From a phage: a DNA stretch of 64,000 nucleotides. Location of the stretch: the NCBI GenBank assembly GCA_025829515.1, contig GCA_025829515.1_4865.1; one strand, 5' to 3'. Within the stretch, counting starts at the first letter, position 1. Every line of letters starts with the position of its first letter. A program made the translations under genes and the position numbers. Below the pieces are notes generated by a model. It searched no databases. It was not told the origin of the DNA and saw only the letters and a list, made by a program, of their open reading frames with translations. Shown here piece by piece: positions 1-64,000 of the stretch.

Positions 1-208
1 TTACTTATCTCCATTAACAAATGATAGCAGAAGAACCCTATGTCCAACTACTTGTACTTCGAGGCATATTAACTGCCCCGTCTCGTAAATTAGTTGACAA
101 TAAACCGGCTTTTGTGCGAAAAAAGTGGCTAACCGTGTACAAGCGATTTGGGTTATCGTTACAGTTAGGAGGTTTATTGTCACAATATACAGCTCACACG
201 TAATTAAA

Positions 209-1141
209 TTAGTGCGGTGTGCTAGTGTCGTTGCCCGGACCATGGCCAGTATGCAAGTGAAGACTAAAGGTAATGCCGCCGATAACCGATTCGGTAACTG
301 TGAATGTGCCCTTACCTTCACCCTTGCCGTTATAGAGGAAATCCTTACCTACTTCCAGGTTACCGGTAAATAGATTCGTTGGGCATGTGGTCTTCCAGTC
401 TTCAGTCGTCCATGCCATGTTTTTCGACGCTGTAGAGTTGCGAGTTTCGCACTTCTCGTTAATCGTCTTTGTCTCGAGATTAATAGAACGTTTAGCATAA
501 ATGAAAGCGTCCTCTTTATTAATATTAATCTTCGACCGGCAGGCGTTTTCAAACCCTAAGTCATCCTCTGGGGAGTTAAGGTAGAACTTACGCCCTTCGT
601 CATCTACTAACTGGAAAAACCCATCGCGCGTGTTCAATTGAAATAGATACGCATTTTTCTCACCGTTAGTCATACTGGTACGTAAAGTAACGTGACCATC
701 CATCGGGGAGATATTCAGTACGTAGGCGTTAGAGAGGTCATCGGCCATCTGGTTTACTGGGTCAGCAGACCAGGCGTATACCCCATCTTCCAGTCGCTTA
801 ACGTTACTGTTGTTTAAATCTTCCCAGAAGTACATATCGGTTTCACCGATACGCCAGATTCTTACGTAATCTTCTTTTTTCACATCCGGAGGGTTAACCC
901 GGTTGCTGTTGGACTTCATCCATTTTGCAGTGATGGCATTACCTTGCTTTACAGTAAGGTTGTCAGTACCACTTAAACTGTTGTGTTGCTTCTCTACAGG
1001 TGTCTCTGTTGCATCGACAGCTGTTGGATTAATAAAGTTAACTTCGATAGGGATGACTTTAACTCGAGTGGCACCACGAGGTTTATCTTCCGCGACGATA
1101 CCTATCGAGAAGATGTGCAACCCTGACTTAGATTTATTCAT
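209..1141 (-). CDS. hypothetical protein (310 aa), possibly virion-associated
   Basis: Long ORF on minus strand; strong RBS (GAGGAGGG) upstream of ATG at 1141; no recognisable motif. Confidence 0.55.
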   Translation of the reverse strand: MNKSKSGLHIFSIGIVAEDKPRGATRVKVIPIEVNFINPTAVDATETPVEKQHNSLSGTDNLTVKQGNAITAKWMKSNSNRVNPPDVKKEDYVRIWRIGETDMYFWEDLNNSNVKRLEDGVYAWSADPVNQMADDLSNAYVLNISPMDGHVTLRTSMTNGEKNAYLFQLNTRDGFFQLVDDEGRKFYLNSPEDDLGFENACRSKININKEDAFIYAKRSINLETKTINEKCETRNSTASKNMAWTTEDWKTTCPTNLFTGNLEVGKDFLYNGKGEGKGTFTVTESVIGGITFSLHLHTGHGPGNDTSTPH

Positions 1142-1321
1142 ACCACCCTCCTCTCATACTACACTTTTTTACGTTTCGATCTCATCGTTTGACAATCGAG
1201 GAGTGTACGGGGGTAAGGGGGTTTATGTATTGGATGCGAACATAAACGGAGGTATCCGTAGGATACCGACATCCTTTTTGTAGTTGACCTTGACTTTTAA
1301 CCTAACGAGGAGTGCAGTACC

Positions 1322-1639
1322 ATGTCTTTATTTCAAACCATTAAAAGTGCATTAGAGCGTAATGATGCAGACAGTGCCTTTACTGCGTTGCAGAAAGCCA
1401 GTAACGGGAAGCTAGACAGCGTCTTTGCTAACAATCAAAGAATGCGCTTTTACAAAGTCGGGGAAGTAGACCAGTTCTACGACGAACTGTTTACGGGGGT
1501 AGTGCAAAGCGCGGTATACGCCATGCCGACTGAACAATTAAGTCAGTTTGAAAAAGGGATGCGTTACCAGCGGTTAAGTAACGACTACGCATTACTGAAT
1601 CTGGCTATCGATGACTGCATCGTACTGGTTGTATACTAA
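1322..1639 (+). CDS. hypothetical protein (105 aa)
   Basis: ORF with GAGGAG RBS upstream of ATG. Confidence 0.5.
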   Translation: MSLFQTIKSALERNDADSAFTALQKASNGKLDSVFANNQRMRFYKVGEVDQFYDELFTGVVQSAVYAMPTEQLSQFEKGMRYQRLSNDYALLNLAIDDCIVLVVY

Positions 1640-1645
1640 GTTTTT

Positions 1646-1669
1646 ACAGATAGATGTCATCTTAGTGAG
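1646..1669 (+). promoter_or_regulatory. putative phage promoter motif copy (acagatagatgtcatcttagtgag)
   Basis: Intergenic copy of the conserved motif family cAGAtAGATaTTAtC...GTGAG, upstream of gene 1760. Confidence 0.4.
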
Positions 1670-1759
1670 CATTGTGTATAAACCCACAGTCGCTTAAACA
1701 CCAACTGTTCTTTAGTAACAGTTTTTGGTCACTTTAGTGTACTTTAAAGGAAATACCGA

Positions 1760-2998
1760 ATGTATAACGAATACGAATTAGTTTACCAGACACCGAAAGA
1801 AGCATTCTTTAATGCAGTAATTACTAACTCAATTGTACTGTTGGGAATGCAGTTCAGTGTTCGGAGTATGGCTTACAGCGATGTAACGTGGCAGGATTGT
1901 GCGTACCTGCCACAAAAGCTCTCAACCGTTGTCGAAAAGCGGCTGCTTGACAAAGGGGAAGTAAAGTGCCGTTTAGGCCACCACGTCTCTGACTTAGCGC
2001 CGTGGGTTGAGTTAACCATGACGTTCGAAGGGGATTCGCGGGTAGTTTACCTATCAGGTAATCAAAACATCGGACGCGCCATTGCTGAGGGTAACACAAT
2101 GTGGGTGCACTACATTCTTACTCTGCTGACCGGTAAACCGGTGTTCGAGTTAACACCTGACATGCCGGCACTAAGCGATAGCAATTGGTGGACTGGCGGA
2201 GAGCTGAATACAGGGTTTAATGAGAAATTACAAAACTTTAATTCAGAGCGACTCGATGTTGATGCGGAAGTGTTGGTGCAGCAGTTCCCCGAATTCACTG
2301 CGTACCAAATTACTACCGTATGGAATAGAGCGGTAAGCAAGCGCAGATTCTACACAAAAAATGCACCGCGTGAAGCAGCCAAACCTGTGGAAATTGACGA
2401 AGACACCAAAGAAGCACTGCGTGATCTAGCCACCATAGCCAATGATGGCAATACGATGTTCTGGACATCTGATGAAAACGCTAACCGTTATTTCGGTGAG
2501 ATGTTAGACGCCGATGTTTGGTCAGTAATGCCGATAGCAGAGCCTGGAAACCTTAAAGATTACTATAAGGTCGAAAAGGATGAGGTGGTTAATGAGAAAG
2601 TCGTCGCTCTTCTTGCTGTTTTCCGCGAAGTTATCCAGTCAGAAATACTGTTAAGCATCTATAAACGCAAGACCCCGGCCAGTGAAAATGACACGGCGTG
2701 GGTATTTGACTGTCGACCAACAAATACAACATCGCCCGCGTTCTGGATACAGGTGTCAGGAACGCTGCAGCGCGTGAACAGTTCCGTTGTTTCTCGCCTG
2801 CCGGATTCTGAAATGCGCTCCGTTGCCGAACCTGCTTATTTGATGTCGGCGAAGGCGGTACGGGACGCGTGGGGTACCAGCGAACTGAAACAGTGGCACT
2901 ACGACGCCATCATCAAATGGGGTGTTAACAATGGCTGGAAAGAAGTGACTAAGTACGGCCGTCAACTGTTGTTTGTCGCAGATTTGCGTTTACTGTAA
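1760..2998 (+). CDS. hypothetical protein (412 aa)
   Basis: Long ORF, AAAGGA RBS, followed by intrinsic terminator. Confidence 0.6.
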   Translation: MYNEYELVYQTPKEAFFNAVITNSIVLLGMQFSVRSMAYSDVTWQDCAYLPQKLSTVVEKRLLDKGEVKCRLGHHVSDLAPWVELTMTFEGDSRVVYLSGNQNIGRAIAEGNTMWVHYILTLLTGKPVFELTPDMPALSDSNWWTGGELNTGFNEKLQNFNSERLDVDAEVLVQQFPEFTAYQITTVWNRAVSKRRFYTKNAPREAAKPVEIDEDTKEALRDLATIANDGNTMFWTSDENANRYFGEMLDADVWSVMPIAEPGNLKDYYKVEKDEVVNEKVVALLAVFREVIQSEILLSIYKRKTPASENDTAWVFDCRPTNTTSPAFWIQVSGTLQRVNSSVVSRLPDSEMRSVAEPAYLMSAKAVRDAWGTSELKQWHYDAIIKWGVNNGWKEVTKYGRQLLFVADLRLL

Positions 2999-3008
2999 TC
3001 TCGTCATC

Positions 3009-3037
3009 GGGGGTCTTGTACCCCCTTCTTATTTTTT
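3009..3037 (+). terminator. rho-independent terminator
   Basis: GC hairpin gggggtcttgtaccccc followed by T-run. Confidence 0.6.
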
Positions 3038-3058
3038 AACCGTAAAGAGTATTTAACC

Positions 3059-3640
3059 ATGCCACAACCAATTATTGAACAACATGAAATGAACTACGAA
3101 GAACTGACCCGCCGCTATCGCGTGAAAGCCCCACGGGTAGTAGAAGGTTGCGAGAAATACAAAGAAGCAGACTTCGTGGTATTCCAACGCGAAGGTGTTC
3201 CGATGATGGTGTTCGTAAAACACGTCACCACCGATAACGACGCCCGTCTAGTGATGTTGTATAACGTAATGGCTACCGTACTAGATACCGATATTGGACT
3301 GTTACGTCGTTATAAATCATCCTACGAACAGAAAGCGAAGGTAGTTGCTTTTGACTTACCACGCACGGTACTAGTAGATGGTTCCCGTCCGGCTATTCTT
3401 CGTTTTACGAAAAGCGAAGACGACAGTAACCCAGCGCATATTGTTCAGCCACTAACGCTGTCGCAAGATACGTTACAGCAGAACGGCGGGATGGATTGGC
3501 TAAACGTCATGTTACCGGGCCTAGCTGAAGGTCAGGAATTGCATCTGGTTTGCTACACCCCATCCGTCGAGCACACCTATGCGCGTTACCTTACCGAAGA
3601 ACACGGTTTCCGTAACCACCGCGGTATTTACATTGCGTAA
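3059..3640 (+). CDS. hypothetical protein (193 aa)
   Basis: ORF in tightly packed rightward operon. Confidence 0.55.
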   Translation: MPQPIIEQHEMNYEELTRRYRVKAPRVVEGCEKYKEADFVVFQREGVPMMVFVKHVTTDNDARLVMLYNVMATVLDTDIGLLRRYKSSYEQKAKVVAFDLPRTVLVDGSRPAILRFTKSEDDSNPAHIVQPLTLSQDTLQQNGGMDWLNVMLPGLAEGQELHLVCYTPSVEHTYARYLTEEHGFRNHRGIYIA

Positions 3641-3649
3641 GGTGAATGT

Positions 3650-4213
3650 ATGTTCCGTTTACTAGAAATTCGAAACGATATCTGGCAAGAGCACATCCGC
3701 AACGATCCGGAGTGGGAAGGAGTTGAACGTGATTTACCGGATAACCCCGACCAGCTGCTGGTATTCCTTTATAGCGATAAGGCTAAACAGATCAAGGGGA
3801 TATTTGAACGTAAAACGACAAGCTTGTCGACCTTACTGAGCTGCATTTGCTGCGGCGTCAGTGAGCTTGATCCCAATCTATTCACCAACTATCTTGCGCG
3901 TAAAGTCCGTACACCGCTACTGGAGGTTACACTCCCGCCAGATATTCGTATCAGTAAAACCGTACCGACCGTTTTGCGTTTACAGGATGTGTCTGGTAGT
4001 AGCGACGACGGGGAAACAACGATTACCCTTTCCTCGTCAGAGAGTGAACTCGCAACCGAATCGTTTCTTAGCGAAGTCGAGGCCGGATTAAAGCAGGACG
4101 TAATCGTCTATAATCTCGGCGGTGTGCCCATTGATCCCATTTTACACTTCTTTGAAAGCCAAACCTGCCATCTCGTAGAAAGCTTAACATACCACTTTAA
4201 AGGAGCTTTATGA
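3650..4213 (+). CDS. hypothetical protein (187 aa)
   Basis: ORF, AAGGTGA RBS; stop overlaps next start (ATGA). Confidence 0.55.
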   Translation: MFRLLEIRNDIWQEHIRNDPEWEGVERDLPDNPDQLLVFLYSDKAKQIKGIFERKTTSLSTLLSCICCGVSELDPNLFTNYLARKVRTPLLEVTLPPDIRISKTVPTVLRLQDVSGSSDDGETTITLSSSESELATESFLSEVEAGLKQDVIVYNLGGVPIDPILHFFESQTCHLVESLTYHFKGAL

Positions 4214-4740
4214 TGAAACTCGAAGGCTACGTTGTTACTGATAAACCTTTTGCTGAAGCCAACCTGTCGCGTTCACAGGTTGTTTATAAAGACATCGATG
4301 TGCCTGCCGAAATCGTTAAAGCGAATCCCAGCTGGCTAATCAACCACGTTTCTTTGGAAATCACCAATCCGTTTATCAACGATCCAACCGACCCATTTGT
4401 CGACATGGGTAATTTCCGCGATATTCTTTCCCCACATCAATACCAGACAGTGGCACAGAAGAAAGGGAAGCTGCTCACTGAAACGAATGAGTGGGAGCGT
4501 ATCCAAGAGCGTCATCCTGAAAAGGGTTTGATGGAAATTTATCACCAACACCCTAAAGAGTTTGACAAATTACCTCTGTGGGCATCGGTGGCGTATAACT
4601 GCAGTGGGATATATGACCATCTGTTGCTGAGCGGATACGATGGCGCAATACACGCAGCCGAAGGCCCGCACACGCCGGTAACTGTTTATCACACATTTCA
4701 CCCAGCGCGCATCACTTTCATCGAAACGTTGAGTGTGTAG
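4210..4740 (+). CDS. hypothetical protein (176 aa)
   Basis: ORF, AAAGGAG RBS, followed by terminator. Confidence 0.55.
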   Translation: MMKLEGYVVTDKPFAEANLSRSQVVYKDIDVPAEIVKANPSWLINHVSLEITNPFINDPTDPFVDMGNFRDILSPHQYQTVAQKKGKLLTETNEWERIQERHPEKGLMEIYHQHPKEFDKLPLWASVAYNCSGIYDHLLLSGYDGAIHAAEGPHTPVTVYHTFHPARITFIETLSV

Positions 4741-4747
4741 TTTATCT

Positions 4748-4786
4748 CCAGTAACCACGAGGGTTACTGGAGTCCTCTTATTTTTT
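4748..4786 (+). terminator. rho-independent terminator
   Basis: Hairpin ccagtaaccacgagggttactgg followed by T-run. Confidence 0.6.
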
Positions 4787-4819
4787 ACACTTAACTCAAA
4801 TTAATTTGAGGTGTGGTAT

Positions 4820-5407
4820 ATGACAGAACGTATTTTACGACTGCAAGAGAACAGGTTAGAAGACCTGCACGTAATGCGTAGTCGTGGCTTGTTCCCAGTG
4901 GGGCTTGACGTAAGTGGGTTAATAACTTCTGCGCAGCACGGGGACAAGGTCATTACAATGCATTCACGTGGGAACGAAGTGGTCTCTGCGATTTTCATCG
5001 ATAAGGTTATTCCGGACTCGGAAAGTGGTAAGGCGGCGGGACACATCATTTACGAATACTTTCGCAGCATTCTATACGAGGAAAAGATAAACGTCAAAAC
5101 GTTTATGGAATACGCTAAGCGAAATAACTACATCGATGCGCGGCTGATGGTCACGGAAGGCACTCCAACTATAAACGGTAAAGTCCACCATCGTTTACTT
5201 GGAGCACAGTTGCCGAGACTAGGCGAGATACCAACGACGATAGAGCTGCACCAAAAAACAGATTGGCGACACAAAATCGAAGTGCTTCACAAGCTTTACG
5301 ATTTATCGATCGTTCAAATCAAACTGGTGGACTTTACGCCTGCAAATATGCAAATCGCTAAGCGCGCGTTGGGTTTTCGTATTCTTAACACAACCTTCAC
5401 ATTGTAA
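4820..5407 (+). CDS. hypothetical protein (195 aa)
   Basis: ORF; start moved to ATG 4820 which has GAGGTG RBS (track start 4811 is GTG). Confidence 0.55.
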   Translation: MTERILRLQENRLEDLHVMRSRGLFPVGLDVSGLITSAQHGDKVITMHSRGNEVVSAIFIDKVIPDSESGKAAGHIIYEYFRSILYEEKINVKTFMEYAKRNNYIDARLMVTEGTPTINGKVHHRLLGAQLPRLGEIPTTIELHQKTDWRHKIEVLHKLYDLSIVQIKLVDFTPANMQIAKRALGFRILNTTFTL

Positions 5408-5412
5408 AATAT

Positions 5413-5437
5413 CTCAGATATATATTACCTAGGTGAG
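5413..5437 (+). promoter_or_regulatory. putative phage promoter motif copy (ctcagatatatattacctaggtgag)
   Basis: Contains TATATTAC; near-identical to copy at 62824-62848. Confidence 0.5.
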
Positions 5438-5457
5438 AGTTAAGAGATTAACTCAAT

Positions 5458-5487
5458 GGCTACCTTCGGGTAGCCTATTCTTTTTTA
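5458..5487 (+). terminator. rho-independent terminator-like hairpin
   Basis: ggctaccttcgggtagcc hairpin + T-run; lies downstream of motif copy and upstream of gene 5512. Confidence 0.5.
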
Positions 5488-5511
5488 AACCAATCGACTA
5501 TAGAGCAAAAC

Positions 5512-5913
5512 ATGACTATCAAGAAGTTCTTACAAACAGTAGTAGTTCTGGCCGCATGTGGTATCGCAGCAACTTATGCTTTCGATAAGCCAGACGTGAC
5601 TGAATACACATCAGCTGATTCGGATTATGGCATTGCGCCGAATGAAAAACCGGAACTGATGCGTGAGGTCGAACAGTTACAAATCTACAGACTGACGGAC
5701 GGTAAGAACTGCACAGGGCTGGTTATCGCTGATAAGAAATTGAAAATGTATCAGCGGTTAATCGACATATCGTGCAATCAACCAAAAGTCACCTCGGTCA
5801 GTGTATCGCCACTGGAATTACCGAATTTGGTTGCTGTGAGCTTTTATCACAACGATGTGCTCGTCGGTCGCATCACCCTCAATCGTGGAGATATCAAAAA
5901 TGAAATGCAATAA
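5512..5913 (+). CDS. putative lipoprotein (133 aa)
   Basis: N-terminal signal peptide with lipobox-like LAAC; first of four consecutive signal-peptide ORFs. Confidence 0.5.
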   Translation: MTIKKFLQTVVVLAACGIAATYAFDKPDVTEYTSADSDYGIAPNEKPELMREVEQLQIYRLTDGKNCTGLVIADKKLKMYQRLIDISCNQPKVTSVSVSPLELPNLVAVSFYHNDVLVGRITLNRGDIKNEMQ

Positions 5914-6391
5914 CGTTAATCGCCACTTGGCCAAAGTGGTGCTTTTTACTGTGCTGTTGATGGCAGTTGTTGTTGGGCTACGGATTTCTAAGGCGCACGC
6001 TGACGAATTCAGCGGGTTCCAGGGCAGTATTAACGGCAGCATTCCAGCATATACCCGCACCATCAATCTTAATGATAAGCCGTTCTGGTGCAATGCGCGT
6101 AAGCTGCTTAAGAAACAGTGTCGTGTAGTTGACATATCCTTCAACGGACGTGTCGCTATCGTACACCGTCCGGGCGATAAAGATTGCCCAGGTGGTTGGT
6201 GGGGTGCAGTCGACCGTCACAACGGTGACGCGTTATGGCTTATCCCTAATCGTGATGAACTATCAGTGGAGAAAATTTGCAGCAAAGATTTCAGGGCCGG
6301 TTTTGTACAGCGACCGGATACCAAAACTCTGGCATCCATCGCTATGTACTACGGTATGGAAACCATCAAAACAATCGACTATTCAGAATAA
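5900..6391 (+). CDS. putative secreted protein (163 aa)
   Basis: Start placed at ATG 5900 (GGAG RBS); predicted signal peptide ending AHA; several Cys. Confidence 0.5.
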   Translation: MKCNNVNRHLAKVVLFTVLLMAVVVGLRISKAHADEFSGFQGSINGSIPAYTRTINLNDKPFWCNARKLLKKQCRVVDISFNGRVAIVHRPGDKDCPGGWWGAVDRHNGDALWLIPNRDELSVEKICSKDFRAGFVQRPDTKTLASIAMYYGMETIKTIDYSE

Positions 6392-6413
6392 CTCAAAAAA
6401 TTGAGGTACTATT

Positions 6414-6824
6414 ATGAAACATTTTTTATTACCAGTTTTACTTGCTACTCTGGCCATTAGCTTCTTCGCTCGCGCTGGAAGTATCGAGTTACCAAAAGTT
6501 GTTAACGATCACGAATACGGCGGGCCGTTCTGGTGCCAGAACTCTGACGTACAAGGCGGTAGCTGTCAGATCGTTGCGATGTCCGATAACAACCGTTACC
6601 TGTTAGTGAAAACGATGGGCGGTGTCGCATGTGGCGACCCTGAATACGGGGTTATTAACATGGCAACAGGTCAGGCCGAATCCATGAACTACAATGATAA
6701 CCAAGCCTGTAGCGGTGAAGCCGTTGCTGAGTTTACTCGCGACCCAGGTGATAATGCCCTGACGGTTATCATGTACGACCCTACGATTAAGAAAAACGTA
6801 GGCATCAATAAACTCGACTTTTAA
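6414..6824 (+). CDS. putative secreted Cys-containing protein (136 aa)
   Basis: Signal peptide MKHFLLPVLLATLAISFFARA; GAGG RBS. Confidence 0.5.
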   Translation: MKHFLLPVLLATLAISFFARAGSIELPKVVNDHEYGGPFWCQNSDVQGGSCQIVAMSDNNRYLLVKTMGGVACGDPEYGVINMATGQAESMNYNDNQACSGEAVAEFTRDPGDNALTVIMYDPTIKKNVGINKLDF

Positions 6825-6837
6825 GTAAGGAAACAAC

Positions 6838-7221
6838 ATGCGTGGATTTATGGGTATTATCGCGGCGGTGTTCTTGACCGCTTCTGCTTCAGCTACAACC
6901 AGCGTAGAAGATTTACTGCCAGGCACACCGTATCAGTACAACCCGCCTTCATTCGAAGTCTGTACTGGCGACGATGGCAGATGTGAAGAAGTCAGCCGTC
7001 ACGACGAGTATATCCTGGTCCACGCAAAGGGCGAGGAAACTTGTCCGGCTGGTTACTACTTCTTGTTGAACTCAAAGGCACAAGAGATTGTGCCGGTAGA
7101 GACAATAACGTGCGACCCGACGCTTCGCGCGTCGCTCGCTTACAATACGAAAACCAAACAACGCCTCCTGGTTATTGAACAGCAAGGGGTGGTGCGTGGT
7201 TCAGTAGCGCTCGACCAGTAA
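6838..7221 (+). CDS. putative secreted Cys-containing protein (127 aa)
   Basis: Signal peptide; AAGGA RBS. Confidence 0.5.
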   Translation: MRGFMGIIAAVFLTASASATTSVEDLLPGTPYQYNPPSFEVCTGDDGRCEEVSRHDEYILVHAKGEETCPAGYYFLLNSKAQEIVPVETITCDPTLRASLAYNTKTKQRLLVIEQQGVVRGSVALDQ

Positions 7222-7232
7222 CCGAAAAGTTT

Positions 7233-7255
7233 TCAGACAGATGTTATAACGTGAG
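7233..7255 (+). promoter_or_regulatory. putative phage promoter motif copy (tcagacagatgttataacgtgag)
   Basis: Intergenic copy of conserved motif upstream of gene 7351. Confidence 0.4.
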
Positions 7256-7350
7256 ATGACGACCCATCTCACTTTGGCCCTGCGGTGATTTCCCCAACAC
7301 TTAGCCGCAGGGTCCTTTTTAATCGACTATTACTCGTAAGGATTAAGCAA

Positions 7351-7851
7351 ATGAACATGAACATTCTCGACGATACCCGTTCTTCTTTCTTTACTCAGAT
7401 GAACGTCAATCCCGAACGTACCCGTGCCATTCTTTCCACTGGCTGGAAGTTAAAGCTGTTAGGCGAGTTAACCCTAAACCGCACCGACTGGCCAGAAGAA
7501 GCGACCGTATTGATTAACAGCATTCACAGCGAGTGGCTAGATGCTGCGTTGAATGCCCCACAACTACGTCCGTACTATCGGATGCTTCATGCGGGTTATG
7601 AAGTATACCGCAAAGGTTGGTACGCTGCAGCCACTTATTGCAAAACCCCTGAAGGTCGTGAAGACAACACTGTCGACCACGTATTAGTAAACAATTTCTG
7701 GGGCGACCAAATCGAAGTCTTACAACTTTCCACCGGTGACCGTATTCCGGCCTGTGAGTTATTCGAAACTAACGCACAAATGTACGAACCATATGCAATG
7801 ATTCGTGGCCGTAAGGTCCCAATCATTTCCCTTATGCATATGGGGCTGTAA
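7351..7851 (+). CDS. hypothetical protein (166 aa)
   Basis: Start placed at ATG 7351 with AAGGA RBS; followed by terminator. Confidence 0.5.
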   Translation: MNMNILDDTRSSFFTQMNVNPERTRAILSTGWKLKLLGELTLNRTDWPEEATVLINSIHSEWLDAALNAPQLRPYYRMLHAGYEVYRKGWYAAATYCKTPEGREDNTVDHVLVNNFWGDQIEVLQLSTGDRIPACELFETNAQMYEPYAMIRGRKVPIISLMHMGL

Positions 7852-7859
7852 ATACGAGA

Positions 7860-7889
7860 GGTAGCCTACGGGCTACCTTCTTTTTTTGT
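7860..7889 (+). terminator. rho-independent terminator
   Basis: ggtagcctacgggctacc hairpin + T-run. Confidence 0.6.
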
Positions 7890-7905
7890 TGAAGAAGGAT
7901 TAAAC

Positions 7906-8532
7906 ATGAACGAGATTACCCTGATTCGTTTCATCGACGACATGGTGACGTGTCAGAAAGCGAATCGTCAGGATACCAAACTACGTATCAATCTGATGGA
8001 AGAAGAGGTAGAAGGGTTTCTGGAATACCCGCGATTGGTGAAGTGGTTTAAAGAAGCACTGCCGCGTAGCTGGGAACAGCTCGAAGCGTGGTTTGCTCTA
8101 CCTATTGCAGAACGTAATCCCAATAATACGATCTTCACCGGAACTACTGCATTAGATTTGGCTGGTTCGGTGGAGCAACCTAAACGTTTAGTTTTCTTCT
8201 ACGTCAATGGCGATTCAATAATGGCTGATACAGTTAACTGGATTTCCGATGAGTTAACTGTAAACACCACTTTGGTCGGTAGCGCTGCTGATGCCTGGGT
8301 TGTTGGTCAGCACCAATCGCAACCGTACGAAGAAATCAAAACCGGTTATTTAATCCCGATATATCTCGACGGCGTGGCACCCGGTCGTAGTGCCGAACTG
8401 TTCAAATTCCTGCTTACTGAAACGTTAAAGGTTGTCGATTCTGATGCCGGACGTGCGTGGTACGAATTAACCAAAGAGCGCACCGATAGTTTTTGGGAAT
8501 CACTCGGACACCGTAAGTTTATTCCGCAATAA
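7906..8532 (+). CDS. hypothetical protein (208 aa)
   Basis: ORF with GAAGAAGGA RBS; followed by terminator. Confidence 0.55.
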   Translation: MNEITLIRFIDDMVTCQKANRQDTKLRINLMEEEVEGFLEYPRLVKWFKEALPRSWEQLEAWFALPIAERNPNNTIFTGTTALDLAGSVEQPKRLVFFYVNGDSIMADTVNWISDELTVNTTLVGSAADAWVVGQHQSQPYEEIKTGYLIPIYLDGVAPGRSAELFKFLLTETLKVVDSDAGRAWYELTKERTDSFWESLGHRKFIPQ

Positions 8533-8543
8533 CTCTCCTCTCT

Positions 8544-8575
8544 GGAACCCTTCGGGGTTCCATTTCTTCTTTTTT
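8544..8575 (+). terminator. rho-independent terminator
   Basis: ggaacccttcggggttcc hairpin + T-run. Confidence 0.6.
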
Positions 8576-8628
8576 ACGCATGACCTTTTGGATATGAACG
8601 ACTAATACTTTCTCATTAGAAGGCAAAC

Positions 8629-11139
8629 ATGCTCAAGGTCGAACGTATCATTTTGAAAGGATTTACCGGCATGGGGTTACATGAAATCGAAACGTTTGAT
8701 TTCACCCTTAAGTCAACCGTTACCATCATCCTCGGTGGCAACGGCTGCGGTAAAACAAGCCTCCTATCTGTTTTTCTCCCCTTAGCTCCAGCAAAATCTG
8801 AATTCCGTGAAGGTGGTTCTTACACTAACTACGCGTTAGTCGGGGACGACCGTCTTAAGTTTGAAGTCCTGCGACGTGGGTCTTCTTTGTCTTGTAGTAT
8901 TTTCAATATCACTAAAGGTGTCTCCATCGTAGACTCGGTAAACGCCAAAGTTTACAACTCCATGGTGGAGCAATTAACCGGAATCACCAAAGAAATCAAA
9001 GAGTTAATTAATGGTGAGACCTTATTAACTGACGCCACTACCGAAGTTCGTCGTAAATGGTTTACGTTAATGTCAGAATCTGATCTGACGTACGTTGTTG
9101 GTTGCTATCGACGTTTGCGTAAACTCGCTTCCAGTTTAAGTGGGGCCATTGAGCACACCGGCCGTAAAATCGGTGAGGCAAAAATGCGCGTGGTGGACGA
9201 TGAAGAAGATCGTGCACGTTTGGAAGTTCGTTTGAAAGAACTCGATGCTGAGCTTCAGGAATTAAACCGCACAATTGAAGCGAGACCCGGTTTAGATAAT
9301 GCCGTTTCGGTTGATAGTATCCGGAAACGCATTGCTTCGTTGCAACCGGCTGTAAAACTCATTATGGAACGTTATGGCGTTCTGCCTTCTGACGAACTGA
9401 TTAACGAGTTTCAAAGTCGTGTGGTTGCCTGGCGTGAGCAAGCTGCCTCTGCTGAAACTGAATGCAACATGTACAATAAAGAGTTGTCACAGCTACTGGA
9501 TGAGGAGTCGCGTCAAGCGTATCTGATGCGCAACCATACCGGTCTAAAACAAACAATCGACAGCTTAAAACAGGAACTGGCAACGTTCCAACAGAACTGG
9601 ATGTTCCCGGCTCTGTTTGAAGGTACCCGCATTGATGTGGATAGCATTCAGAACGCGTTAAACGATGCCTGTAACTGGAATTTACCGTTGTCCATGCATC
9701 TGGACCAGTTAAAGACAACAGATCGCCTGGGAGCGTTAGAGAAGCGTTTACAGGGTATGGATTTAACCTCTGCGGGTCTATCTGAAAAGCTGCAACGTTG
9801 TGAGAATGTGCTACACGGTTTATACCACGACCGTCAACACTTCTTAGAAACTGCAGAAGTTGATTGTCCACAGTGTAACCACCGTTTCCGTCCTGGGATT
9901 CGTAAGTCGTTACCTGAAATTGAAAAGGCCATCAACGATAATGAAGGTTGGAAGAAGCAGCTGAAAGACGAAATGGATAGTCTTTTGCGTGACCGCAAAG
10001 AGATTGAAGAGGACGTCCGTAGCTTACGTACGATTCGCGAAATCGTCATGTCGTATTCCAACCATCCTGTTGTCGGTTTGTTTTTCCGTAAACTGCAGGA
10101 GCTGGATATCTTCACCACGGCGCGGGATCGTTATGGTGCCATTGCACGTGCCTTTACCGAAGAGTTAGATTCGGCCATGATGTATCTGCGTCAATCAGCG
10201 AAGCTTGCAACAGCGGAACGGGAATGGCAAGAGGCTGTTGCCGCAGTAGGTAATGTTGATGGTGCGCTGAGCCAGAAAATTGAACATATCCGTTCACAAC
10301 TGGACGGGGCTAACCGTCGACTGATAGAATACCGCAGACAAGCCAATGAGCTGGAACGCGAAACCACCCAACTGCAACAAACCAAAGAAGCAATCGAACG
10401 TTTCCAAAAAGGCTACGAACATCTGGTATCGGAAATGAACATCTCCGTTAACAACGTCGTGGTTCGCGAGTTGTTAAACCGACGCGAAGCGAAGCTCGAT
10501 GCGTACACTTCCGCTCGTGAACGGTTTCGTCAAATGGAAGGGGCTATTGCACGTTTAGCGGAATTGGAAAAAGAGCAAGCTGAGTTGCTCAAAGAACACC
10601 ATCATGCCAGATTGATTATCAATGCCGTCTCACCCGAAAAAGGATTATTGCGTCGTTACTTTTATGCTGCGATTACCCGCATCATGGATTTAATGAATCG
10701 GTATATCGAAATGGTGTGGGCATATCCGATGCAGGTTATTCCATGCGATCTAACCGACGGGGATTTGGATTATACTTTCCCGGTGCGATTAAAAGACCAT
10801 GAAGAACTGGTGCCGGATGTGAAGAAAGGTTCAAAAGCACAGCGTATCATTTTCAACATGATGTTTCGTTTAACGGCGTATAAAGCACTTGGTTTACAAA
10901 ATTATCCTTTGTTATTGGATGAACCATCTGAAGGCATGGATGAAGAACACAAAAACCGATTAGTTAACTTCATTAAATCGTTGGCGTTGTCGGGAGAGTT
11001 TTCTCAATTGCTGGTCGTTTCGCATGAAGCGGAAGTTCATTCTAAACTTAACGAAGCCACCTACTGTGTCGTAGAACCAGAAGGTGTAACGCTTCCACCG
11101 GTGTATAACGAAGGGGTAATAATCAAATATGCATCATAA
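8629..11139 (+). CDS. Rad50/SbcC-like SMC-family ATPase (836 aa)
   Basis: N-terminal Walker A ILGGNGCGKTSLL, long central coiled-coil-like region with CPQC zinc-hook-like motif, C-terminal Walker B LLLDEPSEGMDE. Confidence 0.75.
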   Translation: MLKVERIILKGFTGMGLHEIETFDFTLKSTVTIILGGNGCGKTSLLSVFLPLAPAKSEFREGGSYTNYALVGDDRLKFEVLRRGSSLSCSIFNITKGVSIVDSVNAKVYNSMVEQLTGITKEIKELINGETLLTDATTEVRRKWFTLMSESDLTYVVGCYRRLRKLASSLSGAIEHTGRKIGEAKMRVVDDEEDRARLEVRLKELDAELQELNRTIEARPGLDNAVSVDSIRKRIASLQPAVKLIMERYGVLPSDELINEFQSRVVAWREQAASAETECNMYNKELSQLLDEESRQAYLMRNHTGLKQTIDSLKQELATFQQNWMFPALFEGTRIDVDSIQNALNDACNWNLPLSMHLDQLKTTDRLGALEKRLQGMDLTSAGLSEKLQRCENVLHGLYHDRQHFLETAEVDCPQCNHRFRPGIRKSLPEIEKAINDNEGWKKQLKDEMDSLLRDRKEIEEDVRSLRTIREIVMSYSNHPVVGLFFRKLQELDIFTTARDRYGAIARAFTEELDSAMMYLRQSAKLATAEREWQEAVAAVGNVDGALSQKIEHIRSQLDGANRRLIEYRRQANELERETTQLQQTKEAIERFQKGYEHLVSEMNISVNNVVVRELLNRREAKLDAYTSARERFRQMEGAIARLAELEKEQAELLKEHHHARLIINAVSPEKGLLRRYFYAAITRIMDLMNRYIEMVWAYPMQVIPCDLTDGDLDYTFPVRLKDHEELVPDVKKGSKAQRIIFNMMFRLTAYKALGLQNYPLLLDEPSEGMDEEHKNRLVNFIKSLALSGEFSQLLVVSHEAEVHSKLNEATYCVVEPEGVTLPPVYNEGVIIKYAS

Positions 11140-11320
11140 AGGTTGGCGCTTATGGGCTTGGTGGGGTTTTCAGTTCCTTCAGTTTGTTGTGATGGTACTG
11201 TACCTCTCCTTTTGTGCAACCGTAGTGGTTATCGCTGCGGTCGTTTATTTAGCTGCTGCTCTTAAAGAACGTCTGTTCGACACGCGTTGTGAGTGGCGAG
11301 ATATAGGGGAACGGACATGA
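11129..11320 (+). CDS. small hydrophobic/membrane protein (63 aa)
   Basis: Trp-rich hydrophobic ORF; first of five overlapping small membrane-type ORFs. Confidence 0.35.
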   Translation: MHHKGWRLWAWWGFQFLQFVVMVLYLSFCATVVVIAAVVYLAAALKERLFDTRCEWRDIGERT

Positions 11321-11421
11321 TTGAAGGTATCGTATTAACCGGTATTGCACTGTGGTTGATTCGTGGTGCCTGGGGTTGGATTATCCGCACGAAAGGATGG
11401 GCGTTCCATGGCAACACGTAA
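11317..11421 (+). CDS. small membrane peptide (34 aa)
   Basis: ATGA overlap with preceding ORF; hydrophobic MIEGIVLTGIALWLIRGAWGW. Confidence 0.35.
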   Translation: MIEGIVLTGIALWLIRGAWGWIIRTKGWAFHGNT

Positions 11422-11611
11422 ACCACGTCGCTTAAAATCTTGGGCGGTTGTGATAATGCACACTGTAGTGTTGCTGGGTATTTTCTTGTCTCGTGCCACG
11501 CCTGCCTTTTGGGGCTTAGTTGTTTTGGTGTTCTTAGAAGGGGTTTACTTCGGTAATCTGTGGAGCAAGCCCCCGCGTTTAAGGGACCCGGCTTATGACA
11601 GTCGTGAATAG
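11408..11611 (+). CDS. small membrane protein (67 aa)
   Basis: AAGGA RBS; N-terminal basic stretch then TM segment. Confidence 0.4.
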   Translation: MATRKPRRLKSWAVVIMHTVVLLGIFLSRATPAFWGLVVLVFLEGVYFGNLWSKPPRLRDPAYDSRE

Positions 11612-11726
11612 TGTCAACGCGGCGATGATTGCAACGGGTGCGTATGACGGTGCCACATGGACAGATGTTGGTATCACGCTTATCATTTGCGCAATCGGAG
11701 CGTTTGTAGCAACATGGTTATTTTAG
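11595..11726 (+). CDS. small membrane peptide (43 aa)
   Basis: Overlapping start; hydrophobic ...GITLIICAIGAFVATWLF. Confidence 0.35.
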   Translation: MTVVNSVNAAMIATGAYDGATWTDVGITLIICAIGAFVATWLF

Positions 11727-11821
11727 TGAAATGGGTTGGGTGTATCGTCTGTAGCCTGATACTAGGAGCGGGCGCATACGCCCTAGGCGCAATCCTTGCA
11801 TTGACGCAAGGTTGGTTTTAA
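11726..11821 (+). CDS. small membrane peptide (31 aa, GTG start)
   Basis: GTG overlapping previous stop by 1 nt; hydrophobic CIVCSLILGAGAYALGAILAL. Confidence 0.3.
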   Translation: MKWVGCIVCSLILGAGAYALGAILALTQGWF

Positions 11822-11839
11822 CAGGAGGGTAATTACGAA

Positions 11840-12118
11840 GTGGGAGAAACGTCATGTAACAGTGAAACAGTCTCTGATCCCGTGGTCGTGGGTTCAGGGG
11901 CGGCCGAGCCAACCCGGCGTATCGTTCTTTCGGGCGTGGGGATGGCTATAGGGTCTTCAAAGAACCTTCTAGCAGACATCGCGGAAGTCTGCGGGCCGGA
12001 TGATTTTGCAGTTTCACGTACAGTCGGGGAAGACTGGCGTGGTAATCAGAAGCGCCATGAGCGAATGTGGCGACGGAAGGTTACCTCAGCATCGCAGCGT
12101 TTTCAACGACGTTGTTGA
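11840..12118 (+). CDS. hypothetical protein (92 aa, GTG start)
   Basis: Strong AGGAGGG RBS before GTG; coding status uncertain. Confidence 0.3.
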   Translation: MGETSCNSETVSDPVVVGSGAAEPTRRIVLSGVGMAIGSSKNLLADIAEVCGPDDFAVSRTVGEDWRGNQKRHERMWRRKVTSASQRFQRRC

Positions 12119-12237
12119 TCAAAGACACGGTTCCGATAGAGAACTGGTCTTTACCTGCAGCGGTATACACCGCTAAGCTTTACCGGTAAACTTAAGAAAA
12201 CACAAACGCAATTCTTCGTTACTCGCTTTCATCGCAG

Positions 12238-12753
12238 GTGAAAGCTCACTTAGGAATTCAGCTCATGGCCGAAATTGTCATTCTTTCCTCATCCTCAGAT
12301 TTAACGGAAGCACAAAATAAACAGCTGTTGGGGCTGCATTATAAATTTCTGAACCACCAACGTACCATACTCCATATCGAAAAAGGTGAGATTCCGAACC
12401 TCACTCTGGAGAAACTGTTGGCGGGGAACCGTGCCTGCGTTGCTCTGGAAGGGGGCACCCCTGTTGGTTACTGTTTGTATCGCGTAATCGCTGGGGTTCT
12501 GAAGATTCGTACGATGTTCGTGTCCGAAATGGCACGCCGTCGCAAAACGATGACGCAGATTTTTGATGCGCTTGATGTGAATGAGCAGTTCACCAGTGCG
12601 CATGGGGGAATATACGCTTGCCAGGAAGCTGGTATTGCGTTCTTTACCGCTCGCGGTTTTGACAAGACCGTCTCTACAGACGGACAATGGCTTGAATTTA
12701 AGAAGCAGGTTCCTGCGGAAGCAGATGAACCTTTAAGGACTGCGGTAGCATAG
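12238..12753 (+). CDS. putative GNAT-family acetyltransferase-like protein
   Basis: Weak resemblance to GNAT acetyl-CoA binding region; start uncertain (GTG 12238 or ATG 12265). Confidence 0.35.
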   Translation: MKAHLGIQLMAEIVILSSSSDLTEAQNKQLLGLHYKFLNHQRTILHIEKGEIPNLTLEKLLAGNRACVALEGGTPVGYCLYRVIAGVLKIRTMFVSEMARRRKTMTQIFDALDVNEQFTSAHGGIYACQEAGIAFFTARGFDKTVSTDGQWLEFKKQVPAEADEPLRTAVA

Positions 12754-12823
12754 TCCTGTTTTAGCACTCCTTACGATTATGCCTCACTATGAGTGGGGTA
12801 TTTTTACGCGAGGAGTGCTATTT

Positions 12824-13042
12824 ATGTTTCACCGTCCTGGGTTTTCAGCTTTAAACACCGATGTCTGTTGGGCTGAGTACGAGCGGGTGAAGGAGTTCTT
12901 ACCCGTAAATCCTAAACACATCAACGTGGGTACTATCGGGCGTGTTGCGTTCGATGATACTCCGCTGAGTACGTGTATTAAAGCAGCGCTTGGTACGCTG
13001 CCTGAGCCTCACCACCACGACTGGGAGGCAACTTTACCCTAA
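12824..13042 (+). CDS. hypothetical protein (72 aa)
   Basis: GAGGAG RBS upstream of ATG 12824. Confidence 0.35.
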   Translation: MFHRPGFSALNTDVCWAEYERVKEFLPVNPKHINVGTIGRVAFDDTPLSTCIKAALGTLPEPHHHDWEATLP

Positions 13043-13053
13043 GGAGCATTAAA

Positions 13054-13476
13054 ATGGTTACCGCTATTCGCGAAACAAAATCACTATACGATCATTTATC
13101 AGAAGAAGAAACAGCCTTATTCTACGACCTGTTACCTGAAACCAAAGCAAACGTTCAGTGGTGGTTACGTTTAGCGCTACGTGATAAAGTTGGGGAAACG
13201 CCGGTTAGTATTCTCGCGCACACGTTGGACATGACGCCCATGATTGAAATCGCGATTACCCGCCCTAAATTCTGGCGGCCTGGTATGGTGCGTGAGGCGT
13301 ATCTACTCCAACGCTTAGGTGTTGACCCGGAGAAGTGTTGGCGTAAGATGGACGACCATCGCTACCGTGAAGAAATTACGAATAGCCTCAACACTATGTT
13401 GGCAATGAAACGGCTCGGTATCGAACACGAAGGTTTCGAGTCAGCGGTAAAAGCCTGGGTGAAAAGGAATAGCTAA
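13054..13476 (+). CDS. hypothetical protein (140 aa)
   Basis: AAGGAG RBS; ORF. Confidence 0.55.
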   Translation: MVTAIRETKSLYDHLSEEETALFYDLLPETKANVQWWLRLALRDKVGETPVSILAHTLDMTPMIEIAITRPKFWRPGMVREAYLLQRLGVDPEKCWRKMDDHRYREEITNSLNTMLAMKRLGIEHEGFESAVKAWVKRNS

Positions 13477-13725
13477 ATGCAAAAAACAATCATCGGAATA
13501 ACGGTTGGTTCTTTCTGTGGCTTCCCTACCCCACAAACAGAACCCCAATATTTGGGCGCAGGCAAACCTGACCCGGAAGTCCGTAAGTTGCGCGAAGAAG
13601 CAAAAGCCAGAGTTCTTACTGAGCTGGAATCGTTGCTTCAGTCTCCGGTTATTTCACAATGGGGTATGGCAATAGATGTCACTCGAACTGATCGACGAGG
13701 CCGTTATCTCCCACGACTTGTTTAA
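13477..13725 (+). CDS. hypothetical protein (82 aa)
   Basis: AAGGA RBS; abuts previous stop. Confidence 0.45.
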   Translation: MQKTIIGITVGSFCGFPTPQTEPQYLGAGKPDPEVRKLREEAKARVLTELESLLQSPVISQWGMAIDVTRTDRRGRYLPRLV

Positions 13726-14176
13726 CGCGCCTGAGCGCTTCAAGGTCGTTACAGTTAACTGCGTTGGTGCAATGGGAAGGGGCATTGCCTTGGCGTGCCG
13801 AGAACGCTTCCCATCGCTTTATAATGACTATCGCCAGAAATGCCGTAAAGAGCAAATCGTTATCGGTGAGGTCTATTGTTATCCTGAGGAAGGGGTAATA
13901 CTCCTTCCTACTAAAACCCATTTTCGCTATAAATCGCAGATTTACTATGTCACGTCCGGCATTGATGCGCTGGCGCGACTAGGGGAAGACTTAGAAGGAG
14001 GGATTGCGATACCACCCCTAGGGATGGCTAACGGTTGGTTACGTTACCATGAGCGATTGGAAATCTTTATACACTTACAGAAACGACTACAGCACACGGA
14101 GCAGACTTATCGATTCTATTTACCGGACACCTTGCTGAGGGAAGCAGAGAAAATCATCCCAAATAGTTTCAAATAG
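13676..14176 (+). CDS. macro-domain (ADP-ribose binding/processing) protein (166 aa)
   Basis: VVTVNCVGAMGRGIALAC and GIAIPPLGMANGW resemble macro-domain Gly-rich loop and second conserved loop. Confidence 0.55.
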   Translation: MSLELIDEAVISHDLFNAPERFKVVTVNCVGAMGRGIALACRERFPSLYNDYRQKCRKEQIVIGEVYCYPEEGVILLPTKTHFRYKSQIYYVTSGIDALARLGEDLEGGIAIPPLGMANGWLRYHERLEIFIHLQKRLQHTEQTYRFYLPDTLLREAEKIIPNSFK

Positions 14177-14191
14177 ATATTATCATCAGGG
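14171..14191 (+). promoter_or_regulatory. putative phage promoter motif copy (aaatagatattatcatcaggg)
   Basis: Conserved motif copy upstream of gene 14276. Confidence 0.45.
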
Positions 14192-14275
14192 CACATTACA
14201 AAGGAGCACAATGCCGTCCGCGCCGTCTTCCCGGATTGGGAACGGAAAAGTATAAATCCGTTTGGAGATACATCC

Positions 14276-14998
14276 ATGTTTCGCACCATTTTATTTCTTC
14301 TGGTAGCAATGACTACGTTCAACAGCAACGCTTCTTACCAGACCACCAGTAACAAACACCAAAAAGAATTCGTCCTTATCCAGGACCAGTTCAATGAGAT
14401 TAAACCTCTCATCGTCACCGCATCTCGAAAACAAGGCGTACATGCCGGGATGCTCGCGACCACCATTTATCGTGAATCCCGTTTTAATAAAAACGTGGGT
14501 AAGAATAAATCGAGCAGTGCTAGTAGTGTTGTCCAAATGACGACAGGCACTAAACGCTCCATGATACGTCTGTATGGGAAACAACTTAACATCCCAAAGA
14601 ATGCGGACCTTAATAAACCGAAGTATGCTGTACAGCTTGCTGCCGTTTACATGAAACACATCGAGGATCATCTGACAAAACAACTCAAACGCAAGCCGAG
14701 CACAGCCGAAATCGCTTTAGGCTACCGCTTCGGTGAGGGTGCTGCTGTTGCGATGATTAAAAAGAAATCACCGGTCGGGAAACGCTGGATGGCCAGCTAC
14801 CGAAAAGACGCAGCATTCTACGGTGCGAAAATGACACCACCGAAAGCTGAAACACGTCAGCTTGCTTTTGCGAAGGAAGACCGCGACCAACGCGTCGCTG
14901 AGCTTCAGAAAATCTGGGATACGCTGTACACCAAAATATCACCTGCGGCCGGTACATTACTGGCAAATAACACTATCATGAAAGGAGCATTGCTTTGA
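14276..14998 (+). CDS. secreted lytic transglycosylase-like protein (240 aa)
   Basis: N-terminal signal peptide; TIYRESRFN...SSVVQMTTGT resembles SLT catalytic E-S and GLMQ motifs. Confidence 0.55.
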   Translation: MFRTILFLLVAMTTFNSNASYQTTSNKHQKEFVLIQDQFNEIKPLIVTASRKQGVHAGMLATTIYRESRFNKNVGKNKSSSASSVVQMTTGTKRSMIRLYGKQLNIPKNADLNKPKYAVQLAAVYMKHIEDHLTKQLKRKPSTAEIALGYRFGEGAAVAMIKKKSPVGKRWMASYRKDAAFYGAKMTPPKAETRQLAFAKEDRDQRVAELQKIWDTLYTKISPAAGTLLANNTIMKGALL

Positions 14999-15588
14999 CA
15001 CTCGTAACACGCCCCTGGTATCCAGGTCTTAAAACAGCCGCACAAATCACCGCCAAAGACGTTTACGAACTGATTCGCGCGGGTGCGGAACACGTTCAAA
15101 CCAATCCGAACTACGTTGAGCGTCCTATCGGTGAAGTCGATGGGGAAGCTGTCGAAGCACCTGTCTACGTTGAGTACGGCGAATGGTTCGCAGAGAACCA
15201 CGGTTTCTACGACGCGTTAAACGCGGCGTTTGGTGATGACGAAGACGAAGGTATCGAATTCGACTGGAACGTTAATCTGGCGCTGATGTGGATTTGTGGT
15301 TTACGTCCAGCAATTAACGAAACCGAAGCAGGCTTCGTGCTGACGTGGCGACAGTCGGCGGGTTACGATAAAGAACTCGACTTCAAACAGGCGTATATGG
15401 ATGTGTCGATTGCACTGCAGAAACTGTTCTTCGGCGATCGTGCTTTCTGCCAGCTCAGCTGGTTGACCATCCTGGAAAAACTGGCAACGTGCCACAAACT
15501 GTGGCGAGCAGAAGATGCCCCAGAACATCTTTTCGTGCTCGAATATGCAGTGGTACCGAACCAGCCGTTCTTTGAGGCCGAAGCGTAA
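14995..15588 (+). CDS. hypothetical acidic protein (197 aa, TTG start)
   Basis: AAAGGAG RBS 6 nt upstream of TTG; followed by terminator. Confidence 0.5.
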   Translation: MTLVTRPWYPGLKTAAQITAKDVYELIRAGAEHVQTNPNYVERPIGEVDGEAVEAPVYVEYGEWFAENHGFYDALNAAFGDDEDEGIEFDWNVNLALMWICGLRPAINETEAGFVLTWRQSAGYDKELDFKQAYMDVSIALQKLFFGDRAFCQLSWLTILEKLATCHKLWRAEDAPEHLFVLEYAVVPNQPFFEAEA

Positions 15589-15593
15589 TTAAC

Positions 15594-15626
15594 GGTCAGA
15601 CCTTCGGGTCTGACCACCTTTTATTT
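15594..15626 (+). terminator. rho-independent terminator
   Basis: ggtcagaccttcgggtctgacc hairpin + T-run. Confidence 0.6.
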
Positions 15627-15639
15627 AATTCTTGGGTGT

Positions 15640-15906
15640 GTGTTCGTGAAACGTTTAATAAATTTTCTCTACTGGATGGAGAAACGCTATAGCCACAACA
15701 TTCCGATGATGTATAGTTTGTTATTCTCCACGGTAATGTTGGTAATCGGTGCGATCGTCGCACATCTGATGGAACTCACGTCCCCATGGGCGCAACTCTT
15801 TCTTACCATCTGGATGTTGTTCTCAGGCTACCACATACGTGGTTTCATAACCCGATTCTTTCGCTGGCGGAGTACCTGGCACGTCTTTAATTCCGACCGT
15901 AACTAG
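15640..15906 (+). CDS. small membrane protein, holin-like (88 aa)
   Basis: Two predicted TM segments, basic C-terminus; weak RBS, GTG start. Confidence 0.35.
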   Translation: MFVKRLINFLYWMEKRYSHNIPMMYSLLFSTVMLVIGAIVAHLMELTSPWAQLFLTIWMLFSGYHIRGFITRFFRWRSTWHVFNSDRN

Positions 15907-15966
15907 TTTTTTACAGCAGTAACTAATCATCTGAAAATACCATTGACTTTTATAAGGACTATTAAC

Positions 15967-17100
15967 ATGCAATTTCCAATTTCCGTAATCGAAGATATGG
16001 CTCGTGTAGTACGTGACCGTGCGTATGTGCTTAGCTACGAAGGTATTCGTGCATATTCAGAAGCTCTGATTGCACAACACGTCACTGGCACCGGTGTTAT
16101 CAACCCGGATCTTTACAATGCGCTGGTCGATAACAATGTGGAGGCTTATCTGCCGCTGCCGCACCTGCGTAATAAGTTGTGCCTTTCTTCTCAAACTCTT
16201 CAGTTTGATAACCTGCCGCCACTGAAATATTCGCCAGATGACCGTTGGGGAAGTATGCTGGGCGTAGCTTTCCAAAATTGCCACGCGCCTTATAACTGGT
16301 CTATTCTCGTTGAAGGTGTTGATGGCGTCTGGTATGCCATTGCACATTCTGACGGATTCTTCTTCGAACCAGGTGAGTTGATTAAACCAGTAAGTGCCCC
16401 ACAAGGCCGTGCTAAGGTTGGGCATTGTTACATTGAATTGACTCATGTCCAGTGGACTATCGAAGACTGGCGTGCTGCCTCCGTTATCTTCGGTGACGGT
16501 AAACCACACTCAGTTACTTTCGAGCGTTGTGAAGCAGAGCATGTTGAAGAGACTGACAATGACGAAGTGGGAGATCGTTACGCGCCGCTGGAAGAGTGCC
16601 GTAACATCGCGAACATCGACTGGGTGAAAGTCTTTACGGCCAACCCCGGTTTCCGTGGCCAGACTATCAACCCCGGCGAAGTAACCTGGGAAGGTTTCGT
16701 ACAACTCGCAGATAAACTCGGTTATGACGTGTGGGATTACACCTACAAACGTCCATACCCGAATGCGTCGGAAGATGAAGACCACGATGAAATCATTCTG
16801 GAAAACCTGGCTGATATCGAAAACGTGTTCATCGATGATGAAATCTTCATCACCCTCGGCATTGAGCGTCCGAAATCAACCGCATATCCGGTATCGGTTG
16901 CCAACGTTATTCAGGAACTGGGCAAGATGCAGGAGCAGACCGTCGAAGTGAAAATCGACGAAGAGCAAATGCATATCGCTGCACAGGTACAGAAAACTCT
17001 GAACCTGGATAAGCTGTACGCGGAAATCCGCAAGCAGCCGAAAAAGAAACGTACTGCTGCCACAATCAAAGCAATGATGCGTGAAATTATCGGCAAGTAA
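15967..17100 (+). CDS. hypothetical protein (377 aa)
   Basis: ATG 15967 with AAGGA RBS; followed by bidirectional terminator. Confidence 0.6.
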   Translation: MQFPISVIEDMARVVRDRAYVLSYEGIRAYSEALIAQHVTGTGVINPDLYNALVDNNVEAYLPLPHLRNKLCLSSQTLQFDNLPPLKYSPDDRWGSMLGVAFQNCHAPYNWSILVEGVDGVWYAIAHSDGFFFEPGELIKPVSAPQGRAKVGHCYIELTHVQWTIEDWRAASVIFGDGKPHSVTFERCEAEHVEETDNDEVGDRYAPLEECRNIANIDWVKVFTANPGFRGQTINPGEVTWEGFVQLADKLGYDVWDYTYKRPYPNASEDEDHDEIILENLADIENVFIDDEIFITLGIERPKSTAYPVSVANVIQELGKMQEQTVEVKIDEEQMHIAAQVQKTLNLDKLYAEIRKQPKKKRTAATIKAMMREIIGK

Positions 17101-17106
17101 TGCGAT

Positions 17107-17157
17107 AAAAAATAAAAGCCTACCTACTCCCTTGGGAGTAGGTAGTTCTTTTTTTCT
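17107..17157. terminator. bidirectional intrinsic terminator
   Basis: A-run, hairpin cctacctactcccttgggagtaggtag, T-run; between convergent genes. Confidence 0.65.
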
Positions 17158-17781
17158 TTAATTTGTTAACCCGTTATCTTTCAGGATTTTCAACATCGCA
17201 TCATTCAACGCCTGCAGTTCTTGATTCTGCTTAGTGAGTGTTGCAACTTGTTCTGTCAGAGGAACCTGCTCACGGATTTTGGCTTTACGCACCGCTTCCA
17301 TTTGCAAGTGTTCTTCTTCCGTCACCGTCCCTTCGTAATCCATCGATGTGATGTCCACACGTGCATCGATTCCTAAACCGCGTTCTAAGATGCTTTTCAG
17401 GTCGTTCGTTAGCAGTGTGACATCGACGTATTCGGGTATTAATGCCAGGTCAATAACCACCACATTGCGTCTATAATTTAACCCATTCAGTCCAGGATAC
17501 GTCTCAATGTACGTATCAGGCAACTCGTAGACTTGACCGTCCCTCGACTTTAATGTTACAATCGAGGCTTCGACATTAGCGTCGCTGATATAGTCGTCAC
17601 GAGTTAGGCCGACAGGTTTATAATACTTGTTATAAACGTCAATATTATTACGTTGGAGTTTCGGAAAGTTCTGTACCGCGTCAACACGGTAAATCACTTT
17701 ATCTGGCAACGTATAAGGTGCCTTAACCTTGAACAACCCCTCAAGGTTAACCTGAGGCGTGTTAGGCAACAGTTGTGCCAT
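17158..17781 (-). CDS. hypothetical protein, possibly structural (207 aa)
   Basis: Minus-strand ORF with AAGGAGGG RBS; operon with next gene. Confidence 0.6.
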   Translation of the reverse strand: MAQLLPNTPQVNLEGLFKVKAPYTLPDKVIYRVDAVQNFPKLQRNNIDVYNKYYKPVGLTRDDYISDANVEASIVTLKSRDGQVYELPDTYIETYPGLNGLNYRRNVVVIDLALIPEYVDVTLLTNDLKSILERGLGIDARVDITSMDYEGTVTEEEHLQMEAVRKAKIREQVPLTEQVATLTKQNQELQALNDAMLKILKDNGLTN

Positions 17782-17791
17782 TTAACCCTCC

Positions 17792-19171
17792 TTAGGCTTC
17801 TGGCTCTGCCGCAGGGACATCCCAAACAGCTTTGCGGGCCAAGACACGATACTCCACGTTATCGAATTCGAAGACGTAGAAGTAAACGTTAGGATCGACG
17901 TCGTCTACGAGCTTCACGATATCCAGCGGGGTGGAATGTGGGTGATACTCTTCCGCTGCGATTAACGCCTGGAAGAACAAGTCCAGCCACTCGGTGGTTT
18001 TCTTCGACATTCTCGCAATATCTGCATTGTTAGTGCCGATTAATGCGTAGTCGGGAATCGTATCGTGCAGGGTCGTTTTGCGTGAATCGTTTTCAGGGCC
18101 TGCGATAACTACAGCGTTTAGTGATTTATAGATGGACGGTAAATCCGTTACATCGGTAGTTGGAGTTGAGATTGCTCCACTATTTTTTTCCGTAATGGTT
18201 TGAACAGTCCACTCCCCAAATCGGGAGATTGCTTTGACCCAGAAATCATATGGGAGAATCGGCGAGTATAATGCCGCAACGTCTTCCTCATTTGGAATCC
18301 CACGAATTGACCAACCGGGAACAATTGTGAACTTGGTGGTCGTAAAGATTTCTGGGAACACCTTGACACCCAACGCCACAGTAAAACTGGAGTTTGCCAA
18401 AATGTAATCACGCAACGCTTGTTTAATCCTGCTCGGGTTACGACCCGCGCGTCCGTAGATGATAGCCGACATCGGTATCGGTAAGGTGGAATCAAAGTCT
18501 TCCTGGTCGTGCCAAGTATAGATGTTAGTAATCAGGCTAGTGTACGGATAACCGTCAGCTAATTCGTTAATCTTATTATGGTGATCCGGAAGGTTGAACC
18601 CTTCCATTGCCTTTTCGACTACAGATTTCACAGCCAAGAAAGTATCAACCGGTAATATCGGCATTTGGACTTCAATTTCAAATCCGGTATAGTCCTGATT
18701 GAAATCTTCATCAGCAAACCAGAGAATAATCTGGTTATTCACATCAGATGGGTCTTCGACTTTATCTGCTGTGGTTTCAAGTTTCCAACTGACCCAACGT
18801 GGGAACCAGTTACTGTTAGTCTGAATCATCGCGCCAGACTGAACACCGCTGATGACACTATTAAATTGCCCCAACAGCAAACGCTGGAATTCAACTTCGT
18901 CGTTTCTTAAGTTGCCCAGGATAGACTGTTGGTAGATCCATTGGGAAACAGTAAGAACGTGGTCGCTAAAGACGGCCGGGGTCTTAATAGGCAACTCGTC
19001 ACGTTTAGAAGTAAAAGCAACCAGTTCCACCTGCAGATTTTCTTTAGTAAAATACTGCTTGCTTTTAGCGAACGAATATGACAGCTCAGACAACTCACCT
19101 ACCGGAGCGGTGTTGCCAGGGCCATTATCAATCAGAGCCGCTATTTGAATAAAGCCTTGTAAATCATACAT
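17792..19171 (-). CDS. hypothetical protein, possibly structural (459 aa)
   Basis: Long minus-strand ORF with GGAGAG RBS. Confidence 0.65.
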   Translation of the reverse strand: MYDLQGFIQIAALIDNGPGNTAPVGELSELSYSFAKSKQYFTKENLQVELVAFTSKRDELPIKTPAVFSDHVLTVSQWIYQQSILGNLRNDEVEFQRLLLGQFNSVISGVQSGAMIQTNSNWFPRWVSWKLETTADKVEDPSDVNNQIILWFADEDFNQDYTGFEIEVQMPILPVDTFLAVKSVVEKAMEGFNLPDHHNKINELADGYPYTSLITNIYTWHDQEDFDSTLPIPMSAIIYGRAGRNPSRIKQALRDYILANSSFTVALGVKVFPEIFTTTKFTIVPGWSIRGIPNEEDVAALYSPILPYDFWVKAISRFGEWTVQTITEKNSGAISTPTTDVTDLPSIYKSLNAVVIAGPENDSRKTTLHDTIPDYALIGTNNADIARMSKKTTEWLDLFFQALIAAEEYHPHSTPLDIVKLVDDVDPNVYFYVFEFDNVEYRVLARKAVWDVPAAEPEA

Positions 19172-19189
19172 AATTAAAAACTCTCCGAG

Positions 19190-19705
19190 GTGAGCATGAT
19201 AGCATCAGTTTTCAAACTGCTTCCATTCTTACAGATGCTGTGGGAAGCATTTAAACCGGGCGAGGGGGAGAAAGTAACACGAGCCGGGAAAATAGTGACA
19301 CTAGTGATAGTGGCACTGATCGCGTTCTCTGCATTTGTCTCATATGCCTATATTGTTCAATACCACACACTGGTTAGCGTTCAATCGCGTACTCAGTATC
19401 TGGAGATATCCTATAAGGAGCTAAAAGAGAAGTCCGATCATAGCGAAGTGGAGAACAATAAGTTGTACGATCGTCTCTTCACGTGCCTGGGTTCTCGACC
19501 GCCATATGATGGTACCAAATCTCCAACAGGAACAGGCACTGAGGCCGCGGTTCCGCCTGTAGATCTCAAGCCGGTAACACCGCCGGCACCGTTAAATCCG
19601 TCTAGCCCACCTGCCAAGAAATACCAGGCCGCTTCTCGCCCGGTAGGGTCGCAGGAGGCAAATGATTTCCGACAGGAGATTATCAGTACGCTTAATAATC
19701 CATGA
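19190..19705 (+). CDS. membrane-anchored coiled-coil/Pro-rich protein, i-spanin-like (171 aa)
   Basis: N-terminal TM segment, charged coiled-coil-like region, Pro-rich tail. Confidence 0.4.
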   Translation: MSMIASVFKLLPFLQMLWEAFKPGEGEKVTRAGKIVTLVIVALIAFSAFVSYAYIVQYHTLVSVQSRTQYLEISYKELKEKSDHSEVENNKLYDRLFTCLGSRPPYDGTKSPTGTGTEAAVPPVDLKPVTPPAPLNPSSPPAKKYQAASRPVGSQEANDFRQEIISTLNNP

Positions 19706-19714
19706 GGAGTATAC

Positions 19715-20194
19715 ATGAAGTTATTTTTGGTGGCGATACTGGTGCTATTGTTGACAGGATGCCCTGGAGCCATCCGTCACGTAGACCCAGATTACTCCTC
19801 AACCGGAGATTGGCCTTTTCGTCCTTTAGAACACCCACCAGTTTATGCTGGTGGGAACAGTCCTGAGGTGAAAAAGCTGGCAGGGAAAATGTTTGTTGCG
19901 GATGTGAACGCTTATGCTTATTACGTTTATCTGTACGCTAAGTCGTTGAACAATTACGCAGAAGCTAAGGGGTGGCGCACCCCGATGGCCGCACCGCTTT
20001 GTGAAGAGTTTATTCGCCCCACTCTTCATGATATACCCTCCGGGATATATCTCGACCCTGGTTCTCGTAGCCCTCAAGACATTAGTCGTGATTTGTCACG
20101 ACAGATTAAGTCTCTCATTCGCAGCTATCGCGAAGACAGAGAGTCTTTTAATCATGCCTACGAACGGCACAAAAGTAGTTGCCTTGTGCAATGA
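19715..20194 (+). CDS. putative lipoprotein, o-spanin-like (159 aa)
   Basis: Signal peptide with lipobox LLTGC; GAGGAG RBS; followed by terminator. Confidence 0.45.
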   Translation: MKLFLVAILVLLLTGCPGAIRHVDPDYSSTGDWPFRPLEHPPVYAGGNSPEVKKLAGKMFVADVNAYAYYVYLYAKSLNNYAEAKGWRTPMAAPLCEEFIRPTLHDIPSGIYLDPGSRSPQDISRDLSRQIKSLIRSYREDRESFNHAYERHKSSCLVQ

Positions 20195-20198
20195 AAAC

Positions 20199-20237
20199 TC
20201 CCTCTTACCTTCGGGTAAGAGGGGATTTCCTTTTTTT
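20199..20237 (+). terminator. rho-independent terminator
   Basis: Hairpin tcccctcttaccttcgggtaagagggga + T-run. Confidence 0.6.
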
Positions 20238-20255
20238 ACGTTAATAGTCAATAGT

Positions 20256-20276
20256 GTGATATATAATCTCGTGGAG
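20256..20276 (+). promoter_or_regulatory. putative phage promoter motif copy (gtgatatataatctcgtggag)
   Basis: Divergent copy of motif family upstream of gene 20284. Confidence 0.35.
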
Positions 20277-20283
20277 AGTTGAA

Positions 20284-21003
20284 ATGACATATCCTAAAAT
20301 TCTGCCTGTTTTAACACCAACCGTGGTTGTTGGGACGGACTTAGAAACTCTGGCCTTGCGTCCAGATGCCTACATCTTAACGTTGGCAAACGTGGCATTC
20401 GATGTTCCGACAATGAAAATGATCGGTTCATGTTACCACAAAATCGACCCCAACGATGCAAAAGCAAAAGAAATCTTCTACATCGATCCACAAACGGTCG
20501 GTTATTGGGAAGGTAAAGGCGACCCCGAATACGCACCGAGCGAGAAAGCACGTATTGAAGCGTTTTCTGGGACCACTCCACTGCCAGAAGCACTGTGGGC
20601 GGCCAAAAAATGGTTGGATGATCTGGGCAACGTGAAAATGGTTATCACCATGCGCGGTCCCGATTTCGATGCTCCAATTCTGATGAACGCATTCGCGCAG
20701 TGCGATATCCCGCCGGGCAAGTACCGCAAGTTTTCTATATTGGACTCTGACCGGACTGCAGAACGTATTGCATATGCGTTTGGCCTGGAACCGAACTGGC
20801 ACGCAGAAGCGCACCACTGGACCCGTGGCAAAGAAGCGTACGAGCATAACGCTAACTTTGATGCTGCGAAGGAAGCGTATTCTACGGCACGCATCTATCA
20901 TTTGGCCCTGGTCGCGCGTACGTACGGCTTCGAACGCATGTTAGAAGCCCACCGCGAAATGTGCACAGGTGAATACATTCCACCGCAGTTGCGAGGAGAA
21001 TAA
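20284..21003 (+). CDS. DnaQ-like DEDD 3'-5' exonuclease (239 aa)
   Basis: VVGTDLETLAL (Exo I D-x-E), PDFDAPIL (Exo II), HNANFDAAKEAY (Exo III-like). Confidence 0.6.
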   Translation: MTYPKILPVLTPTVVVGTDLETLALRPDAYILTLANVAFDVPTMKMIGSCYHKIDPNDAKAKEIFYIDPQTVGYWEGKGDPEYAPSEKARIEAFSGTTPLPEALWAAKKWLDDLGNVKMVITMRGPDFDAPILMNAFAQCDIPPGKYRKFSILDSDRTAERIAYAFGLEPNWHAEAHHWTRGKEAYEHNANFDAAKEAYSTARIYHLALVARTYGFERMLEAHREMCTGEYIPPQLRGE

Positions 21004-22517
21004 TGAAAGACGTCGACGTAGCGGTTATTTATACCGATGGTAGTCATACTGAGTCCCCGAAAGGTTCGGGGGCTGGTATTCATGGTTATTTATTCAACAA
21101 CGGAGATTTGGAAGACAGTCAGGCTTATAGCCATCCGGGTGTTTCAGAACGGATTACCACTGTTGGATACAAAAAAGTGCCGCAGGATGTGAAGTGTCCG
21201 GAGTTGCCGGACACCGTTCAATTTGTCGACGCCGTTATTCCCGTTCCGAAAGAGTTCTACTCAGATGTGGGCGAGTTAATCGCCTTCATCACGTTGTTTG
21301 AGAACGCGCCCTTCCGCGCGAAGAACTATATCATCTACGTGGATGCCAGTTACGTTGTAAACACTTTTAACGAGTGGATAGACGGGTGGCATAAACGTGG
21401 TTGGGTTCGTGCTGACGGTACTCCGCTGGCGAACAAAGAACTTATTGTTCGTATCTGGGAAATCAAACAGCAGATGAAAAAAGAAGGACGGGGTGTTAAG
21501 GTTATCAAAATCAAAGGACACTCCGGCCACTACGGTAACGACCGGGCGGACGAATTGGCTAGAAAAGGTTCAGCCATCACAGCGACCAACGACGGCGTTC
21601 CATATCAGCCGTACTGGTCGAAGGATGAGTTGCCTGCATCCGCGGAACCCGAGCCCATCGCCGCTGGGATGAACCTTGCGGCATATCCGCCGGTTTGTAC
21701 GGTTAAATATTGCTATCCGTTGGTGAACGAGGACCATCCTACTGTAAAAGTGAAAGATGAAACTTTCTATTACATGTTTGGTGGCAACCATGCAAAGAAC
21801 AAGGACGACTTGGTGTTTATTGGGAAAATGATTCCTGATGCACACTTTTCCGTAATGTTCACTAAACAACCGTGGGATAACATCTACACGATTGTAAACA
21901 ACCACGCCGCCCTGGCATGGAAAGATACACCGAAGATGCGGCAGTATGATCCAATCGGTGTTGTTAACAATGAGTTCGTTAAACGTAAGAAGTTCGTTGA
22001 CGTGGCAGGTGATGGATTACCGGCAGACAAGATGCATTTCAGTGGAGAAGATTCCAATGTCTGGTTCTTTGAAGACCTGGCCATCTCCAGAATGCTTCGC
22101 CCGCCCTTATTGTCGTACCGTGCGCTGGATATTCGTGACGAACTCGCTACAACGTTGAGAGATGTTCTGCATCAGGAAAAGGGTTATGTCTTAAATGATA
22201 TTACTGACTTGTTGTTCGATGACAAAGGTAAGCCTGTTAAGGAATACTACCGTAGCGTCGATAAGTCAATAACGTTAAAGATTGACTTTCCGATGGGTAA
22301 ACGACCTGTCTCGGTTATTTTGACGCGTGGTATTGATATTCCATCGCGTACGGAAATCAACCGTATTAAAGAACCCGAAGGCCGTTATTACATCGCGGTG
22401 TGTCGTCCTGAAAAATACTACATCCGTTACTTCTTAATCTATATCGGTAAAGAGTATCATGGGTTGTGGTGTGCGTATTACGCAAACCGTCGCATACTGC
22501 GAGAAGAAGAGGTGTAA
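21003..22517 (+). CDS. RNase HI-domain protein with ~300-aa C-terminal extension (504 aa)
   Basis: VIYTDGS, ELIAF, YVDASYV, WHKRGW, KGHSGHYGNDRADELARKG match RNase HI catalytic motifs; TAATG overlap with upstream exonuclease. Confidence 0.85.
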   Translation: MKDVDVAVIYTDGSHTESPKGSGAGIHGYLFNNGDLEDSQAYSHPGVSERITTVGYKKVPQDVKCPELPDTVQFVDAVIPVPKEFYSDVGELIAFITLFENAPFRAKNYIIYVDASYVVNTFNEWIDGWHKRGWVRADGTPLANKELIVRIWEIKQQMKKEGRGVKVIKIKGHSGHYGNDRADELARKGSAITATNDGVPYQPYWSKDELPASAEPEPIAAGMNLAAYPPVCTVKYCYPLVNEDHPTVKVKDETFYYMFGGNHAKNKDDLVFIGKMIPDAHFSVMFTKQPWDNIYTIVNNHAALAWKDTPKMRQYDPIGVVNNEFVKRKKFVDVAGDGLPADKMHFSGEDSNVWFFEDLAISRMLRPPLLSYRALDIRDELATTLRDVLHQEKGYVLNDITDLLFDDKGKPVKEYYRSVDKSITLKIDFPMGKRPVSVILTRGIDIPSRTEINRIKEPEGRYYIAVCRPEKYYIRYFLIYIGKEYHGLWCAYYANRRILREEEV

Positions 22518-22518
22518 C

Positions 22519-23259
22519 ATGTTGCGAGTCGTGAGTGAATCGCTCACGCTCCACACACAAAGTCTGATTAACTGTGTGGAGCAATACGGATGGATGTCGT
22601 GGATGGCAACGAACCGTGAGTTTGGTGCTGCGCCCATGGAAGATTACGACGTGTTGTACAAGTGGGGATTTGAAGCGGCTTGTGATGTTGTGGCAGAGCT
22701 GGTTACCGAAACAATTGCGCGTTACAACGCAAGATGTGATGAACCGATGCCTAAACAAGTCCCGCCGCAAATACCTCCGCTACCGACAATCGATCGTGAG
22801 CATTGTCGAATCTGGACAATGGAAGAGTTGTACGACGAACACGTTAGAATGCTGAAACCGAACGAGCTAATAACCGGTGCGTTGAACTGGTTCTTACATC
22901 GGTTCTGGACAGAGTTGGTCGATGTGGCGGGTGACGAAGATAATTGTTCTCAGGTTATTTGGTACGATCGAGCGATGTTTCATCGCAGTCTTAAAGATCG
23001 TAGTCTCTGCAACCTGTATATTGTTGACCCGTGTGAAGACATTGTAAAGGTAGCAGAAGGTAACTCTTATTCCGACTTGGTGATGCCCGTGGTAGAAAAA
23101 CCGATGGGTATTTTCCTGCAGGGAGACGCTTGGGTTTTAACGGATGATATCTCGGGCTACCTGCTGGACCCGGATGACATTCACTCGGACGAACCTGATA
23201 CCATCGAGTATTTTCACTTTACAGAACAGGCAGCACGCTTCTTGCATCTCTTAAAGTAA
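22519..23259 (+). CDS. hypothetical protein (246 aa)
   Basis: ATG 22519 with GAGGTG RBS immediately after previous stop. Confidence 0.55.
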   Translation: MLRVVSESLTLHTQSLINCVEQYGWMSWMATNREFGAAPMEDYDVLYKWGFEAACDVVAELVTETIARYNARCDEPMPKQVPPQIPPLPTIDREHCRIWTMEELYDEHVRMLKPNELITGALNWFLHRFWTELVDVAGDEDNCSQVIWYDRAMFHRSLKDRSLCNLYIVDPCEDIVKVAEGNSYSDLVMPVVEKPMGIFLQGDAWVLTDDISGYLLDPDDIHSDEPDTIEYFHFTEQAARFLHLLK

Positions 23260-23260
23260 T

Positions 23261-23285
23261 CTGAGATAGATATTATCTACAGGGA
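23261..23285 (+). promoter_or_regulatory. putative phage promoter motif copy (ctgagatagatattatctacaggga)
   Basis: Conserved motif copy upstream of gene 23313. Confidence 0.5.
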
Positions 23286-23312
23286 CGTAACCTTAAGGAG
23301 AATTTATTCACG

Positions 23313-24047
23313 ATGCTTAAAGTCGAAGTGCCAGTGCTTTTAAACCTCACGCCCCAGTTCTTTGAAGCGTTGTTCGAAAAGCATTGGCCCGCGTTCGCGA
23401 AGAACGAACTAAAGGATAACCCACAGTGGTATCCACTGCGCGATGAATTCAAGTACACAGCCATCAACGTCTGTATAGAAGTCTTCACTGCGTGGTTACA
23501 AGAGATGTACGACTGCATCAACACCGAACGGTTGTTCACGCTAGAACATGTAGAGATTAATGTTGTTGACGTCTACGAAGGTTACACCTACGAAGAAGGC
23601 ATTACTGCCACGGGGTTAAGCCAACAAGACGTTGAAGAACAAATCTTTGCGTGGATCGAGTGGTTTACGGAAAAGTTGATGCTGGCTGATTTTGTCACGC
23701 AGGTGGAAGATGTATTCATCCCAATGTACGAGCGGTTAGCTGAGATACGTCGTAACCATCGTCTGCTCGGTTACTGGTATGACACTTATACCACCTCCTC
23801 AACACTGTGGTCTTCCGCTACTGCCGCATTTGGCATAACTGATGGCGATTACGATGTCGTTCATTCCGGCCCTTGGCAGTATGGTTTCGGCACCCTGTGG
23901 CACGAGCTGACCGATGCCATGTGTCTGGACTTTTATCTGTGTGAAGGTAAGTTTTACACGGATAACTGCGTGAGCCAAATTCCGAATGGTGCGATGGTGG
24001 TGATGTGTCGCATCCGTAAAGAAGTCGCTGAGAAACTAAACTACTGA
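23313..24047 (+). CDS. hypothetical protein (244 aa)
   Basis: AAGGAG RBS; ORF. Confidence 0.55.
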   Translation: MLKVEVPVLLNLTPQFFEALFEKHWPAFAKNELKDNPQWYPLRDEFKYTAINVCIEVFTAWLQEMYDCINTERLFTLEHVEINVVDVYEGYTYEEGITATGLSQQDVEEQIFAWIEWFTEKLMLADFVTQVEDVFIPMYERLAEIRRNHRLLGYWYDTYTTSSTLWSSATAAFGITDGDYDVVHSGPWQYGFGTLWHELTDAMCLDFYLCEGKFYTDNCVSQIPNGAMVVMCRIRKEVAEKLNY

Positions 24048-24060
24048 AGGAGTATTTAAA

Positions 24061-24438
24061 ATGACGCAAGACGAATTTGAAACGATGGTAAAACAGTATT
24101 ACAAAGAAGGTGTGATTCTCTATATTGTCGAACCGGGACAAGAAGCCTGGTTAAATAAAGCAACGCTGAGTGTCGCTATTCGTGGAGAAGTGACAGTAGA
24201 GATGCGCAATATGGCACGTCTTATTCGCGATACTGCGATTACTGGCGGTAAACTGGTGTCTCTTGCGCATTTCAGAACACAGGGTCGCGATCAGGTATCG
24301 CTGGATGCTGAAGTTGATGTCGTTGCTACTGTTGGTTTTGATTTAGATGGTCTTCCAGGCTCGAACCTTGTCACGATTAAGAAATGGCGTGGATACGATG
24401 CAATCCCATCGCCAGGGGTGTGGCCGGCAACCAACTAG
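24061..24438 (+). CDS. hypothetical protein (125 aa)
   Basis: AAGGAG RBS. Confidence 0.5.
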   Translation: MTQDEFETMVKQYYKEGVILYIVEPGQEAWLNKATLSVAIRGEVTVEMRNMARLIRDTAITGGKLVSLAHFRTQGRDQVSLDAEVDVVATVGFDLDGLPGSNLVTIKKWRGYDAIPSPGVWPATN

Positions 24439-24449
24439 AGGTGGTCGCT

Positions 24450-24857
24450 ATGTTAAAGGTGTATAGCGAGTCATTGATGGACTTGCAAGAGTATCTAAAG
24501 CATGTGGAAATTAACGGCAACCGTGGAATGATATACTCCATGGTTGTCGAGATTTTAATTAAAATCGTGCTTGTTTCATTCCACGTAGCAGAAAACGGCA
24601 CTGCTGTACCAGGAGATGTTTATAAAGGCGTTATTAAGCATCTTAGCGAGCGCTACAGTTGTTTACGTGAACCGGATATCTTTAATGAGGTGCAGCGTGT
24701 TGTGTTGCTTATCCTCGACAACCGTGAAGACTTGGCGTACAAACTTGCGCATGAATTGGCAGACACGTCACAGCACGGTGGACAACTGAAATATAACGTT
24801 GTGGATCTCGTAGCGTGCAGATACTGGTATACGCAGCCCGAGGTAAGTAACTTTTAA
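24450..24857 (+). CDS. hypothetical protein (135 aa)
   Basis: ATG 24450 with GAGGTGG RBS. Confidence 0.5.
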   Translation: MLKVYSESLMDLQEYLKHVEINGNRGMIYSMVVEILIKIVLVSFHVAENGTAVPGDVYKGVIKHLSERYSCLREPDIFNEVQRVVLLILDNREDLAYKLAHELADTSQHGGQLKYNVVDLVACRYWYTQPEVSNF

Positions 24858-24867
24858 GGAGCATTAG

Positions 24868-25407
24868 ATGCAAATCGTAATTGACTTCGCTCTGTCGGAG
24901 TCGAGACGTCAGCTGGATGAAATTCTGTTAGGATTAAAACGTGACGTGGAATTTGAACTTCACGATGCGTTGGCCGTCCACGAAAATCGTTTGTCTGACG
25001 AAATAGGTTCGGGTGTAGATGTGGCTATCTGTGACACTGGGGATATGGTAAATCAGCTTATTGAACGTATGTTCACGCGGCTGCGTAACATTCTGAACTA
25101 TCCCCATCGTTTTGAACTGGTAGAAGGGACGGACCAAATCACCGACTTATTGAGTGAAGCCTTTGATAAGGTTGGTGAATCTCTGGCGGGGTTACATCAA
25201 GAGAACCTGGGCGAGACATATGTTGCTGTGGTCATTAACGGGCAAACGTCGAACGTTACGGACACGGTAACATGGTCCGATATCGTTGACCAGCCAATCA
25301 TTGACAAAATCACCAAGTTGTATCGTGAAGCAGAAATGAAAGTGCTGGCTATCTGTCGCCGTGAGTTGTTATACCTCGGTGAGAAATACGGGAAACCTAT
25401 TGAATGA
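24868..25407 (+). CDS. hypothetical protein (179 aa)
   Basis: AAGGAG RBS. Confidence 0.55.
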   Translation: MQIVIDFALSESRRQLDEILLGLKRDVEFELHDALAVHENRLSDEIGSGVDVAICDTGDMVNQLIERMFTRLRNILNYPHRFELVEGTDQITDLLSEAFDKVGESLAGLHQENLGETYVAVVINGQTSNVTDTVTWSDIVDQPIIDKITKLYREAEMKVLAICRRELLYLGEKYGKPIE

Positions 25408-25946
25408 AAATATTCATTGATTTACTCGATGACGAATTTCGTGAAATATTTCCAGCGGCGTTGTTCGAGTTTAAACGCAAGTGTGAAGACTATCTGATAC
25501 CGAAGAATATCGATCGTCAGCACCTCGCTGGGCTTATCTCTGCAGCGTATGTCAATATCGCGGTAAATGAAGTTCATCAACTCGCGCAACGTATTGCGTG
25601 TTTCGAATACAACGACGAAGACATTGAAGACGGTTTCCTGCAGTCTAAGATGGGTCGCTTCTCACTCGAACTCAAGACCGATGAAGTTATTGATAAGGTC
25701 GGTAAAGCGTTTGATGAAATGAAAGACATCGAAATGATGATTAAGATGTCTGGACCGGAAGCAGGCCCATTGAAAGAAGCGTGGGAACATCTCAACCGCG
25801 ACGAGTATAAAGAGATGTACATGGGTGAGTTCACCACCATGCTACGTCACCTCGAAGCACAGGTCTGGGAGCATATCGTTTCACGTCTGAAAGAAATACT
25901 GATTGTGGTCGAGCCAATGCAGCCTCTTGCTATCAGTAAATTCTAA
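25404..25946 (+). CDS. hypothetical protein (180 aa)
   Basis: ATGA overlap with previous gene; followed by bidirectional terminator. Confidence 0.55.
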   Translation: MKIFIDLLDDEFREIFPAALFEFKRKCEDYLIPKNIDRQHLAGLISAAYVNIAVNEVHQLAQRIACFEYNDEDIEDGFLQSKMGRFSLELKTDEVIDKVGKAFDEMKDIEMMIKMSGPEAGPLKEAWEHLNRDEYKEMYMGEFTTMLRHLEAQVWEHIVSRLKEILIVVEPMQPLAISKF

Positions 25947-25956
25947 ATCGGTCCGA

Positions 25957-26018
25957 AATAAAATAAAGCCTACCCACTCCCGTAAGGGGAGTGGGTACTG
26001 CTTACTTTTTATTTTTTG
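25957..26018. terminator. bidirectional intrinsic terminator
   Basis: A-run, hairpin cctacccactcccgtaaggggagtgggtag, T-run; near-identical stem sequence to terminator at 17107. Confidence 0.65.
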
Positions 26019-26764
26019 TTTGCTTTCAGGGTCTTGAGGCGATCACCGGTTACGTTCAGGCATTCTGTCAGTTCATTAATCTGTTTCATAAACAGTCCGA
26101 ACAGCTCAACCCAGTCAGCACCCATGTCAGCCATTTTCACTAACTCTGCCGCCACATTAGGATGGACTTGTGAATTAGAGATAATGTCTACAGAGACGTT
26201 GATGCTTTCAACTGTACGGTCAATACCTTTCTGGAGTTTCTTAGTCACTTCCAGGTTCAGCGCTTTGGCACGATTAAACGCAACGTCAATCTCACCTGCA
26301 CTGTGGTAGGTCTTTTCAATCGCACGCTGGTCGATCACGTTGTTGGTATACGACTTCGCCAGTTTCTCAACCAGATCTTTTGGATTGATATTTTTCAGCG
26401 GGTAGTTCAGGTCTTTGAACTTAAACCCAATCGGCAGAGTTAACATGCCCAGGTCATGGGTCATCGCACCGAAACGTTTATCGATGGGTGTTAAAACCCC
26501 TTCCTGAATCTTCTGGAGCACAGCCCATACAGATTCCAACCGTTCTATGTGGTCCATCACATACGTGTTGAAGCCCGGAGGTACGGGTACAAGCATTCCG
26601 GTAAAGTTTAAAAACTTCTCTTGCTGCATCCACTTGGACACATCAGACATGTCGTCATAGGTGGTCAGCGCGAGTTCCTGTTGAGAGCCGCTAAAGGCTT
26701 TAGGCAGAATCGTGGATGCTTTGGCAACAAAGCCCGACAACGCTGCAAGTGGATTAACATTCAT
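26009..26764 (-). CDS. hypothetical protein (251 aa)
   Basis: Minus-strand ORF with GAGGTTGA RBS. Confidence 0.6.
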   Translation of the reverse strand: MNVNPLAALSGFVAKASTILPKAFSGSQQELALTTYDDMSDVSKWMQQEKFLNFTGMLVPVPPGFNTYVMDHIERLESVWAVLQKIQEGVLTPIDKRFGAMTHDLGMLTLPIGFKFKDLNYPLKNINPKDLVEKLAKSYTNNVIDQRAIEKTYHSAGEIDVAFNRAKALNLEVTKKLQKGIDRTVESINVSVDIISNSQVHPNVAAELVKMADMGADWVELFGLFMKQINELTECLNVTGDRLKTLKANKK

Positions 26765-26862
26765 TCTATCAACCTCGAATATATAAGGGATTGGGCTACA
26801 TAGTAAGTCTTTTACGTATCACCCAAACCTTATGTACGAGAACTGCATAAAGGTAACATCTG

Positions 26863-27162
26863 ATGAGAATCAAATTACTGACTCGCGCTTTAACCTCTCG
26901 TATCGAACCTGAGATTTACACCACCCCGACGAAGAAGAATACCGATGGTAGTCCGATCGTGGTTGGTAAAATCCTGAACGTGACCACTCGTGCTGATGGT
27001 CAGCGCGTTCTGGAAATCGAAATCGACGAACGTAACCGTAACCGCTTCAAGGGCATTTCTAATATCAACCCTAAAGATGACAGTCAAGTCACCGAGTGGG
27101 CAGAAATGCATTTCGAAGTTTGGCATAAACGTCGTCTGTTACTCCCACTGAAAAAACGCTAA
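26863..27162 (+). CDS. hypothetical protein (99 aa)
   Basis: ORF immediately upstream of recombinase gene. Confidence 0.5.
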   Translation: MRIKLLTRALTSRIEPEIYTTPTKKNTDGSPIVVGKILNVTTRADGQRVLEIEIDERNRNRFKGISNINPKDDSQVTEWAEMHFEVWHKRRLLLPLKKR

Positions 27163-27177
27163 TTGACGGAGCGCTAA

Positions 27178-28671
27178 ATGGCAGGTCCAGCTAAACAAGT
27201 CATGGGTGAAGTGATTCGCCCTCGTTTTAACGTATATACCATCATGGACCACGCTCTCGGTAACTACGAGCGCGGGGAAGATGGCTTGTACTACCTCAAC
27301 GGTGGTTTTGCCCACATCATGGGCTTCGCAGGTCGTGGGAACACTTTTAAGTCTACCTTATTAGACTTCTGCATTTTCATGATTCTGCAACGTTATAATG
27401 CAGCCTGGGGATCGAAATACGATACCGAAGTTACGGCAGCATTAAGTCGTCTGGAAACAGGGTACATTTCCGCAGCGAAAGCAAACGGATTAGAAGTATC
27501 ACCAACGGGCGGCGTGCTGGACCTGATCCACGAAGGTCGTTACAACATGGTTGGCTCGGATATCATGGCAGGTGAAGAATATTACTCTGCCTATATCCGT
27601 GACGAAGTCGAAAAACGTTTCAAAGAGTATATGGCTGGTAAGGCACGCGAAACACCATTCCCTGACCCAATCCGTCGCTCTGCGAAAAAGATTCTCGACC
27701 CGTGGTTGTACTCGATTGACTCCCTGTCCGAATGGCACACTTCTTCCCTGGAAGAGAAACATGCCAAATCAGAAGTCGGTGATTCTGAACAGAACATCCT
27801 GAACGCCCACGATGCCCTGCAGAAATCGAATATGATGAGCCGTTGGCCGTCTGCGTTTGCGCGTGGTGGTTTCTATATGGGCTTCGTTGCTCAGTTGGCC
27901 GACGATGCGGGTAAAGCAATGGCGGCAGGTGGCCGTGGTGGACCGAAGGCGAACGGTAAACTGTTGGACGATGCAGGCGATGATCTGAAGTTTGCGGGTA
28001 TCCCGCGCCGTCAGTTGTCGTTCTTAACTAACTCCCTGCTGGTTGCAACCAAGTCTGGTGAGTTGAAGCAGGATCAGACTTACAACGCGAAGACCGGTGT
28101 AAACGAAGAGAAATACCCGACTGCGCGTTCGAAAGCAATGAATGCTTCGGTGAACGACCTGAAAGAAATTGTTTTCACGCAGTACCGTGCGAAGGGTGGT
28201 CACACAGGCGTTAAGTTCAAAATGGTCTTCTCGCAGGAGATGGGTCTGCTTTATCACCTCTCTCTGTGGCATTACCTGAGCGACACACTGAAAGATGAAT
28301 GGGGCTACAAACGTAGTGGTGCTAACTATACCCTCGATTTGCTACCTGGTACATCTTTCATGCGTACCACGATTCGCGACATGTGTGACAGCAACCCGCG
28401 TTTGCGCCGGGCGTTGGAAATCACCGCCGCACTAGCGTACATGCAGAATAACTACCACCGACTGGAAATGAAGTACCATCTCTCACCGGCGGAGCTTTAT
28501 AAAGTTATCGACGAAAAGTGGGACTGGAATGAAATTCTGGACAATACAGTGGAATACTGGATGTTCAAGGATCAGGAAGTCAAAGGTGGTAAGCGTTGCT
28601 TAACAGCAATGTCATTACTGGCGATGGCCGTGGATGGTCTGGAACCTAAGTTCTTGACTAAGAAGAAATAA
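27178..28671 (+). CDS. UvsX/RecA-family recombinase-like protein (497 aa)
   Basis: GFAGRGNTFKSTLLDF resembles T4 UvsX Walker A LAGPSKSFKSNFGL; LYSIDSLSEW resembles UvsX VFIDSLGNLA. Confidence 0.65.
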   Translation: MAGPAKQVMGEVIRPRFNVYTIMDHALGNYERGEDGLYYLNGGFAHIMGFAGRGNTFKSTLLDFCIFMILQRYNAAWGSKYDTEVTAALSRLETGYISAAKANGLEVSPTGGVLDLIHEGRYNMVGSDIMAGEEYYSAYIRDEVEKRFKEYMAGKARETPFPDPIRRSAKKILDPWLYSIDSLSEWHTSSLEEKHAKSEVGDSEQNILNAHDALQKSNMMSRWPSAFARGGFYMGFVAQLADDAGKAMAAGGRGGPKANGKLLDDAGDDLKFAGIPRRQLSFLTNSLLVATKSGELKQDQTYNAKTGVNEEKYPTARSKAMNASVNDLKEIVFTQYRAKGGHTGVKFKMVFSQEMGLLYHLSLWHYLSDTLKDEWGYKRSGANYTLDLLPGTSFMRTTIRDMCDSNPRLRRALEITAALAYMQNNYHRLEMKYHLSPAELYKVIDEKWDWNEILDNTVEYWMFKDQEVKGGKRCLTAMSLLAMAVDGLEPKFLTKKK

Positions 28672-28673
28672 GC

Positions 28674-28702
28674 ATGGGCGGGGCAACCCGCCTGTTTTTT
28701 CC
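28674..28702 (+). terminator. rho-independent terminator
   Basis: gggcggggcaacccgcc hairpin + T-run. Confidence 0.55.
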
Positions 28703-28716
28703 CCTGAGGATTAGCG

Positions 28717-28992
28717 ATGCGTTATCAGAAAGATATTGTAGAGCGTCTGTGTCTGGGTCTCGCTGGTATTAGCCAGGAACTTAGCACCGCGTTCCATAAC
28801 GAGTTCTCAGCACCGCGACATGCACTGTCTGAATTTAGTCATCAGGTAAATGCCCATTACGGCAACCTGATTAATGATAAACCGAAGGTTGATGCGGTCG
28901 GTGTGCCTGAACACAATGAAGATATCCCGTACTGGATTGAAGACCTGGAACGTGTGGTTCTTCCAGTGCTCCGTGAGAGGATGAAAAAATGA
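28717..28992 (+). CDS. hypothetical protein (91 aa)
   Basis: GAGG RBS. Confidence 0.5.
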   Translation: MRYQKDIVERLCLGLAGISQELSTAFHNEFSAPRHALSEFSHQVNAHYGNLINDKPKVDAVGVPEHNEDIPYWIEDLERVVLPVLRERMKK

Positions 28993-29657
28993 GATTAGAC
29001 CCGGCACGGCGAAAAAAAGCAGAAGCTTATGCTTTACAGTTACTGAACTTAGTTGACCCGACCGGGATTAACGCGGAAGCTGCCAAGCGCGCTTTCTCAC
29101 GAATGTCTGACGAAGAGTTCAATCGTCTGCGCGAAGGGTTGCCTGTTTACAACCCAACTGGTGGCAAGGTCAAAATTGACCATATGCGCAATATTAAAAT
29201 TTGCGAAGCGATGGGACTGAACTTGTGTCAGCGCCTGTGGCTCACGGAACCGAAAACCGGTATCCTACAGCGTACCCGTTACCCCCATTTAGTCTTCCGG
29301 CTACCTGCACGTCGCCAGACGCAGATGCAAGAGAAGAAAATGGCGGTGGCGAAGAACGATAAAGTCCGCGATAAACTCTCGGGTCAGGTAGTAGGGCCTT
29401 CCAAAGCTTCGGGTGTTTCGTTTCCAGAAGCGTACATCATGTACTCGGATGGACACGACTCAACGCTCCAGGAGTTCCTGTGGGCGCGTGGTGGTAACGA
29501 TACGTTACAACGTGCGTTCTATCAATCGCTACGGCAAACCGGTAAAGGTCGCATCAACCTGGAAGGGGCTGAGCGTACCAGTTCAAAAGCGCCGCGTACA
29601 TGGTCTTCGTACTTTAAAGCAATGCACATCGGTAACAACTTAGGACGCCCGGAATGA
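28989..29657 (+). CDS. hypothetical protein (222 aa)
   Basis: ATGA overlap. Confidence 0.55.
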   Translation: MRLDPARRKKAEAYALQLLNLVDPTGINAEAAKRAFSRMSDEEFNRLREGLPVYNPTGGKVKIDHMRNIKICEAMGLNLCQRLWLTEPKTGILQRTRYPHLVFRLPARRQTQMQEKKMAVAKNDKVRDKLSGQVVGPSKASGVSFPEAYIMYSDGHDSTLQEFLWARGGNDTLQRAFYQSLRQTGKGRINLEGAERTSSKAPRTWSSYFKAMHIGNNLGRPE

Positions 29658-30382
29658 GATTAGGACGCCGTTTCTTAGTCGATATCGACACAATCTTCGA
29701 TACACGAATTGGTTGGGCGAAAGTGCTGCAGCCTGATGTATTAGAGAAGCTTGATTTAGAAGTGTATCGGATGCGGTTCACAGATGCGTGGGCCGAAGTG
29801 GTAGGAATTCAGGACTGGAATAAAAAGTTCGCGGAGCGTGATAAACGCGCGTTGCAGAACGCGCAGCCAACAGAAATGTTGCTTACGCTAAAGAACGAAG
29901 TACAGGCAATGTTAATGACGATACAGATGCACGCTCCTATTGAGCGACCTGTCTTAACGTTTAACCTGTGGCCATACGCTGATCTCGATGATGAAGAACG
30001 TCATGCGTTTTTGGAAGAACTGCGTTACTACTATAACGAAGTGCAAGTAGACGTCGTTGTTATTCCTCACAGCGATCTTACACCAGGACGACTTGCTTCT
30101 GCATGGGACGGTTGGATAATGTACGATTGGTATCCGTGGATAGAACAACACGCGAACCATTTCCAGAAACCGATTCCGGATTTCACCATTACCCGACCGA
30201 GTATGCTGACCAGCGAATTAACGGAAGAAGCCATCGCGCAAATAAAAAGAGATAAGGTGAACCCCTTTAAGGAGTCCACCCGTTTTCTTGCTCAATACGT
30301 CGGTACTGACGTAAAGGACACTGCGCTGTTTAGTCTTCGTCGTCATCAGCAGGACGACGACTCGCAAACGCAGACGCCATGA
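29654..30382 (+). CDS. hypothetical protein (242 aa)
   Basis: ATGA overlap. Confidence 0.55.
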   Translation: MRLGRRFLVDIDTIFDTRIGWAKVLQPDVLEKLDLEVYRMRFTDAWAEVVGIQDWNKKFAERDKRALQNAQPTEMLLTLKNEVQAMLMTIQMHAPIERPVLTFNLWPYADLDDEERHAFLEELRYYYNEVQVDVVVIPHSDLTPGRLASAWDGWIMYDWYPWIEQHANHFQKPIPDFTITRPSMLTSELTEEAIAQIKRDKVNPFKESTRFLAQYVGTDVKDTALFSLRRHQQDDDSQTQTP

Positions 30383-30800
30383 TCTGGTCAACGTCAATCT
30401 TTTCGCCTACTGGTGCCAACTCACCTTCTTTCGGAGGCCGTACTGCGGCAATCTGTGGGACGGTGGGTTGGTATCCATTATTTAAATCTTCTTCATCGTC
30501 GTGACGTTTGATACCAACGCCAGCACGGGTCATTAAGAAGCCGTTTAAACTGTTGGCCAAATCTTGAGTCGCCTCAGCGCCTTTCTCAGCAGCTTTAATT
30601 TTCCGCTTCGTCATGACCTGTTTGTCGATGCCGTTGATTAGGCGTTCGATTCGGTCGACGGCTTTTAAGTCTTTGTGTACTTCACCGTCGTTCACCATAT
30701 CTGTGACGAGCTTAACGCGTAGCTGTTGTGTTTGGCGGAGAAGCGAATCTTCGTTGTCCACATCTCCGTCGAACGCTTGGTATTTCACTTCTTCGCTCAT
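30330..30800 (-). CDS. hypothetical acidic protein (156 aa)
   Basis: Minus-strand ORF, convergent with upstream gene, divergent from 30877. Confidence 0.5.
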   Translation of the reverse strand: MSEEVKYQAFDGDVDNEDSLLRQTQQLRVKLVTDMVNDGEVHKDLKAVDRIERLINGIDKQVMTKRKIKAAEKGAEATQDLANSLNGFLMTRAGVGIKRHDDEEDLNNGYQPTVPQIAAVRPPKEGELAPVGEKIDVDQIMASAFASRRPADDDED

Positions 30801-30824
30801 GGGATAACCTCATCTCAAAAAGAA

Positions 30825-30849
30825 CTCAGACAGATATTATCTATCCGAG
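30825..30849 (+). promoter_or_regulatory. putative phage promoter motif copy (ctcagacagatattatctatccgag)
   Basis: Conserved motif copy in divergent intergenic region, oriented toward gene 30877. Confidence 0.5.
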
Positions 30850-30876
30850 ACAACATCTCATAATAGGATAACACCT

Positions 30877-31407
30877 ATGCTTTTTAAATGGCTTTCAACA
30901 CTCCTGCGTCGTAAGGCTGTAGAAGCTCGCAGACGCTCTTTGGAGGCTGAGTTTCATAAGAATACCCATAACACCCTGCACAGAGTGATGGTGGGCTTAG
31001 AACTCATTACAGAGCCTCTGGAATATAATGGGAAAGAATACCTTCCTTTTTCATTGCGTGGACAACTCGAATTACGTATTCGAGATTTTGACACGTTGGT
31101 GGAGCGATTGGAATTCTTCATTTCTGAGTATAACCGTGTATCCAGTAGCAACATTCCCAATCAACGTTGGTTAGAGTTGCCTGAGGCAATCGATAGAAAA
31201 GGAGAGAGTTCAGAACCACGATGGCTTGATCATTATTTCGGTGCATCCGATCCTGAAGTCGCGCGCGATAAACTGCGCACAGTCTTCGCTATGTTAGAAC
31301 TGTATCAGCGTGCATTTGATAAACAAACACCCGAACAGGATACGCTGTTTAATCAAACCGCACATATCTTCCGCGAGTTAGAAGTGATAGTGGAACACTA
31401 TCTCTAA
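30877..31407 (+). CDS. hypothetical protein (176 aa)
   Basis: ORF downstream of promoter motif. Confidence 0.55.
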   Translation: MLFKWLSTLLRRKAVEARRRSLEAEFHKNTHNTLHRVMVGLELITEPLEYNGKEYLPFSLRGQLELRIRDFDTLVERLEFFISEYNRVSSSNIPNQRWLELPEAIDRKGESSEPRWLDHYFGASDPEVARDKLRTVFAMLELYQRAFDKQTPEQDTLFNQTAHIFRELEVIVEHYL

Positions 31408-31440
31408 CTTTTAATCTATTCCCTTGTAACAAGGTGATGT

Positions 31441-32319
31441 ATGGATGATGAGAAAAAGCCGCCGCTGAATAGCACACGCGAGCAAATTTGGCACGGTACG
31501 CCACCGGCGTCAGATTCCAGCTACCCGTTAAGGAAAGCTTATTGGAATCTGGTTAAGTTGATGGGTATTAGCGACGGGATATGGAAAGACCTTATCCGTC
31601 AACATGTCAACGACCCGGAGTATCTGAAACAGTTTCGTGACAGCAAACTGACCACGATGACCGACCGCGTTAACCGGCTGAACACCTCACTTACGGGTGG
31701 TTCGGTACGTAACCTGACAGTCGATTTTACGTGGAAACGTTTCATCGAGGGATTAGTTATCCTGGAGATGCAAACGCTAACAGTCACCCTGCTGACTAAG
31801 CGGGGAAGCTTTGACACGAAGTGTTTTGTATTCGACAGTACGTTTGTGCGTGAGGACTTCATTAAGAACTTACGTAATGAGAACAGGAAGAAACGTAAAG
31901 AGCGTTTCGAGCATCCTGCATCTTACGACGTTAACGAGTATGTCGCGAACATCGACCACACTATCGAACATGTGATGAAGCACATTCTCCTGCGTTTAAT
32001 CTACAAAGTTATTCGTGGGTATAAAATCGATGGTGATAAACTGGAACGGTGGACGACGAACTACGTCAACAACCCTAAGTTGTGCCCAGGCACATCATCC
32101 AAACGTGGGGACAGACGAAACAACATGAAACAGGCGATGCGTCACACCGAGGCAATCACCTGGCGTTGGTTTCTAATAATCTTACAAGCGCTGGACGTAC
32201 GTGAGTTCGAAATCACTTTCAAAGTTCGTCATCGTAGTGGTAGAGAATATGAGGTCAGCGACGACGTTCCGTTAGCGACGTATAGATTCTGGAGTTCCAA
32301 TGAAACTGAACAACCTTGA
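31441..32319 (+). CDS. hypothetical protein (292 aa)
   Basis: AAGGTGA RBS. Confidence 0.55.
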   Translation: MDDEKKPPLNSTREQIWHGTPPASDSSYPLRKAYWNLVKLMGISDGIWKDLIRQHVNDPEYLKQFRDSKLTTMTDRVNRLNTSLTGGSVRNLTVDFTWKRFIEGLVILEMQTLTVTLLTKRGSFDTKCFVFDSTFVREDFIKNLRNENRKKRKERFEHPASYDVNEYVANIDHTIEHVMKHILLRLIYKVIRGYKIDGDKLERWTTNYVNNPKLCPGTSSKRGDRRNNMKQAMRHTEAITWRWFLIILQALDVREFEITFKVRHRSGREYEVSDDVPLATYRFWSSNETEQP

Positions 32320-33574
32320 TGGGATTACCAACCAGATAAGCAGCACAACGGGCGCAATAGAGAACAAAGTTAACGATGTTCAAAACCGTGTCCAGTCAAC
32401 GATTGGTAATGCCGAGCGCGGTATTGAAAGTGCTCAAAATTTGTACAATAACGTAACCGCCAAAGCAGGGGAAACTTTCGACAAGATCTCCAACATTGGC
32501 AACACGATAAGTGAAAAATTTGGTAACGTGTTCGGGGGTGGCGACCAAGTCACGGTAGGTGGTAAAAAGGCAGCAGGTTCAGCGGCTTCCGGAGTATCGC
32601 CGCCTCAACGAGTGCCTACTTTTGCTTCCAACACGAAAGAAGCGCTGCCAGTTATCGATCCACAGAAGCGCGATGTGTCCGAACCCTTTCAGAAGGTAAA
32701 CCAGGAAGGGAAAACTGCACTGAGCTATCTCTCACCGGGTGGCGCAGGTAGTCTGTTAAGTAAGGGATGGGATACACTGACTGATCTTCGCGATAGCGCT
32801 TTAAGCGCGGTCGGGACAGATTATGCGTCAGTGAAAGCTCGCCTGGAGTCCACGATGAACATCGCGGGACAGCTTGCCAAACTGCCTGGTGAGGTACAGC
32901 GTGAAATCGGTAACTACGTCGATATGGCCAATAGCGCCAAGTGGCAAGTCACCGCACTGATTGATGATGTTACGCACACGTTTGATAGCTTTAAGGACCT
33001 GGACGACTTCTTGTCTATCGACGGGATCATTGATAGCTTTACGGGCGGGAGTGGGAATTTCTCCTCGCTGGATATCAACACCTCGTCTGCGTTGATATAC
33101 GGTATGTCCACAAAGCTCAATCAATACGGTCTGCCGAATCGCATCGATCCGATGATTCAGGCTATCACCGATCCTATTGCACAACAAGCGTTGTACGGCG
33201 AACTGATGATACAGGCTGCAGCTGCTGGCAATCTCAATTCTGTTGAGTATTACTTGCCTAAACTACAGCCAGGTCAAGGTGCTGAGATTGCAGATACTGT
33301 TATTCAGAATCTTCTGATGAACCTTAACGTTGAGCCGGGTGTGGGTTACAGCACCTACGGTCAGCGACTGTTGACGTTGTTTAATGCGCTTAATCCAAAC
33401 TGGGATATCTCTAAAACGAATCCTGGAATGGTTGAGCTTAAGCTTTACACGTACGCCAACAGTAATGCGATTCAAGCACTCCTGACCACCGAGAAACGTC
33501 CGTACGTTATCGCCGGTGGTAGTGTCCAATATCAGTCTGCCAGTACGCTGGTGCAGAGCTATTTCGCCTTGTAA
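32300..33574 (+). CDS. hypothetical protein (424 aa)
   Basis: GGAG RBS; long ORF. Confidence 0.6.
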   Translation: MKLNNLDGITNQISSTTGAIENKVNDVQNRVQSTIGNAERGIESAQNLYNNVTAKAGETFDKISNIGNTISEKFGNVFGGGDQVTVGGKKAAGSAASGVSPPQRVPTFASNTKEALPVIDPQKRDVSEPFQKVNQEGKTALSYLSPGGAGSLLSKGWDTLTDLRDSALSAVGTDYASVKARLESTMNIAGQLAKLPGEVQREIGNYVDMANSAKWQVTALIDDVTHTFDSFKDLDDFLSIDGIIDSFTGGSGNFSSLDINTSSALIYGMSTKLNQYGLPNRIDPMIQAITDPIAQQALYGELMIQAAAAGNLNSVEYYLPKLQPGQGAEIADTVIQNLLMNLNVEPGVGYSTYGQRLLTLFNALNPNWDISKTNPGMVELKLYTYANSNAIQALLTTEKRPYVIAGGSVQYQSASTLVQSYFAL

Positions 33575-33583
33575 GGTACCTCT

Positions 33584-34435
33584 ATGTCGAAAGATGAAGG
33601 TAAGTTTTTGCGTAGTGCGTTGGAACGTCTACGTGTCGATGGTGCATCGGTGGATGCTTTGGCGGCCGCTTTTGGGTTTACGTTGCCCGCCTCGGTAGAA
33701 GCCACATATCCTGTTTTACGTCCCATCCTACCACCAGAAGAAAAGGAAGCCTTTGTACGCTATTTACTGCGTATGGGTTACCAGAGTACCTTGGTGGATA
33801 TCACGCCGTCTACAGACGGTCTGAATCACTTCAACATCTATTCGCAGGGGCGAACTGAGATAGGTCGGATGGCGAGTAACTTCTATGCTCGCCCTGGTGA
33901 GTATTTTGTTACCCCCCACGGACCTTTCCGGACGCTCGAAGGTTATTATCATTACCTGCGTATTCTGGATTACTTAATGCGTGAAATTGATAACCGCACT
34001 TTGGTGATGGAATTTGATATCATGCGACAGGCAGTGAACACCTGGCCTGATATTGAGAAGTTGCGTGCACTAGATGGCACCGACTGTATCCGGTTAGGTC
34101 GTAATCTGAAAGCGGAAATCTACGGAGGAACCAGCTATAAGCCCGGTTCATTTACCCCGGTTACAGAAAGCCGTTTTATCCATGCGCTGGTAAATAAGCT
34201 CTTTATACTGTCGGTCGACGGGACTTCGTTAGGTAATGTGTTTGCGGAGATTCTGCGGGCACGTATCCCGCTTAAGCATTATTACATGATGCAAGGGCGT
34301 AAGATATTCCCGGCACACTGGGACTGGCTACCGAATCTGATTGAGATGATAGCTGAACATATCGATCCTGAGGACAGTACGTTTGATCGAACCGAACTTT
34401 TGAAGAAACTAGGAATCGATGATGGGACTATTTGA
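33584..34435 (+). CDS. hypothetical protein (283 aa)
   Basis: ORF. Confidence 0.55.
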   Translation: MSKDEGKFLRSALERLRVDGASVDALAAAFGFTLPASVEATYPVLRPILPPEEKEAFVRYLLRMGYQSTLVDITPSTDGLNHFNIYSQGRTEIGRMASNFYARPGEYFVTPHGPFRTLEGYYHYLRILDYLMREIDNRTLVMEFDIMRQAVNTWPDIEKLRALDGTDCIRLGRNLKAEIYGGTSYKPGSFTPVTESRFIHALVNKLFILSVDGTSLGNVFAEILRARIPLKHYYMMQGRKIFPAHWDWLPNLIEMIAEHIDPEDSTFDRTELLKKLGIDDGTI

Positions 34436-35081
34436 TATTCTCAAAAACTTAGACGAGCAGCAGGAAAAAGAAGTCATTACTGTTGCGCGTGAGTCCATCT
34501 CTACGGAGAAGGAACGTGAGTATTGCATGTGGGTTAAACCCACTGAAGAAGGTTGGCAATGGCTGTTTGGTCAGACAGGTGAAACGTTCCTGGATGTCAT
34601 CATGCCGGTCGTTAACGGCAAACGTCGTGTGCGGTTGTCCACCGATAAAACCGCAGTCTTAACGTTAAAACGACAAGCATCTGATGGTCGTATCGAAGAG
34701 AACTCGGATATCGGGTTTGCTTCGGGTCTGACCTTCTACGAAGATGGCAATCTTGCACATCTCGTGCGTCGTATCAAACTCGAGCCAGGCGAGCTGGCAG
34801 AGCAAGGTGCGAAGCATTGGGATATCGACTTGTTCTTTAAACTGGCAGGTCACCCAGTTATCGAATCGCAGGCAGGTTTCGAAGACCTTGTCAACGAACT
34901 GCGCGACTCCACTACATTCGGTGAGTGGGTAAAAGTCGAACTGGAAGTTGAGCGATTTGAGCTGACGTCTATCAAGGACGTATTGCCGTTTGCAGTAGAA
35001 GACGCTATTCCAGGCAATCCTTCTAACCCAGATGACCAAGAAGTCATTCGGGACTACTGGGATAATGAAACCCGCATCTAA
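34419..35081 (+). CDS. hypothetical protein (220 aa)
   Basis: ORF followed by terminator. Confidence 0.55.
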   Translation: MMGLFDILKNLDEQQEKEVITVARESISTEKEREYCMWVKPTEEGWQWLFGQTGETFLDVIMPVVNGKRRVRLSTDKTAVLTLKRQASDGRIEENSDIGFASGLTFYEDGNLAHLVRRIKLEPGELAEQGAKHWDIDLFFKLAGHPVIESQAGFEDLVNELRDSTTFGEWVKVELEVERFELTSIKDVLPFAVEDAIPGNPSNPDDQEVIRDYWDNETRI

Positions 35082-35087
35082 GTCGTG

Positions 35088-35122
35088 CCCTCTCCTTCGG
35101 GAGAGGGTATCTTTATTTTTTA
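35088..35122 (+). terminator. rho-independent terminator
   Basis: ccctctccttcgggagaggg hairpin + T-run. Confidence 0.6.
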
Positions 35123-35139
35123 TCTTAAGGAGTATGTAA

Positions 35140-35502
35140 ATGCAAATCGGCTTCTTCTTTAATCGTCACGGAATCGTGTTTGTTTGTGGTGTTCCGGATA
35201 GTGACGGGAGACGTGTACGCACGCTGGAACTCGACGAAACATCTATGGTCGAGTGGAAAGAGAAACTTGCTCCCTTCGCAGAAGGTAAGTTTCAACTATT
35301 GCGACTCTACACGCAAGCTGCGTCGCCACGCGTTGCTTTCTCCCGACATGGAGACGGCGAAGACACCACACATCTGGTTATCTTCAGTGGGCAGCCTGGT
35401 CGTGTATTGTGCGAATTATTGATGGGATTCAACCCGCCTAGCAAGCCCAGGATGAATACGTACAATGTGCATGACAGTAGTCAAATTCTTATTCTTCGAT
35501 AA
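35140..35502 (+). CDS. hypothetical protein (120 aa)
   Basis: AAGGAG RBS. Confidence 0.5.
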   Translation: MQIGFFFNRHGIVFVCGVPDSDGRRVRTLELDETSMVEWKEKLAPFAEGKFQLLRLYTQAASPRVAFSRHGDGEDTTHLVIFSGQPGRVLCELLMGFNPPSKPRMNTYNVHDSSQILILR

Positions 35503-35552
35503 TTTACGGCCGCGGCTGTACGTATGTGAATCACCCACAAGGAGTATATATC

Positions 35553-35849
35553 ATGCAGACCAACGATCCCGTTAACGATTACATCGACCAATGCATCGAT
35601 GCTGCAATCGTTTTAAAGAAACATTTTCCTGAGCAGAAAGAGCGTAATTTCTGGATGCCGTTTAAAACGCTGTACCCGAAACGTCAGCGTATCACCGAAA
35701 AGATGTGCAACGACATCATCTCTGTTCTATCGGCCCGAAAAATCGATTACAAAAGACCTGAAATTGCCGATGGTTTTATTATTACCATAAACCTAGTAAA
35801 AAACGCGTTAACCGTAAAACAGGCAACTAGTGCGCTGAAAGAGGATTAA
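35553..35849 (+). CDS. hypothetical protein (98 aa)
   Basis: ATG 35553 with AAGGAG RBS. Confidence 0.5.
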   Translation: MQTNDPVNDYIDQCIDAAIVLKKHFPEQKERNFWMPFKTLYPKRQRITEKMCNDIISVLSARKIDYKRPEIADGFIITINLVKNALTVKQATSALKED

Positions 35850-35855
35850 ACAACA

Positions 35856-36281
35856 ATGAACAATATAGCATTTACGAAAGACGTTGGCTTACTTCTGAAC
35901 AACACCATCATCGCTGGCACTAATAACGCTAACTGGGAAGCGTTAGCACAGCGTCTCAAAGACAAACCGGTGAAAATCGTGGTGACGAGCGAGTTACCGT
36001 TAAACGGCACAATGGCAAACTGTGGTCCAATGTTTGCGGCGTTTAACATCGACTACGATTGCGGCTCCGCTTTCTTACAAAACGCCGCGTTACGTAGCCG
36101 TCTGTACAGCTGGCGTTTGCTGGGTCCGGTAAGTAAGGCCGCTGGCCAGATGGTTAACCAGGGCACACCGATGTCGGGTGTAGAAGACCAGACTATCGCC
36201 GTTGTCGTTTCTCGTGCAAGCGGCCAGCTTAACTTTGCAATCTGCTACGCGTATCAGGAGGAGGAGGAAGCCTGTGTTTAG
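35856..36281 (+). CDS. hypothetical protein (141 aa)
   Basis: ORF. Confidence 0.5.
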   Translation: MNNIAFTKDVGLLLNNTIIAGTNNANWEALAQRLKDKPVKIVVTSELPLNGTMANCGPMFAAFNIDYDCGSAFLQNAALRSRLYSWRLLGPVSKAAGQMVNQGTPMSGVEDQTIAVVVSRASGQLNFAICYAYQEEEEACV

Positions 36282-37143
36282 TATCGTTCAGCAAGTTCAA
36301 GCGGTCGAAGAGTGGTTTCGCAAGACGGATATCTACCAACAGAAAGCGACTGAGCGTCAGTTGGTAAAGTATTACGTCACACTCGGCAGGATCTCGGCAG
36401 GTGTCGATGAACTGGATAACTTAAAGGTGGCTGCCGGTATCGGTGAATCGATTTGGACATTTGCCGCGCTGCTACACCTCGGTCCACATTCTAACCTCGG
36501 TGATATTGTCGTTCCGTTGAGTGATGCGGTGTCTCTTCGTACTACAACTGGCACGAAAGAAGGACAACTGCAGCAGCTCATGTTAATTGCAGTCGAGACC
36601 GTTAGTGTTGTTTTGCGTGAACCAGAACCTGACCCTAAGAGTTATAGCGCGCTGCTTCGTAAGTTGATGAGACAGTATCAATTGTTGGCGTGTCGTTGCG
36701 GGCTGGAGTTTGACCGTGTTGTTTTTAATGGCCATCGTAAGCTCGTTAAGACGCCTGAAACGACAAGCACGCTCGGCGAACTGCTCAAAGCATCGTTGCC
36801 GTTATCCGACGACGATTTGGCGAAACAAACCTATCAGGCGGTGTACAAAACCAACGAGTCAGTCCACGACATTATTGTAAATTGCCTTTTGGCCACATCG
36901 AATGATTTACAAACCGAACATAACGGTGAAGTCGCCATGCCGCAGCTATTGCTGCGGATGGAGGACATTATGAACGAAAAGCTGCAAGAGCTTCTCAAGG
37001 CGCACTTTGAACCGTGGATAGTAAGAAAACAAATGTTGTTCAATCGTAACCCTCGCGTTGATGTTAAGTTCGATGGTAACGCTGTAAACATTTGTGCGAA
37101 CGACGATTTAAGAGACATTTTGAATTTATTGAAAGGAAAATAA
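36274..37143 (+). CDS. hypothetical protein (289 aa, GTG start)
   Basis: Very strong AGGAGGAGGAGG RBS before GTG 36274. Confidence 0.55.
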
Positions 37144-37145
37144 TT

Positions 37146-38183
37146 GTGAAACAGTATCTTGAGATGATGCAGAACATTCTGGACGAGGGTCATGTTAAGG
37201 GCGATCGTACTGGGACAGGGACGCTCTCCGTCTTTGGTCGCCAAATGCGTTTTGATTTGCGCAAAGGTTTCCCGTTAGTCACGACTAAAAAACTCCACCT
37301 GCGTTCTATTATTCACGAACTGCTGTGGTTCCTTAGTGGCGATACCAACACCAAATATCTGGAAGATAACGGGGTCACAATCTGGCGTGAGTGGCAAGAT
37401 GAGAACGGTGACCTAGGTGAAATCTATGGTGCGCAATGGAGACGTTGGAAAGATGTGAAACTGGTGCCTAAGAAAAATGCAGCTTTACTCGAGAAACTGC
37501 AAGATGCAGGATACGTGGATTATGGCGACGCGGACGACGGTTCACAAATGTTCGATGCGCGTGTACTTCTGAAACTACACGACCAAATCTCTAAGGTGAT
37601 TGACCAACTGCGTAACGATCCTGACAGTCGCCGTATTATTGTCAGCGCATGGAATGTGGGTGAGTTGGATCAAATGGCGTTAGCGCCGTGTCATGCGTTC
37701 TTTCAGTTCTACACTCGTGAGCTGTCTATCGACGAGCGTCTTGATTGGTTTGAAAAGAACCTTCCAGATCAATTTAACGATTCCCGCTTTAGTAATGAAG
37801 CTGTTGCAGACGACGCAGTGTTCCACGTTGAGATGGACGCACTTGAAATACCTCGCCGCATTCTTTCATGTCAGCTCTATCAACGCAGTGCGGATTTTTT
37901 CCTCGGCGTGCCGTTCAACATCGCGTCTTACGCATTACTCGTGCACATGGTTGCCCAGCAGGTTAACATGGTGCCGGGCGATTTCATTTGGACGGGCGGT
38001 GACACACATCTCTACTCTAATCATCTGGAGCAGGCCAAGCTGCAGCTGACGCGTGAGCCGTTACCTTTACCGAAACTGATCATCAAGCGTAAACCGGAAT
38101 CTATCTTCGATTATAAATTCGAAGATTTTGAGATCGTTGGGTATCAGTCTCATGAAAAAATATCTGCGCCTGTCGCTATCTAA
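37146..38183 (+). CDS. thyA: thymidylate synthase (ThyA family) with two in-frame insertions
   Basis: Near-identity over long stretches to E. coli ThyA as recalled ([89 protein letters not shown]); GTG start. Confidence 0.95.
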
Positions 38184-38195
38184 TTAGGAGCGTTT

Positions 38196-38732
38196 ATGGT
38201 TGACAACATCGTTCCCTTCAAGCCTAAAGCGGTGGTTGCTACGGACGAACCGCCGTTTATTCCTGTCAATGGACAGAAGATCATCGAGTTTCCAGACGAA
38301 CATCGTGGACAACTGCACGTTCCACAACCGGACGGGACGATGAAAGCTATCGGTTTCCCGATAGCTGAACAAGAATGGTGGACGCTTCTGGCCATCCAGA
38401 TGATGTCGCGTGGTCTGGGTGTGTCTACGGAACCTGTCGTTCGCATTAATACCGACCCGTATATCCACGAACAAGGCAGTTGGATGGAACGACGTCGGAC
38501 AATGGAGATGCAGATTAGCAAAGAAACGCTTTTGCAAATCGCAGAATCCACACCTTTCATCCTGACCTCATCTTTTAACGGGGATATGGATGAAGACCTC
38601 TACATGCACCTTTCAGGCTTAGCAGCTGAGCACCGTATTGCAGAAGAAGAGCCTATCTATACCGAAGCGATGATTATCCATCCGACCGGCTTAGAAGGTA
38701 ATACCTTTAAACTGATTTGGGTGGAGCTATGA
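38196..38732 (+). CDS. hypothetical protein (178 aa)
   Basis: AGGAG RBS. Confidence 0.55.
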   Translation: MVDNIVPFKPKAVVATDEPPFIPVNGQKIIEFPDEHRGQLHVPQPDGTMKAIGFPIAEQEWWTLLAIQMMSRGLGVSTEPVVRINTDPYIHEQGSWMERRRTMEMQISKETLLQIAESTPFILTSSFNGDMDEDLYMHLSGLAAEHRIAEEEPIYTEAMIIHPTGLEGNTFKLIWVEL

Positions 38733-38980
38733 CTGACCGACTCAGTAAAACAATTCGACTACCACAACAGCGTAATGTTCGCAAAGGCGATGTTTTCACG
38801 GCGGAAAAATGGGTTGCATTAAAGGCCCTGTTCCCTGACGAAACCGATTCGCATGTCGTCCAAATGGCATTGAAAGAGTTTGCAAAGAACGCTCCTGAAA
38901 TGCTGCTGCGTAAGAAAGAAGAAGAACTGAATATGCTCCGTAACAGCGTAGACGTTCTCTTTAAAACAATGGAGAAATAA
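38729..38980 (+). CDS. hypothetical protein (83 aa)
   Basis: ATGA overlap with previous gene. Confidence 0.45.
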   Translation: MTDRLSKTIRLPQQRNVRKGDVFTAEKWVALKALFPDETDSHVVQMALKEFAKNAPEMLLRKKEEELNMLRNSVDVLFKTMEK

Positions 38981-38981
38981 G

Positions 38982-39749
38982 ATGATGAAGCTCTTTGCGT
39001 TCTCCGATGAATTCTACACGGTGGAATTCGACGACTACGAATACGGGTTATTAGGGGCCGTCGACATGGAAGACGCTAAACGGCAGCTTCCTACTAGCGA
39101 AATAGAAATCATTGAGATTGGGGAAACCAATCTTAGTGGGATTTTGATGCTGGGGCGGCGACCACGACCTGCGGAACCTGAGCAGGAAAGAGAGCAAGCG
39201 CAAGCGATTTGTCTGGTTTATGAGCCGATAGACCCTGCAGCGATAGCGAAGGTGGTCGATACACTACGGCCACAGATTGGCGTCGCGATTGAAAATTATC
39301 GCTGGGCTCGTTTCTCAGGCGACACGCCGATATTTTCGAATAAGCACTGGTTGCTGTGTATCAACAACGACACGATAATGGTACCGTTAACAGGGGAGAA
39401 GAATTTTGAAGATAACTTCGTCCCTGGCGAAGAGTCTGTTATCTTCGAGTATACCCATGTCATCGGAAAGCCGAGCTTCTACCAAGTTCTGATTGATGTC
39501 TTGACTCACGTCGGTCGAACCATCGAATACCACTACTGGGCACGCCAGGCGCGTTCTAAATGGTTCTCGTTGACGTACGTCGAAGGTTGGGAACGTGTTG
39601 TTGAAAAGATTGACGGGCGCTATGAGCAGATTTGGTTCCTGAACCCGGCATTCCGTGAAGAATTACCCGCATGGGTAAAAGAAGAGGCGAGCAAGCTGAC
39701 GGTTGGCTTTACTAAGCAGGGTGCGCCGTATATGGTTAACTACAAATAA
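38982..39749 (+). CDS. hypothetical protein (255 aa)
   Basis: GGAG RBS. Confidence 0.55.
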   Translation: MMKLFAFSDEFYTVEFDDYEYGLLGAVDMEDAKRQLPTSEIEIIEIGETNLSGILMLGRRPRPAEPEQEREQAQAICLVYEPIDPAAIAKVVDTLRPQIGVAIENYRWARFSGDTPIFSNKHWLLCINNDTIMVPLTGEKNFEDNFVPGEESVIFEYTHVIGKPSFYQVLIDVLTHVGRTIEYHYWARQARSKWFSLTYVEGWERVVEKIDGRYEQIWFLNPAFREELPAWVKEEASKLTVGFTKQGAPYMVNYK

Positions 39750-39760
39750 GGTGAAAACAG

Positions 39761-40240
39761 ATGTCTATAACTCGGATCGATTATCGTGCCGTAGTAAAAG
39801 AACTGTCCAAAGGTCTTATCGAACTGGACTCCGATGAAGCCCGCAGCTGTGGCTTCCTGCCACACATTGCACTGAGTGAGTTCCGTACCATCCGTTACGG
39901 TGCCGGTCGTCAGAAGGGCGTTACAACACACACCGTTGATATGTCAGCAAAGTTCCACGGCAGCGTTCTGTATCTGGTCCACAATGAATCGTTACGAAAC
40001 GAAGTAGTGGAGAAGTTCCATGAAAAGGCCGCCGGGAACGGTTGGTTGACCGTACACTGTAACTACTTGCCTGAGGGTTGGAAACGCGCGACGGGTGCTG
40101 GTATATCCGGCTACGAGAAATTCGGCTTGGTTATTGTCGACGAAGCGGGTTTCTTCTTCAACAAGTTCAGTTACGATAAAATCTATCGCAGTCTGGTCGA
40201 CGTAGTAACGCCAGACGTTGTGATACACCTGATTAATTAA
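39761..40240 (+). CDS. hypothetical protein with Walker B-like motif (159 aa)
   Basis: LVIVDEAGFF resembles Walker B/DEAD box; no canonical Walker A. Confidence 0.45.
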   Translation: MSITRIDYRAVVKELSKGLIELDSDEARSCGFLPHIALSEFRTIRYGAGRQKGVTTHTVDMSAKFHGSVLYLVHNESLRNEVVEKFHEKAAGNGWLTVHCNYLPEGWKRATGAGISGYEKFGLVIVDEAGFFFNKFSYDKIYRSLVDVVTPDVVIHLIN

Positions 40241-40252
40241 GTAGAGGAAAAT

Positions 40253-40441
40253 ATGGCTGGAGAACTCGGTCGTGGGCAAGCCACAACGTTCATGTATCGT
40301 GATGGGTTAGGTGCGGATGTAAACATGTCTCCGGATGACGAGATGGTTATCCCTGGACTTGACCCGGACGCAGGTGTGGAAGGTGGCGTTGACCCGTCGA
40401 AAGACGACGACAACTGCACTGGTGGTGCGTGCAAGATTTAA
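40253..40441 (+). CDS. hypothetical acidic protein (62 aa)
   Basis: GAGG RBS; followed by terminator. Confidence 0.4.
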   Translation: MAGELGRGQATTFMYRDGLGADVNMSPDDEMVIPGLDPDAGVEGGVDPSKDDDNCTGGACKI

Positions 40442-40450
40442 AATACGTAT

Positions 40451-40487
40451 TAGGGTGTCCATATGGACACCCTACTTATTTTTTTTG
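40451..40487 (+). terminator. rho-independent terminator
   Basis: tagggtgtccatatggacacccta hairpin + T-run. Confidence 0.65.
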
Positions 40488-40504
40488 TTTAAGGAGCTAT
40501 CAAA

Positions 40505-41461
40505 ATGGGCGAACGTTTCATTATCCAGATTCCGTATAACGTTATTGTTGAACCTAACCAGTACCTGGCACAGATTAATGAGCTTCTGGCTGGATTCTGC
40601 CAACGTCAGTTTGTTAAACCGTGGTCCTTTGAGAAACTGTACACCCTGTGCGTGAACAGTGAAACCGGTCACACTTACGTCGAAGGTAAAGTCTTCACAG
40701 GCGACCAGCGTTTGGAAATAAATGATTTCGAAATGCCGTGGACGTTGGAAGGTGTCGAGTATCGTGGTACGGTTGATCGCCCGCGTTACGTACCTTTGTA
40801 CACCATCCCACAATGTATTACTAACGTTATGGGTTGGTCTAAAGCGCGTGGTATTCTGGATAACGGCGTCTGGTATAGCCAAGCCACCAAACTCTACGAA
40901 GAAGACGGTGAAGCAGCAACCGGCATCAGCAAAACCAAAGAACGTCTTATCATGGACGGCCTAGGCGATGCAATGGTGGTACTGGTTAACGTCAACGCCT
41001 TGGTAGGTATGCCATCCAAGTTGGTTTCTGTCATGCTGTCCCGTGGGCGCGCACGTCTCGAAAAGAACGTTCCATTTGGCGATGCCCATCGCTTGTTCCA
41101 CAAAATGCGATTGGCCTTCACGTTGATGCACGATATTGTCTATCAAGGGGCCGATCGTCGTAACCAGCACCAGGGGACTTATCGTTTTACCGAGAGTGAC
41201 GACGATCTGATTATCGAATACGAAGAGCAGATGACCGTGGCACTCTATTACATGGAAGCACTGGCGCGAGCGTACAACATTACCCTGGAACAGTGCTTCT
41301 CACTGGCTTGGGATGAAATCAAAGACCGTAAGGGTTTCCTGAACGCGGACGGTATCTTCGTTAAAGAAGCAGACATGTCCGCTGCTGAAATCGAAGTAAA
41401 CGGTTCCCTTACTGTAAAAGATGAGGCGCTTACCGATGGCGAAGAAACTGTTCACGGTTGA
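40505..41461 (+). CDS. hypothetical protein (318 aa)
   Basis: AAGGAG RBS. Confidence 0.6.
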   Translation: MGERFIIQIPYNVIVEPNQYLAQINELLAGFCQRQFVKPWSFEKLYTLCVNSETGHTYVEGKVFTGDQRLEINDFEMPWTLEGVEYRGTVDRPRYVPLYTIPQCITNVMGWSKARGILDNGVWYSQATKLYEEDGEAATGISKTKERLIMDGLGDAMVVLVNVNALVGMPSKLVSVMLSRGRARLEKNVPFGDAHRLFHKMRLAFTLMHDIVYQGADRRNQHQGTYRFTESDDDLIIEYEEQMTVALYYMEALARAYNITLEQCFSLAWDEIKDRKGFLNADGIFVKEADMSAAEIEVNGSLTVKDEALTDGEETVHG

Positions 41462-41858
41462 TTACGATGAATACGTTGATCGTTTACTGGTCAACAATAT
41501 CGTCTGGGAAGACCACGGTCTAATGCCATGGCATCTGAAACTCCTAGCGGAGCGTTCAGAACAATGCGGTGGTTTGGAGTTCGTACTCACCGACACACCA
41601 ATTCCGGTACCTCACATTGCGCCGGTAGAAAATCTGTACTTCTTCGATGCTAATGTGAAGTTATTACAGCAGGTACTCTATACGCATGACTGGCGTGGTG
41701 GTTGTCAGTTCCCAGAGAACGTTCTAAAGCTCTCTGAGCGCTTCGGCACCGACATTGCATACTGTCAAACGTTCCCAAAAGACTTGGGACGAAACAGCGT
41801 GGTACTGTGGTATTACCCTCCGGTAAAAGACATCGTGAAAGTGATTATCGAACGCTAA
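41436..41858 (+). CDS. hypothetical protein (140 aa)
   Basis: Overlaps end of previous gene; start uncertain. Confidence 0.45.
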   Translation: MAKKLFTVDYDEYVDRLLVNNIVWEDHGLMPWHLKLLAERSEQCGGLEFVLTDTPIPVPHIAPVENLYFFDANVKLLQQVLYTHDWRGGCQFPENVLKLSERFGTDIAYCQTFPKDLGRNSVVLWYYPPVKDIVKVIIER

Positions 41859-41912
41859 AAATAAAAGCAAACGAGTACCCCGTTAGGGGTACTCGCGTTA
41901 CTTATTTTTTTT
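41857..41912. terminator. bidirectional intrinsic terminator
   Basis: A-run, hairpin gagtaccccgttaggggtactc, T-run; between convergent operons. Confidence 0.65.
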
Positions 41913-41913
41913 G

Positions 41914-42465
41914 TTACGCTTGAGTCATGTCGGAGATGTCATAAACCAGACCGTTCAACTCAGTAACGGTGATCAGTTTACTGATATCGACACCATCGCT
42001 CGGAACTTCGGTCAAATAAACTTCAACCGTACCCGTCCACGCCAGTGACTTTCCATTGAAACGCAAATTGTGTTTCGTGGAAGACGTCATTGACTCCGTC
42101 GCATAAATCTCGCTCGCATCAATCAACCAATTGTACTTGGCCTGTAACAACGGAACGAGGTCGGCGGCTGTATTGGCGCTACTACCGTCCACAGACAGCA
42201 CCACGTTTTCAAACAGGTGGGCTACGTCCAGTCGACGGTAAGTAAGACCCATCTTACCAAACGTACCTTTCTCAACGATACCAGAAACATCGAGACTGGT
42301 GTTCAGTCTGGTGTACTGTTCTGGGTCAGGATCGGCTGCGGTGATGTGCGACGGGTTACCGAACGACAATTTATCGATGGTCACGCCCTTACCAGTCAGT
42401 CCGGGATTCTGGGACACGATAAGATCGTAAACCAACTCTTTTGCGGTCTTTCCAAATAAACTCAT
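41914..42465 (-). CDS. hypothetical protein (183 aa), last gene of leftward giant-protein operon
   Basis: Minus-strand ORF directly downstream of 753-aa gene. Confidence 0.55.
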   Translation of the reverse strand: MSLFGKTAKELVYDLIVSQNPGLTGKGVTIDKLSFGNPSHITAADPDPEQYTRLNTSLDVSGIVEKGTFGKMGLTYRRLDVAHLFENVVLSVDGSSANTAADLVPLLQAKYNWLIDASEIYATESMTSSTKHNLRFNGKSLAWTGTVEVYLTEVPSDGVDISKLITVTELNGLVYDISDMTQA

Positions 42466-42487
42466 AATGCGCTACCTCTGTGGTGTA

Positions 42488-44749
42488 CTATCGCGCTTGT
42501 GGTAGGAAAATGTTCGCGATTTGTCGTGCCGGTATGATATCTAACGCGGCGTTGACGATGCTGCCCTGTGACCAGGCACTTGCCCAGTTCTGCGCCCAGA
42601 TAGACGCGTTGATTTTAGCCTGCGCGATACCGTTGGTACGCTCGTAAAGCGTGGCAGCACCCAACACAGACATAAATTCACTGAACTTGTTATCATCATC
42701 AAACACACCAATATCAGTTACAATCGGCATGTACATAACACGCGACAGGTCACGAATAGTTACCTGTATATCACACGACAACGGCAGACCGTCAGCACGC
42801 CACCCTAACCCACCTGTACCAAACTGGAGACTCAAGTTAGTTACCATGGCATTACGCATGGAATAACGACCACGAGAATAACACTCCAGATAGAACGGGT
42901 GCGTAAACGATTGTTTACCGGTTGCTAACGGGCAAACTGCCGCTAACCAGAACGACAACGGGACAATCAGATCCTGGAACACATCTAAGTCGTTACCCGA
43001 CCAACAGCGAAGGGGAATGCTTAGCGAGATATCGTCACCTGAGGTGTCTGAGGAGTCCCACACTTCTGGGAAGTCAATCACTGACGAGTTGTACAGCGAC
43101 ATAATCCCTGATAAATGCAAGAAATCGAGTGCGCCTGTAAAGGCGGACTTCAACCCAGTAATGAGACCATCGACTGCGTCGAAACCAGTCTTACCACCAG
43201 AGAGGTTTACTTCCAAAGAACGTGCTTTCTGTGTGGCGGAGTTAACCGTGCCAGAGATTTCAGGTTCTTTGGTGGTGTTGGAGAACGAACGCCCTACGGT
43301 ATCACGTCCATCAACACGCCAAGTAATCCACTGCGAACCATTGCGTATCTCCGAAGCGATGTTCGAAGTTAACCCATCCATAGCGCCTTCTAAAATATCG
43401 ATATAGTCTTTGAAGACGCTACCGACAGATTCTTTCTGGCCTTGGTCCATCCAGTTTTCAATCTTCCCAATGTCGAGATTATTCTCATCCATTGAGTTTG
43501 CTTCGGTCTGACTTTTAGCAACTTGAGCCTGGTTCTTTTCAACCTGTGCCATACGCTCGGCAAGCTCTTTACGTTGCGCATCACCTTCGTTTTCGAAGTT
43601 TTCAGCTTTACCTCCTTGTGACTGAGCATCCTGAATGCTTCCGTTCATCCCTGCTACCAGTTCGTCTTCTTTGTTATCGACGTTTTCAAAACCGGCATCG
43701 TACCCTTTACCGGCTTTGGCTACGTATTCAAGGTTACGTAAAGAAACCTCGTACTGCGCAGCTTTCTCCAAATGGGTTGTTGAGTACGTCGCTTCCAGAT
43801 AGAAGTTTCGCAAACGTCGAGCCATGTCCTCTTCGTTACTCGACTCTTTACGAATTTTATCGATGGTTTTCGCCTGGTAGTTGGCTAATGTTTGGTAGCG
43901 GTTAATCATTCGATAGATATCGAACTCACCATCAGCTGTCCAGATTTCTGGCAGCATGGAGTACCACTCTTTGCGGTCGCCGTTGTACTTATTAGCAGTA
44001 CCGCCTTTCTCAGACCCATCTACAGCATTAGCAAGCTGGAAAGTCCCTAACACACCCGTTGGTACCAATCGGCGATAAACTAACTGGGTGTTGACCATAT
44101 TCTGCACAGCGCGCAGATACAAGTGCATTGTCGGTTTCACGTAGTAGTAGCGAGAAGTCTGCTTGTTCAGCACCATCTTCAACATACGTGGTGTAATTAG
44201 AATAACCGCAAAGGCAACCGTACCTACTGCGGCCCATATTGCTGCGGCGGCAACATACGTCCCCATCGCACGTAACATACCTGGGTAGTCACCTGTGCGC
44301 GCCAAATACGCTAGGTTGGAATCGTACATATTCGCGAAGAATGCAGCTACCCCGATATATCGAGGTTTACCGAAACGACAATGAAGATAAAAACTGTTTT
44401 GGTTAATAGCTTCGTAATAGAAAGTCCCTAAACGATAGGAACCACGTTGGTCTTGACCTTTAACGTACTTTGAGTACGAGCCACGACCTGCATCAGGTTG
44501 TGCAAAAGCACCTGTTGAACTCGGATCAGCAAACATCGTAAACTGCGGCGGCGCATTTAACGCTTGCGAACCACCCATCGTGGTATCTTCAAACGAGAGC
44601 ATCGCGTTAGAGTAACGACGCAAACCCAGGAAGCGCTCATCGCGCTGTGCGGTTGTACCGCCAAACAGGCCGGTTACCCATCCTGAATCTTTTAGTTGTC
44701 TTGCTTCCACGTAAAACCTCTCTGTAAGATGATTAGGGGGTGTTGCCAC
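42488..44749 (-). CDS. large hypothetical virion-type protein (753 aa)
   Basis: Long ORF starting 9 nt after giant-gene stop; hydrophobic segment and coiled-coil-like region; no specific motif. Confidence 0.6.
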   Translation of the reverse strand: MATPPNHLTERFYVEARQLKDSGWVTGLFGGTTAQRDERFLGLRRYSNAMLSFEDTTMGGSQALNAPPQFTMFADPSSTGAFAQPDAGRGSYSKYVKGQDQRGSYRLGTFYYEAINQNSFYLHCRFGKPRYIGVAAFFANMYDSNLAYLARTGDYPGMLRAMGTYVAAAAIWAAVGTVAFAVILITPRMLKMVLNKQTSRYYYVKPTMHLYLRAVQNMVNTQLVYRRLVPTGVLGTFQLANAVDGSEKGGTANKYNGDRKEWYSMLPEIWTADGEFDIYRMINRYQTLANYQAKTIDKIRKESSNEEDMARRLRNFYLEATYSTTHLEKAAQYEVSLRNLEYVAKAGKGYDAGFENVDNKEDELVAGMNGSIQDAQSQGGKAENFENEGDAQRKELAERMAQVEKNQAQVAKSQTEANSMDENNLDIGKIENWMDQGQKESVGSVFKDYIDILEGAMDGLTSNIASEIRNGSQWITWRVDGRDTVGRSFSNTTKEPEISGTVNSATQKARSLEVNLSGGKTGFDAVDGLITGLKSAFTGALDFLHLSGIMSLYNSSVIDFPEVWDSSDTSGDDISLSIPLRCWSGNDLDVFQDLIVPLSFWLAAVCPLATGKQSFTHPFYLECYSRGRYSMRNAMVTNLSLQFGTGGLGWRADGLPLSCDIQVTIRDLSRVMYMPIVTDIGVFDDDNKFSEFMSVLGAATLYERTNGIAQAKINASIWAQNWASAWSQGSIVNAALDIIPARQIANIFLPQAR

Positions 44750-44758
44750 CCCCTACGA

Positions 44759-47700
44759 TTAGCTTGCTTTCCGACTTACGTTTAACGACGGTGTCGGTTG
44801 GGTTATTTCCTGCCTACGTGCAGCTGAGCCAGGAGGAGGCACATTTGCCGCTTGCTGGATACTACCACCCCGTGTGTCGTTTGCCGCTCTTGGATTTGAT
44901 TTCAAAATATCACGAATCTCTTTCAAGTAATCGCGAGACTGAATCAGTACCTTGAGCTGCTGAACATCTATCGGGTCACCATTCAGCGTTGGCGTCGATG
45001 CTGTAGCATCAGAAGTTGGAGCGGCAACTGGACGAGCTGCTGCGTTAACCTGCGCTTCCGCGCCTGCTTTCACTTTAGCAACATCCGTCGCAGACAATCC
45101 TTCTGCTGCAGCTTGCGACGCTACGGTTTCGGCCGTTGTTGAGGCATCGGATGTTCCGGTACCGCCTGTGGTTGGTGTAGGTGCTGCTGGTCCTACATTA
45201 CCTGCGGCGGTAGCCATTGCATCTTGTGCCGCCATGGCCCCTTTCTGCGTCAATACGTCATCACGACGATTAGCATTATCTGCTGGCAGGTTATCTGCCG
45301 GTGACAGACTCGGGTCATTAGCGGCCGGTGCACCCATTGCTGCTGCCGGGTTGGTTGGTGAATTAGGCGACAAGCCTGCAACCATATCCTTCGTCTTGCT
45401 CGGATCGGCAGCGACTTCGTTGGCGGAAATTGCACCCATGCGGCGGTTCAGTTCCTGAATAACCCCATCTACGCTACGTATACGACCGTTGCTGTAGAAG
45501 ACGTTGGCATTCCCTCTCAGTATTGCGGATGTAATCCCAGGAGCACTCGATGCCGCCATATTCGGATTACGCTTCCATGCTTCCAGGAATTTCTTACCGC
45601 CGCCTGCACCCAGGAAGTGGTACAGATAAGCCACGGCTGGAGGTGGTGCTTTACCACCCAGGTCACGTTGTGCTTTTTGGATGTTGTCACGAATGAACTG
45701 TACACCCAAAATAGCATTCGCCCACGGGTCCATCTGGTTAACACGCGGAATACCGAACTTCCGCGAATACCCCTTCATCATCCCGTCCCACGTACCGTTA
45801 ACAAACTGGAACAACCCAGACGCCGAAGCATACGGGTTTTTAGCGGTGTAGTTAAAACCAGACTCCGCTTTTGCCATTGCTAACGCCACAGCAGGTGGCA
45901 CGCCCATCATGTTCGCTGCATCGGTAATCAATGCTTTGATATTCGGAACGTTCAACGCACCCTTTCTACCCAACATTTCTATCGGGTATTTTTCAGCCAG
46001 TGACTTATAATCACCGTCTTTCACATCACTCAGGTTAATCGAAGACGAACCAGTGGTCATTGCAGCGTAGTTCCGCACACCGCCAACCGCATCGACGACT
46101 TGACCCAAGTTACCCGGCACACCACCACTCGTACCCGATGGAATGTAGCCTGAGGCGCGAGCACCGTCAGATGACAAAGAATCTCCCGAACTGATGTTCG
46201 AGTCTTCTTCATCTTCACCGGTAACTTCCAGAGAACTGCGGTTCTTGTTACGATCCTTCCAGCGTGCACGCTTGCCATTATTTTTAATGGCTTTAATCAT
46301 GTTACGCACGGCAAGGTCAGCTTCTTTTGACAACAGCTTCAGCGTTTCCAGCTCGGCTTTGATAGACGATGGGTTCGTGTTAGCATCGCCCCCTAATGGG
46401 TTGATATTCACTTCCCACACCGACTGTCTTATACCGCCTTTCAAGCTATAAGCTGTTGACATCATCAAACTGATTTCGTACAGGTAACCGCCGGTCAGTT
46501 TCAAGTTCAGCGGATCGGCTGTTGGCAGGTAGCGTTTCACCCCAACCAAATACGTCATGAATACCGGTAAGAAGCGGTCAAAGAACCACCGTTTCAAACG
46601 ATCTTCTTTCGGTGTGCCGATAGCGTCTGGAACCATCGAAGCGATGGCTTTCTTCCAGTCACCTTTATAACTTGCGGTTTTCACGTCGATGTCTTTGATG
46701 ACGTTCTTCTCGAATACCGTAATCAACGTGCGTGTGGCGTTGTCGATGGTGGTAAAACCATAAGTCTTCCAACGTACCGACTCCATCGCATTCATGTCTT
46801 TCTGGTCGAGCACCGCGTTCCAGTCTACCTGAATCTGAACCTGCTCTGTTCCGTCTTCCCAACCTTCTACCTTCGCCAGATTTTTATTACGTTCGTTATC
46901 CAACTGTCCAAGTTTGTTGATAGCTTCATCAACACCCGCGGACTTAATCCCCTCCACGGCCGGTGCCATTCCGTACTTACGTGCTTTCTTATCGTCCATT
47001 CTGAACTTGATTGCACGCTCGACTTCATTCTGCACTTCCATAACCTCTTCACCGCTCAAAAACTCCTTCGGTGTAAAGGTTACAACGTCCCAGGCTTTCG
47101 AGAAGAAGCCTTGGTTGACTTTGCGTGGGTCTGTTAACGAAGAGAACGCTTTTGCATCCTTAGTCATCTTCATTTTGTTGAAGAGTGTCTGCATGTCCTC
47201 TTTCGATACTTTCTTAGCATCGCCGACGTCAGCCAACTGGATACTATTCGGCATTGATTTCAGTGCCGTAATCCAGCGGAGATAAATCGGAATAAAGCGC
47301 TGAAGCATAAACGCTTGGAAGGCCAACATCTCGCCTTTTTCCTCAACGTTAATACCGAACCCTTCAGCTAACTTCTGAACGTCTTTTCCACCTAGCCCAC
47401 GGAGACTGGCTTGGCCATCTTCCGCGTAAGACACATACTCACGCAATGCGTCTTCTAAGTAACGCGCCTTCGCCCCGTCATCCGACGACCACTTATCGTA
47501 ATCACGGAAACCGTACTGAGCTAAACGCATCTTATCCAGGTACTGGGTATAGGTAGTCGTTGCGATCTTGTACGCGGCGTAACCTGCCGCGGCGATCGCA
47601 CCACCGATAAGAATTGCCGGCCAGCCCACTGCTGTCACGACGGCAGATGCCGCAGTTGCCACAGCGGACACCGCGGGTGCCGCCAAACGGGTTACTGCGA

Positions 47701-50700
47701 ACTTACCAACATTCCACGCAGCCTTACCTAAAAGACCTACGGGTTTTAACACACCCCATTTCGTGATAGAACCGAGTATATTACCCACAGTTCCCAAGAT
47801 ACTGACGATGGGACCGATGATAGGTAAGCCTTTCACCACATCCCACAGACCGCCAGATTTCCCTTTGGAGCCCTGCGCTTTCTCTTTCTTCTCCTTACGT
47901 TTCTCACGCCAACGTTTGAAGAAGTTAAAGTAGTCGCGTTTTTCATCACCTTCAGGTGGCTTGTTACGTTTACCGAACTTCGCAAACATGGTACGGATGA
48001 TGCCATCGTCACCGCCTGCGCGGGATACTGATTCGCGCATGGTGTTAAACCACGACATCTCTTGCAAGCCAATCATTCGGTCCAAGCGTTCAAACAATCT
48101 TGCACCTGCAGATTTGGCAGCGTTCTTCCCTTTGTTGATAACCCGACCTGCTGCATCGCGCGCGGTCTCAAGGTCGTCCTTCGCGTCACCGTAGACTTTA
48201 CGGCCAGAAAGACCACCTTTCGCGTTCAGATGACTGCGATAGAATTCAGCGACATCATCATCGCGTCCTGCCAATCGACGTTCAACTTCGTAGCGTGTGG
48301 CAATGTCGTGTCGTGCTCCACGATATCCGTCGAGCATATCCCCAGCCCGGCCTCGGAAACCACTGAACCAACCACGCAGGCGGTCGCGTCCACGACCAAA
48401 GAACGCTTTTGTTCTTGACCAACGTCCACCAAAACGTTCAGACAACGACGATTTCGCACGATCATACGCCCCGCGTACTGCACGACCGATCGTACTACCG
48501 CCACCCCCGACACCCTTCTCCATTTCCTCTGTCCAACTTTCGTCTTCCGGATCTCCCGGTAAACGTTGATTCAACAGTTTATAGATACGGATAAGAATGT
48601 GGTTGGTTTTCTTGCCGGTTGATGAGAAGATACTGAAACCGCCACCCCCACCATCTTTACGACCTTTCCACCAACGCGTTAGTGGGTTGTCGGTAATCAT
48701 GTCTTTCAGACGATCGACACCACGTTTCGCAAAACCGAGCACTTTACCCGGTAAGCTCGTTACGCGGTTGAACGCTTTCTGGAGACGTGTCTTTTCTTCG
48801 CCTTCCGGAATCTCGTTCAGCCAGTCCTTAATCTTACCAACGATGCTGCCCGCTTTCGGTGACAGGAAATCCAGGAACCTTTTCGGTAGCTTAGCCACCT
48901 TATTAAAGCCTAAGCCGATCTTACTGGCCAGACCTTGGGTCAGCGCTTGGATTTTCCCACCTTTATAGTAGCGGAGTTTACCGGCAGCGGCTAAGTCAGC
49001 GGCCGCTAGTACCAGGTTACCTGCGGAGTCAACAATATCACTCCCCAGTTTGATATCGTCCAGCGTTTTCAACTGAACCATTTTACCATCAATGACCTGA
49101 TAGTATTCCCCAGCTTCCAGACGTGCACCTTGTAGAACAACGTTACCGTGGTCATCGTAAACATCGCGGATACCCAGTAGTCCTTTACCGAAGGAACTTA
49201 CCGCTTCAAAACCACCACGGACACTACCACTGATAAGGCCACGCATCCGGGTTAAGAAACCAGGACCTTCGCCACCTCCCATGCCTGCGACTTTACCGCG
49301 TGCCCAACCACCGAACTGGTTCAGTTTATTCCAGGCACCCTTAACACCACGTTTCGCAAAGCCGCCGATTCCTGCTGCGGTGTCGAACAACACACCGCCC
49401 CAACGACGAATAAGCCCATCCTCACCGATGATAATACGACGGCGTCTACCGCCACCGCTACCACCGCCAGGGCGAGGCGGACCCATTTCTTCATCACCAG
49501 AACCAGCACCCCCTGCTAACGAAGCCAGGAGAACCCCTTCTTCGTCCATACTTCTGACGTGTTCCAGAATTTTCTGGAGGGTGTCACTGTTGTTGTTACC
49601 CCGAATCGCTTCGATGATACCGTCAAAGTTATTCCGTGGTGCTTCTTCGCCACGGTTACGTTGACTCAACAATTCAACAAAGTTAGTCGAAGTTTCACCG
49701 TAGAGAACTGCGGCTAGCTGCCGAGGCGACATTCCGCGGCCTTTACCACCGCCACGTAAAGCCGGCGGCAACGACGTGTCATCGGCACCACCACTTGCCC
49801 CTTGGTTCATTCGGCGCAGATAGTCGCCTAACGCCGAACCATTTTGCAGCTTACGTTGAATCTCCTGGTCACGAGTCAATGCACGCCCGCTGCGTGTCTT
49901 ACCCATTGCCAAGTCATTAAACAAGGTATAGGGATCGGACAGGTCTTTATCCACGCCGAAGGTGTCACTCTTCGCGTCGTAGTTAAAGATACCCGCATCA
50001 CGCAACGCTCGCTCGCCGTAAATATTCACCGCCTCGTCGATAATTGCCTGACGTTGGGTGATAGATGACTGCACTGTGGAGATTTTGCGAGCCAGTTCGT
50101 TACTTAATTCGTTGCTACCACCAGTAAGACTGTCTGAATGCCCCTGTAACGCTTCCTTAATGCGTTCTGCGGCGTTTCCTGGCATATACCGATGAAGATG
50201 CATCGGGTCTTTCAGAATCGCTTCTACGTCGAATGCGCGGCCCTGCGAGGCACGTGACTCGATATAGTCGGCAAGATGCTGTCGATCCTTCTGCGAGAGC
50301 GTTTTGCCACGGTCAACAAAATCCACAGTGCTGTTAATGGAATTTTGGAGACGCAGGCGCTGCTCATCGTTTGCAACCGCTTTGCGTACACGGTTACCGA
50401 CCACTTTGCGGTCCACGAAACCACGACTGGTGATGTCGTATTCCAGATCGGCATGTTCGCCATAGCCACGACGAACAGATTTGTTAATCTCTGCCAGCCA
50501 GGCAGGAATAACTTCAACCAGGCTAAGATACGCTTTACGGTCAAACTTCGCCGAGCGACTTAACGTTTCGCCATTACGCTCATCAAGGAAGGCTTTCTCA
50601 CGGTTTAACGGTTGGACAATACCGAGTTCATTCAGTACCCGGAACAAATCCGCCAACGGTCCTTGCGTTTCGCCTGCGATAGCTGAGTTCGAGATAGAGG

Positions 50701-51880
50701 AAAGATTACCAAAGGTGAACGCGCCCTTCTGCAGGCGTTTCATGACCTCTGGATTTTTCTCCATCTCCTCACGAGTCCATTTCTGGAGTTTCTCGATTTG
50801 TGGGCCGAGTAGTTTCTTCGCAAGGAATCCGCTACCCCATGCAGTTGCTTTATCGCGAGCATTTGTTTTGCGACGTTCGGCAGTCAACGAAGAGCTGTCG
50901 CTCATGCCGAAACCGTCTTCAACACCCATGCCGAGAACAGACTCTAACAAACCACGACCTTCGCCAAATATACCAGAAATTTTCTTCTTGGTATTTTCGC
51001 GAATCATGTCCATAAACCCGTCAGCATAACGCAATGGGTTCATCCATTCCGCAGCCTGGCGTTTAACGTTTGCCCAACGGACTTCTGAGAAATCTTCCTT
51101 CGCGTAGTCTGGCAGCGCCGTGTTCTTCACGATGGCTTCTAAAGCAGGCGTGTTACGATCGAACTCCGACTGCTTCATCTTCACGATGTCTTGAATGGCG
51201 AACAGGGTACGGTATTGCAATTCGAGTTTCTTACGCTCGATGTTTAAGAATACCCCACGGCTTAACCCGGTTAGCAGGTTAATGTCTTTCGCCATCCCAA
51301 TCATGGTTTGGTGCATTGCATCCGCGCGCATCTCTTTGATGCTGTCGCGGAGCTTATCCTCTACCATGCGGTCCTGCAGCTGACGTTGTTCGTCGGCGTC
51401 CTTTGGCACGCCTGAGAAAACGTCGCCCAGTTCACGATCCATCAACGCCTGATTAGGATCGTAATTTTGGTAATCCAACTGGTCAGATTTTGACCACTTG
51501 TCGAAGCGCTTAGTAACTGCATCCGGCAAGTATTTCTTCATCGTCGGACCGAGTTGGCGTGCTTGCATCTTCAGCGTGCGCTCGGTCTTCTCAAGCTCCC
51601 CTTTCGTATGGGCGTAAATGTCCTTTGCTGCAGCTGCCGCTGACTGATAGCCCTCGTATGCATCAGCTGCCGGCTTAGGCATCCCCTTGAGGATAACTTG
51701 GTCACGTTTCCCTTCTGGCCAGATAGTTGACAACGCCGACTTCCTGGCAACATTCAGGGTACTGAGTATCGGGCTTCGTTTTTTCTCGTCTTTGGGACGG
51801 GGTGGTTCACCGAAATCATCCCAGTCGTCGAGTCTATCTAAATCGATATCATCGAAACCGTCTTTGCCTCTTTTTGCCAT
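44759..51880 (-). CDS. giant virion-associated protein with internal lytic transglycosylase (SLT) domain (2373 aa)
   Basis: Uninterrupted 7.1-kb ORF; SLT motifs AESGFN...SGLFQF...YLYHFLGAGG at residues ~2005-2130; Gly-rich stretches; Ala/Thr-rich low-complexity C-terminus. Confidence 0.85.
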   Translation of the reverse strand: MAKRGKDGFDDIDLDRLDDWDDFGEPPRPKDEKKRSPILSTLNVARKSALSTIWPEGKRDQVILKGMPKPAADAYEGYQSAAAAAKDIYAHTKGELEKTERTLKMQARQLGPTMKKYLPDAVTKRFDKWSKSDQLDYQNYDPNQALMDRELGDVFSGVPKDADEQRQLQDRMVEDKLRDSIKEMRADAMHQTMIGMAKDINLLTGLSRGVFLNIERKKLELQYRTLFAIQDIVKMKQSEFDRNTPALEAIVKNTALPDYAKEDFSEVRWANVKRQAAEWMNPLRYADGFMDMIRENTKKKISGIFGEGRGLLESVLGMGVEDGFGMSDSSSLTAERRKTNARDKATAWGSGFLAKKLLGPQIEKLQKWTREEMEKNPEVMKRLQKGAFTFGNLSSISNSAIAGETQGPLADLFRVLNELGIVQPLNREKAFLDERNGETLSRSAKFDRKAYLSLVEVIPAWLAEINKSVRRGYGEHADLEYDITSRGFVDRKVVGNRVRKAVANDEQRLRLQNSINSTVDFVDRGKTLSQKDRQHLADYIESRASQGRAFDVEAILKDPMHLHRYMPGNAAERIKEALQGHSDSLTGGSNELSNELARKISTVQSSITQRQAIIDEAVNIYGERALRDAGIFNYDAKSDTFGVDKDLSDPYTLFNDLAMGKTRSGRALTRDQEIQRKLQNGSALGDYLRRMNQGASGGADDTSLPPALRGGGKGRGMSPRQLAAVLYGETSTNFVELLSQRNRGEEAPRNNFDGIIEAIRGNNNSDTLQKILEHVRSMDEEGVLLASLAGGAGSGDEEMGPPRPGGGSGGGRRRRIIIGEDGLIRRWGGVLFDTAAGIGGFAKRGVKGAWNKLNQFGGWARGKVAGMGGGEGPGFLTRMRGLISGSVRGGFEAVSSFGKGLLGIRDVYDDHGNVVLQGARLEAGEYYQVIDGKMVQLKTLDDIKLGSDIVDSAGNLVLAAADLAAAGKLRYYKGGKIQALTQGLASKIGLGFNKVAKLPKRFLDFLSPKAGSIVGKIKDWLNEIPEGEEKTRLQKAFNRVTSLPGKVLGFAKRGVDRLKDMITDNPLTRWWKGRKDGGGGGFSIFSSTGKKTNHILIRIYKLLNQRLPGDPEDESWTEEMEKGVGGGGSTIGRAVRGAYDRAKSSLSERFGGRWSRTKAFFGRGRDRLRGWFSGFRGRAGDMLDGYRGARHDIATRYEVERRLAGRDDDVAEFYRSHLNAKGGLSGRKVYGDAKDDLETARDAAGRVINKGKNAAKSAGARLFERLDRMIGLQEMSWFNTMRESVSRAGGDDGIIRTMFAKFGKRNKPPEGDEKRDYFNFFKRWREKRKEKKEKAQGSKGKSGGLWDVVKGLPIIGPIVSILGTVGNILGSITKWGVLKPVGLLGKAAWNVGKFAVTRLAAPAVSAVATAASAVVTAVGWPAILIGGAIAAAGYAAYKIATTTYTQYLDKMRLAQYGFRDYDKWSSDDGAKARYLEDALREYVSYAEDGQASLRGLGGKDVQKLAEGFGINVEEKGEMLAFQAFMLQRFIPIYLRWITALKSMPNSIQLADVGDAKKVSKEDMQTLFNKMKMTKDAKAFSSLTDPRKVNQGFFSKAWDVVTFTPKEFLSGEEVMEVQNEVERAIKFRMDDKKARKYGMAPAVEGIKSAGVDEAINKLGQLDNERNKNLAKVEGWEDGTEQVQIQVDWNAVLDQKDMNAMESVRWKTYGFTTIDNATRTLITVFEKNVIKDIDVKTASYKGDWKKAIASMVPDAIGTPKEDRLKRWFFDRFLPVFMTYLVGVKRYLPTADPLNLKLTGGYLYEISLMMSTAYSLKGGIRQSVWEVNINPLGGDANTNPSSIKAELETLKLLSKEADLAVRNMIKAIKNNGKRARWKDRNKNRSSLEVTGEDEEDSNISSGDSLSSDGARASGYIPSGTSGGVPGNLGQVVDAVGGVRNYAAMTTGSSSINLSDVKDGDYKSLAEKYPIEMLGRKGALNVPNIKALITDAANMMGVPPAVALAMAKAESGFNYTAKNPYASASGLFQFVNGTWDGMMKGYSRKFGIPRVNQMDPWANAILGVQFIRDNIQKAQRDLGGKAPPPAVAYLYHFLGAGGGKKFLEAWKRNPNMAASSAPGITSAILRGNANVFYSNGRIRSVDGVIQELNRRMGAISANEVAADPSKTKDMVAGLSPNSPTNPAAAMGAPAANDPSLSPADNLPADNANRRDDVLTQKGAMAAQDAMATAAGNVGPAAPTPTTGGTGTSDASTTAETVASQAAAEGLSATDVAKVKAGAEAQVNAAARPVAAPTSDATASTPTLNGDPIDVQQLKVLIQSRDYLKEIRDILKSNPRAANDTRGGSIQQAANVPPPGSAARRQEITQPTPSLNVSRKAS
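45460..45900 (-). other. SLT (lytic transglycosylase) domain within giant protein
   Basis: Catalytic Glu of AESGFN encoded at 45863-45865 (minus strand); GLFQ and AYxxG-like motifs downstream. Confidence 0.7.
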
Positions 51881-51910
51881 AATGTTTCTTCCAATTCAGG
51901 AGCCTAAAAA

Positions 51911-53524
51911 GTGAGAAAGCTTAACTGGGTAGATTTTTATCTACTGAACGTTAATAAGTCCCTGGTGTCGCATTTAAAACCAGTTACAACAACAGACACC
52001 TTTCAGGGACTGACGAAAAACTTTCACCCTGAAGGACTGTATTCAACCGAAATTTTTGGCCTCACAGGGAGCGAAGCACGAGACTCAACGTTCTCGTACA
52101 TTGATATCAAACTGGATATCATTTCGCCGACCGTTTGTTTGGCATTGTTCCAGCTGAAACAGCTGTACGAAGAAATCTGTTCCGGGAAGCGATTCGCTAT
52201 CTGGAATGAGAAAGAAAAAGATTTCGAGCCGGCTCTGCCCAGTGATAAAGGTGCAGACACCGGCTTCAACTTCTTCCTACGCTACTACGAACAACTGACA
52301 CCGGGACGCAACGAATCGATGCGTCGCGACGAGACAGTCGATTTCTTCAATAAGTTCCGTCCGGTCAGTCTCAGCCGCTATGTGCTGGTTCTGCCTGCGG
52401 GATTACGTGATTTGGTCATTCGTCAGGATGGCCGCGACCAAGAAGAAGAGATTGGCGGACTCTACCGCCGTCTGATTTCTCTGGCACGTGCAATCCCCGA
52501 CCGCAGTACGCGAACGGAACTGACTGACCCGGTTCGCTGGAAGCTCCAACAAACCTTTAATGATATCTGGATGTACTTCTTCAACATCCAAGACGGTAAA
52601 GGTGGTTTTGCACGTCGTAAAGTGACGTCACGTAAGTTAATGAACGGTACGCGTAACGTACTGTCTTCATTCTCAACCGGTTCCAAGGTCATGGGTCGCG
52701 AAGATGCGATTCGTCCAACGGATACCCGTATCGGTTTGTACCAAACCCTGAAGGCATTACTGCCTGTGGCTCAATACCACATCCGCGAACGTTACCTCAG
52801 TAACATCCGGGCAGGGGACGGCAACTTATACGGCGTTAACACCAAAACACTCAAGCGTGAGTTCCTGGAAGTCTCCGGGCGGGTGTATGACCTTTTCACT
52901 ACCGACGATGGCATCGAAACACTCATCAACAGAATGGAAGCGCGCGAGCTTCGACATAAACCGCTGATGATTGATCCGGACCATTACGTGGCATTAATCT
53001 ACCAGGACAAACGCAGCTTCAAAATCTTCTACGATATTGAAGACCTGCCGGAAGGACGTGACCGTAAGCTTGTCCGCGGACTGAGCTTAGCGGAACTCCT
53101 CTATTTGTCAGGTTACGATATTTGGAATGACTACTTCTCGTTCATCACGCGTTATCCGGTTACGGGACGCGGTTCGACTTACTCCTCGACCATAAGATTG
53201 GAGACCACCACCTCTTCCCTCTATTTGCATGAACTGGAAGACGATTGGGTCACGTTAAAAGAGAAGGGAGCAATTAGCTTCCCTGACCGTACCGTGAAAA
53301 CCTTTGTGGAATCCATGGCACCACATCCATCCCGATTAGGTGGGTTGGGTGGTGACTACGATGGCGACACCGGCTCAGCAAACAGCCCGATGTCAACCGA
53401 AGCGCTCGAGGAAAATCGGAAGTGGGTCAGTTCGAAAAACTACTGGTTTGCAACAGACGGCAGTTTCAAAATCAATCCGGTTAACAACGTGATTAAAAGA
53501 ACGACTGCTGCGCTGTTGAAATGA
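51911..53524 (+). CDS. multisubunit RNA polymerase beta'-like subunit, N-terminal fragment (537 aa)
   Basis: NFHPEGLYSTEIFG, VLPAGLRDLVIRQDGRD...GGLYRRLISLARAI, GKGGFARRKV and DYDGD parallel E. coli RpoC FKPERDGLFCARIFGP, VLPPDLRPLVPLDGGR...DLYRRVINRNNRL, GKQGRFRQNLLGKRV and NADFDGD (from memory). Confidence 0.8.
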   Translation: MRKLNWVDFYLLNVNKSLVSHLKPVTTTDTFQGLTKNFHPEGLYSTEIFGLTGSEARDSTFSYIDIKLDIISPTVCLALFQLKQLYEEICSGKRFAIWNEKEKDFEPALPSDKGADTGFNFFLRYYEQLTPGRNESMRRDETVDFFNKFRPVSLSRYVLVLPAGLRDLVIRQDGRDQEEEIGGLYRRLISLARAIPDRSTRTELTDPVRWKLQQTFNDIWMYFFNIQDGKGGFARRKVTSRKLMNGTRNVLSSFSTGSKVMGREDAIRPTDTRIGLYQTLKALLPVAQYHIRERYLSNIRAGDGNLYGVNTKTLKREFLEVSGRVYDLFTTDDGIETLINRMEARELRHKPLMIDPDHYVALIYQDKRSFKIFYDIEDLPEGRDRKLVRGLSLAELLYLSGYDIWNDYFSFITRYPVTGRGSTYSSTIRLETTTSSLYLHELEDDWVTLKEKGAISFPDRTVKTFVESMAPHPSRLGGLGGDYDGDTGSANSPMSTEALEENRKWVSSKNYWFATDGSFKINPVNNVIKRTTAALLK

Positions 53525-53542
53525 TACCCATAAGGCACATGT

Positions 53543-56500
53543 ATGATTTTTCTGAAACAGTTTAACCAGCGCTTTACCGTGCGCAAGACCGATGAGTTCG
53601 GTCGTCCGCGTATTATCCCGCTGGAGAAGCTCCAGCTCCCACGTGGTTCTATCTACCACACCATCGATTTAGACCAGGTGGTTTTAGCGCCACCGTTAAC
53701 TACACCGTGTTTTGGCCAGCTGGAAAAACCGGCGATGATTCGCCACCACTTCCAGCTGCCTGAAGACGGCATTATTGGCCATCCGCGTAAGAAACCGGTT
53801 GTTGGTCAAGAGCGCCAAATCTTCCAGTACCATCGTAACAACCGTCGTATTCGTCGCATGATTGAAGACGGCGTGGTACGTTCCGATCCGAAAGTGCTGC
53901 TCATCGAAAACTACACCCCGATGCTGCCGCATTATTTCTACCCTGATACTCTGATGTCCTGGTACGAACGTCTGCACAACATTCAGCTGCTGATAACTAA
54001 CCAGATGAAAACTGACTCACGTGAGTACATGCGTCAGAACTACTACATCATCGAACTGGGTAACGTACTGCCTTCTTTCGATCGTTTTAAAATGACGTAT
54101 AACGATCGTGTTAAAACCAAACTGGAGCGCTTTAAAGACTTTAACCTGCTGTGGTTACTGGAGTTGTTCGGTTGGGTGTACGGAGATCAGCAAGCAACAC
54201 TGTTTGACGGTATGGACATGAACCAGCTGTCACGTGTGAACTTTATCTTCACACACAACGGTGGTTTTACATCCATGAACATGGGTGTAATTGAAAGAAT
54301 GCGTAAGTCTGCCGGTGGTCGTTTGACTGACGTGCAGATGGGCAGAATGTTCTACCGTACACTGACTACGGTGATGACCACACCGCCGTCTACCGACTAC
54401 GAAGATGACGAGTTCGTTACACCGGAAGGGGATGAACGCGTACATCTGGGAGAGGACGACGATGCTGTTGAAACCGTTGCCAGTAAACCGGAAGAAAGCC
54501 TCGATATCGTCGACGATGAAGCAACACAAAGCGACAACGTTGACGATACACTGAACGATCATGAGTTCGATGAGAAAGAAGATCTGGTCATCGAAGCGCC
54601 GAAAGAAGATGTCAAACCAACCACCATCGTCGTAGAACGCACCATCCCACACGATGCTGTGATTAAACAGGAAGTTGAGCGCCTGGCAGAAGCGGGCCGC
54701 GTCACCGCCAAAGCGTATCAGTTCCTGAACGAATCTTCTAAACGTTTCGTAAACTTACCCAACCCGTACAATCCTAAAGAGACGTACGGCGAAGGTCTGA
54801 CCATCGATCCGAAGAAACTCGAAGTTAAAGCCGAGCCTAAGAAGATTGAACGCTTAGTTACGGATGAAGCCTGGGCGGAAAATACCACCGACCAAATCAT
54901 TCGTCAGTACAACCAGGAAATCTTCCCGAAAGATATTCTGGGGGCAGTAGCGTCATCCCAACGTCTTGGTTTAGCGATTCACAATCACACTGTTGAGAAA
55001 GAGATTTCCGTTACCGGGAATATCGAACACCACACGTTGCGTATTCAGCCGATTGGCGGAGAACCAACCACGGTACGTTTCTCAATTCCTGCATTAACCG
55101 AAGACGGTACTTGGGTTGCAAATGGTGTGGAATATACAATGCGTCGTCAGCGTGTTGATCTTCCTATCCGTAAAGTGTCCCACGATACTGTAGCGTTAAC
55201 CACTGCCTACGGGAAGAACTTTGTCCGTCGCAGTGATAAAGTCGTCAATGATTACGGACGTTGGCTCACTAACGCGATTATTACTCGCGCGGTCGATCCA
55301 AAGAACACCGAAATCACTGATGCAAAACTGGCGAATGTGTTCGATCCGCTGTCTAAACTGCCGCGCCAATATACCGAAGTGGCGCGTCGTGTAGCAGCGT
55401 TCAACGCAATTGGGTACCAATGGAGCTTTGACATTAAACAGAAAGCGGCATTCTTTAACGAAGGGCAACTGGCAGACGCGGACCGTGTCGAGCTGGTACC
55501 TGTGGCGAAGAAACCGCGGAGCCATGTCATCGTCGGTATGGATAAAAACTCCCAGCTTTATCGAGTGGATAAGGATAAGACCGAACCACTGGGTACACTC
55601 GCCGAGGTCTTTGGCGTGGACACCTCTAAGGCTCCACGTGAAATGACCGAACTGTCACTGATGGGCAAATCAATCTCGCTGGGCTTTGTGTTTGCGTACT
55701 ATCTCGGATTAACCGGGATGTTGAAACACTTTGGTATCAGTTACGAGGTTCTCTCTGTCGGACAACGTATCGATAAAGGTCAGTTCGACTCCATTATTCG
55801 TCTCCAGGATGCGAAAATTGCAATTGTCTGCGAGAACGATCAACAGAGGATGATTGTCAACGGCTTAGACCGTTACATTAAACACTTTACCACGTATACC
55901 GAGTCGGAAGTTGACCGGGAAGACATTTATCTGAACCTGTTACGCGATGCAGATGGGCTAACACCACGCTACATCAAAGAGCTGAAACTGATGCGGACCG
56001 CATTTGTTGACGACATGCACGCGCGTATCCTCAGGAAAATGGGCGAGCCGGAAACCTTTATCGGCTTACTGGAGCGTTCTAACGAACTGCTGCAGACGGA
56101 CCACACGTTACCGGAAATTAACGGTGACGAAATGATGTTCATCGGGAACCAACGTATTTCGTATCACATCTACACCGCGATGGTGCGGGCGATGCGTAAC
56201 TACAACAACGCGCCTAACTCGAATCGTAAGTTTGAGTTGACGCAGGACATGGTGTGGGGTGCAATTAACTCCGACCCGTCTGTTCTGCTGGCACCTGGCG
56301 CAAACCCGGTACAGAACATCAAAGAAAAGGATGTCGTTACCATGGGCGGTACAGGCGGTCGTAACCGCAAAACCATGGTATACAGTACCCGTGAATTCCA
56401 ACCGAGCGACCTGGGGATTGTCTCCGGTAACACGGTCGATAACGGCGACGTAGGTATCACCGCCTTTGCAACAAACAATCCGCGTTACGACACCGTGGAC

Positions 56501-57745
56501 GGCACGACCTTTAAAAAGGACCTCGATAAACTGAAGCCAGGTGAGGCACTGTCATTTATTGATGGCTTAGTGCCGGATACCCTGATGGACGATGCTAAGC
56601 GTCAGAACTTCGTTGGGATTCAATTCGGTTCTGCGACCAGTTGTGTTGGCGCAACCACCACACCGTATCGTACCGAGCAAGAAAAGTTCGTGGCACACCG
56701 TACTTCTGTGAAGCACGCACGCGTAATCGATAAACCTGGCAAGATTGTGGAGGTTCTTAACGACCACGTTAAAATCAAATACGACGGAGAGGAAGAAGCT
56801 TTCCCACTGGGCCGTTGGTTCGGTCCGCACGAAGGGACTTACTACCCACACACCCTGGTAACGAAATGGAAGCGCGGAGATAAACTCCCTGCCGGTGCCG
56901 TTATCACGTACAACGAACAACACTTTGAACCAGACATCTACGATCCAACGCAGGTCAGCTTTAAAAACGGGATACTGGCAACTGTCGCTTTGATTGAAGG
57001 GGAAGAAGTAATTGAGGACTCCAACGCCATTAGTGAGCGGTTCGCTGCTAAGGCTGAAGCCGATGTTACCAAACTCAAAGAAGTCACAATGACGTTTACC
57101 CAGAACCTGTTGGAGATGGTAAAAGAAGGGGACCACGTAGACGTGGATTCAATTCTATGCACCTTCACCGACAACCTGACCGGCGATATGAGCGGGTTCA
57201 GTAAAGAAGCAGCGGAAACGCTGCGTGAGTTAAGCTCCTTTGCACCACGCTCTGGTGTTCGTGGGTTTATCGACAAAATCGAAGTGGTTTACCACGGCGA
57301 GGTGGAAGATATGACCCCGTCTTTGGCGGAGATGGTTCGTAAATACGACCGTATACGTCGGAAGACTGCGCTGGCTCTCAAACGTGACGAGCCGAAGGAC
57401 GGTCGAGTCAACGGTGATTTTCGTGTTGAGGGGGTGCCGTTAGCGTACAATAGCCTGTGTGTCCGATTCTACATCACACACCGGGTAGAGATGGCAGCAG
57501 CGGATAAGATGGTTATTGCTAACCAGCTGAAAACGACGGTTCAGGAAGTGATGTATGGAACCAACAAAACGGAAGACGGGCAGGAACTCGACATTATCTT
57601 TGGTCGTGATTCCGTCGACGCACGTATCGTAGGTTCTATCATGCGCATCGGAACCACCAACGCTGTCGGGTATCGTGGTGGGGAGAATATCGGACGCATC
57701 TTAGATGGTGAAGACGTCCCAGCCTTGCCGGCTAAAATCAACTAA
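53543..57745 (+). CDS. multisubunit RNA polymerase beta-like subunit (1400 aa), lacking extreme C-terminal beta region
   Basis: GTWVANGVEYT, REFQPSDLGIVSGNTVDNGDVGITAF, ADKMVIANQLKTTV and EDGQELDIIFGRDSVDARIVGSIM parallel RpoB [46 protein letters not shown] and [25 protein letters not shown] (from memory). Confidence 0.7.
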   Translation: MIFLKQFNQRFTVRKTDEFGRPRIIPLEKLQLPRGSIYHTIDLDQVVLAPPLTTPCFGQLEKPAMIRHHFQLPEDGIIGHPRKKPVVGQERQIFQYHRNNRRIRRMIEDGVVRSDPKVLLIENYTPMLPHYFYPDTLMSWYERLHNIQLLITNQMKTDSREYMRQNYYIIELGNVLPSFDRFKMTYNDRVKTKLERFKDFNLLWLLELFGWVYGDQQATLFDGMDMNQLSRVNFIFTHNGGFTSMNMGVIERMRKSAGGRLTDVQMGRMFYRTLTTVMTTPPSTDYEDDEFVTPEGDERVHLGEDDDAVETVASKPEESLDIVDDEATQSDNVDDTLNDHEFDEKEDLVIEAPKEDVKPTTIVVERTIPHDAVIKQEVERLAEAGRVTAKAYQFLNESSKRFVNLPNPYNPKETYGEGLTIDPKKLEVKAEPKKIERLVTDEAWAENTTDQIIRQYNQEIFPKDILGAVASSQRLGLAIHNHTVEKEISVTGNIEHHTLRIQPIGGEPTTVRFSIPALTEDGTWVANGVEYTMRRQRVDLPIRKVSHDTVALTTAYGKNFVRRSDKVVNDYGRWLTNAIITRAVDPKNTEITDAKLANVFDPLSKLPRQYTEVARRVAAFNAIGYQWSFDIKQKAAFFNEGQLADADRVELVPVAKKPRSHVIVGMDKNSQLYRVDKDKTEPLGTLAEVFGVDTSKAPREMTELSLMGKSISLGFVFAYYLGLTGMLKHFGISYEVLSVGQRIDKGQFDSIIRLQDAKIAIVCENDQQRMIVNGLDRYIKHFTTYTESEVDREDIYLNLLRDADGLTPRYIKELKLMRTAFVDDMHARILRKMGEPETFIGLLERSNELLQTDHTLPEINGDEMMFIGNQRISYHIYTAMVRAMRNYNNAPNSNRKFELTQDMVWGAINSDPSVLLAPGANPVQNIKEKDVVTMGGTGGRNRKTMVYSTREFQPSDLGIVSGNTVDNGDVGITAFATNNPRYDTVDGTTFKKDLDKLKPGEALSFIDGLVPDTLMDDAKRQNFVGIQFGSATSCVGATTTPYRTEQEKFVAHRTSVKHARVIDKPGKIVEVLNDHVKIKYDGEEEAFPLGRWFGPHEGTYYPHTLVTKWKRGDKLPAGAVITYNEQHFEPDIYDPTQVSFKNGILATVALIEGEEVIEDSNAISERFAAKAEADVTKLKEVTMTFTQNLLEMVKEGDHVDVDSILCTFTDNLTGDMSGFSKEAAETLRELSSFAPRSGVRGFIDKIEVVYHGEVEDMTPSLAEMVRKYDRIRRKTALALKRDEPKDGRVNGDFRVEGVPLAYNSLCVRFYITHRVEMAAADKMVIANQLKTTVQEVMYGTNKTEDGQELDIIFGRDSVDARIVGSIMRIGTTNAVGYRGGENIGRILDGEDVPALPAKIN

Positions 57746-57792
57746 TGTAGGGCGGGTCGCTCCCGCCCGGTAAATAAACTCCGGAGTTAATA

Positions 57793-58086
57793 ATGGGAAT
57801 TTTAGATACGCTCAAGCAGCAGCATGGGATTCCGGTGGGCCGTAATAGCACGAATCCGGAAACGGAAGGTTATTCCCCACAGCAACGCATGAACTTTGTT
57901 GTTCTGGGCAATGCGGTTGAATTGGCCACCGAAATTATTCACGGACTGCTGAAGGGCAGCAATGGCCTGTCTGACCGCATGGGCGATCAGCGTTTGCTGA
58001 AACGAGACATCGCTGATATGGTGGGTGCGCGTATTACTGGTCGCATCCAGGATTCTATCAGCACCAAAAACGGGGGTCAGGCATGA
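57793..58086 (+). CDS. hypothetical protein (97 aa)
   Basis: GGAG RBS. Confidence 0.5.
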   Translation: MGILDTLKQQHGIPVGRNSTNPETEGYSPQQRMNFVVLGNAVELATEIIHGLLKGSNGLSDRMGDQRLLKRDIADMVGARITGRIQDSISTKNGGQA

Positions 58087-59558
58087 TCAACTTATATTCA
58101 CTTAATGCTGTCACCAACGCAATGAAACTGGCGAAACAACACCAGGTTCGTTTGGAAGCTGACGTTGACAGTCCTGTTGGTCTACTGACAAAAGCGACTA
58201 CGCAGCAGAGCGTTTTCGATACGCAGATAACCGACGAAGAGTTCTTCCAGTCTCTGCCGGATATCACTGCACTGAAAACGCCGCAGGCCGGTACAGGCGA
58301 AGCGTCTGTAATCGCGGACACGGCAGCGGGTCCAGAAACGCTGAACGTCGAAGACCACGAACCGACACTGTTCGAACTGAAGCGTATGGCTATCCAGCGT
58401 TGTCAGGGTATGCTTGACTTTGCCCGTAACGTTATTCAGCCGTTTGTTCAACTGGTTATCCAAAACAACCAGGGTATTGAAAACCAGGCAGTTAGCGAAG
58501 AATGGGCACTTGTGCCTGCAGGTATGGACCCGGCGCTGAACTCCCCGGTGGTACAGGCATTAATTGATTCGGTAGAAAACCCGCTGGGCAATGGTACTAC
58601 GCACCCTGCAGTTAAAGCCAACGTCCCTGCTGATATCGAACTGCCAGAAACCGGCAGCAAAGCATACGACGATCTGGTTAAAGAACTGTTGAATGCGCTG
58701 GGTTGGAACATCAACGAAGCCGTTCGCAACATGCTCGAAGGGAACATGCTCTCTCCGGTAAGCGACCAGGCACCACACAACCTGAAACGCAACATTCTGT
58801 TTATGCTGCTTTCTGGCTACTACCTGGAAATGCCGTGGAAAGACTCTGGTCTGAATAGCGGGCAGTGGAAAGCACAGATGCTGCCATTGCATTACAGCTA
58901 TATCGGTTGGGTTTACGCCTACACCCAGAACATCGTTACCCGCATCAAGACCGGTAACATTGTCTTCGGATACGACAACGTTGAGAAGAAAGTGTATATC
59001 TGTCAGGAAGTGATGGACGACTATCTGGAAAAAGGCGGTAGCGTTGAAGCGTTACTGGGCGCTATTTACCAGCTGGACGAAGGTGACACCAATGTCTCCA
59101 CGCGTGTAGCTTCACTGTTGGAAAAACAGAAAGACTACATCGCTGCCTGGGGCCACCGTTCTGCGATTCAGCGTGCTAAGCTCGACAGCAATTGGGTAAC
59201 ACGCAATCGCCAGTCACTGAAACAAGCGTTTAACGTGGCCATCGATGCAACCGATCCTGAACTGTTCTGGCGTGGACAGGACGGTCAGGTAGCAACGCCG
59301 GAGTTCGTTAAGAAATCAACGGCAAGCTTCATCGATTCGTTCTTCACAACCGACACCACAGACATCACTGAGTTCGTTATCAAAGTCTCCGCGACTGAGG
59401 TCTTCGGCGAATACGAACTGTCCAAGCTGATGCTGGATATTCATCGTGGCATGATTGCTAACCGTCAACCTGACGAGGTGGCAACCGACTGGATGATTAA
59501 CTACGTCCTGGATTGGATTTGTGGCGGTGTGGTTATTTCTGTACCGAGCAAAGTTTAA
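58083..59558 (+). CDS. hypothetical protein (491 aa)
   Basis: ATGA overlap; long ORF. Confidence 0.6.
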   Translation: MINLYSLNAVTNAMKLAKQHQVRLEADVDSPVGLLTKATTQQSVFDTQITDEEFFQSLPDITALKTPQAGTGEASVIADTAAGPETLNVEDHEPTLFELKRMAIQRCQGMLDFARNVIQPFVQLVIQNNQGIENQAVSEEWALVPAGMDPALNSPVVQALIDSVENPLGNGTTHPAVKANVPADIELPETGSKAYDDLVKELLNALGWNINEAVRNMLEGNMLSPVSDQAPHNLKRNILFMLLSGYYLEMPWKDSGLNSGQWKAQMLPLHYSYIGWVYAYTQNIVTRIKTGNIVFGYDNVEKKVYICQEVMDDYLEKGGSVEALLGAIYQLDEGDTNVSTRVASLLEKQKDYIAAWGHRSAIQRAKLDSNWVTRNRQSLKQAFNVAIDATDPELFWRGQDGQVATPEFVKKSTASFIDSFFTTDTTDITEFVIKVSATEVFGEYELSKLMLDIHRGMIANRQPDEVATDWMINYVLDWICGGVVISVPSKV

Positions 59559-59567
59559 TAAAGAGAG

Positions 59568-60296
59568 GTGGTCGTGAGCGCCATTGAAACAGCACGTCGT
59601 GACGCGACGAAAATTCATGCAGATTTAGTGGACCAAGGCACGGCCACCATCACCAAAGGGGGATGTTATATTTACATCCCTGTTGGCTTCGTGGCTAAAG
59701 AGCTGGCGGTAATTTCTTCGCAAGTCGAAATCGTCGGCATTTTCGCTATCTCCACTGACCGCAAAACCTACGGGGTATCGAACGTCACGACGTTCATTGA
59801 AATTACCCCGTCGGCGTTTGAGGAAATTGATGTTCAGGGCGTGCCGTATTACGAGTTCCGTTTTGACCCCGGCACGGTGGTGTTCCCCAACCGAATGCTG
59901 CAAGTGCTCTCCTCGCCAGTCTACAACATCGCTTCGTACATCTACGACTTCGGAAACCGGCCTTTCTGGTACACCGCAGTAGATGACGCTGAGCTATTGT
60001 CTGACACTAAGACGTGGAACGGCTTTACGGTCTTTAACGACCAGATCACCGCTGACTGTTATGCTGCCCACACACAGCGTAAGGTTGGCGACCCGCGGAC
60101 GTATTTCCGCTACACCCTGAAAAAAGACAGCGATTTGATGAATCGGGTGCGGTTTATTCCGCTGCGTTCAGGTTCATTGAACAAAACTTCCCGGTTGGCC
60201 AAGATTGCAGATGTGGAACTGAAACAGGGTATCCGTTCTGCACTCCAGGTCGATCCGGTACGTGCAGAGCCACTCGAGGATTTGTATATGAGGTAA
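59568..60296 (+). CDS. hypothetical protein (242 aa)
   Basis: AGAGAGG RBS; GTG start at 59568 or 59574. Confidence 0.55.
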   Translation: MVVSAIETARRDATKIHADLVDQGTATITKGGCYIYIPVGFVAKELAVISSQVEIVGIFAISTDRKTYGVSNVTTFIEITPSAFEEIDVQGVPYYEFRFDPGTVVFPNRMLQVLSSPVYNIASYIYDFGNRPFWYTAVDDAELLSDTKTWNGFTVFNDQITADCYAAHTQRKVGDPRTYFRYTLKKDSDLMNRVRFIPLRSGSLNKTSRLAKIADVELKQGIRSALQVDPVRAEPLEDLYMR

Positions 60297-60358
60297 CTGA
60301 GGTAGGGTTATTGTACGTCCCCAATAACCCGCTTCGGTAATAACAACTGGGGAAACCA

Positions 60359-61162
60359 ATGGAAAACTTGTCACTACGTTATAACTGCGTGGCACTCGCT
60401 GGGGTCAATAAAGGGGCAACGCTAAAGAAAGATGCGGACGGGTATTACTACGTCCTGTTAGGTGCACTGAATATTTTCAACTCTGAGAATATTTACTACG
60501 CCTATAACGAGTCAAAACATGTCTTCGAGCGCTCTAACGTTTTCATGCGTAAAGTTTTAGCGGGGAATCTCTTCGGTGAAGAAGACCATCCGCAATACGA
60601 ACAAGGCATGAGCGAAGCCCAGTGGATCGAACGTAACGAATGGATCGAAACGCGTAACGTGTGTATGCACATTCGCGAAGTAGAAGTGAAGCCGACCGAC
60701 CAGATGTGTAACGGTCTGCCGGTGATGGAAATTTGGGGTTGGATTAAACCTAACCGTGAACGTGGTCCGCTTCTGGCGGAAGCACTAGAGAACCCACATC
60801 AGAACGTGTGTTTCTCACTGCGTGCTATCGTTCGCGAAGGTCGTCTGGGTACGACTATCGTACGCCGTATCGATAAACTGGTCACCTTTGACTGGGTTAT
60901 TGAAGATGGCCTGCAAATCTGTAACAAATACTCTGCGATTCAACGCGGTAGTAAAGTGGCACAGGAATCTACTCGCACTTACGTCGACCGCCCTATCAGT
61001 CGTCAAGTGTTGGAAGACATTCTGTACAATCCGACAACGACCAGCGCTGTTGCCACTGAGTCCCGTCGTGGTGCTCTCCAGCAACTCGCGCAGGAATACC
61101 TGCAGCTGGCTCCGAAAGTGTCCAATCTGCGGGTAATGGGCATGGGTGTAAGGAGCTGGTAA
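60359..61162 (+). CDS. hypothetical protein (267 aa)
   Basis: ORF. Confidence 0.55.
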   Translation: MENLSLRYNCVALAGVNKGATLKKDADGYYYVLLGALNIFNSENIYYAYNESKHVFERSNVFMRKVLAGNLFGEEDHPQYEQGMSEAQWIERNEWIETRNVCMHIREVEVKPTDQMCNGLPVMEIWGWIKPNRERGPLLAEALENPHQNVCFSLRAIVREGRLGTTIVRRIDKLVTFDWVIEDGLQICNKYSAIQRGSKVAQESTRTYVDRPISRQVLEDILYNPTTTSAVATESRRGALQQLAQEYLQLAPKVSNLRVMGMGVRSW

Positions 61163-61165
61163 AAA

Positions 61166-61795
61166 ATGGCAGAACATGTCGACCCGTCATTAGAGCGGTG
61201 GTGTGAACGCCAGATGCCGCACGTCGCCAAAAAGTTGACGCTACGTAAACTGACTGAACAGCCGCTGCATTTAAGCAAGTGTAAGATACCGACGTTTTCG
61301 CCGCGTATCCCACTTTCGTGCGCGCCAGATGAAGACAAGACCGTACCCCGGATTTGCTGCTCGGTAGATTTAGAGCGAGCGATTAAGGGTGCACGTCACA
61401 ACTTCTCTGCAATCGAAATACCCACACGATTGTATCTTTACGGTTTTGATGAACGTGATGTAGCGCAGCCTTCGGTCAACCTGACGCAGGAACCGAATCG
61501 GGCGGGTGAAGTATGGATTGTACCGCACCGCATGTCGAACTGGGATATCAAACCGATTTACCTGGGCGAGATGCGGTTGTCAGAACTTCGCAACGGCGGC
61601 CACGTTTTTGTCTATCACTTAAGTTTCGGACAAGATGTGCGCCTGTCTACCAGTCAACTGCTGAAAGCCGGCGAATTTTATCGACTGATTATCAGCGTCA
61701 ACTGGGAGCGCAGTGAAGTTAAGGTCTCGGAGGCGGTCGCCACCGCGCGTACTGCTTTTGATAACGCACTGAACGAATACGTCGTTACACCGTAG
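61166..61795 (+). CDS. hypothetical protein (209 aa)
   Basis: AAGGAG RBS. Confidence 0.55.
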   Translation: MAEHVDPSLERWCERQMPHVAKKLTLRKLTEQPLHLSKCKIPTFSPRIPLSCAPDEDKTVPRICCSVDLERAIKGARHNFSAIEIPTRLYLYGFDERDVAQPSVNLTQEPNRAGEVWIVPHRMSNWDIKPIYLGEMRLSELRNGGHVFVYHLSFGQDVRLSTSQLLKAGEFYRLIISVNWERSEVKVSEAVATARTAFDNALNEYVVTP

Positions 61796-61850
61796 TGCCT
61801 AGTTCGTGGTCTGCAAATCACAACTAAAAACCACTACAGTAGGGGGACGC

Positions 61851-62150
61851 ATGAAGGTCGTTAACATCGCAATACCTCCGACCCTTCGTTGTTTGACGCC
61901 GGAAGAACTGAAAGCGTTAGCGATCTACGCCATCCAAGGAAAGGCTGGTAAGGAAGTGCTTGCCGAAATCTTATCGGAACGTTTTGATACAAAACGCAAG
62001 GTTAATAACATTATCTCCGGAATCGCGTCGCTAGATATCATGGCACTCTATTGCGACATTAAAGAGGCTGGAGTGACAATCGACTATCGCCGTACTTACT
62101 TTCTACTCACTGAGCCATATCGTTCGAATATGGCAATAAAGCAGATGTAA
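61851..62150 (+). CDS. hypothetical protein (99 aa)
   Basis: ATG 61851 with AGGGGGA RBS. Confidence 0.5.
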   Translation: MKVVNIAIPPTLRCLTPEELKALAIYAIQGKAGKEVLAEILSERFDTKRKVNNIISGIASLDIMALYCDIKEAGVTIDYRRTYFLLTEPYRSNMAIKQM

Positions 62151-62203
62151 TTTTTTACATGACGTTGGTTTCATGTGTTGGGGAACAAAATAAGGACAAG
62201 AAA

Positions 62204-62752
62204 ATGTTTTATCTGGATAGCGATGGCGTTTTTGCACGCTGGCGTAAATACGTTTTATCCACACATTTTCCCGGAATGACGATTAAAGAGTTTAACGCAT
62301 TACCTGAACTCCGCCGTCGTAGTTTGGTTCGTTCGATGTATCAGAACGATCCTGACCTGTTTTACAAACTCGAACCAATTGAGGGTGTAGAGCGAATCCT
62401 GGAAACGGTAGATAGACTTTGCGACAGTTGGGCAATACTCACCTCTGGGTCAGAAGATCACTACGACCACCAATTGGTTGTGGATTCAAAACAACGGTGG
62501 TTCATGAAACACTTTGGGGTACCAGCTGACAAAGTCATCGTCACCGAAAGTTCAGGGCAGAAGAAAGCTTACGCCTCGCGAGGTAATTTGCTTGTCGACG
62601 ATTATGGTCGTAACTGTCGAGAATGGATTTTGCAAGGTGGCGCGGCAATATGGTCGCGAACTGAAGAACCGAACATTGATGGCATTTGCCTCCAGTGTGA
62701 AGCGTTCTACAATGACCCGATTAGTCACTCGGGGACACTACTGCAAGTCTAA
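62204..62752 (+). CDS. HAD-like 5'(3')-deoxyribonucleotidase-family protein (182 aa)
   Basis: N-terminal YLDSDGVFARW resembles HAD/NT5C motif I (DxDGV); AAGGA RBS. Confidence 0.45.
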   Translation: MFYLDSDGVFARWRKYVLSTHFPGMTIKEFNALPELRRRSLVRSMYQNDPDLFYKLEPIEGVERILETVDRLCDSWAILTSGSEDHYDHQLVVDSKQRWFMKHFGVPADKVIVTESSGQKKAYASRGNLLVDDYGRNCREWILQGGAAIWSRTEEPNIDGICLQCEAFYNDPISHSGTLLQV

Positions 62753-62761
62753 ACTCCACTA

Positions 62762-62798
62762 GGCTCATCCTATCTTCGGATACGGGTGAGCCTTTTTA
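62762..62798 (+). terminator. rho-independent terminator
   Basis: ggctcatcctatcttcggatacgggtgagcc hairpin + T-run. Confidence 0.6.
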
Positions 62799-62823
62799 AT
62801 TTATTAATTGCATTCAAAAAGAA

Positions 62824-62848
62824 CTGAGATATATATTACTTAGGTGAG
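62824..62848 (+). promoter_or_regulatory. putative phage promoter motif copy (ctgagatatatattacttaggtgag)
   Basis: Contains TATATTAC; 23/25 identical to copy at 5413-5437; upstream of gene 62899. Confidence 0.5.
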
Positions 62849-62898
62849 CGTTACACGTTAACGCTTTAATCGACTATTACCCAGAAGGAGTATTTACA

Positions 62899-63297
62899 AT
62901 GACTAACCAACTACGCCAAGACCCGTTTGTTGCCATGATGCTTTGTGCTAAAGCCGAGAGCAACGAAGCTGATTTAATTCGTCTGTTGACTGATGACGAA
63001 TACCTTATCTCCGAGCGCGATAAACGTTTAAAAGAACTCTACAAGCCAGAAACCGGTGAATCGCTCGGCAATCAAGACGCCTGGAAGTTTCTTATTCTCG
63101 TTGCTGATGAAGAGTGGCGAGCAAAAAATCCCATCGTCTGTGATATTACAGACCTACCGTACAAATACGGCGGACTCATCACTAGCGACCTGCATCTTAA
63201 ACCGTTCTTTGTTGGTAAAGCAATGCAAGAACTGCAAGATGTTCTTGTTACAGCAACGAACACTTTGAGACGTTTGCGCGCTGAGCAGCTAATCTGA
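62899..63297 (+). CDS. hypothetical protein (132 aa)
   Basis: AAGGAG RBS. Confidence 0.5.
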   Translation: MTNQLRQDPFVAMMLCAKAESNEADLIRLLTDDEYLISERDKRLKELYKPETGESLGNQDAWKFLILVADEEWRAKNPIVCDITDLPYKYGGLITSDLHLKPFFVGKAMQELQDVLVTATNTLRRLRAEQLI

Positions 63298-63351
63298 TCT
63301 CTCAAAAATCACGAATCGTACAAATCCTTTGACTGTGTAGGAAGGAATAAA

Positions 63352-63741
63352 ATGAAAATCGCAGAGGGGTTAGTAGATGCGTGCAGAGACCCATTCACGC
63401 TATGGGTTCTTTGTGGCTTACGCCGAGACGATCGTTTCGGTGAGTTTGTTCGAAATCCGGATGCTTTACTAAGCTTCGTAGAAAGCGAGGAGAAGCGTTT
63501 AGAGGAGATTAAAGAGGAAAGTAGTACCCTTACACCAGATATGGTGGTTTATAGCCGTATGACGTCACACAGGTGGCGTACGACCCATCGGCTGAAGGGA
63601 ACCTCAATGAAGGAATTGATTGAAGGGTTATCAAAGGCGCTTTCGTCTGATAACATTATCTGGCCGGTGGTGTATACCAACGAAGACCATTCTGATAACG
63701 TGAAGGTTACACTGACACGTTGTTATCACACATTCTCGTAG
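63352..63741 (+). CDS. hypothetical protein (129 aa)
   Basis: GGAAGGA RBS. Confidence 0.5.
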   Translation: MKIAEGLVDACRDPFTLWVLCGLRRDDRFGEFVRNPDALLSFVESEEKRLEEIKEESSTLTPDMVVYSRMTSHRWRTTHRLKGTSMKELIEGLSKALSSDNIIWPVVYTNEDHSDNVKVTLTRCYHTFS

Positions 63742-63775
63742 TAGTTAATCGACCATTATCGTAAGGAATATTTAC

Positions 63776-64000
63776 ATGCAGGGCACTGAACTCAACAAAC
63801 TTTGGGAAAAACTGGTTCGTCAATTCCGCGACTTCTATCGTTATACCGATAGTGCGCATCGCATGGATCACATCAACTCAGTTAAATCAAATGCGATTCG
63901 TATCGCGTATATGCTTGGGCAAACCGAACACCTGAAGCTGATACTGATTGCGGTAGCAGCTCACGATATCTTCTCTACCAAAGAAGACCGTGCGTCGCAC
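63776..64000 (+). CDS. HD-domain phosphohydrolase-like protein (partial, continues beyond window)
   Basis: AAGGA RBS; SAHRMDH ... VAAHDIF fits H...HD metal-binding motifs; truncated at window end. Confidence 0.4.
   Translation, partial: MQGTELNKLWEKLVRQFRDFYRYTDSAHRMDHINSVKSNAIRIAYMLGQTEHLKLILIAVAAHDIFSTKEDRASH

Follow-up and report, generated by a model that had tools for sequence, protein, structure and literature searches.

The window analysed here, 64,000 nucleotides of phage DNA, holds two adjacent open reading frames (51911–53524 and 53543–57745) whose products resemble parts of the beta' and beta subunits of multisubunit RNA polymerases (RNAPs). The locus raises the question to which polymerase the two proteins belong and where the rest of both subunits is encoded. 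By sequence, the window is DNA of an SPN3US-like jumbo phage of Salmonella, related to phiKZ and placed in the genus Seoulvirus, and the two reading frames very probably encode beta'N (gp240) and betaN (gp241) of this phage's virion RNA polymerase (vRNAP). Over the whole 5.8 kb of the gp240–gp241 region, DNA identity is 98–99% to SPN3US and to over 30 related phages, and the protein identities to SPN3US gp240 and gp241 are 99.8% and 98.9%, respectively, in agreement with the initial annotation, which had compared the locus with the split beta/beta' polymerases of phiKZ-like giant phages and AR9-type phages. Both reading frames (537 and 1400 aa, 19 nt apart) exist exactly as annotated, and all the motifs quoted at that time are present, far beyond chance as judged by the profile E-values of gp240 and gp241 to beta' and beta. 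The enzyme is already known, as it has been described genetically and by proteomics, and the window represents another strain-level copy. The vRNAP of SPN3US (Thomas et al. 2016, PMC5105663; Ali et al. 2017, PMC5694885) has essentially the same proteins, gene order, and neighbours. The differences are at the strain level only: SPN3US gp241 has 1401 residues (1400 in the window), and the gp244 reading frame called in the window begins two codons earlier.

The beta' and beta fragments encoded by the adjacent genes

The gene of gp240 (51911–53524, plus strand, 537 aa, GTG start; homolog of SPN3US gp240 and phiKZ gp180) is preceded by a Shine-Dalgarno sequence, AGGAG, read from the sequence at 51898–51902 (plus strand), 8 nt 5' of the GTG, which supports the 537-aa start, as in GenBank JN641803. 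The start codon of gp241 (53543–57745, plus strand, 1400 aa, ATG start; homolog of SPN3US gp241 and phiKZ gp178) lies 19 nt past the last base of the gp240 stop codon. The two proteins match phrog_2986 (gp240, E 3e-238) and phrog_3148 (gp241, E 0), which are annotated, like phrog_3233 discussed below, as RNAP beta subunit. The homology to cellular polymerases is seen with profiles only, because Pfam-A misses both proteins and the single-sequence searches of the PDB are not significant. Single-sequence phmmer against PDB sequences gave E 0.69 at best for gp240 and no relevant match for gp241. Pfam-A returned no RNAP family for gp240, gp241, gp218, gp244, or the gp241 N-terminus, the sole match being a sub-threshold one to Sgs1.

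Among PDB sequences, the gp240 profile (32 sequences) matches the beta'N subunit of the non-virion polymerase (nvRNAP) of phage AR9 with E 5.5e-12, plastid/cyanobacterial RpoC1/gamma with E ~1e-10, and bacterial beta' with ~1e-7 (2.8e-7 for E. coli beta'). In hhalign, gp240 residues 140–253 align with E. coli beta' 218–357 (92.6% probability), and the paired stretches (gp240/E. coli) include VLPAGLRDLV/VLPPDLRPLV, GGLYRRLI/NDLYRRVI, and GKGGFARRKV/GKQGRFRQNL. A further alignment pairs gp240 434–529 with beta' 397–508, so that D482, D484, and D486 of the catalytic Mg-binding motif DYDGD (aa 482–486, located by hhalign; 53354–53368, plus strand) correspond to E. coli D460, D462, and D464; the initial annotation had likewise read the protein as a beta' N-terminal fragment and equated DYDGD with NADFDGD. 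Across 32 gp240 homologs, down to 37% identity, D482 is invariant and D484, G485, and D486 are at least 90% conserved. The consensus of these homologs is ADFDGD (DFDGD in the phiKZ family), whereas the window protein reads DYDGD.

The AlphaFold model of gp240 (pLDDT 80) was compared with the PDB using Foldseek. All of the top 50 matches are beta'/gamma chains (probability 1.00, ~550–680 alignment columns), with 7s01_d as the best one (E 4.7e-14). The TM-scores between the model and beta' chains are low (0.3–0.45), as is to be expected when a multidomain fragment is modelled by itself. Judged at the level of the whole chain, the predicted fold, the double-psi beta-barrel region included, agrees with that of beta' structures. 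The alignments and the model support gp240 as an N-terminal fragment of beta' that ends about 30–50 residues past the catalytic loop, and it would contribute the clamp/lid region, switch 2, and the Mg-chelating DxDGD loop to the enzyme.

By both profile and fold, gp240 is closest, among solved structures, to the nvRNAP beta'N of the Bacillus phage AR9 (PDB 7S00/7S01, chain d). Like gp240, it is a beta' fragment cut soon after the catalytic loop; unlike gp240, it comes from a uracil-DNA phage, belongs to a non-virion, unpackaged enzyme, is shorter (crystal chains of 426–448 aa), and is ~14% identical. Next after AR9 come cyanobacterial gamma and plastid RpoC1 (~1e-10 by profile, ~1e-11 by Foldseek), which also represent a separately encoded N-terminal half of beta' with NADFDGD. 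Their split lies ~100 residues further downstream than in gp240 (chains of ~620–680 aa), and the remainder of their beta' is one polypeptide, with alpha, omega, and sigma partners.

The gp241 profile matches Thermus beta among PDB sequences with E 2.6e-11 in four colinear blocks, consistent with the four ordered beta-type blocks that had been read from the sequence alone. Of the checks suggested together with the initial annotation, the profile search gave significant matches to beta or beta' chains for both proteins. The cellular beta profile used for comparison was built from 65 proteobacterial rpoB genes. In hhalign, gp241 918–1387 aligns with E. coli beta 516–1132 (97.2% probability, E 4.3e-11) and gp241 514–578 with beta 126–187 (E 0.01). 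The active-site block ADKMVIANQLK (aa 1320–1330; 57500–57532, plus strand) is, according to hhalign, the counterpart of the E. coli beta stretch with K1065 and K1073. Within this block, D1321, K1322, Q1328, and K1330 are invariant among 24 gp241 homologs, and the E. coli RHGNKG block reads ANQLKT. The alignment stops at beta 1132, and the GGQRFGEME region (E. coli beta ~1265–1285) is absent from gp241, as the initial annotation had stated. These data support gp241 as a beta homolog without the C-terminal ~200 residues, which would contribute the protrusion/lobe, the fork/rifampicin region, the flap, and the lysine-bearing active-site block. At the main rifampicin-resistance positions, gp241 differs from E. 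coli beta (D516 to P, H526 to E, and S531 to T in hhalign); these substitutions are consistent with the rifampicin-insensitive early transcription described in the literature.

The first ~390–500 residues of gp241 show no match to beta, a feature that the initial annotation did not mention. The N-terminal extension (~aa 1–390; 53543–54712, plus strand) has no detectable beta homology and gave no Pfam or PDB-profile match. An acidic linker lies within it at aa 281–360 (54383–54622, plus strand; 39% D+E). An extension of this type is kept in 201phi2-1, OBP, Ea35-70, and other vRNAP betaN proteins. A head-targeting role has been proposed for it, and the homolog in 201phi2-1 undergoes cleavage at TFE-275, while the SPN3US protein is unprocessed (PMC5105663, PMC5694885). 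In the proposed enzyme, this phage-specific extension of ~390 residues would precede the beta-like part. Homologs of gp241 are found in 316 jumbo-phage records; in phiKZ-type records, tblastn with gp241 matched no more than aa 4–255, with 21% identity.

The remaining pieces of beta and beta'

The missing end of beta appears to lie in gp218 (28989–29657, plus strand, 222 aa; homolog of SPN3US gp218, with 99.5% protein identity, and of phiKZ gp149), the predicted GGQRFGEME-type C-terminal region of beta, encoded in the same window 22 kb upstream of gp240/gp241. The protein matches phrog_3233 'RNA polymerase beta subunit' (E 9e-94), and its profile (35 sequences) aligns aa 12–183 with E. coli beta 1138–1310 (84% probability, E 7.3e-6), so that the start of gp218 on beta (1138) directly abuts the end of gp241 (1132). 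This alignment required both the 65-rpoB cellular beta profile and the widened gp218 family; a narrower gp218 profile gave E 0.0022 against cellular beta. An alignment of the gp218 profile with the single E. coli RpoB sequence was spurious and was discarded. No match was found for the gp218 profile among PDB sequences, and the fold/structure-based searches gave weak, non-significant support. Homologs of gp218 occur in 308 jumbo-phage records (36% identity in phiKZ-like phages). Taken at the sequence level, the C-terminal clamp region of beta (GGQRFGEME...TLQEML) appears to be provided by the separate gp218 reading frame and not by gp241, and beta would be composed of gp241 and gp218.

The only vRNAP subunit encoded outside the window is gp42 (beta'M). 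Its residues 261–390 align with beta' 754–905, the bridge-helix/Zn region (E 0.0035), and the protein spans only about beta' 510–940. The initial annotation had beta' split after the catalytic loop: gp240 does end there, but beta' comprises three or more pieces, not two, in line with the published three-way split (PMC5105663).

The third piece is less clear. The fifth vRNAP subunit (homolog of SPN3US gp244, with 98.8% protein identity, and of phiKZ gp176) is encoded at 59568–60296 (plus strand), three genes downstream of gp241, with 242 aa in the ORF call and 240 aa in GenBank; it matches phrog_2926 'virion structural protein' and is the published candidate for beta'C. The length argument for a further beta' piece holds, as gp240 and gp42 together reach to near beta' residue 940. 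A deep gp244 profile (121 sequences from 460 clusters) gave no RNAP match among PDB sequences, no alignment with the cellular beta' profile, in full length or cut to residues 1130–1407, and none with SPN3US gp35 (nvRNAP beta'C). The published evidence for its homology to beta' is an HHpred E of only 0.05 (PMC5105663), and gp244 as beta'C is still without sequence-profile homology support. Since the deep profile is unlike any beta' or nvRNAP beta'C and the published value is weak, gp244 might be a lineage-specific subunit without a cellular counterpart, which we regard as unlikely. If so, it may act in early-promoter recognition, or in assembly and head targeting, like the fifth subunit of the nvRNAP, and the vRNAP would be without the last ~270 residues of beta'. 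The preferred composition of beta' is gp240, gp42, and gp244, the last following the literature.

The initial annotation went further and expected a beta' split only once, after the catalytic loop, with both C-terminal partners outside the 64-kb window and a layout possibly unlike that of the characterised phiKZ enzymes. We consider this very improbable. In the SPN3US GenBank record, neither gp218 ('virion structural protein 22') nor gp244 ('hypothetical protein') bears an RNAP name, which explains why both were overlooked from the sequence alone. For beta-C, the expectation is refuted by the alignment of gp218, a phrog_3233 member inside the window, with beta 1138–1310; for beta'-C, gp244, the genetically defined fifth subunit, is also inside, and the limited span of gp42 implies at least three beta' pieces.

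Nor does the layout depart from phiKZ: gene order in the window is identical to that of a phiKZ-type genome, and the sizes are the same. In both, a minus-strand tail fibre gene is followed by beta'N (~550 aa), betaN (~1450 aa), two further ORFs (one small, then one of ~520 aa), a virion protein of ~240 aa, and the prohead protease (60359–61162 in the window; Peptidase_S80, E 1e-84). The phiKZ vRNAP, composed of gp180 (beta'N, with DFDGD), gp178 (betaN), gp149 (betaC), gp80 (beta'M), and gp176, has the same split architecture. The split points and the neighbourhood (prohead protease and tail-fibre/SLT gene) fit a phiKZ-type (Chimalliviridae-like) vRNAP. Given the shared gene order, the split layout is no novel variant; it departs only from the non-virion polymerase, the enzyme with a solved structure.

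Virion or non-virion, active or relic

Split beta and beta' subunits are common to both phage polymerases, the AR9 nvRNAP subunit is the best solved-structure match of gp240, and part of gp241 also matches further PHROG families named 'RNAP beta' (phrog_14872, E 3e-86). From these observations, gp240 and gp241 could be taken as subunits of the second polymerase, the nvRNAP, which is synthesised after infection to transcribe the late genes. The AR9 enzyme ranks first, though, only because the PDB sequences searched with the gp240 and gp241 profiles yielded no vRNAP structure, the best matches being the AR9 nvRNAP and cellular RNAPs. SPN3US gp240 and gp241, 99% identical to the window proteins, were detected by mass spectrometry in purified virions and tailless heads (PMC5105663, PMC5694885), and phiKZ gp180 was likewise shown to be a virion protein (PMC10612078). 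Moreover, the two genes lie within a conserved head-gene cluster of phiKZ-type order, near the prohead protease, and the nvRNAP-type genes of SPN3US (gp34/gp35) are found elsewhere in the genome. We rejected the non-virion assignment on the basis of virion detection and genomic position, and regard it as extremely improbable.

Equally little credence is given to the view that gp240 and gp241 have decayed into RNAP relics without catalytic activity, with nothing but a structural or ejection function in the head: extreme divergence (about 12–14% identity to cellular subunits), the absence of Pfam matches, packaging in the head, and the change of the beta RHGNKG block to ANQLKT would agree with it, but the three catalytic aspartates are kept across the 32 homologs, the lysines equivalent to beta K1065 and K1073 are invariant, gp42 keeps the bridge-helix/Zn block, gp218, gp241, and gp244 are essential in SPN3US (PMC5694885), and phiKZ-type infection does not depend on host RNAP, with the vRNAP driving early transcription (PMC13282480); the conserved catalytic residues and the published transcription and essentiality led us to reject it.

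The proposed enzyme

The vRNAP would be a bacterial-type, two-barrel multisubunit RNAP in which both beta and beta' are divided into pieces with a gene each. Its virion location, assembly, and activity are carried over here from the near-identical SPN3US proteins and from phiKZ. In SPN3US, an amber mutation in 218, 241, or 244 leaves the virions devoid of all five subunits (PMC5105663, PMC5694885). By analogy, the five polypeptides would assemble first and then enter the prohead at a low copy number (~10 per phiKZ virion); the vRNAP would be ejected with the DNA and transcribe the early genes without host RNAP. The phiKZ-type vRNAP is without alpha, omega, and sigma homologs, and early transcription is insensitive to rifampicin (PMC13282480). 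A scan of 51.5–61.5 kb for sigma-70 promoters and intrinsic terminators showed no excess over shuffled sequences, as expected for phages that use their own promoters.

The present analysis maps, at residue level, where beta and beta' are split relative to the E. coli subunits, and it places two of the three partner fragments in the same 64 kb. The enzyme itself is of note as a bacterial-type RNAP in five polypeptides that is packed in a capsid full of DNA and passes through a ~3-nm tail tube on injection; as already published for SPN3US and phiKZ, its packaging and injection free the infection from host transcription.

Polymerase genes and their neighbourhood

The two open reading frames lie on the plus strand at 51911-53524 (537 aa, GTG start preceded 8 nt upstream by AGGAG) and 53543-57745 (1400 aa, ATG start 19 nt past the end of the first), exactly where the initial annotation had placed them, and every motif quoted there is present. 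In Megablast the 5.8-kb stretch matches 63 phage records, and more than 30 jumbo phages of Salmonella, Escherichia and Proteus, including Salmonella phage SPN3US (JN641803, genus Seoulvirus), agree at 98-99% over its full length. Following SPN3US, the products are called gp240 and gp241; SPN3US_0240 and SPN3US_0241 are annotated as 'putative DNA-directed RNA polymerase beta subunit 4' and '5', respectively. Protein identities to SPN3US are 99.8% (gp240), 98.9% (gp241), 99.5% (gp218), 98.8% (gp244) and 100% (gp245). The genes are those of the SPN3US/phiKZ-type jumbo-phage virion RNA polymerase (vRNAP), in a strain-level variant of an already described system.

Divergent from gp240 is the gp239 homolog (2373 aa, 44759-51880, minus strand), a 'putative tail fibre protein' in SPN3US; its aa 1984-2072 match the lytic transglycosylase SLT domain of Pfam (PF01464, E 3.6e-9). 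Just 30 nt (51881-51910) separate its ATG (51880, minus strand) from the GTG of gp240 (51911, plus strand), which forces any promoters of the two genes to overlap each other or the coding sequences; the scan gave no sigma-70-like site between the two starts. Across the minus-strand block of the gp238 and gp239 homologs (~42000-52000) the GC content rises from ~0.47 to 0.50-0.53 and the GC skew turns negative, which is consistent with strand-specific composition more than with foreign DNA. At the other end, 5 nt past the gp241 stop, a perfect GC-rich hairpin (GGGCGGG-TCGCT-CCCGCCC, 57750-57768) is followed by no T run and was not reported by the terminator scan; it may be a terminator for the phage polymerase or an RNA-stabilising element.

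Between gp241 and gp244 lie the homologs of gp242 (97 aa, 57793-58086, phrog_8223) and gp243 (491 aa, 58083-59558, phrog_3841, no Pfam hit), neither of which showed similarity to RNA polymerase; gp243 is reported to be essential for ejection-protein incorporation (PMC5694885). Directly downstream of gp244 is the prohead protease, the gp245 homolog (60359-61162, Peptidase_S80 in Pfam, E 1e-84, phrog_3014). Elsewhere the window encodes an SbcC-like nuclease subunit (8629-11139, phrog_77), an RNase H-like ribonuclease (21003-22517, phrog_3265) and, just upstream of gp218, a UvsX-like recombinase (27178-28671, phrog_97).

The beta' subunit and its three proposed pieces

For gp240, Pfam returned nothing, and the best match of the single sequence among PDB sequences was a plastid beta' at E 0.69, falling where expected, on VLPPELRP and NADFDGD. 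The protein belongs to phrog_2986 ('RNA polymerase beta subunit', PHROGs, E 3e-238). A profile from a 32-sequence alignment (identities 37-90%) matches, among PDB sequences, the beta'N chain of the AR9 non-virion RNA polymerase (nvRNAP; E 5.5e-12), plastid RpoC1 and cyanobacterial gamma chains (~1e-10), and bacterial beta' (~1e-7). Compared by hhalign with RpoC of E. coli and with a profile of 68 cellular beta' sequences, gp240 gives two alignments. In the first, beta' 218-357 corresponds to gp240 140-253 (92.6% probability), pairing VLPAGLRDLV with VLPPDLRPLV, GGLYRRLI with NDLYRRVI, and GKGGFARRKV..GTRNV with GKQGRFRQNL..SGRSV. In the second (beta' 397-508 with gp240 434-529, E 7.7e-5), D482, D484 and D486 of gp240 lie opposite beta' D460, D462 and D464; the consensus of this catalytic motif among the homologs is ADFDGD, with conserved aspartates.

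In the AlphaFold model of gp240 (pLDDT 80), the fold is that of beta': each of the 50 best Foldseek matches in the PDB is a beta' or gamma chain, at probability 1.00. AR9 nvRNAP beta'N ranks first (E 4.7e-14), and next come gamma/RpoC1 chains of cyanobacteria and plastids, where beta' is naturally split. The assignment of the 537-aa protein as beta'N, reached from the sequence in the initial annotation, therefore stands on profile, hhalign and structural matches alike. Its 'lid/rudder' stretch holds as lid and clamp core; the rudder is apparently shortened, because the alignment has a 17-residue gap opposite the rudder region of E. coli. The C-terminus of gp240 falls at roughly beta' residue 515.

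The next piece, gp42 (beta'M), is encoded outside the window (SPN3US 39365-40660). Residues 261-390 of gp42 correspond to beta' 754-905 (E 0.0035), a stretch with the bridge helix and the zinc site DCGT...C...CxxC, thus gp240 and gp42 together reach just to about beta' residue 940. The published candidate for the remainder, gp244, is found at 59568-60296. Its start may be either of two in-frame GTG codons, at 59568 or 59574, two codons apart (242 or 240 aa), the second being that of the GenBank SPN3US record. Among 1.84 billion representative proteins searched, the gp244 family is a large one of 460 clusters, and nearly all its members are ~240 aa long. A 121-sequence gp244 profile found no RNA polymerase chain among PDB sequences, and gave no alignment with the phage's own nvRNAP beta'C (gp35) or with the cellular beta' profile (proteobacterial only), whole or restricted to residues 1130-1407; the homology evidence in the literature is an HHpred match of E = 0.05 (PMC5105663). 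Gp244 is well supported by genetics as a vRNAP subunit, and is a candidate for the beta' C-terminus.

The beta subunit in two pieces

In PHROGs, gp241 falls in phrog_3148 ('RNA polymerase beta subunit', E 0). Its 24-sequence profile matches Thermus beta among PDB sequences (E 2.6e-11) in four colinear blocks, namely PLMTxxGxFxxNG, the fork/rifampicin region, LIPFLEHDDANR-to-flap, and the GDK..NKG active site, which bears out the beta-like character noted earlier. Against a 65-sequence beta profile, hhalign places gp241 918-1387 on E. coli beta 516-1132 (97.2% probability, E 4.3e-11) and gp241 514-578 on beta 126-187 (E 0.01); ADKMVIANQLK is paired with an 11-residue E. coli segment. All 24 sequences of the family alignment share D1321, K1322, Q1328 and K1330. 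Since the alignment ends at beta 1132, the protein stops ~200 residues before the beta end, and the proposed C-terminal truncation is confirmed.

Residues 1 to ~390 match neither beta, Pfam nor PDB sequences. This N-terminal extension, conserved in vRNAP betaN of distant jumbo phages, includes an acidic low-complexity linker (aa 281-360, 54383-54622, 39% D+E). The 201phi2-1 homolog is cleaved near the linker, at TFE-275; the SPN3US protein is reported to be unprocessed (PMC5694885). In the rifampicin-pocket region (aa 917-939, 56291-56359), D516, H526 and S531 of E. coli beta are replaced by P, E and T; substitution of these main resistance positions would be consistent with the rifampicin-insensitive infection described for the group.

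The missing end of beta is provided by gp218 (betaC, 222 aa, 28989-29657), placed by synteny with SPN3US and matching phrog_3233 ('RNA polymerase beta subunit', E 9e-94). Its profile has no match among PDB sequences, and the alignment obtained with the single E. coli RpoB sequence was spurious. With the cellular beta profile, aa 13-182 align with beta 1139-1309 (E 0.0022). The family was then widened by 13 divergent homologs, taken from phiKZ-like, OBP-like and EL-like phages, from phages of Vibrio and Ralstonia, and from others; in the resulting alignment aa 12-183 correspond to beta 1138-1310 (84% probability, E 7.3e-6), and GVSFPEAY...STLQEF faces GQRFGEMEV...YTLQEM. This begins six residues past the end of the gp241 alignment, thus the two proteins tile beta without overlap.

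As gp218 and gp244 both lie inside the window, the expectation that the beta-C and beta'-C partners would be found outside it is wrong on beta-C, and equally on the beta'-C candidate of the literature. Beta' is divided into three pieces (gp240, gp42 and, per the literature, gp244) rather than the two initially proposed.

The virion RNA polymerase across jumbo phages

The suggested departure from the phiKZ layout did not materialize: gene order and sizes are the same in the phiKZ-type genome PQ741806. There, a tail-fibre gene of giant size lies on the opposite strand, in the unchanged position of gp239, and after it come two genes annotated 'RNAP beta subunit' (551 and 1451 aa), one small ORF, another of ~520 aa, the gene for a ~240-aa virion protein, and that for the head maturation protease. 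Gp241 has homologs in 316 phage records and gp218 in 308, spread over phages of Pseudomonas, Erwinia, Vibrio, Serratia, Aeromonas, Klebsiella and Ralstonia. No vRNAP structure was seen among PDB sequences, the best matches being AR9 nvRNAP and cellular enzymes.

In Serratia phage Totoro, Pectobacterium phage ParM-25 and Pseudomonas phage MIZ-Pa99 the gp241 homolog was recovered as three pieces. The Totoro and ParM-25 annotations place an HNH endonuclease between these pieces, which suggests intron or homing-endonuclease interruptions; the gene in the window is uninterrupted. Proteins from records of several SPFM Salmonella phages (P0101-P0104, P0155-P0158, P0192-P0198) combine high HMMER scores with BLAST query coverage of just 3-35%, suggesting that gene models in these records are frameshifted or otherwise corrupted.

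The SPN3US vRNAP consists of five polypeptides, gp241 (betaN), gp218 (betaC, 222 aa), gp240 (beta'N), gp42 (beta'M, 431 aa) and gp244 (candidate beta'C, 240 aa), all present in virions and tailless heads (Thomas et al. 2016, PMC5105663; Ali et al. 2017, PMC5694885). Particles of mutants with an amber codon in gene 218, 241 or 244 have none of the five, so the complex forms before it is taken into the prohead; the gp245 protease does not cleave gp241 (PMC5105663, PMC5694885). In the alignments of the window proteins, gp240 bears the Mg-binding aspartates and the clamp, lid and switch-2 elements; gp241 and gp218 add up to a whole beta, in which the conserved active-site lysines are retained. In phiKZ the DFDGD subunit, gp180, is present at ~10 copies per virion, co-precipitates gp178, gp80 and gp149, and enters the cell with the DNA, remaining outside the phage nucleus (PMC10612078). 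Transcription of early genes by vRNAP is independent of the host RNA polymerase (PMC13282480).
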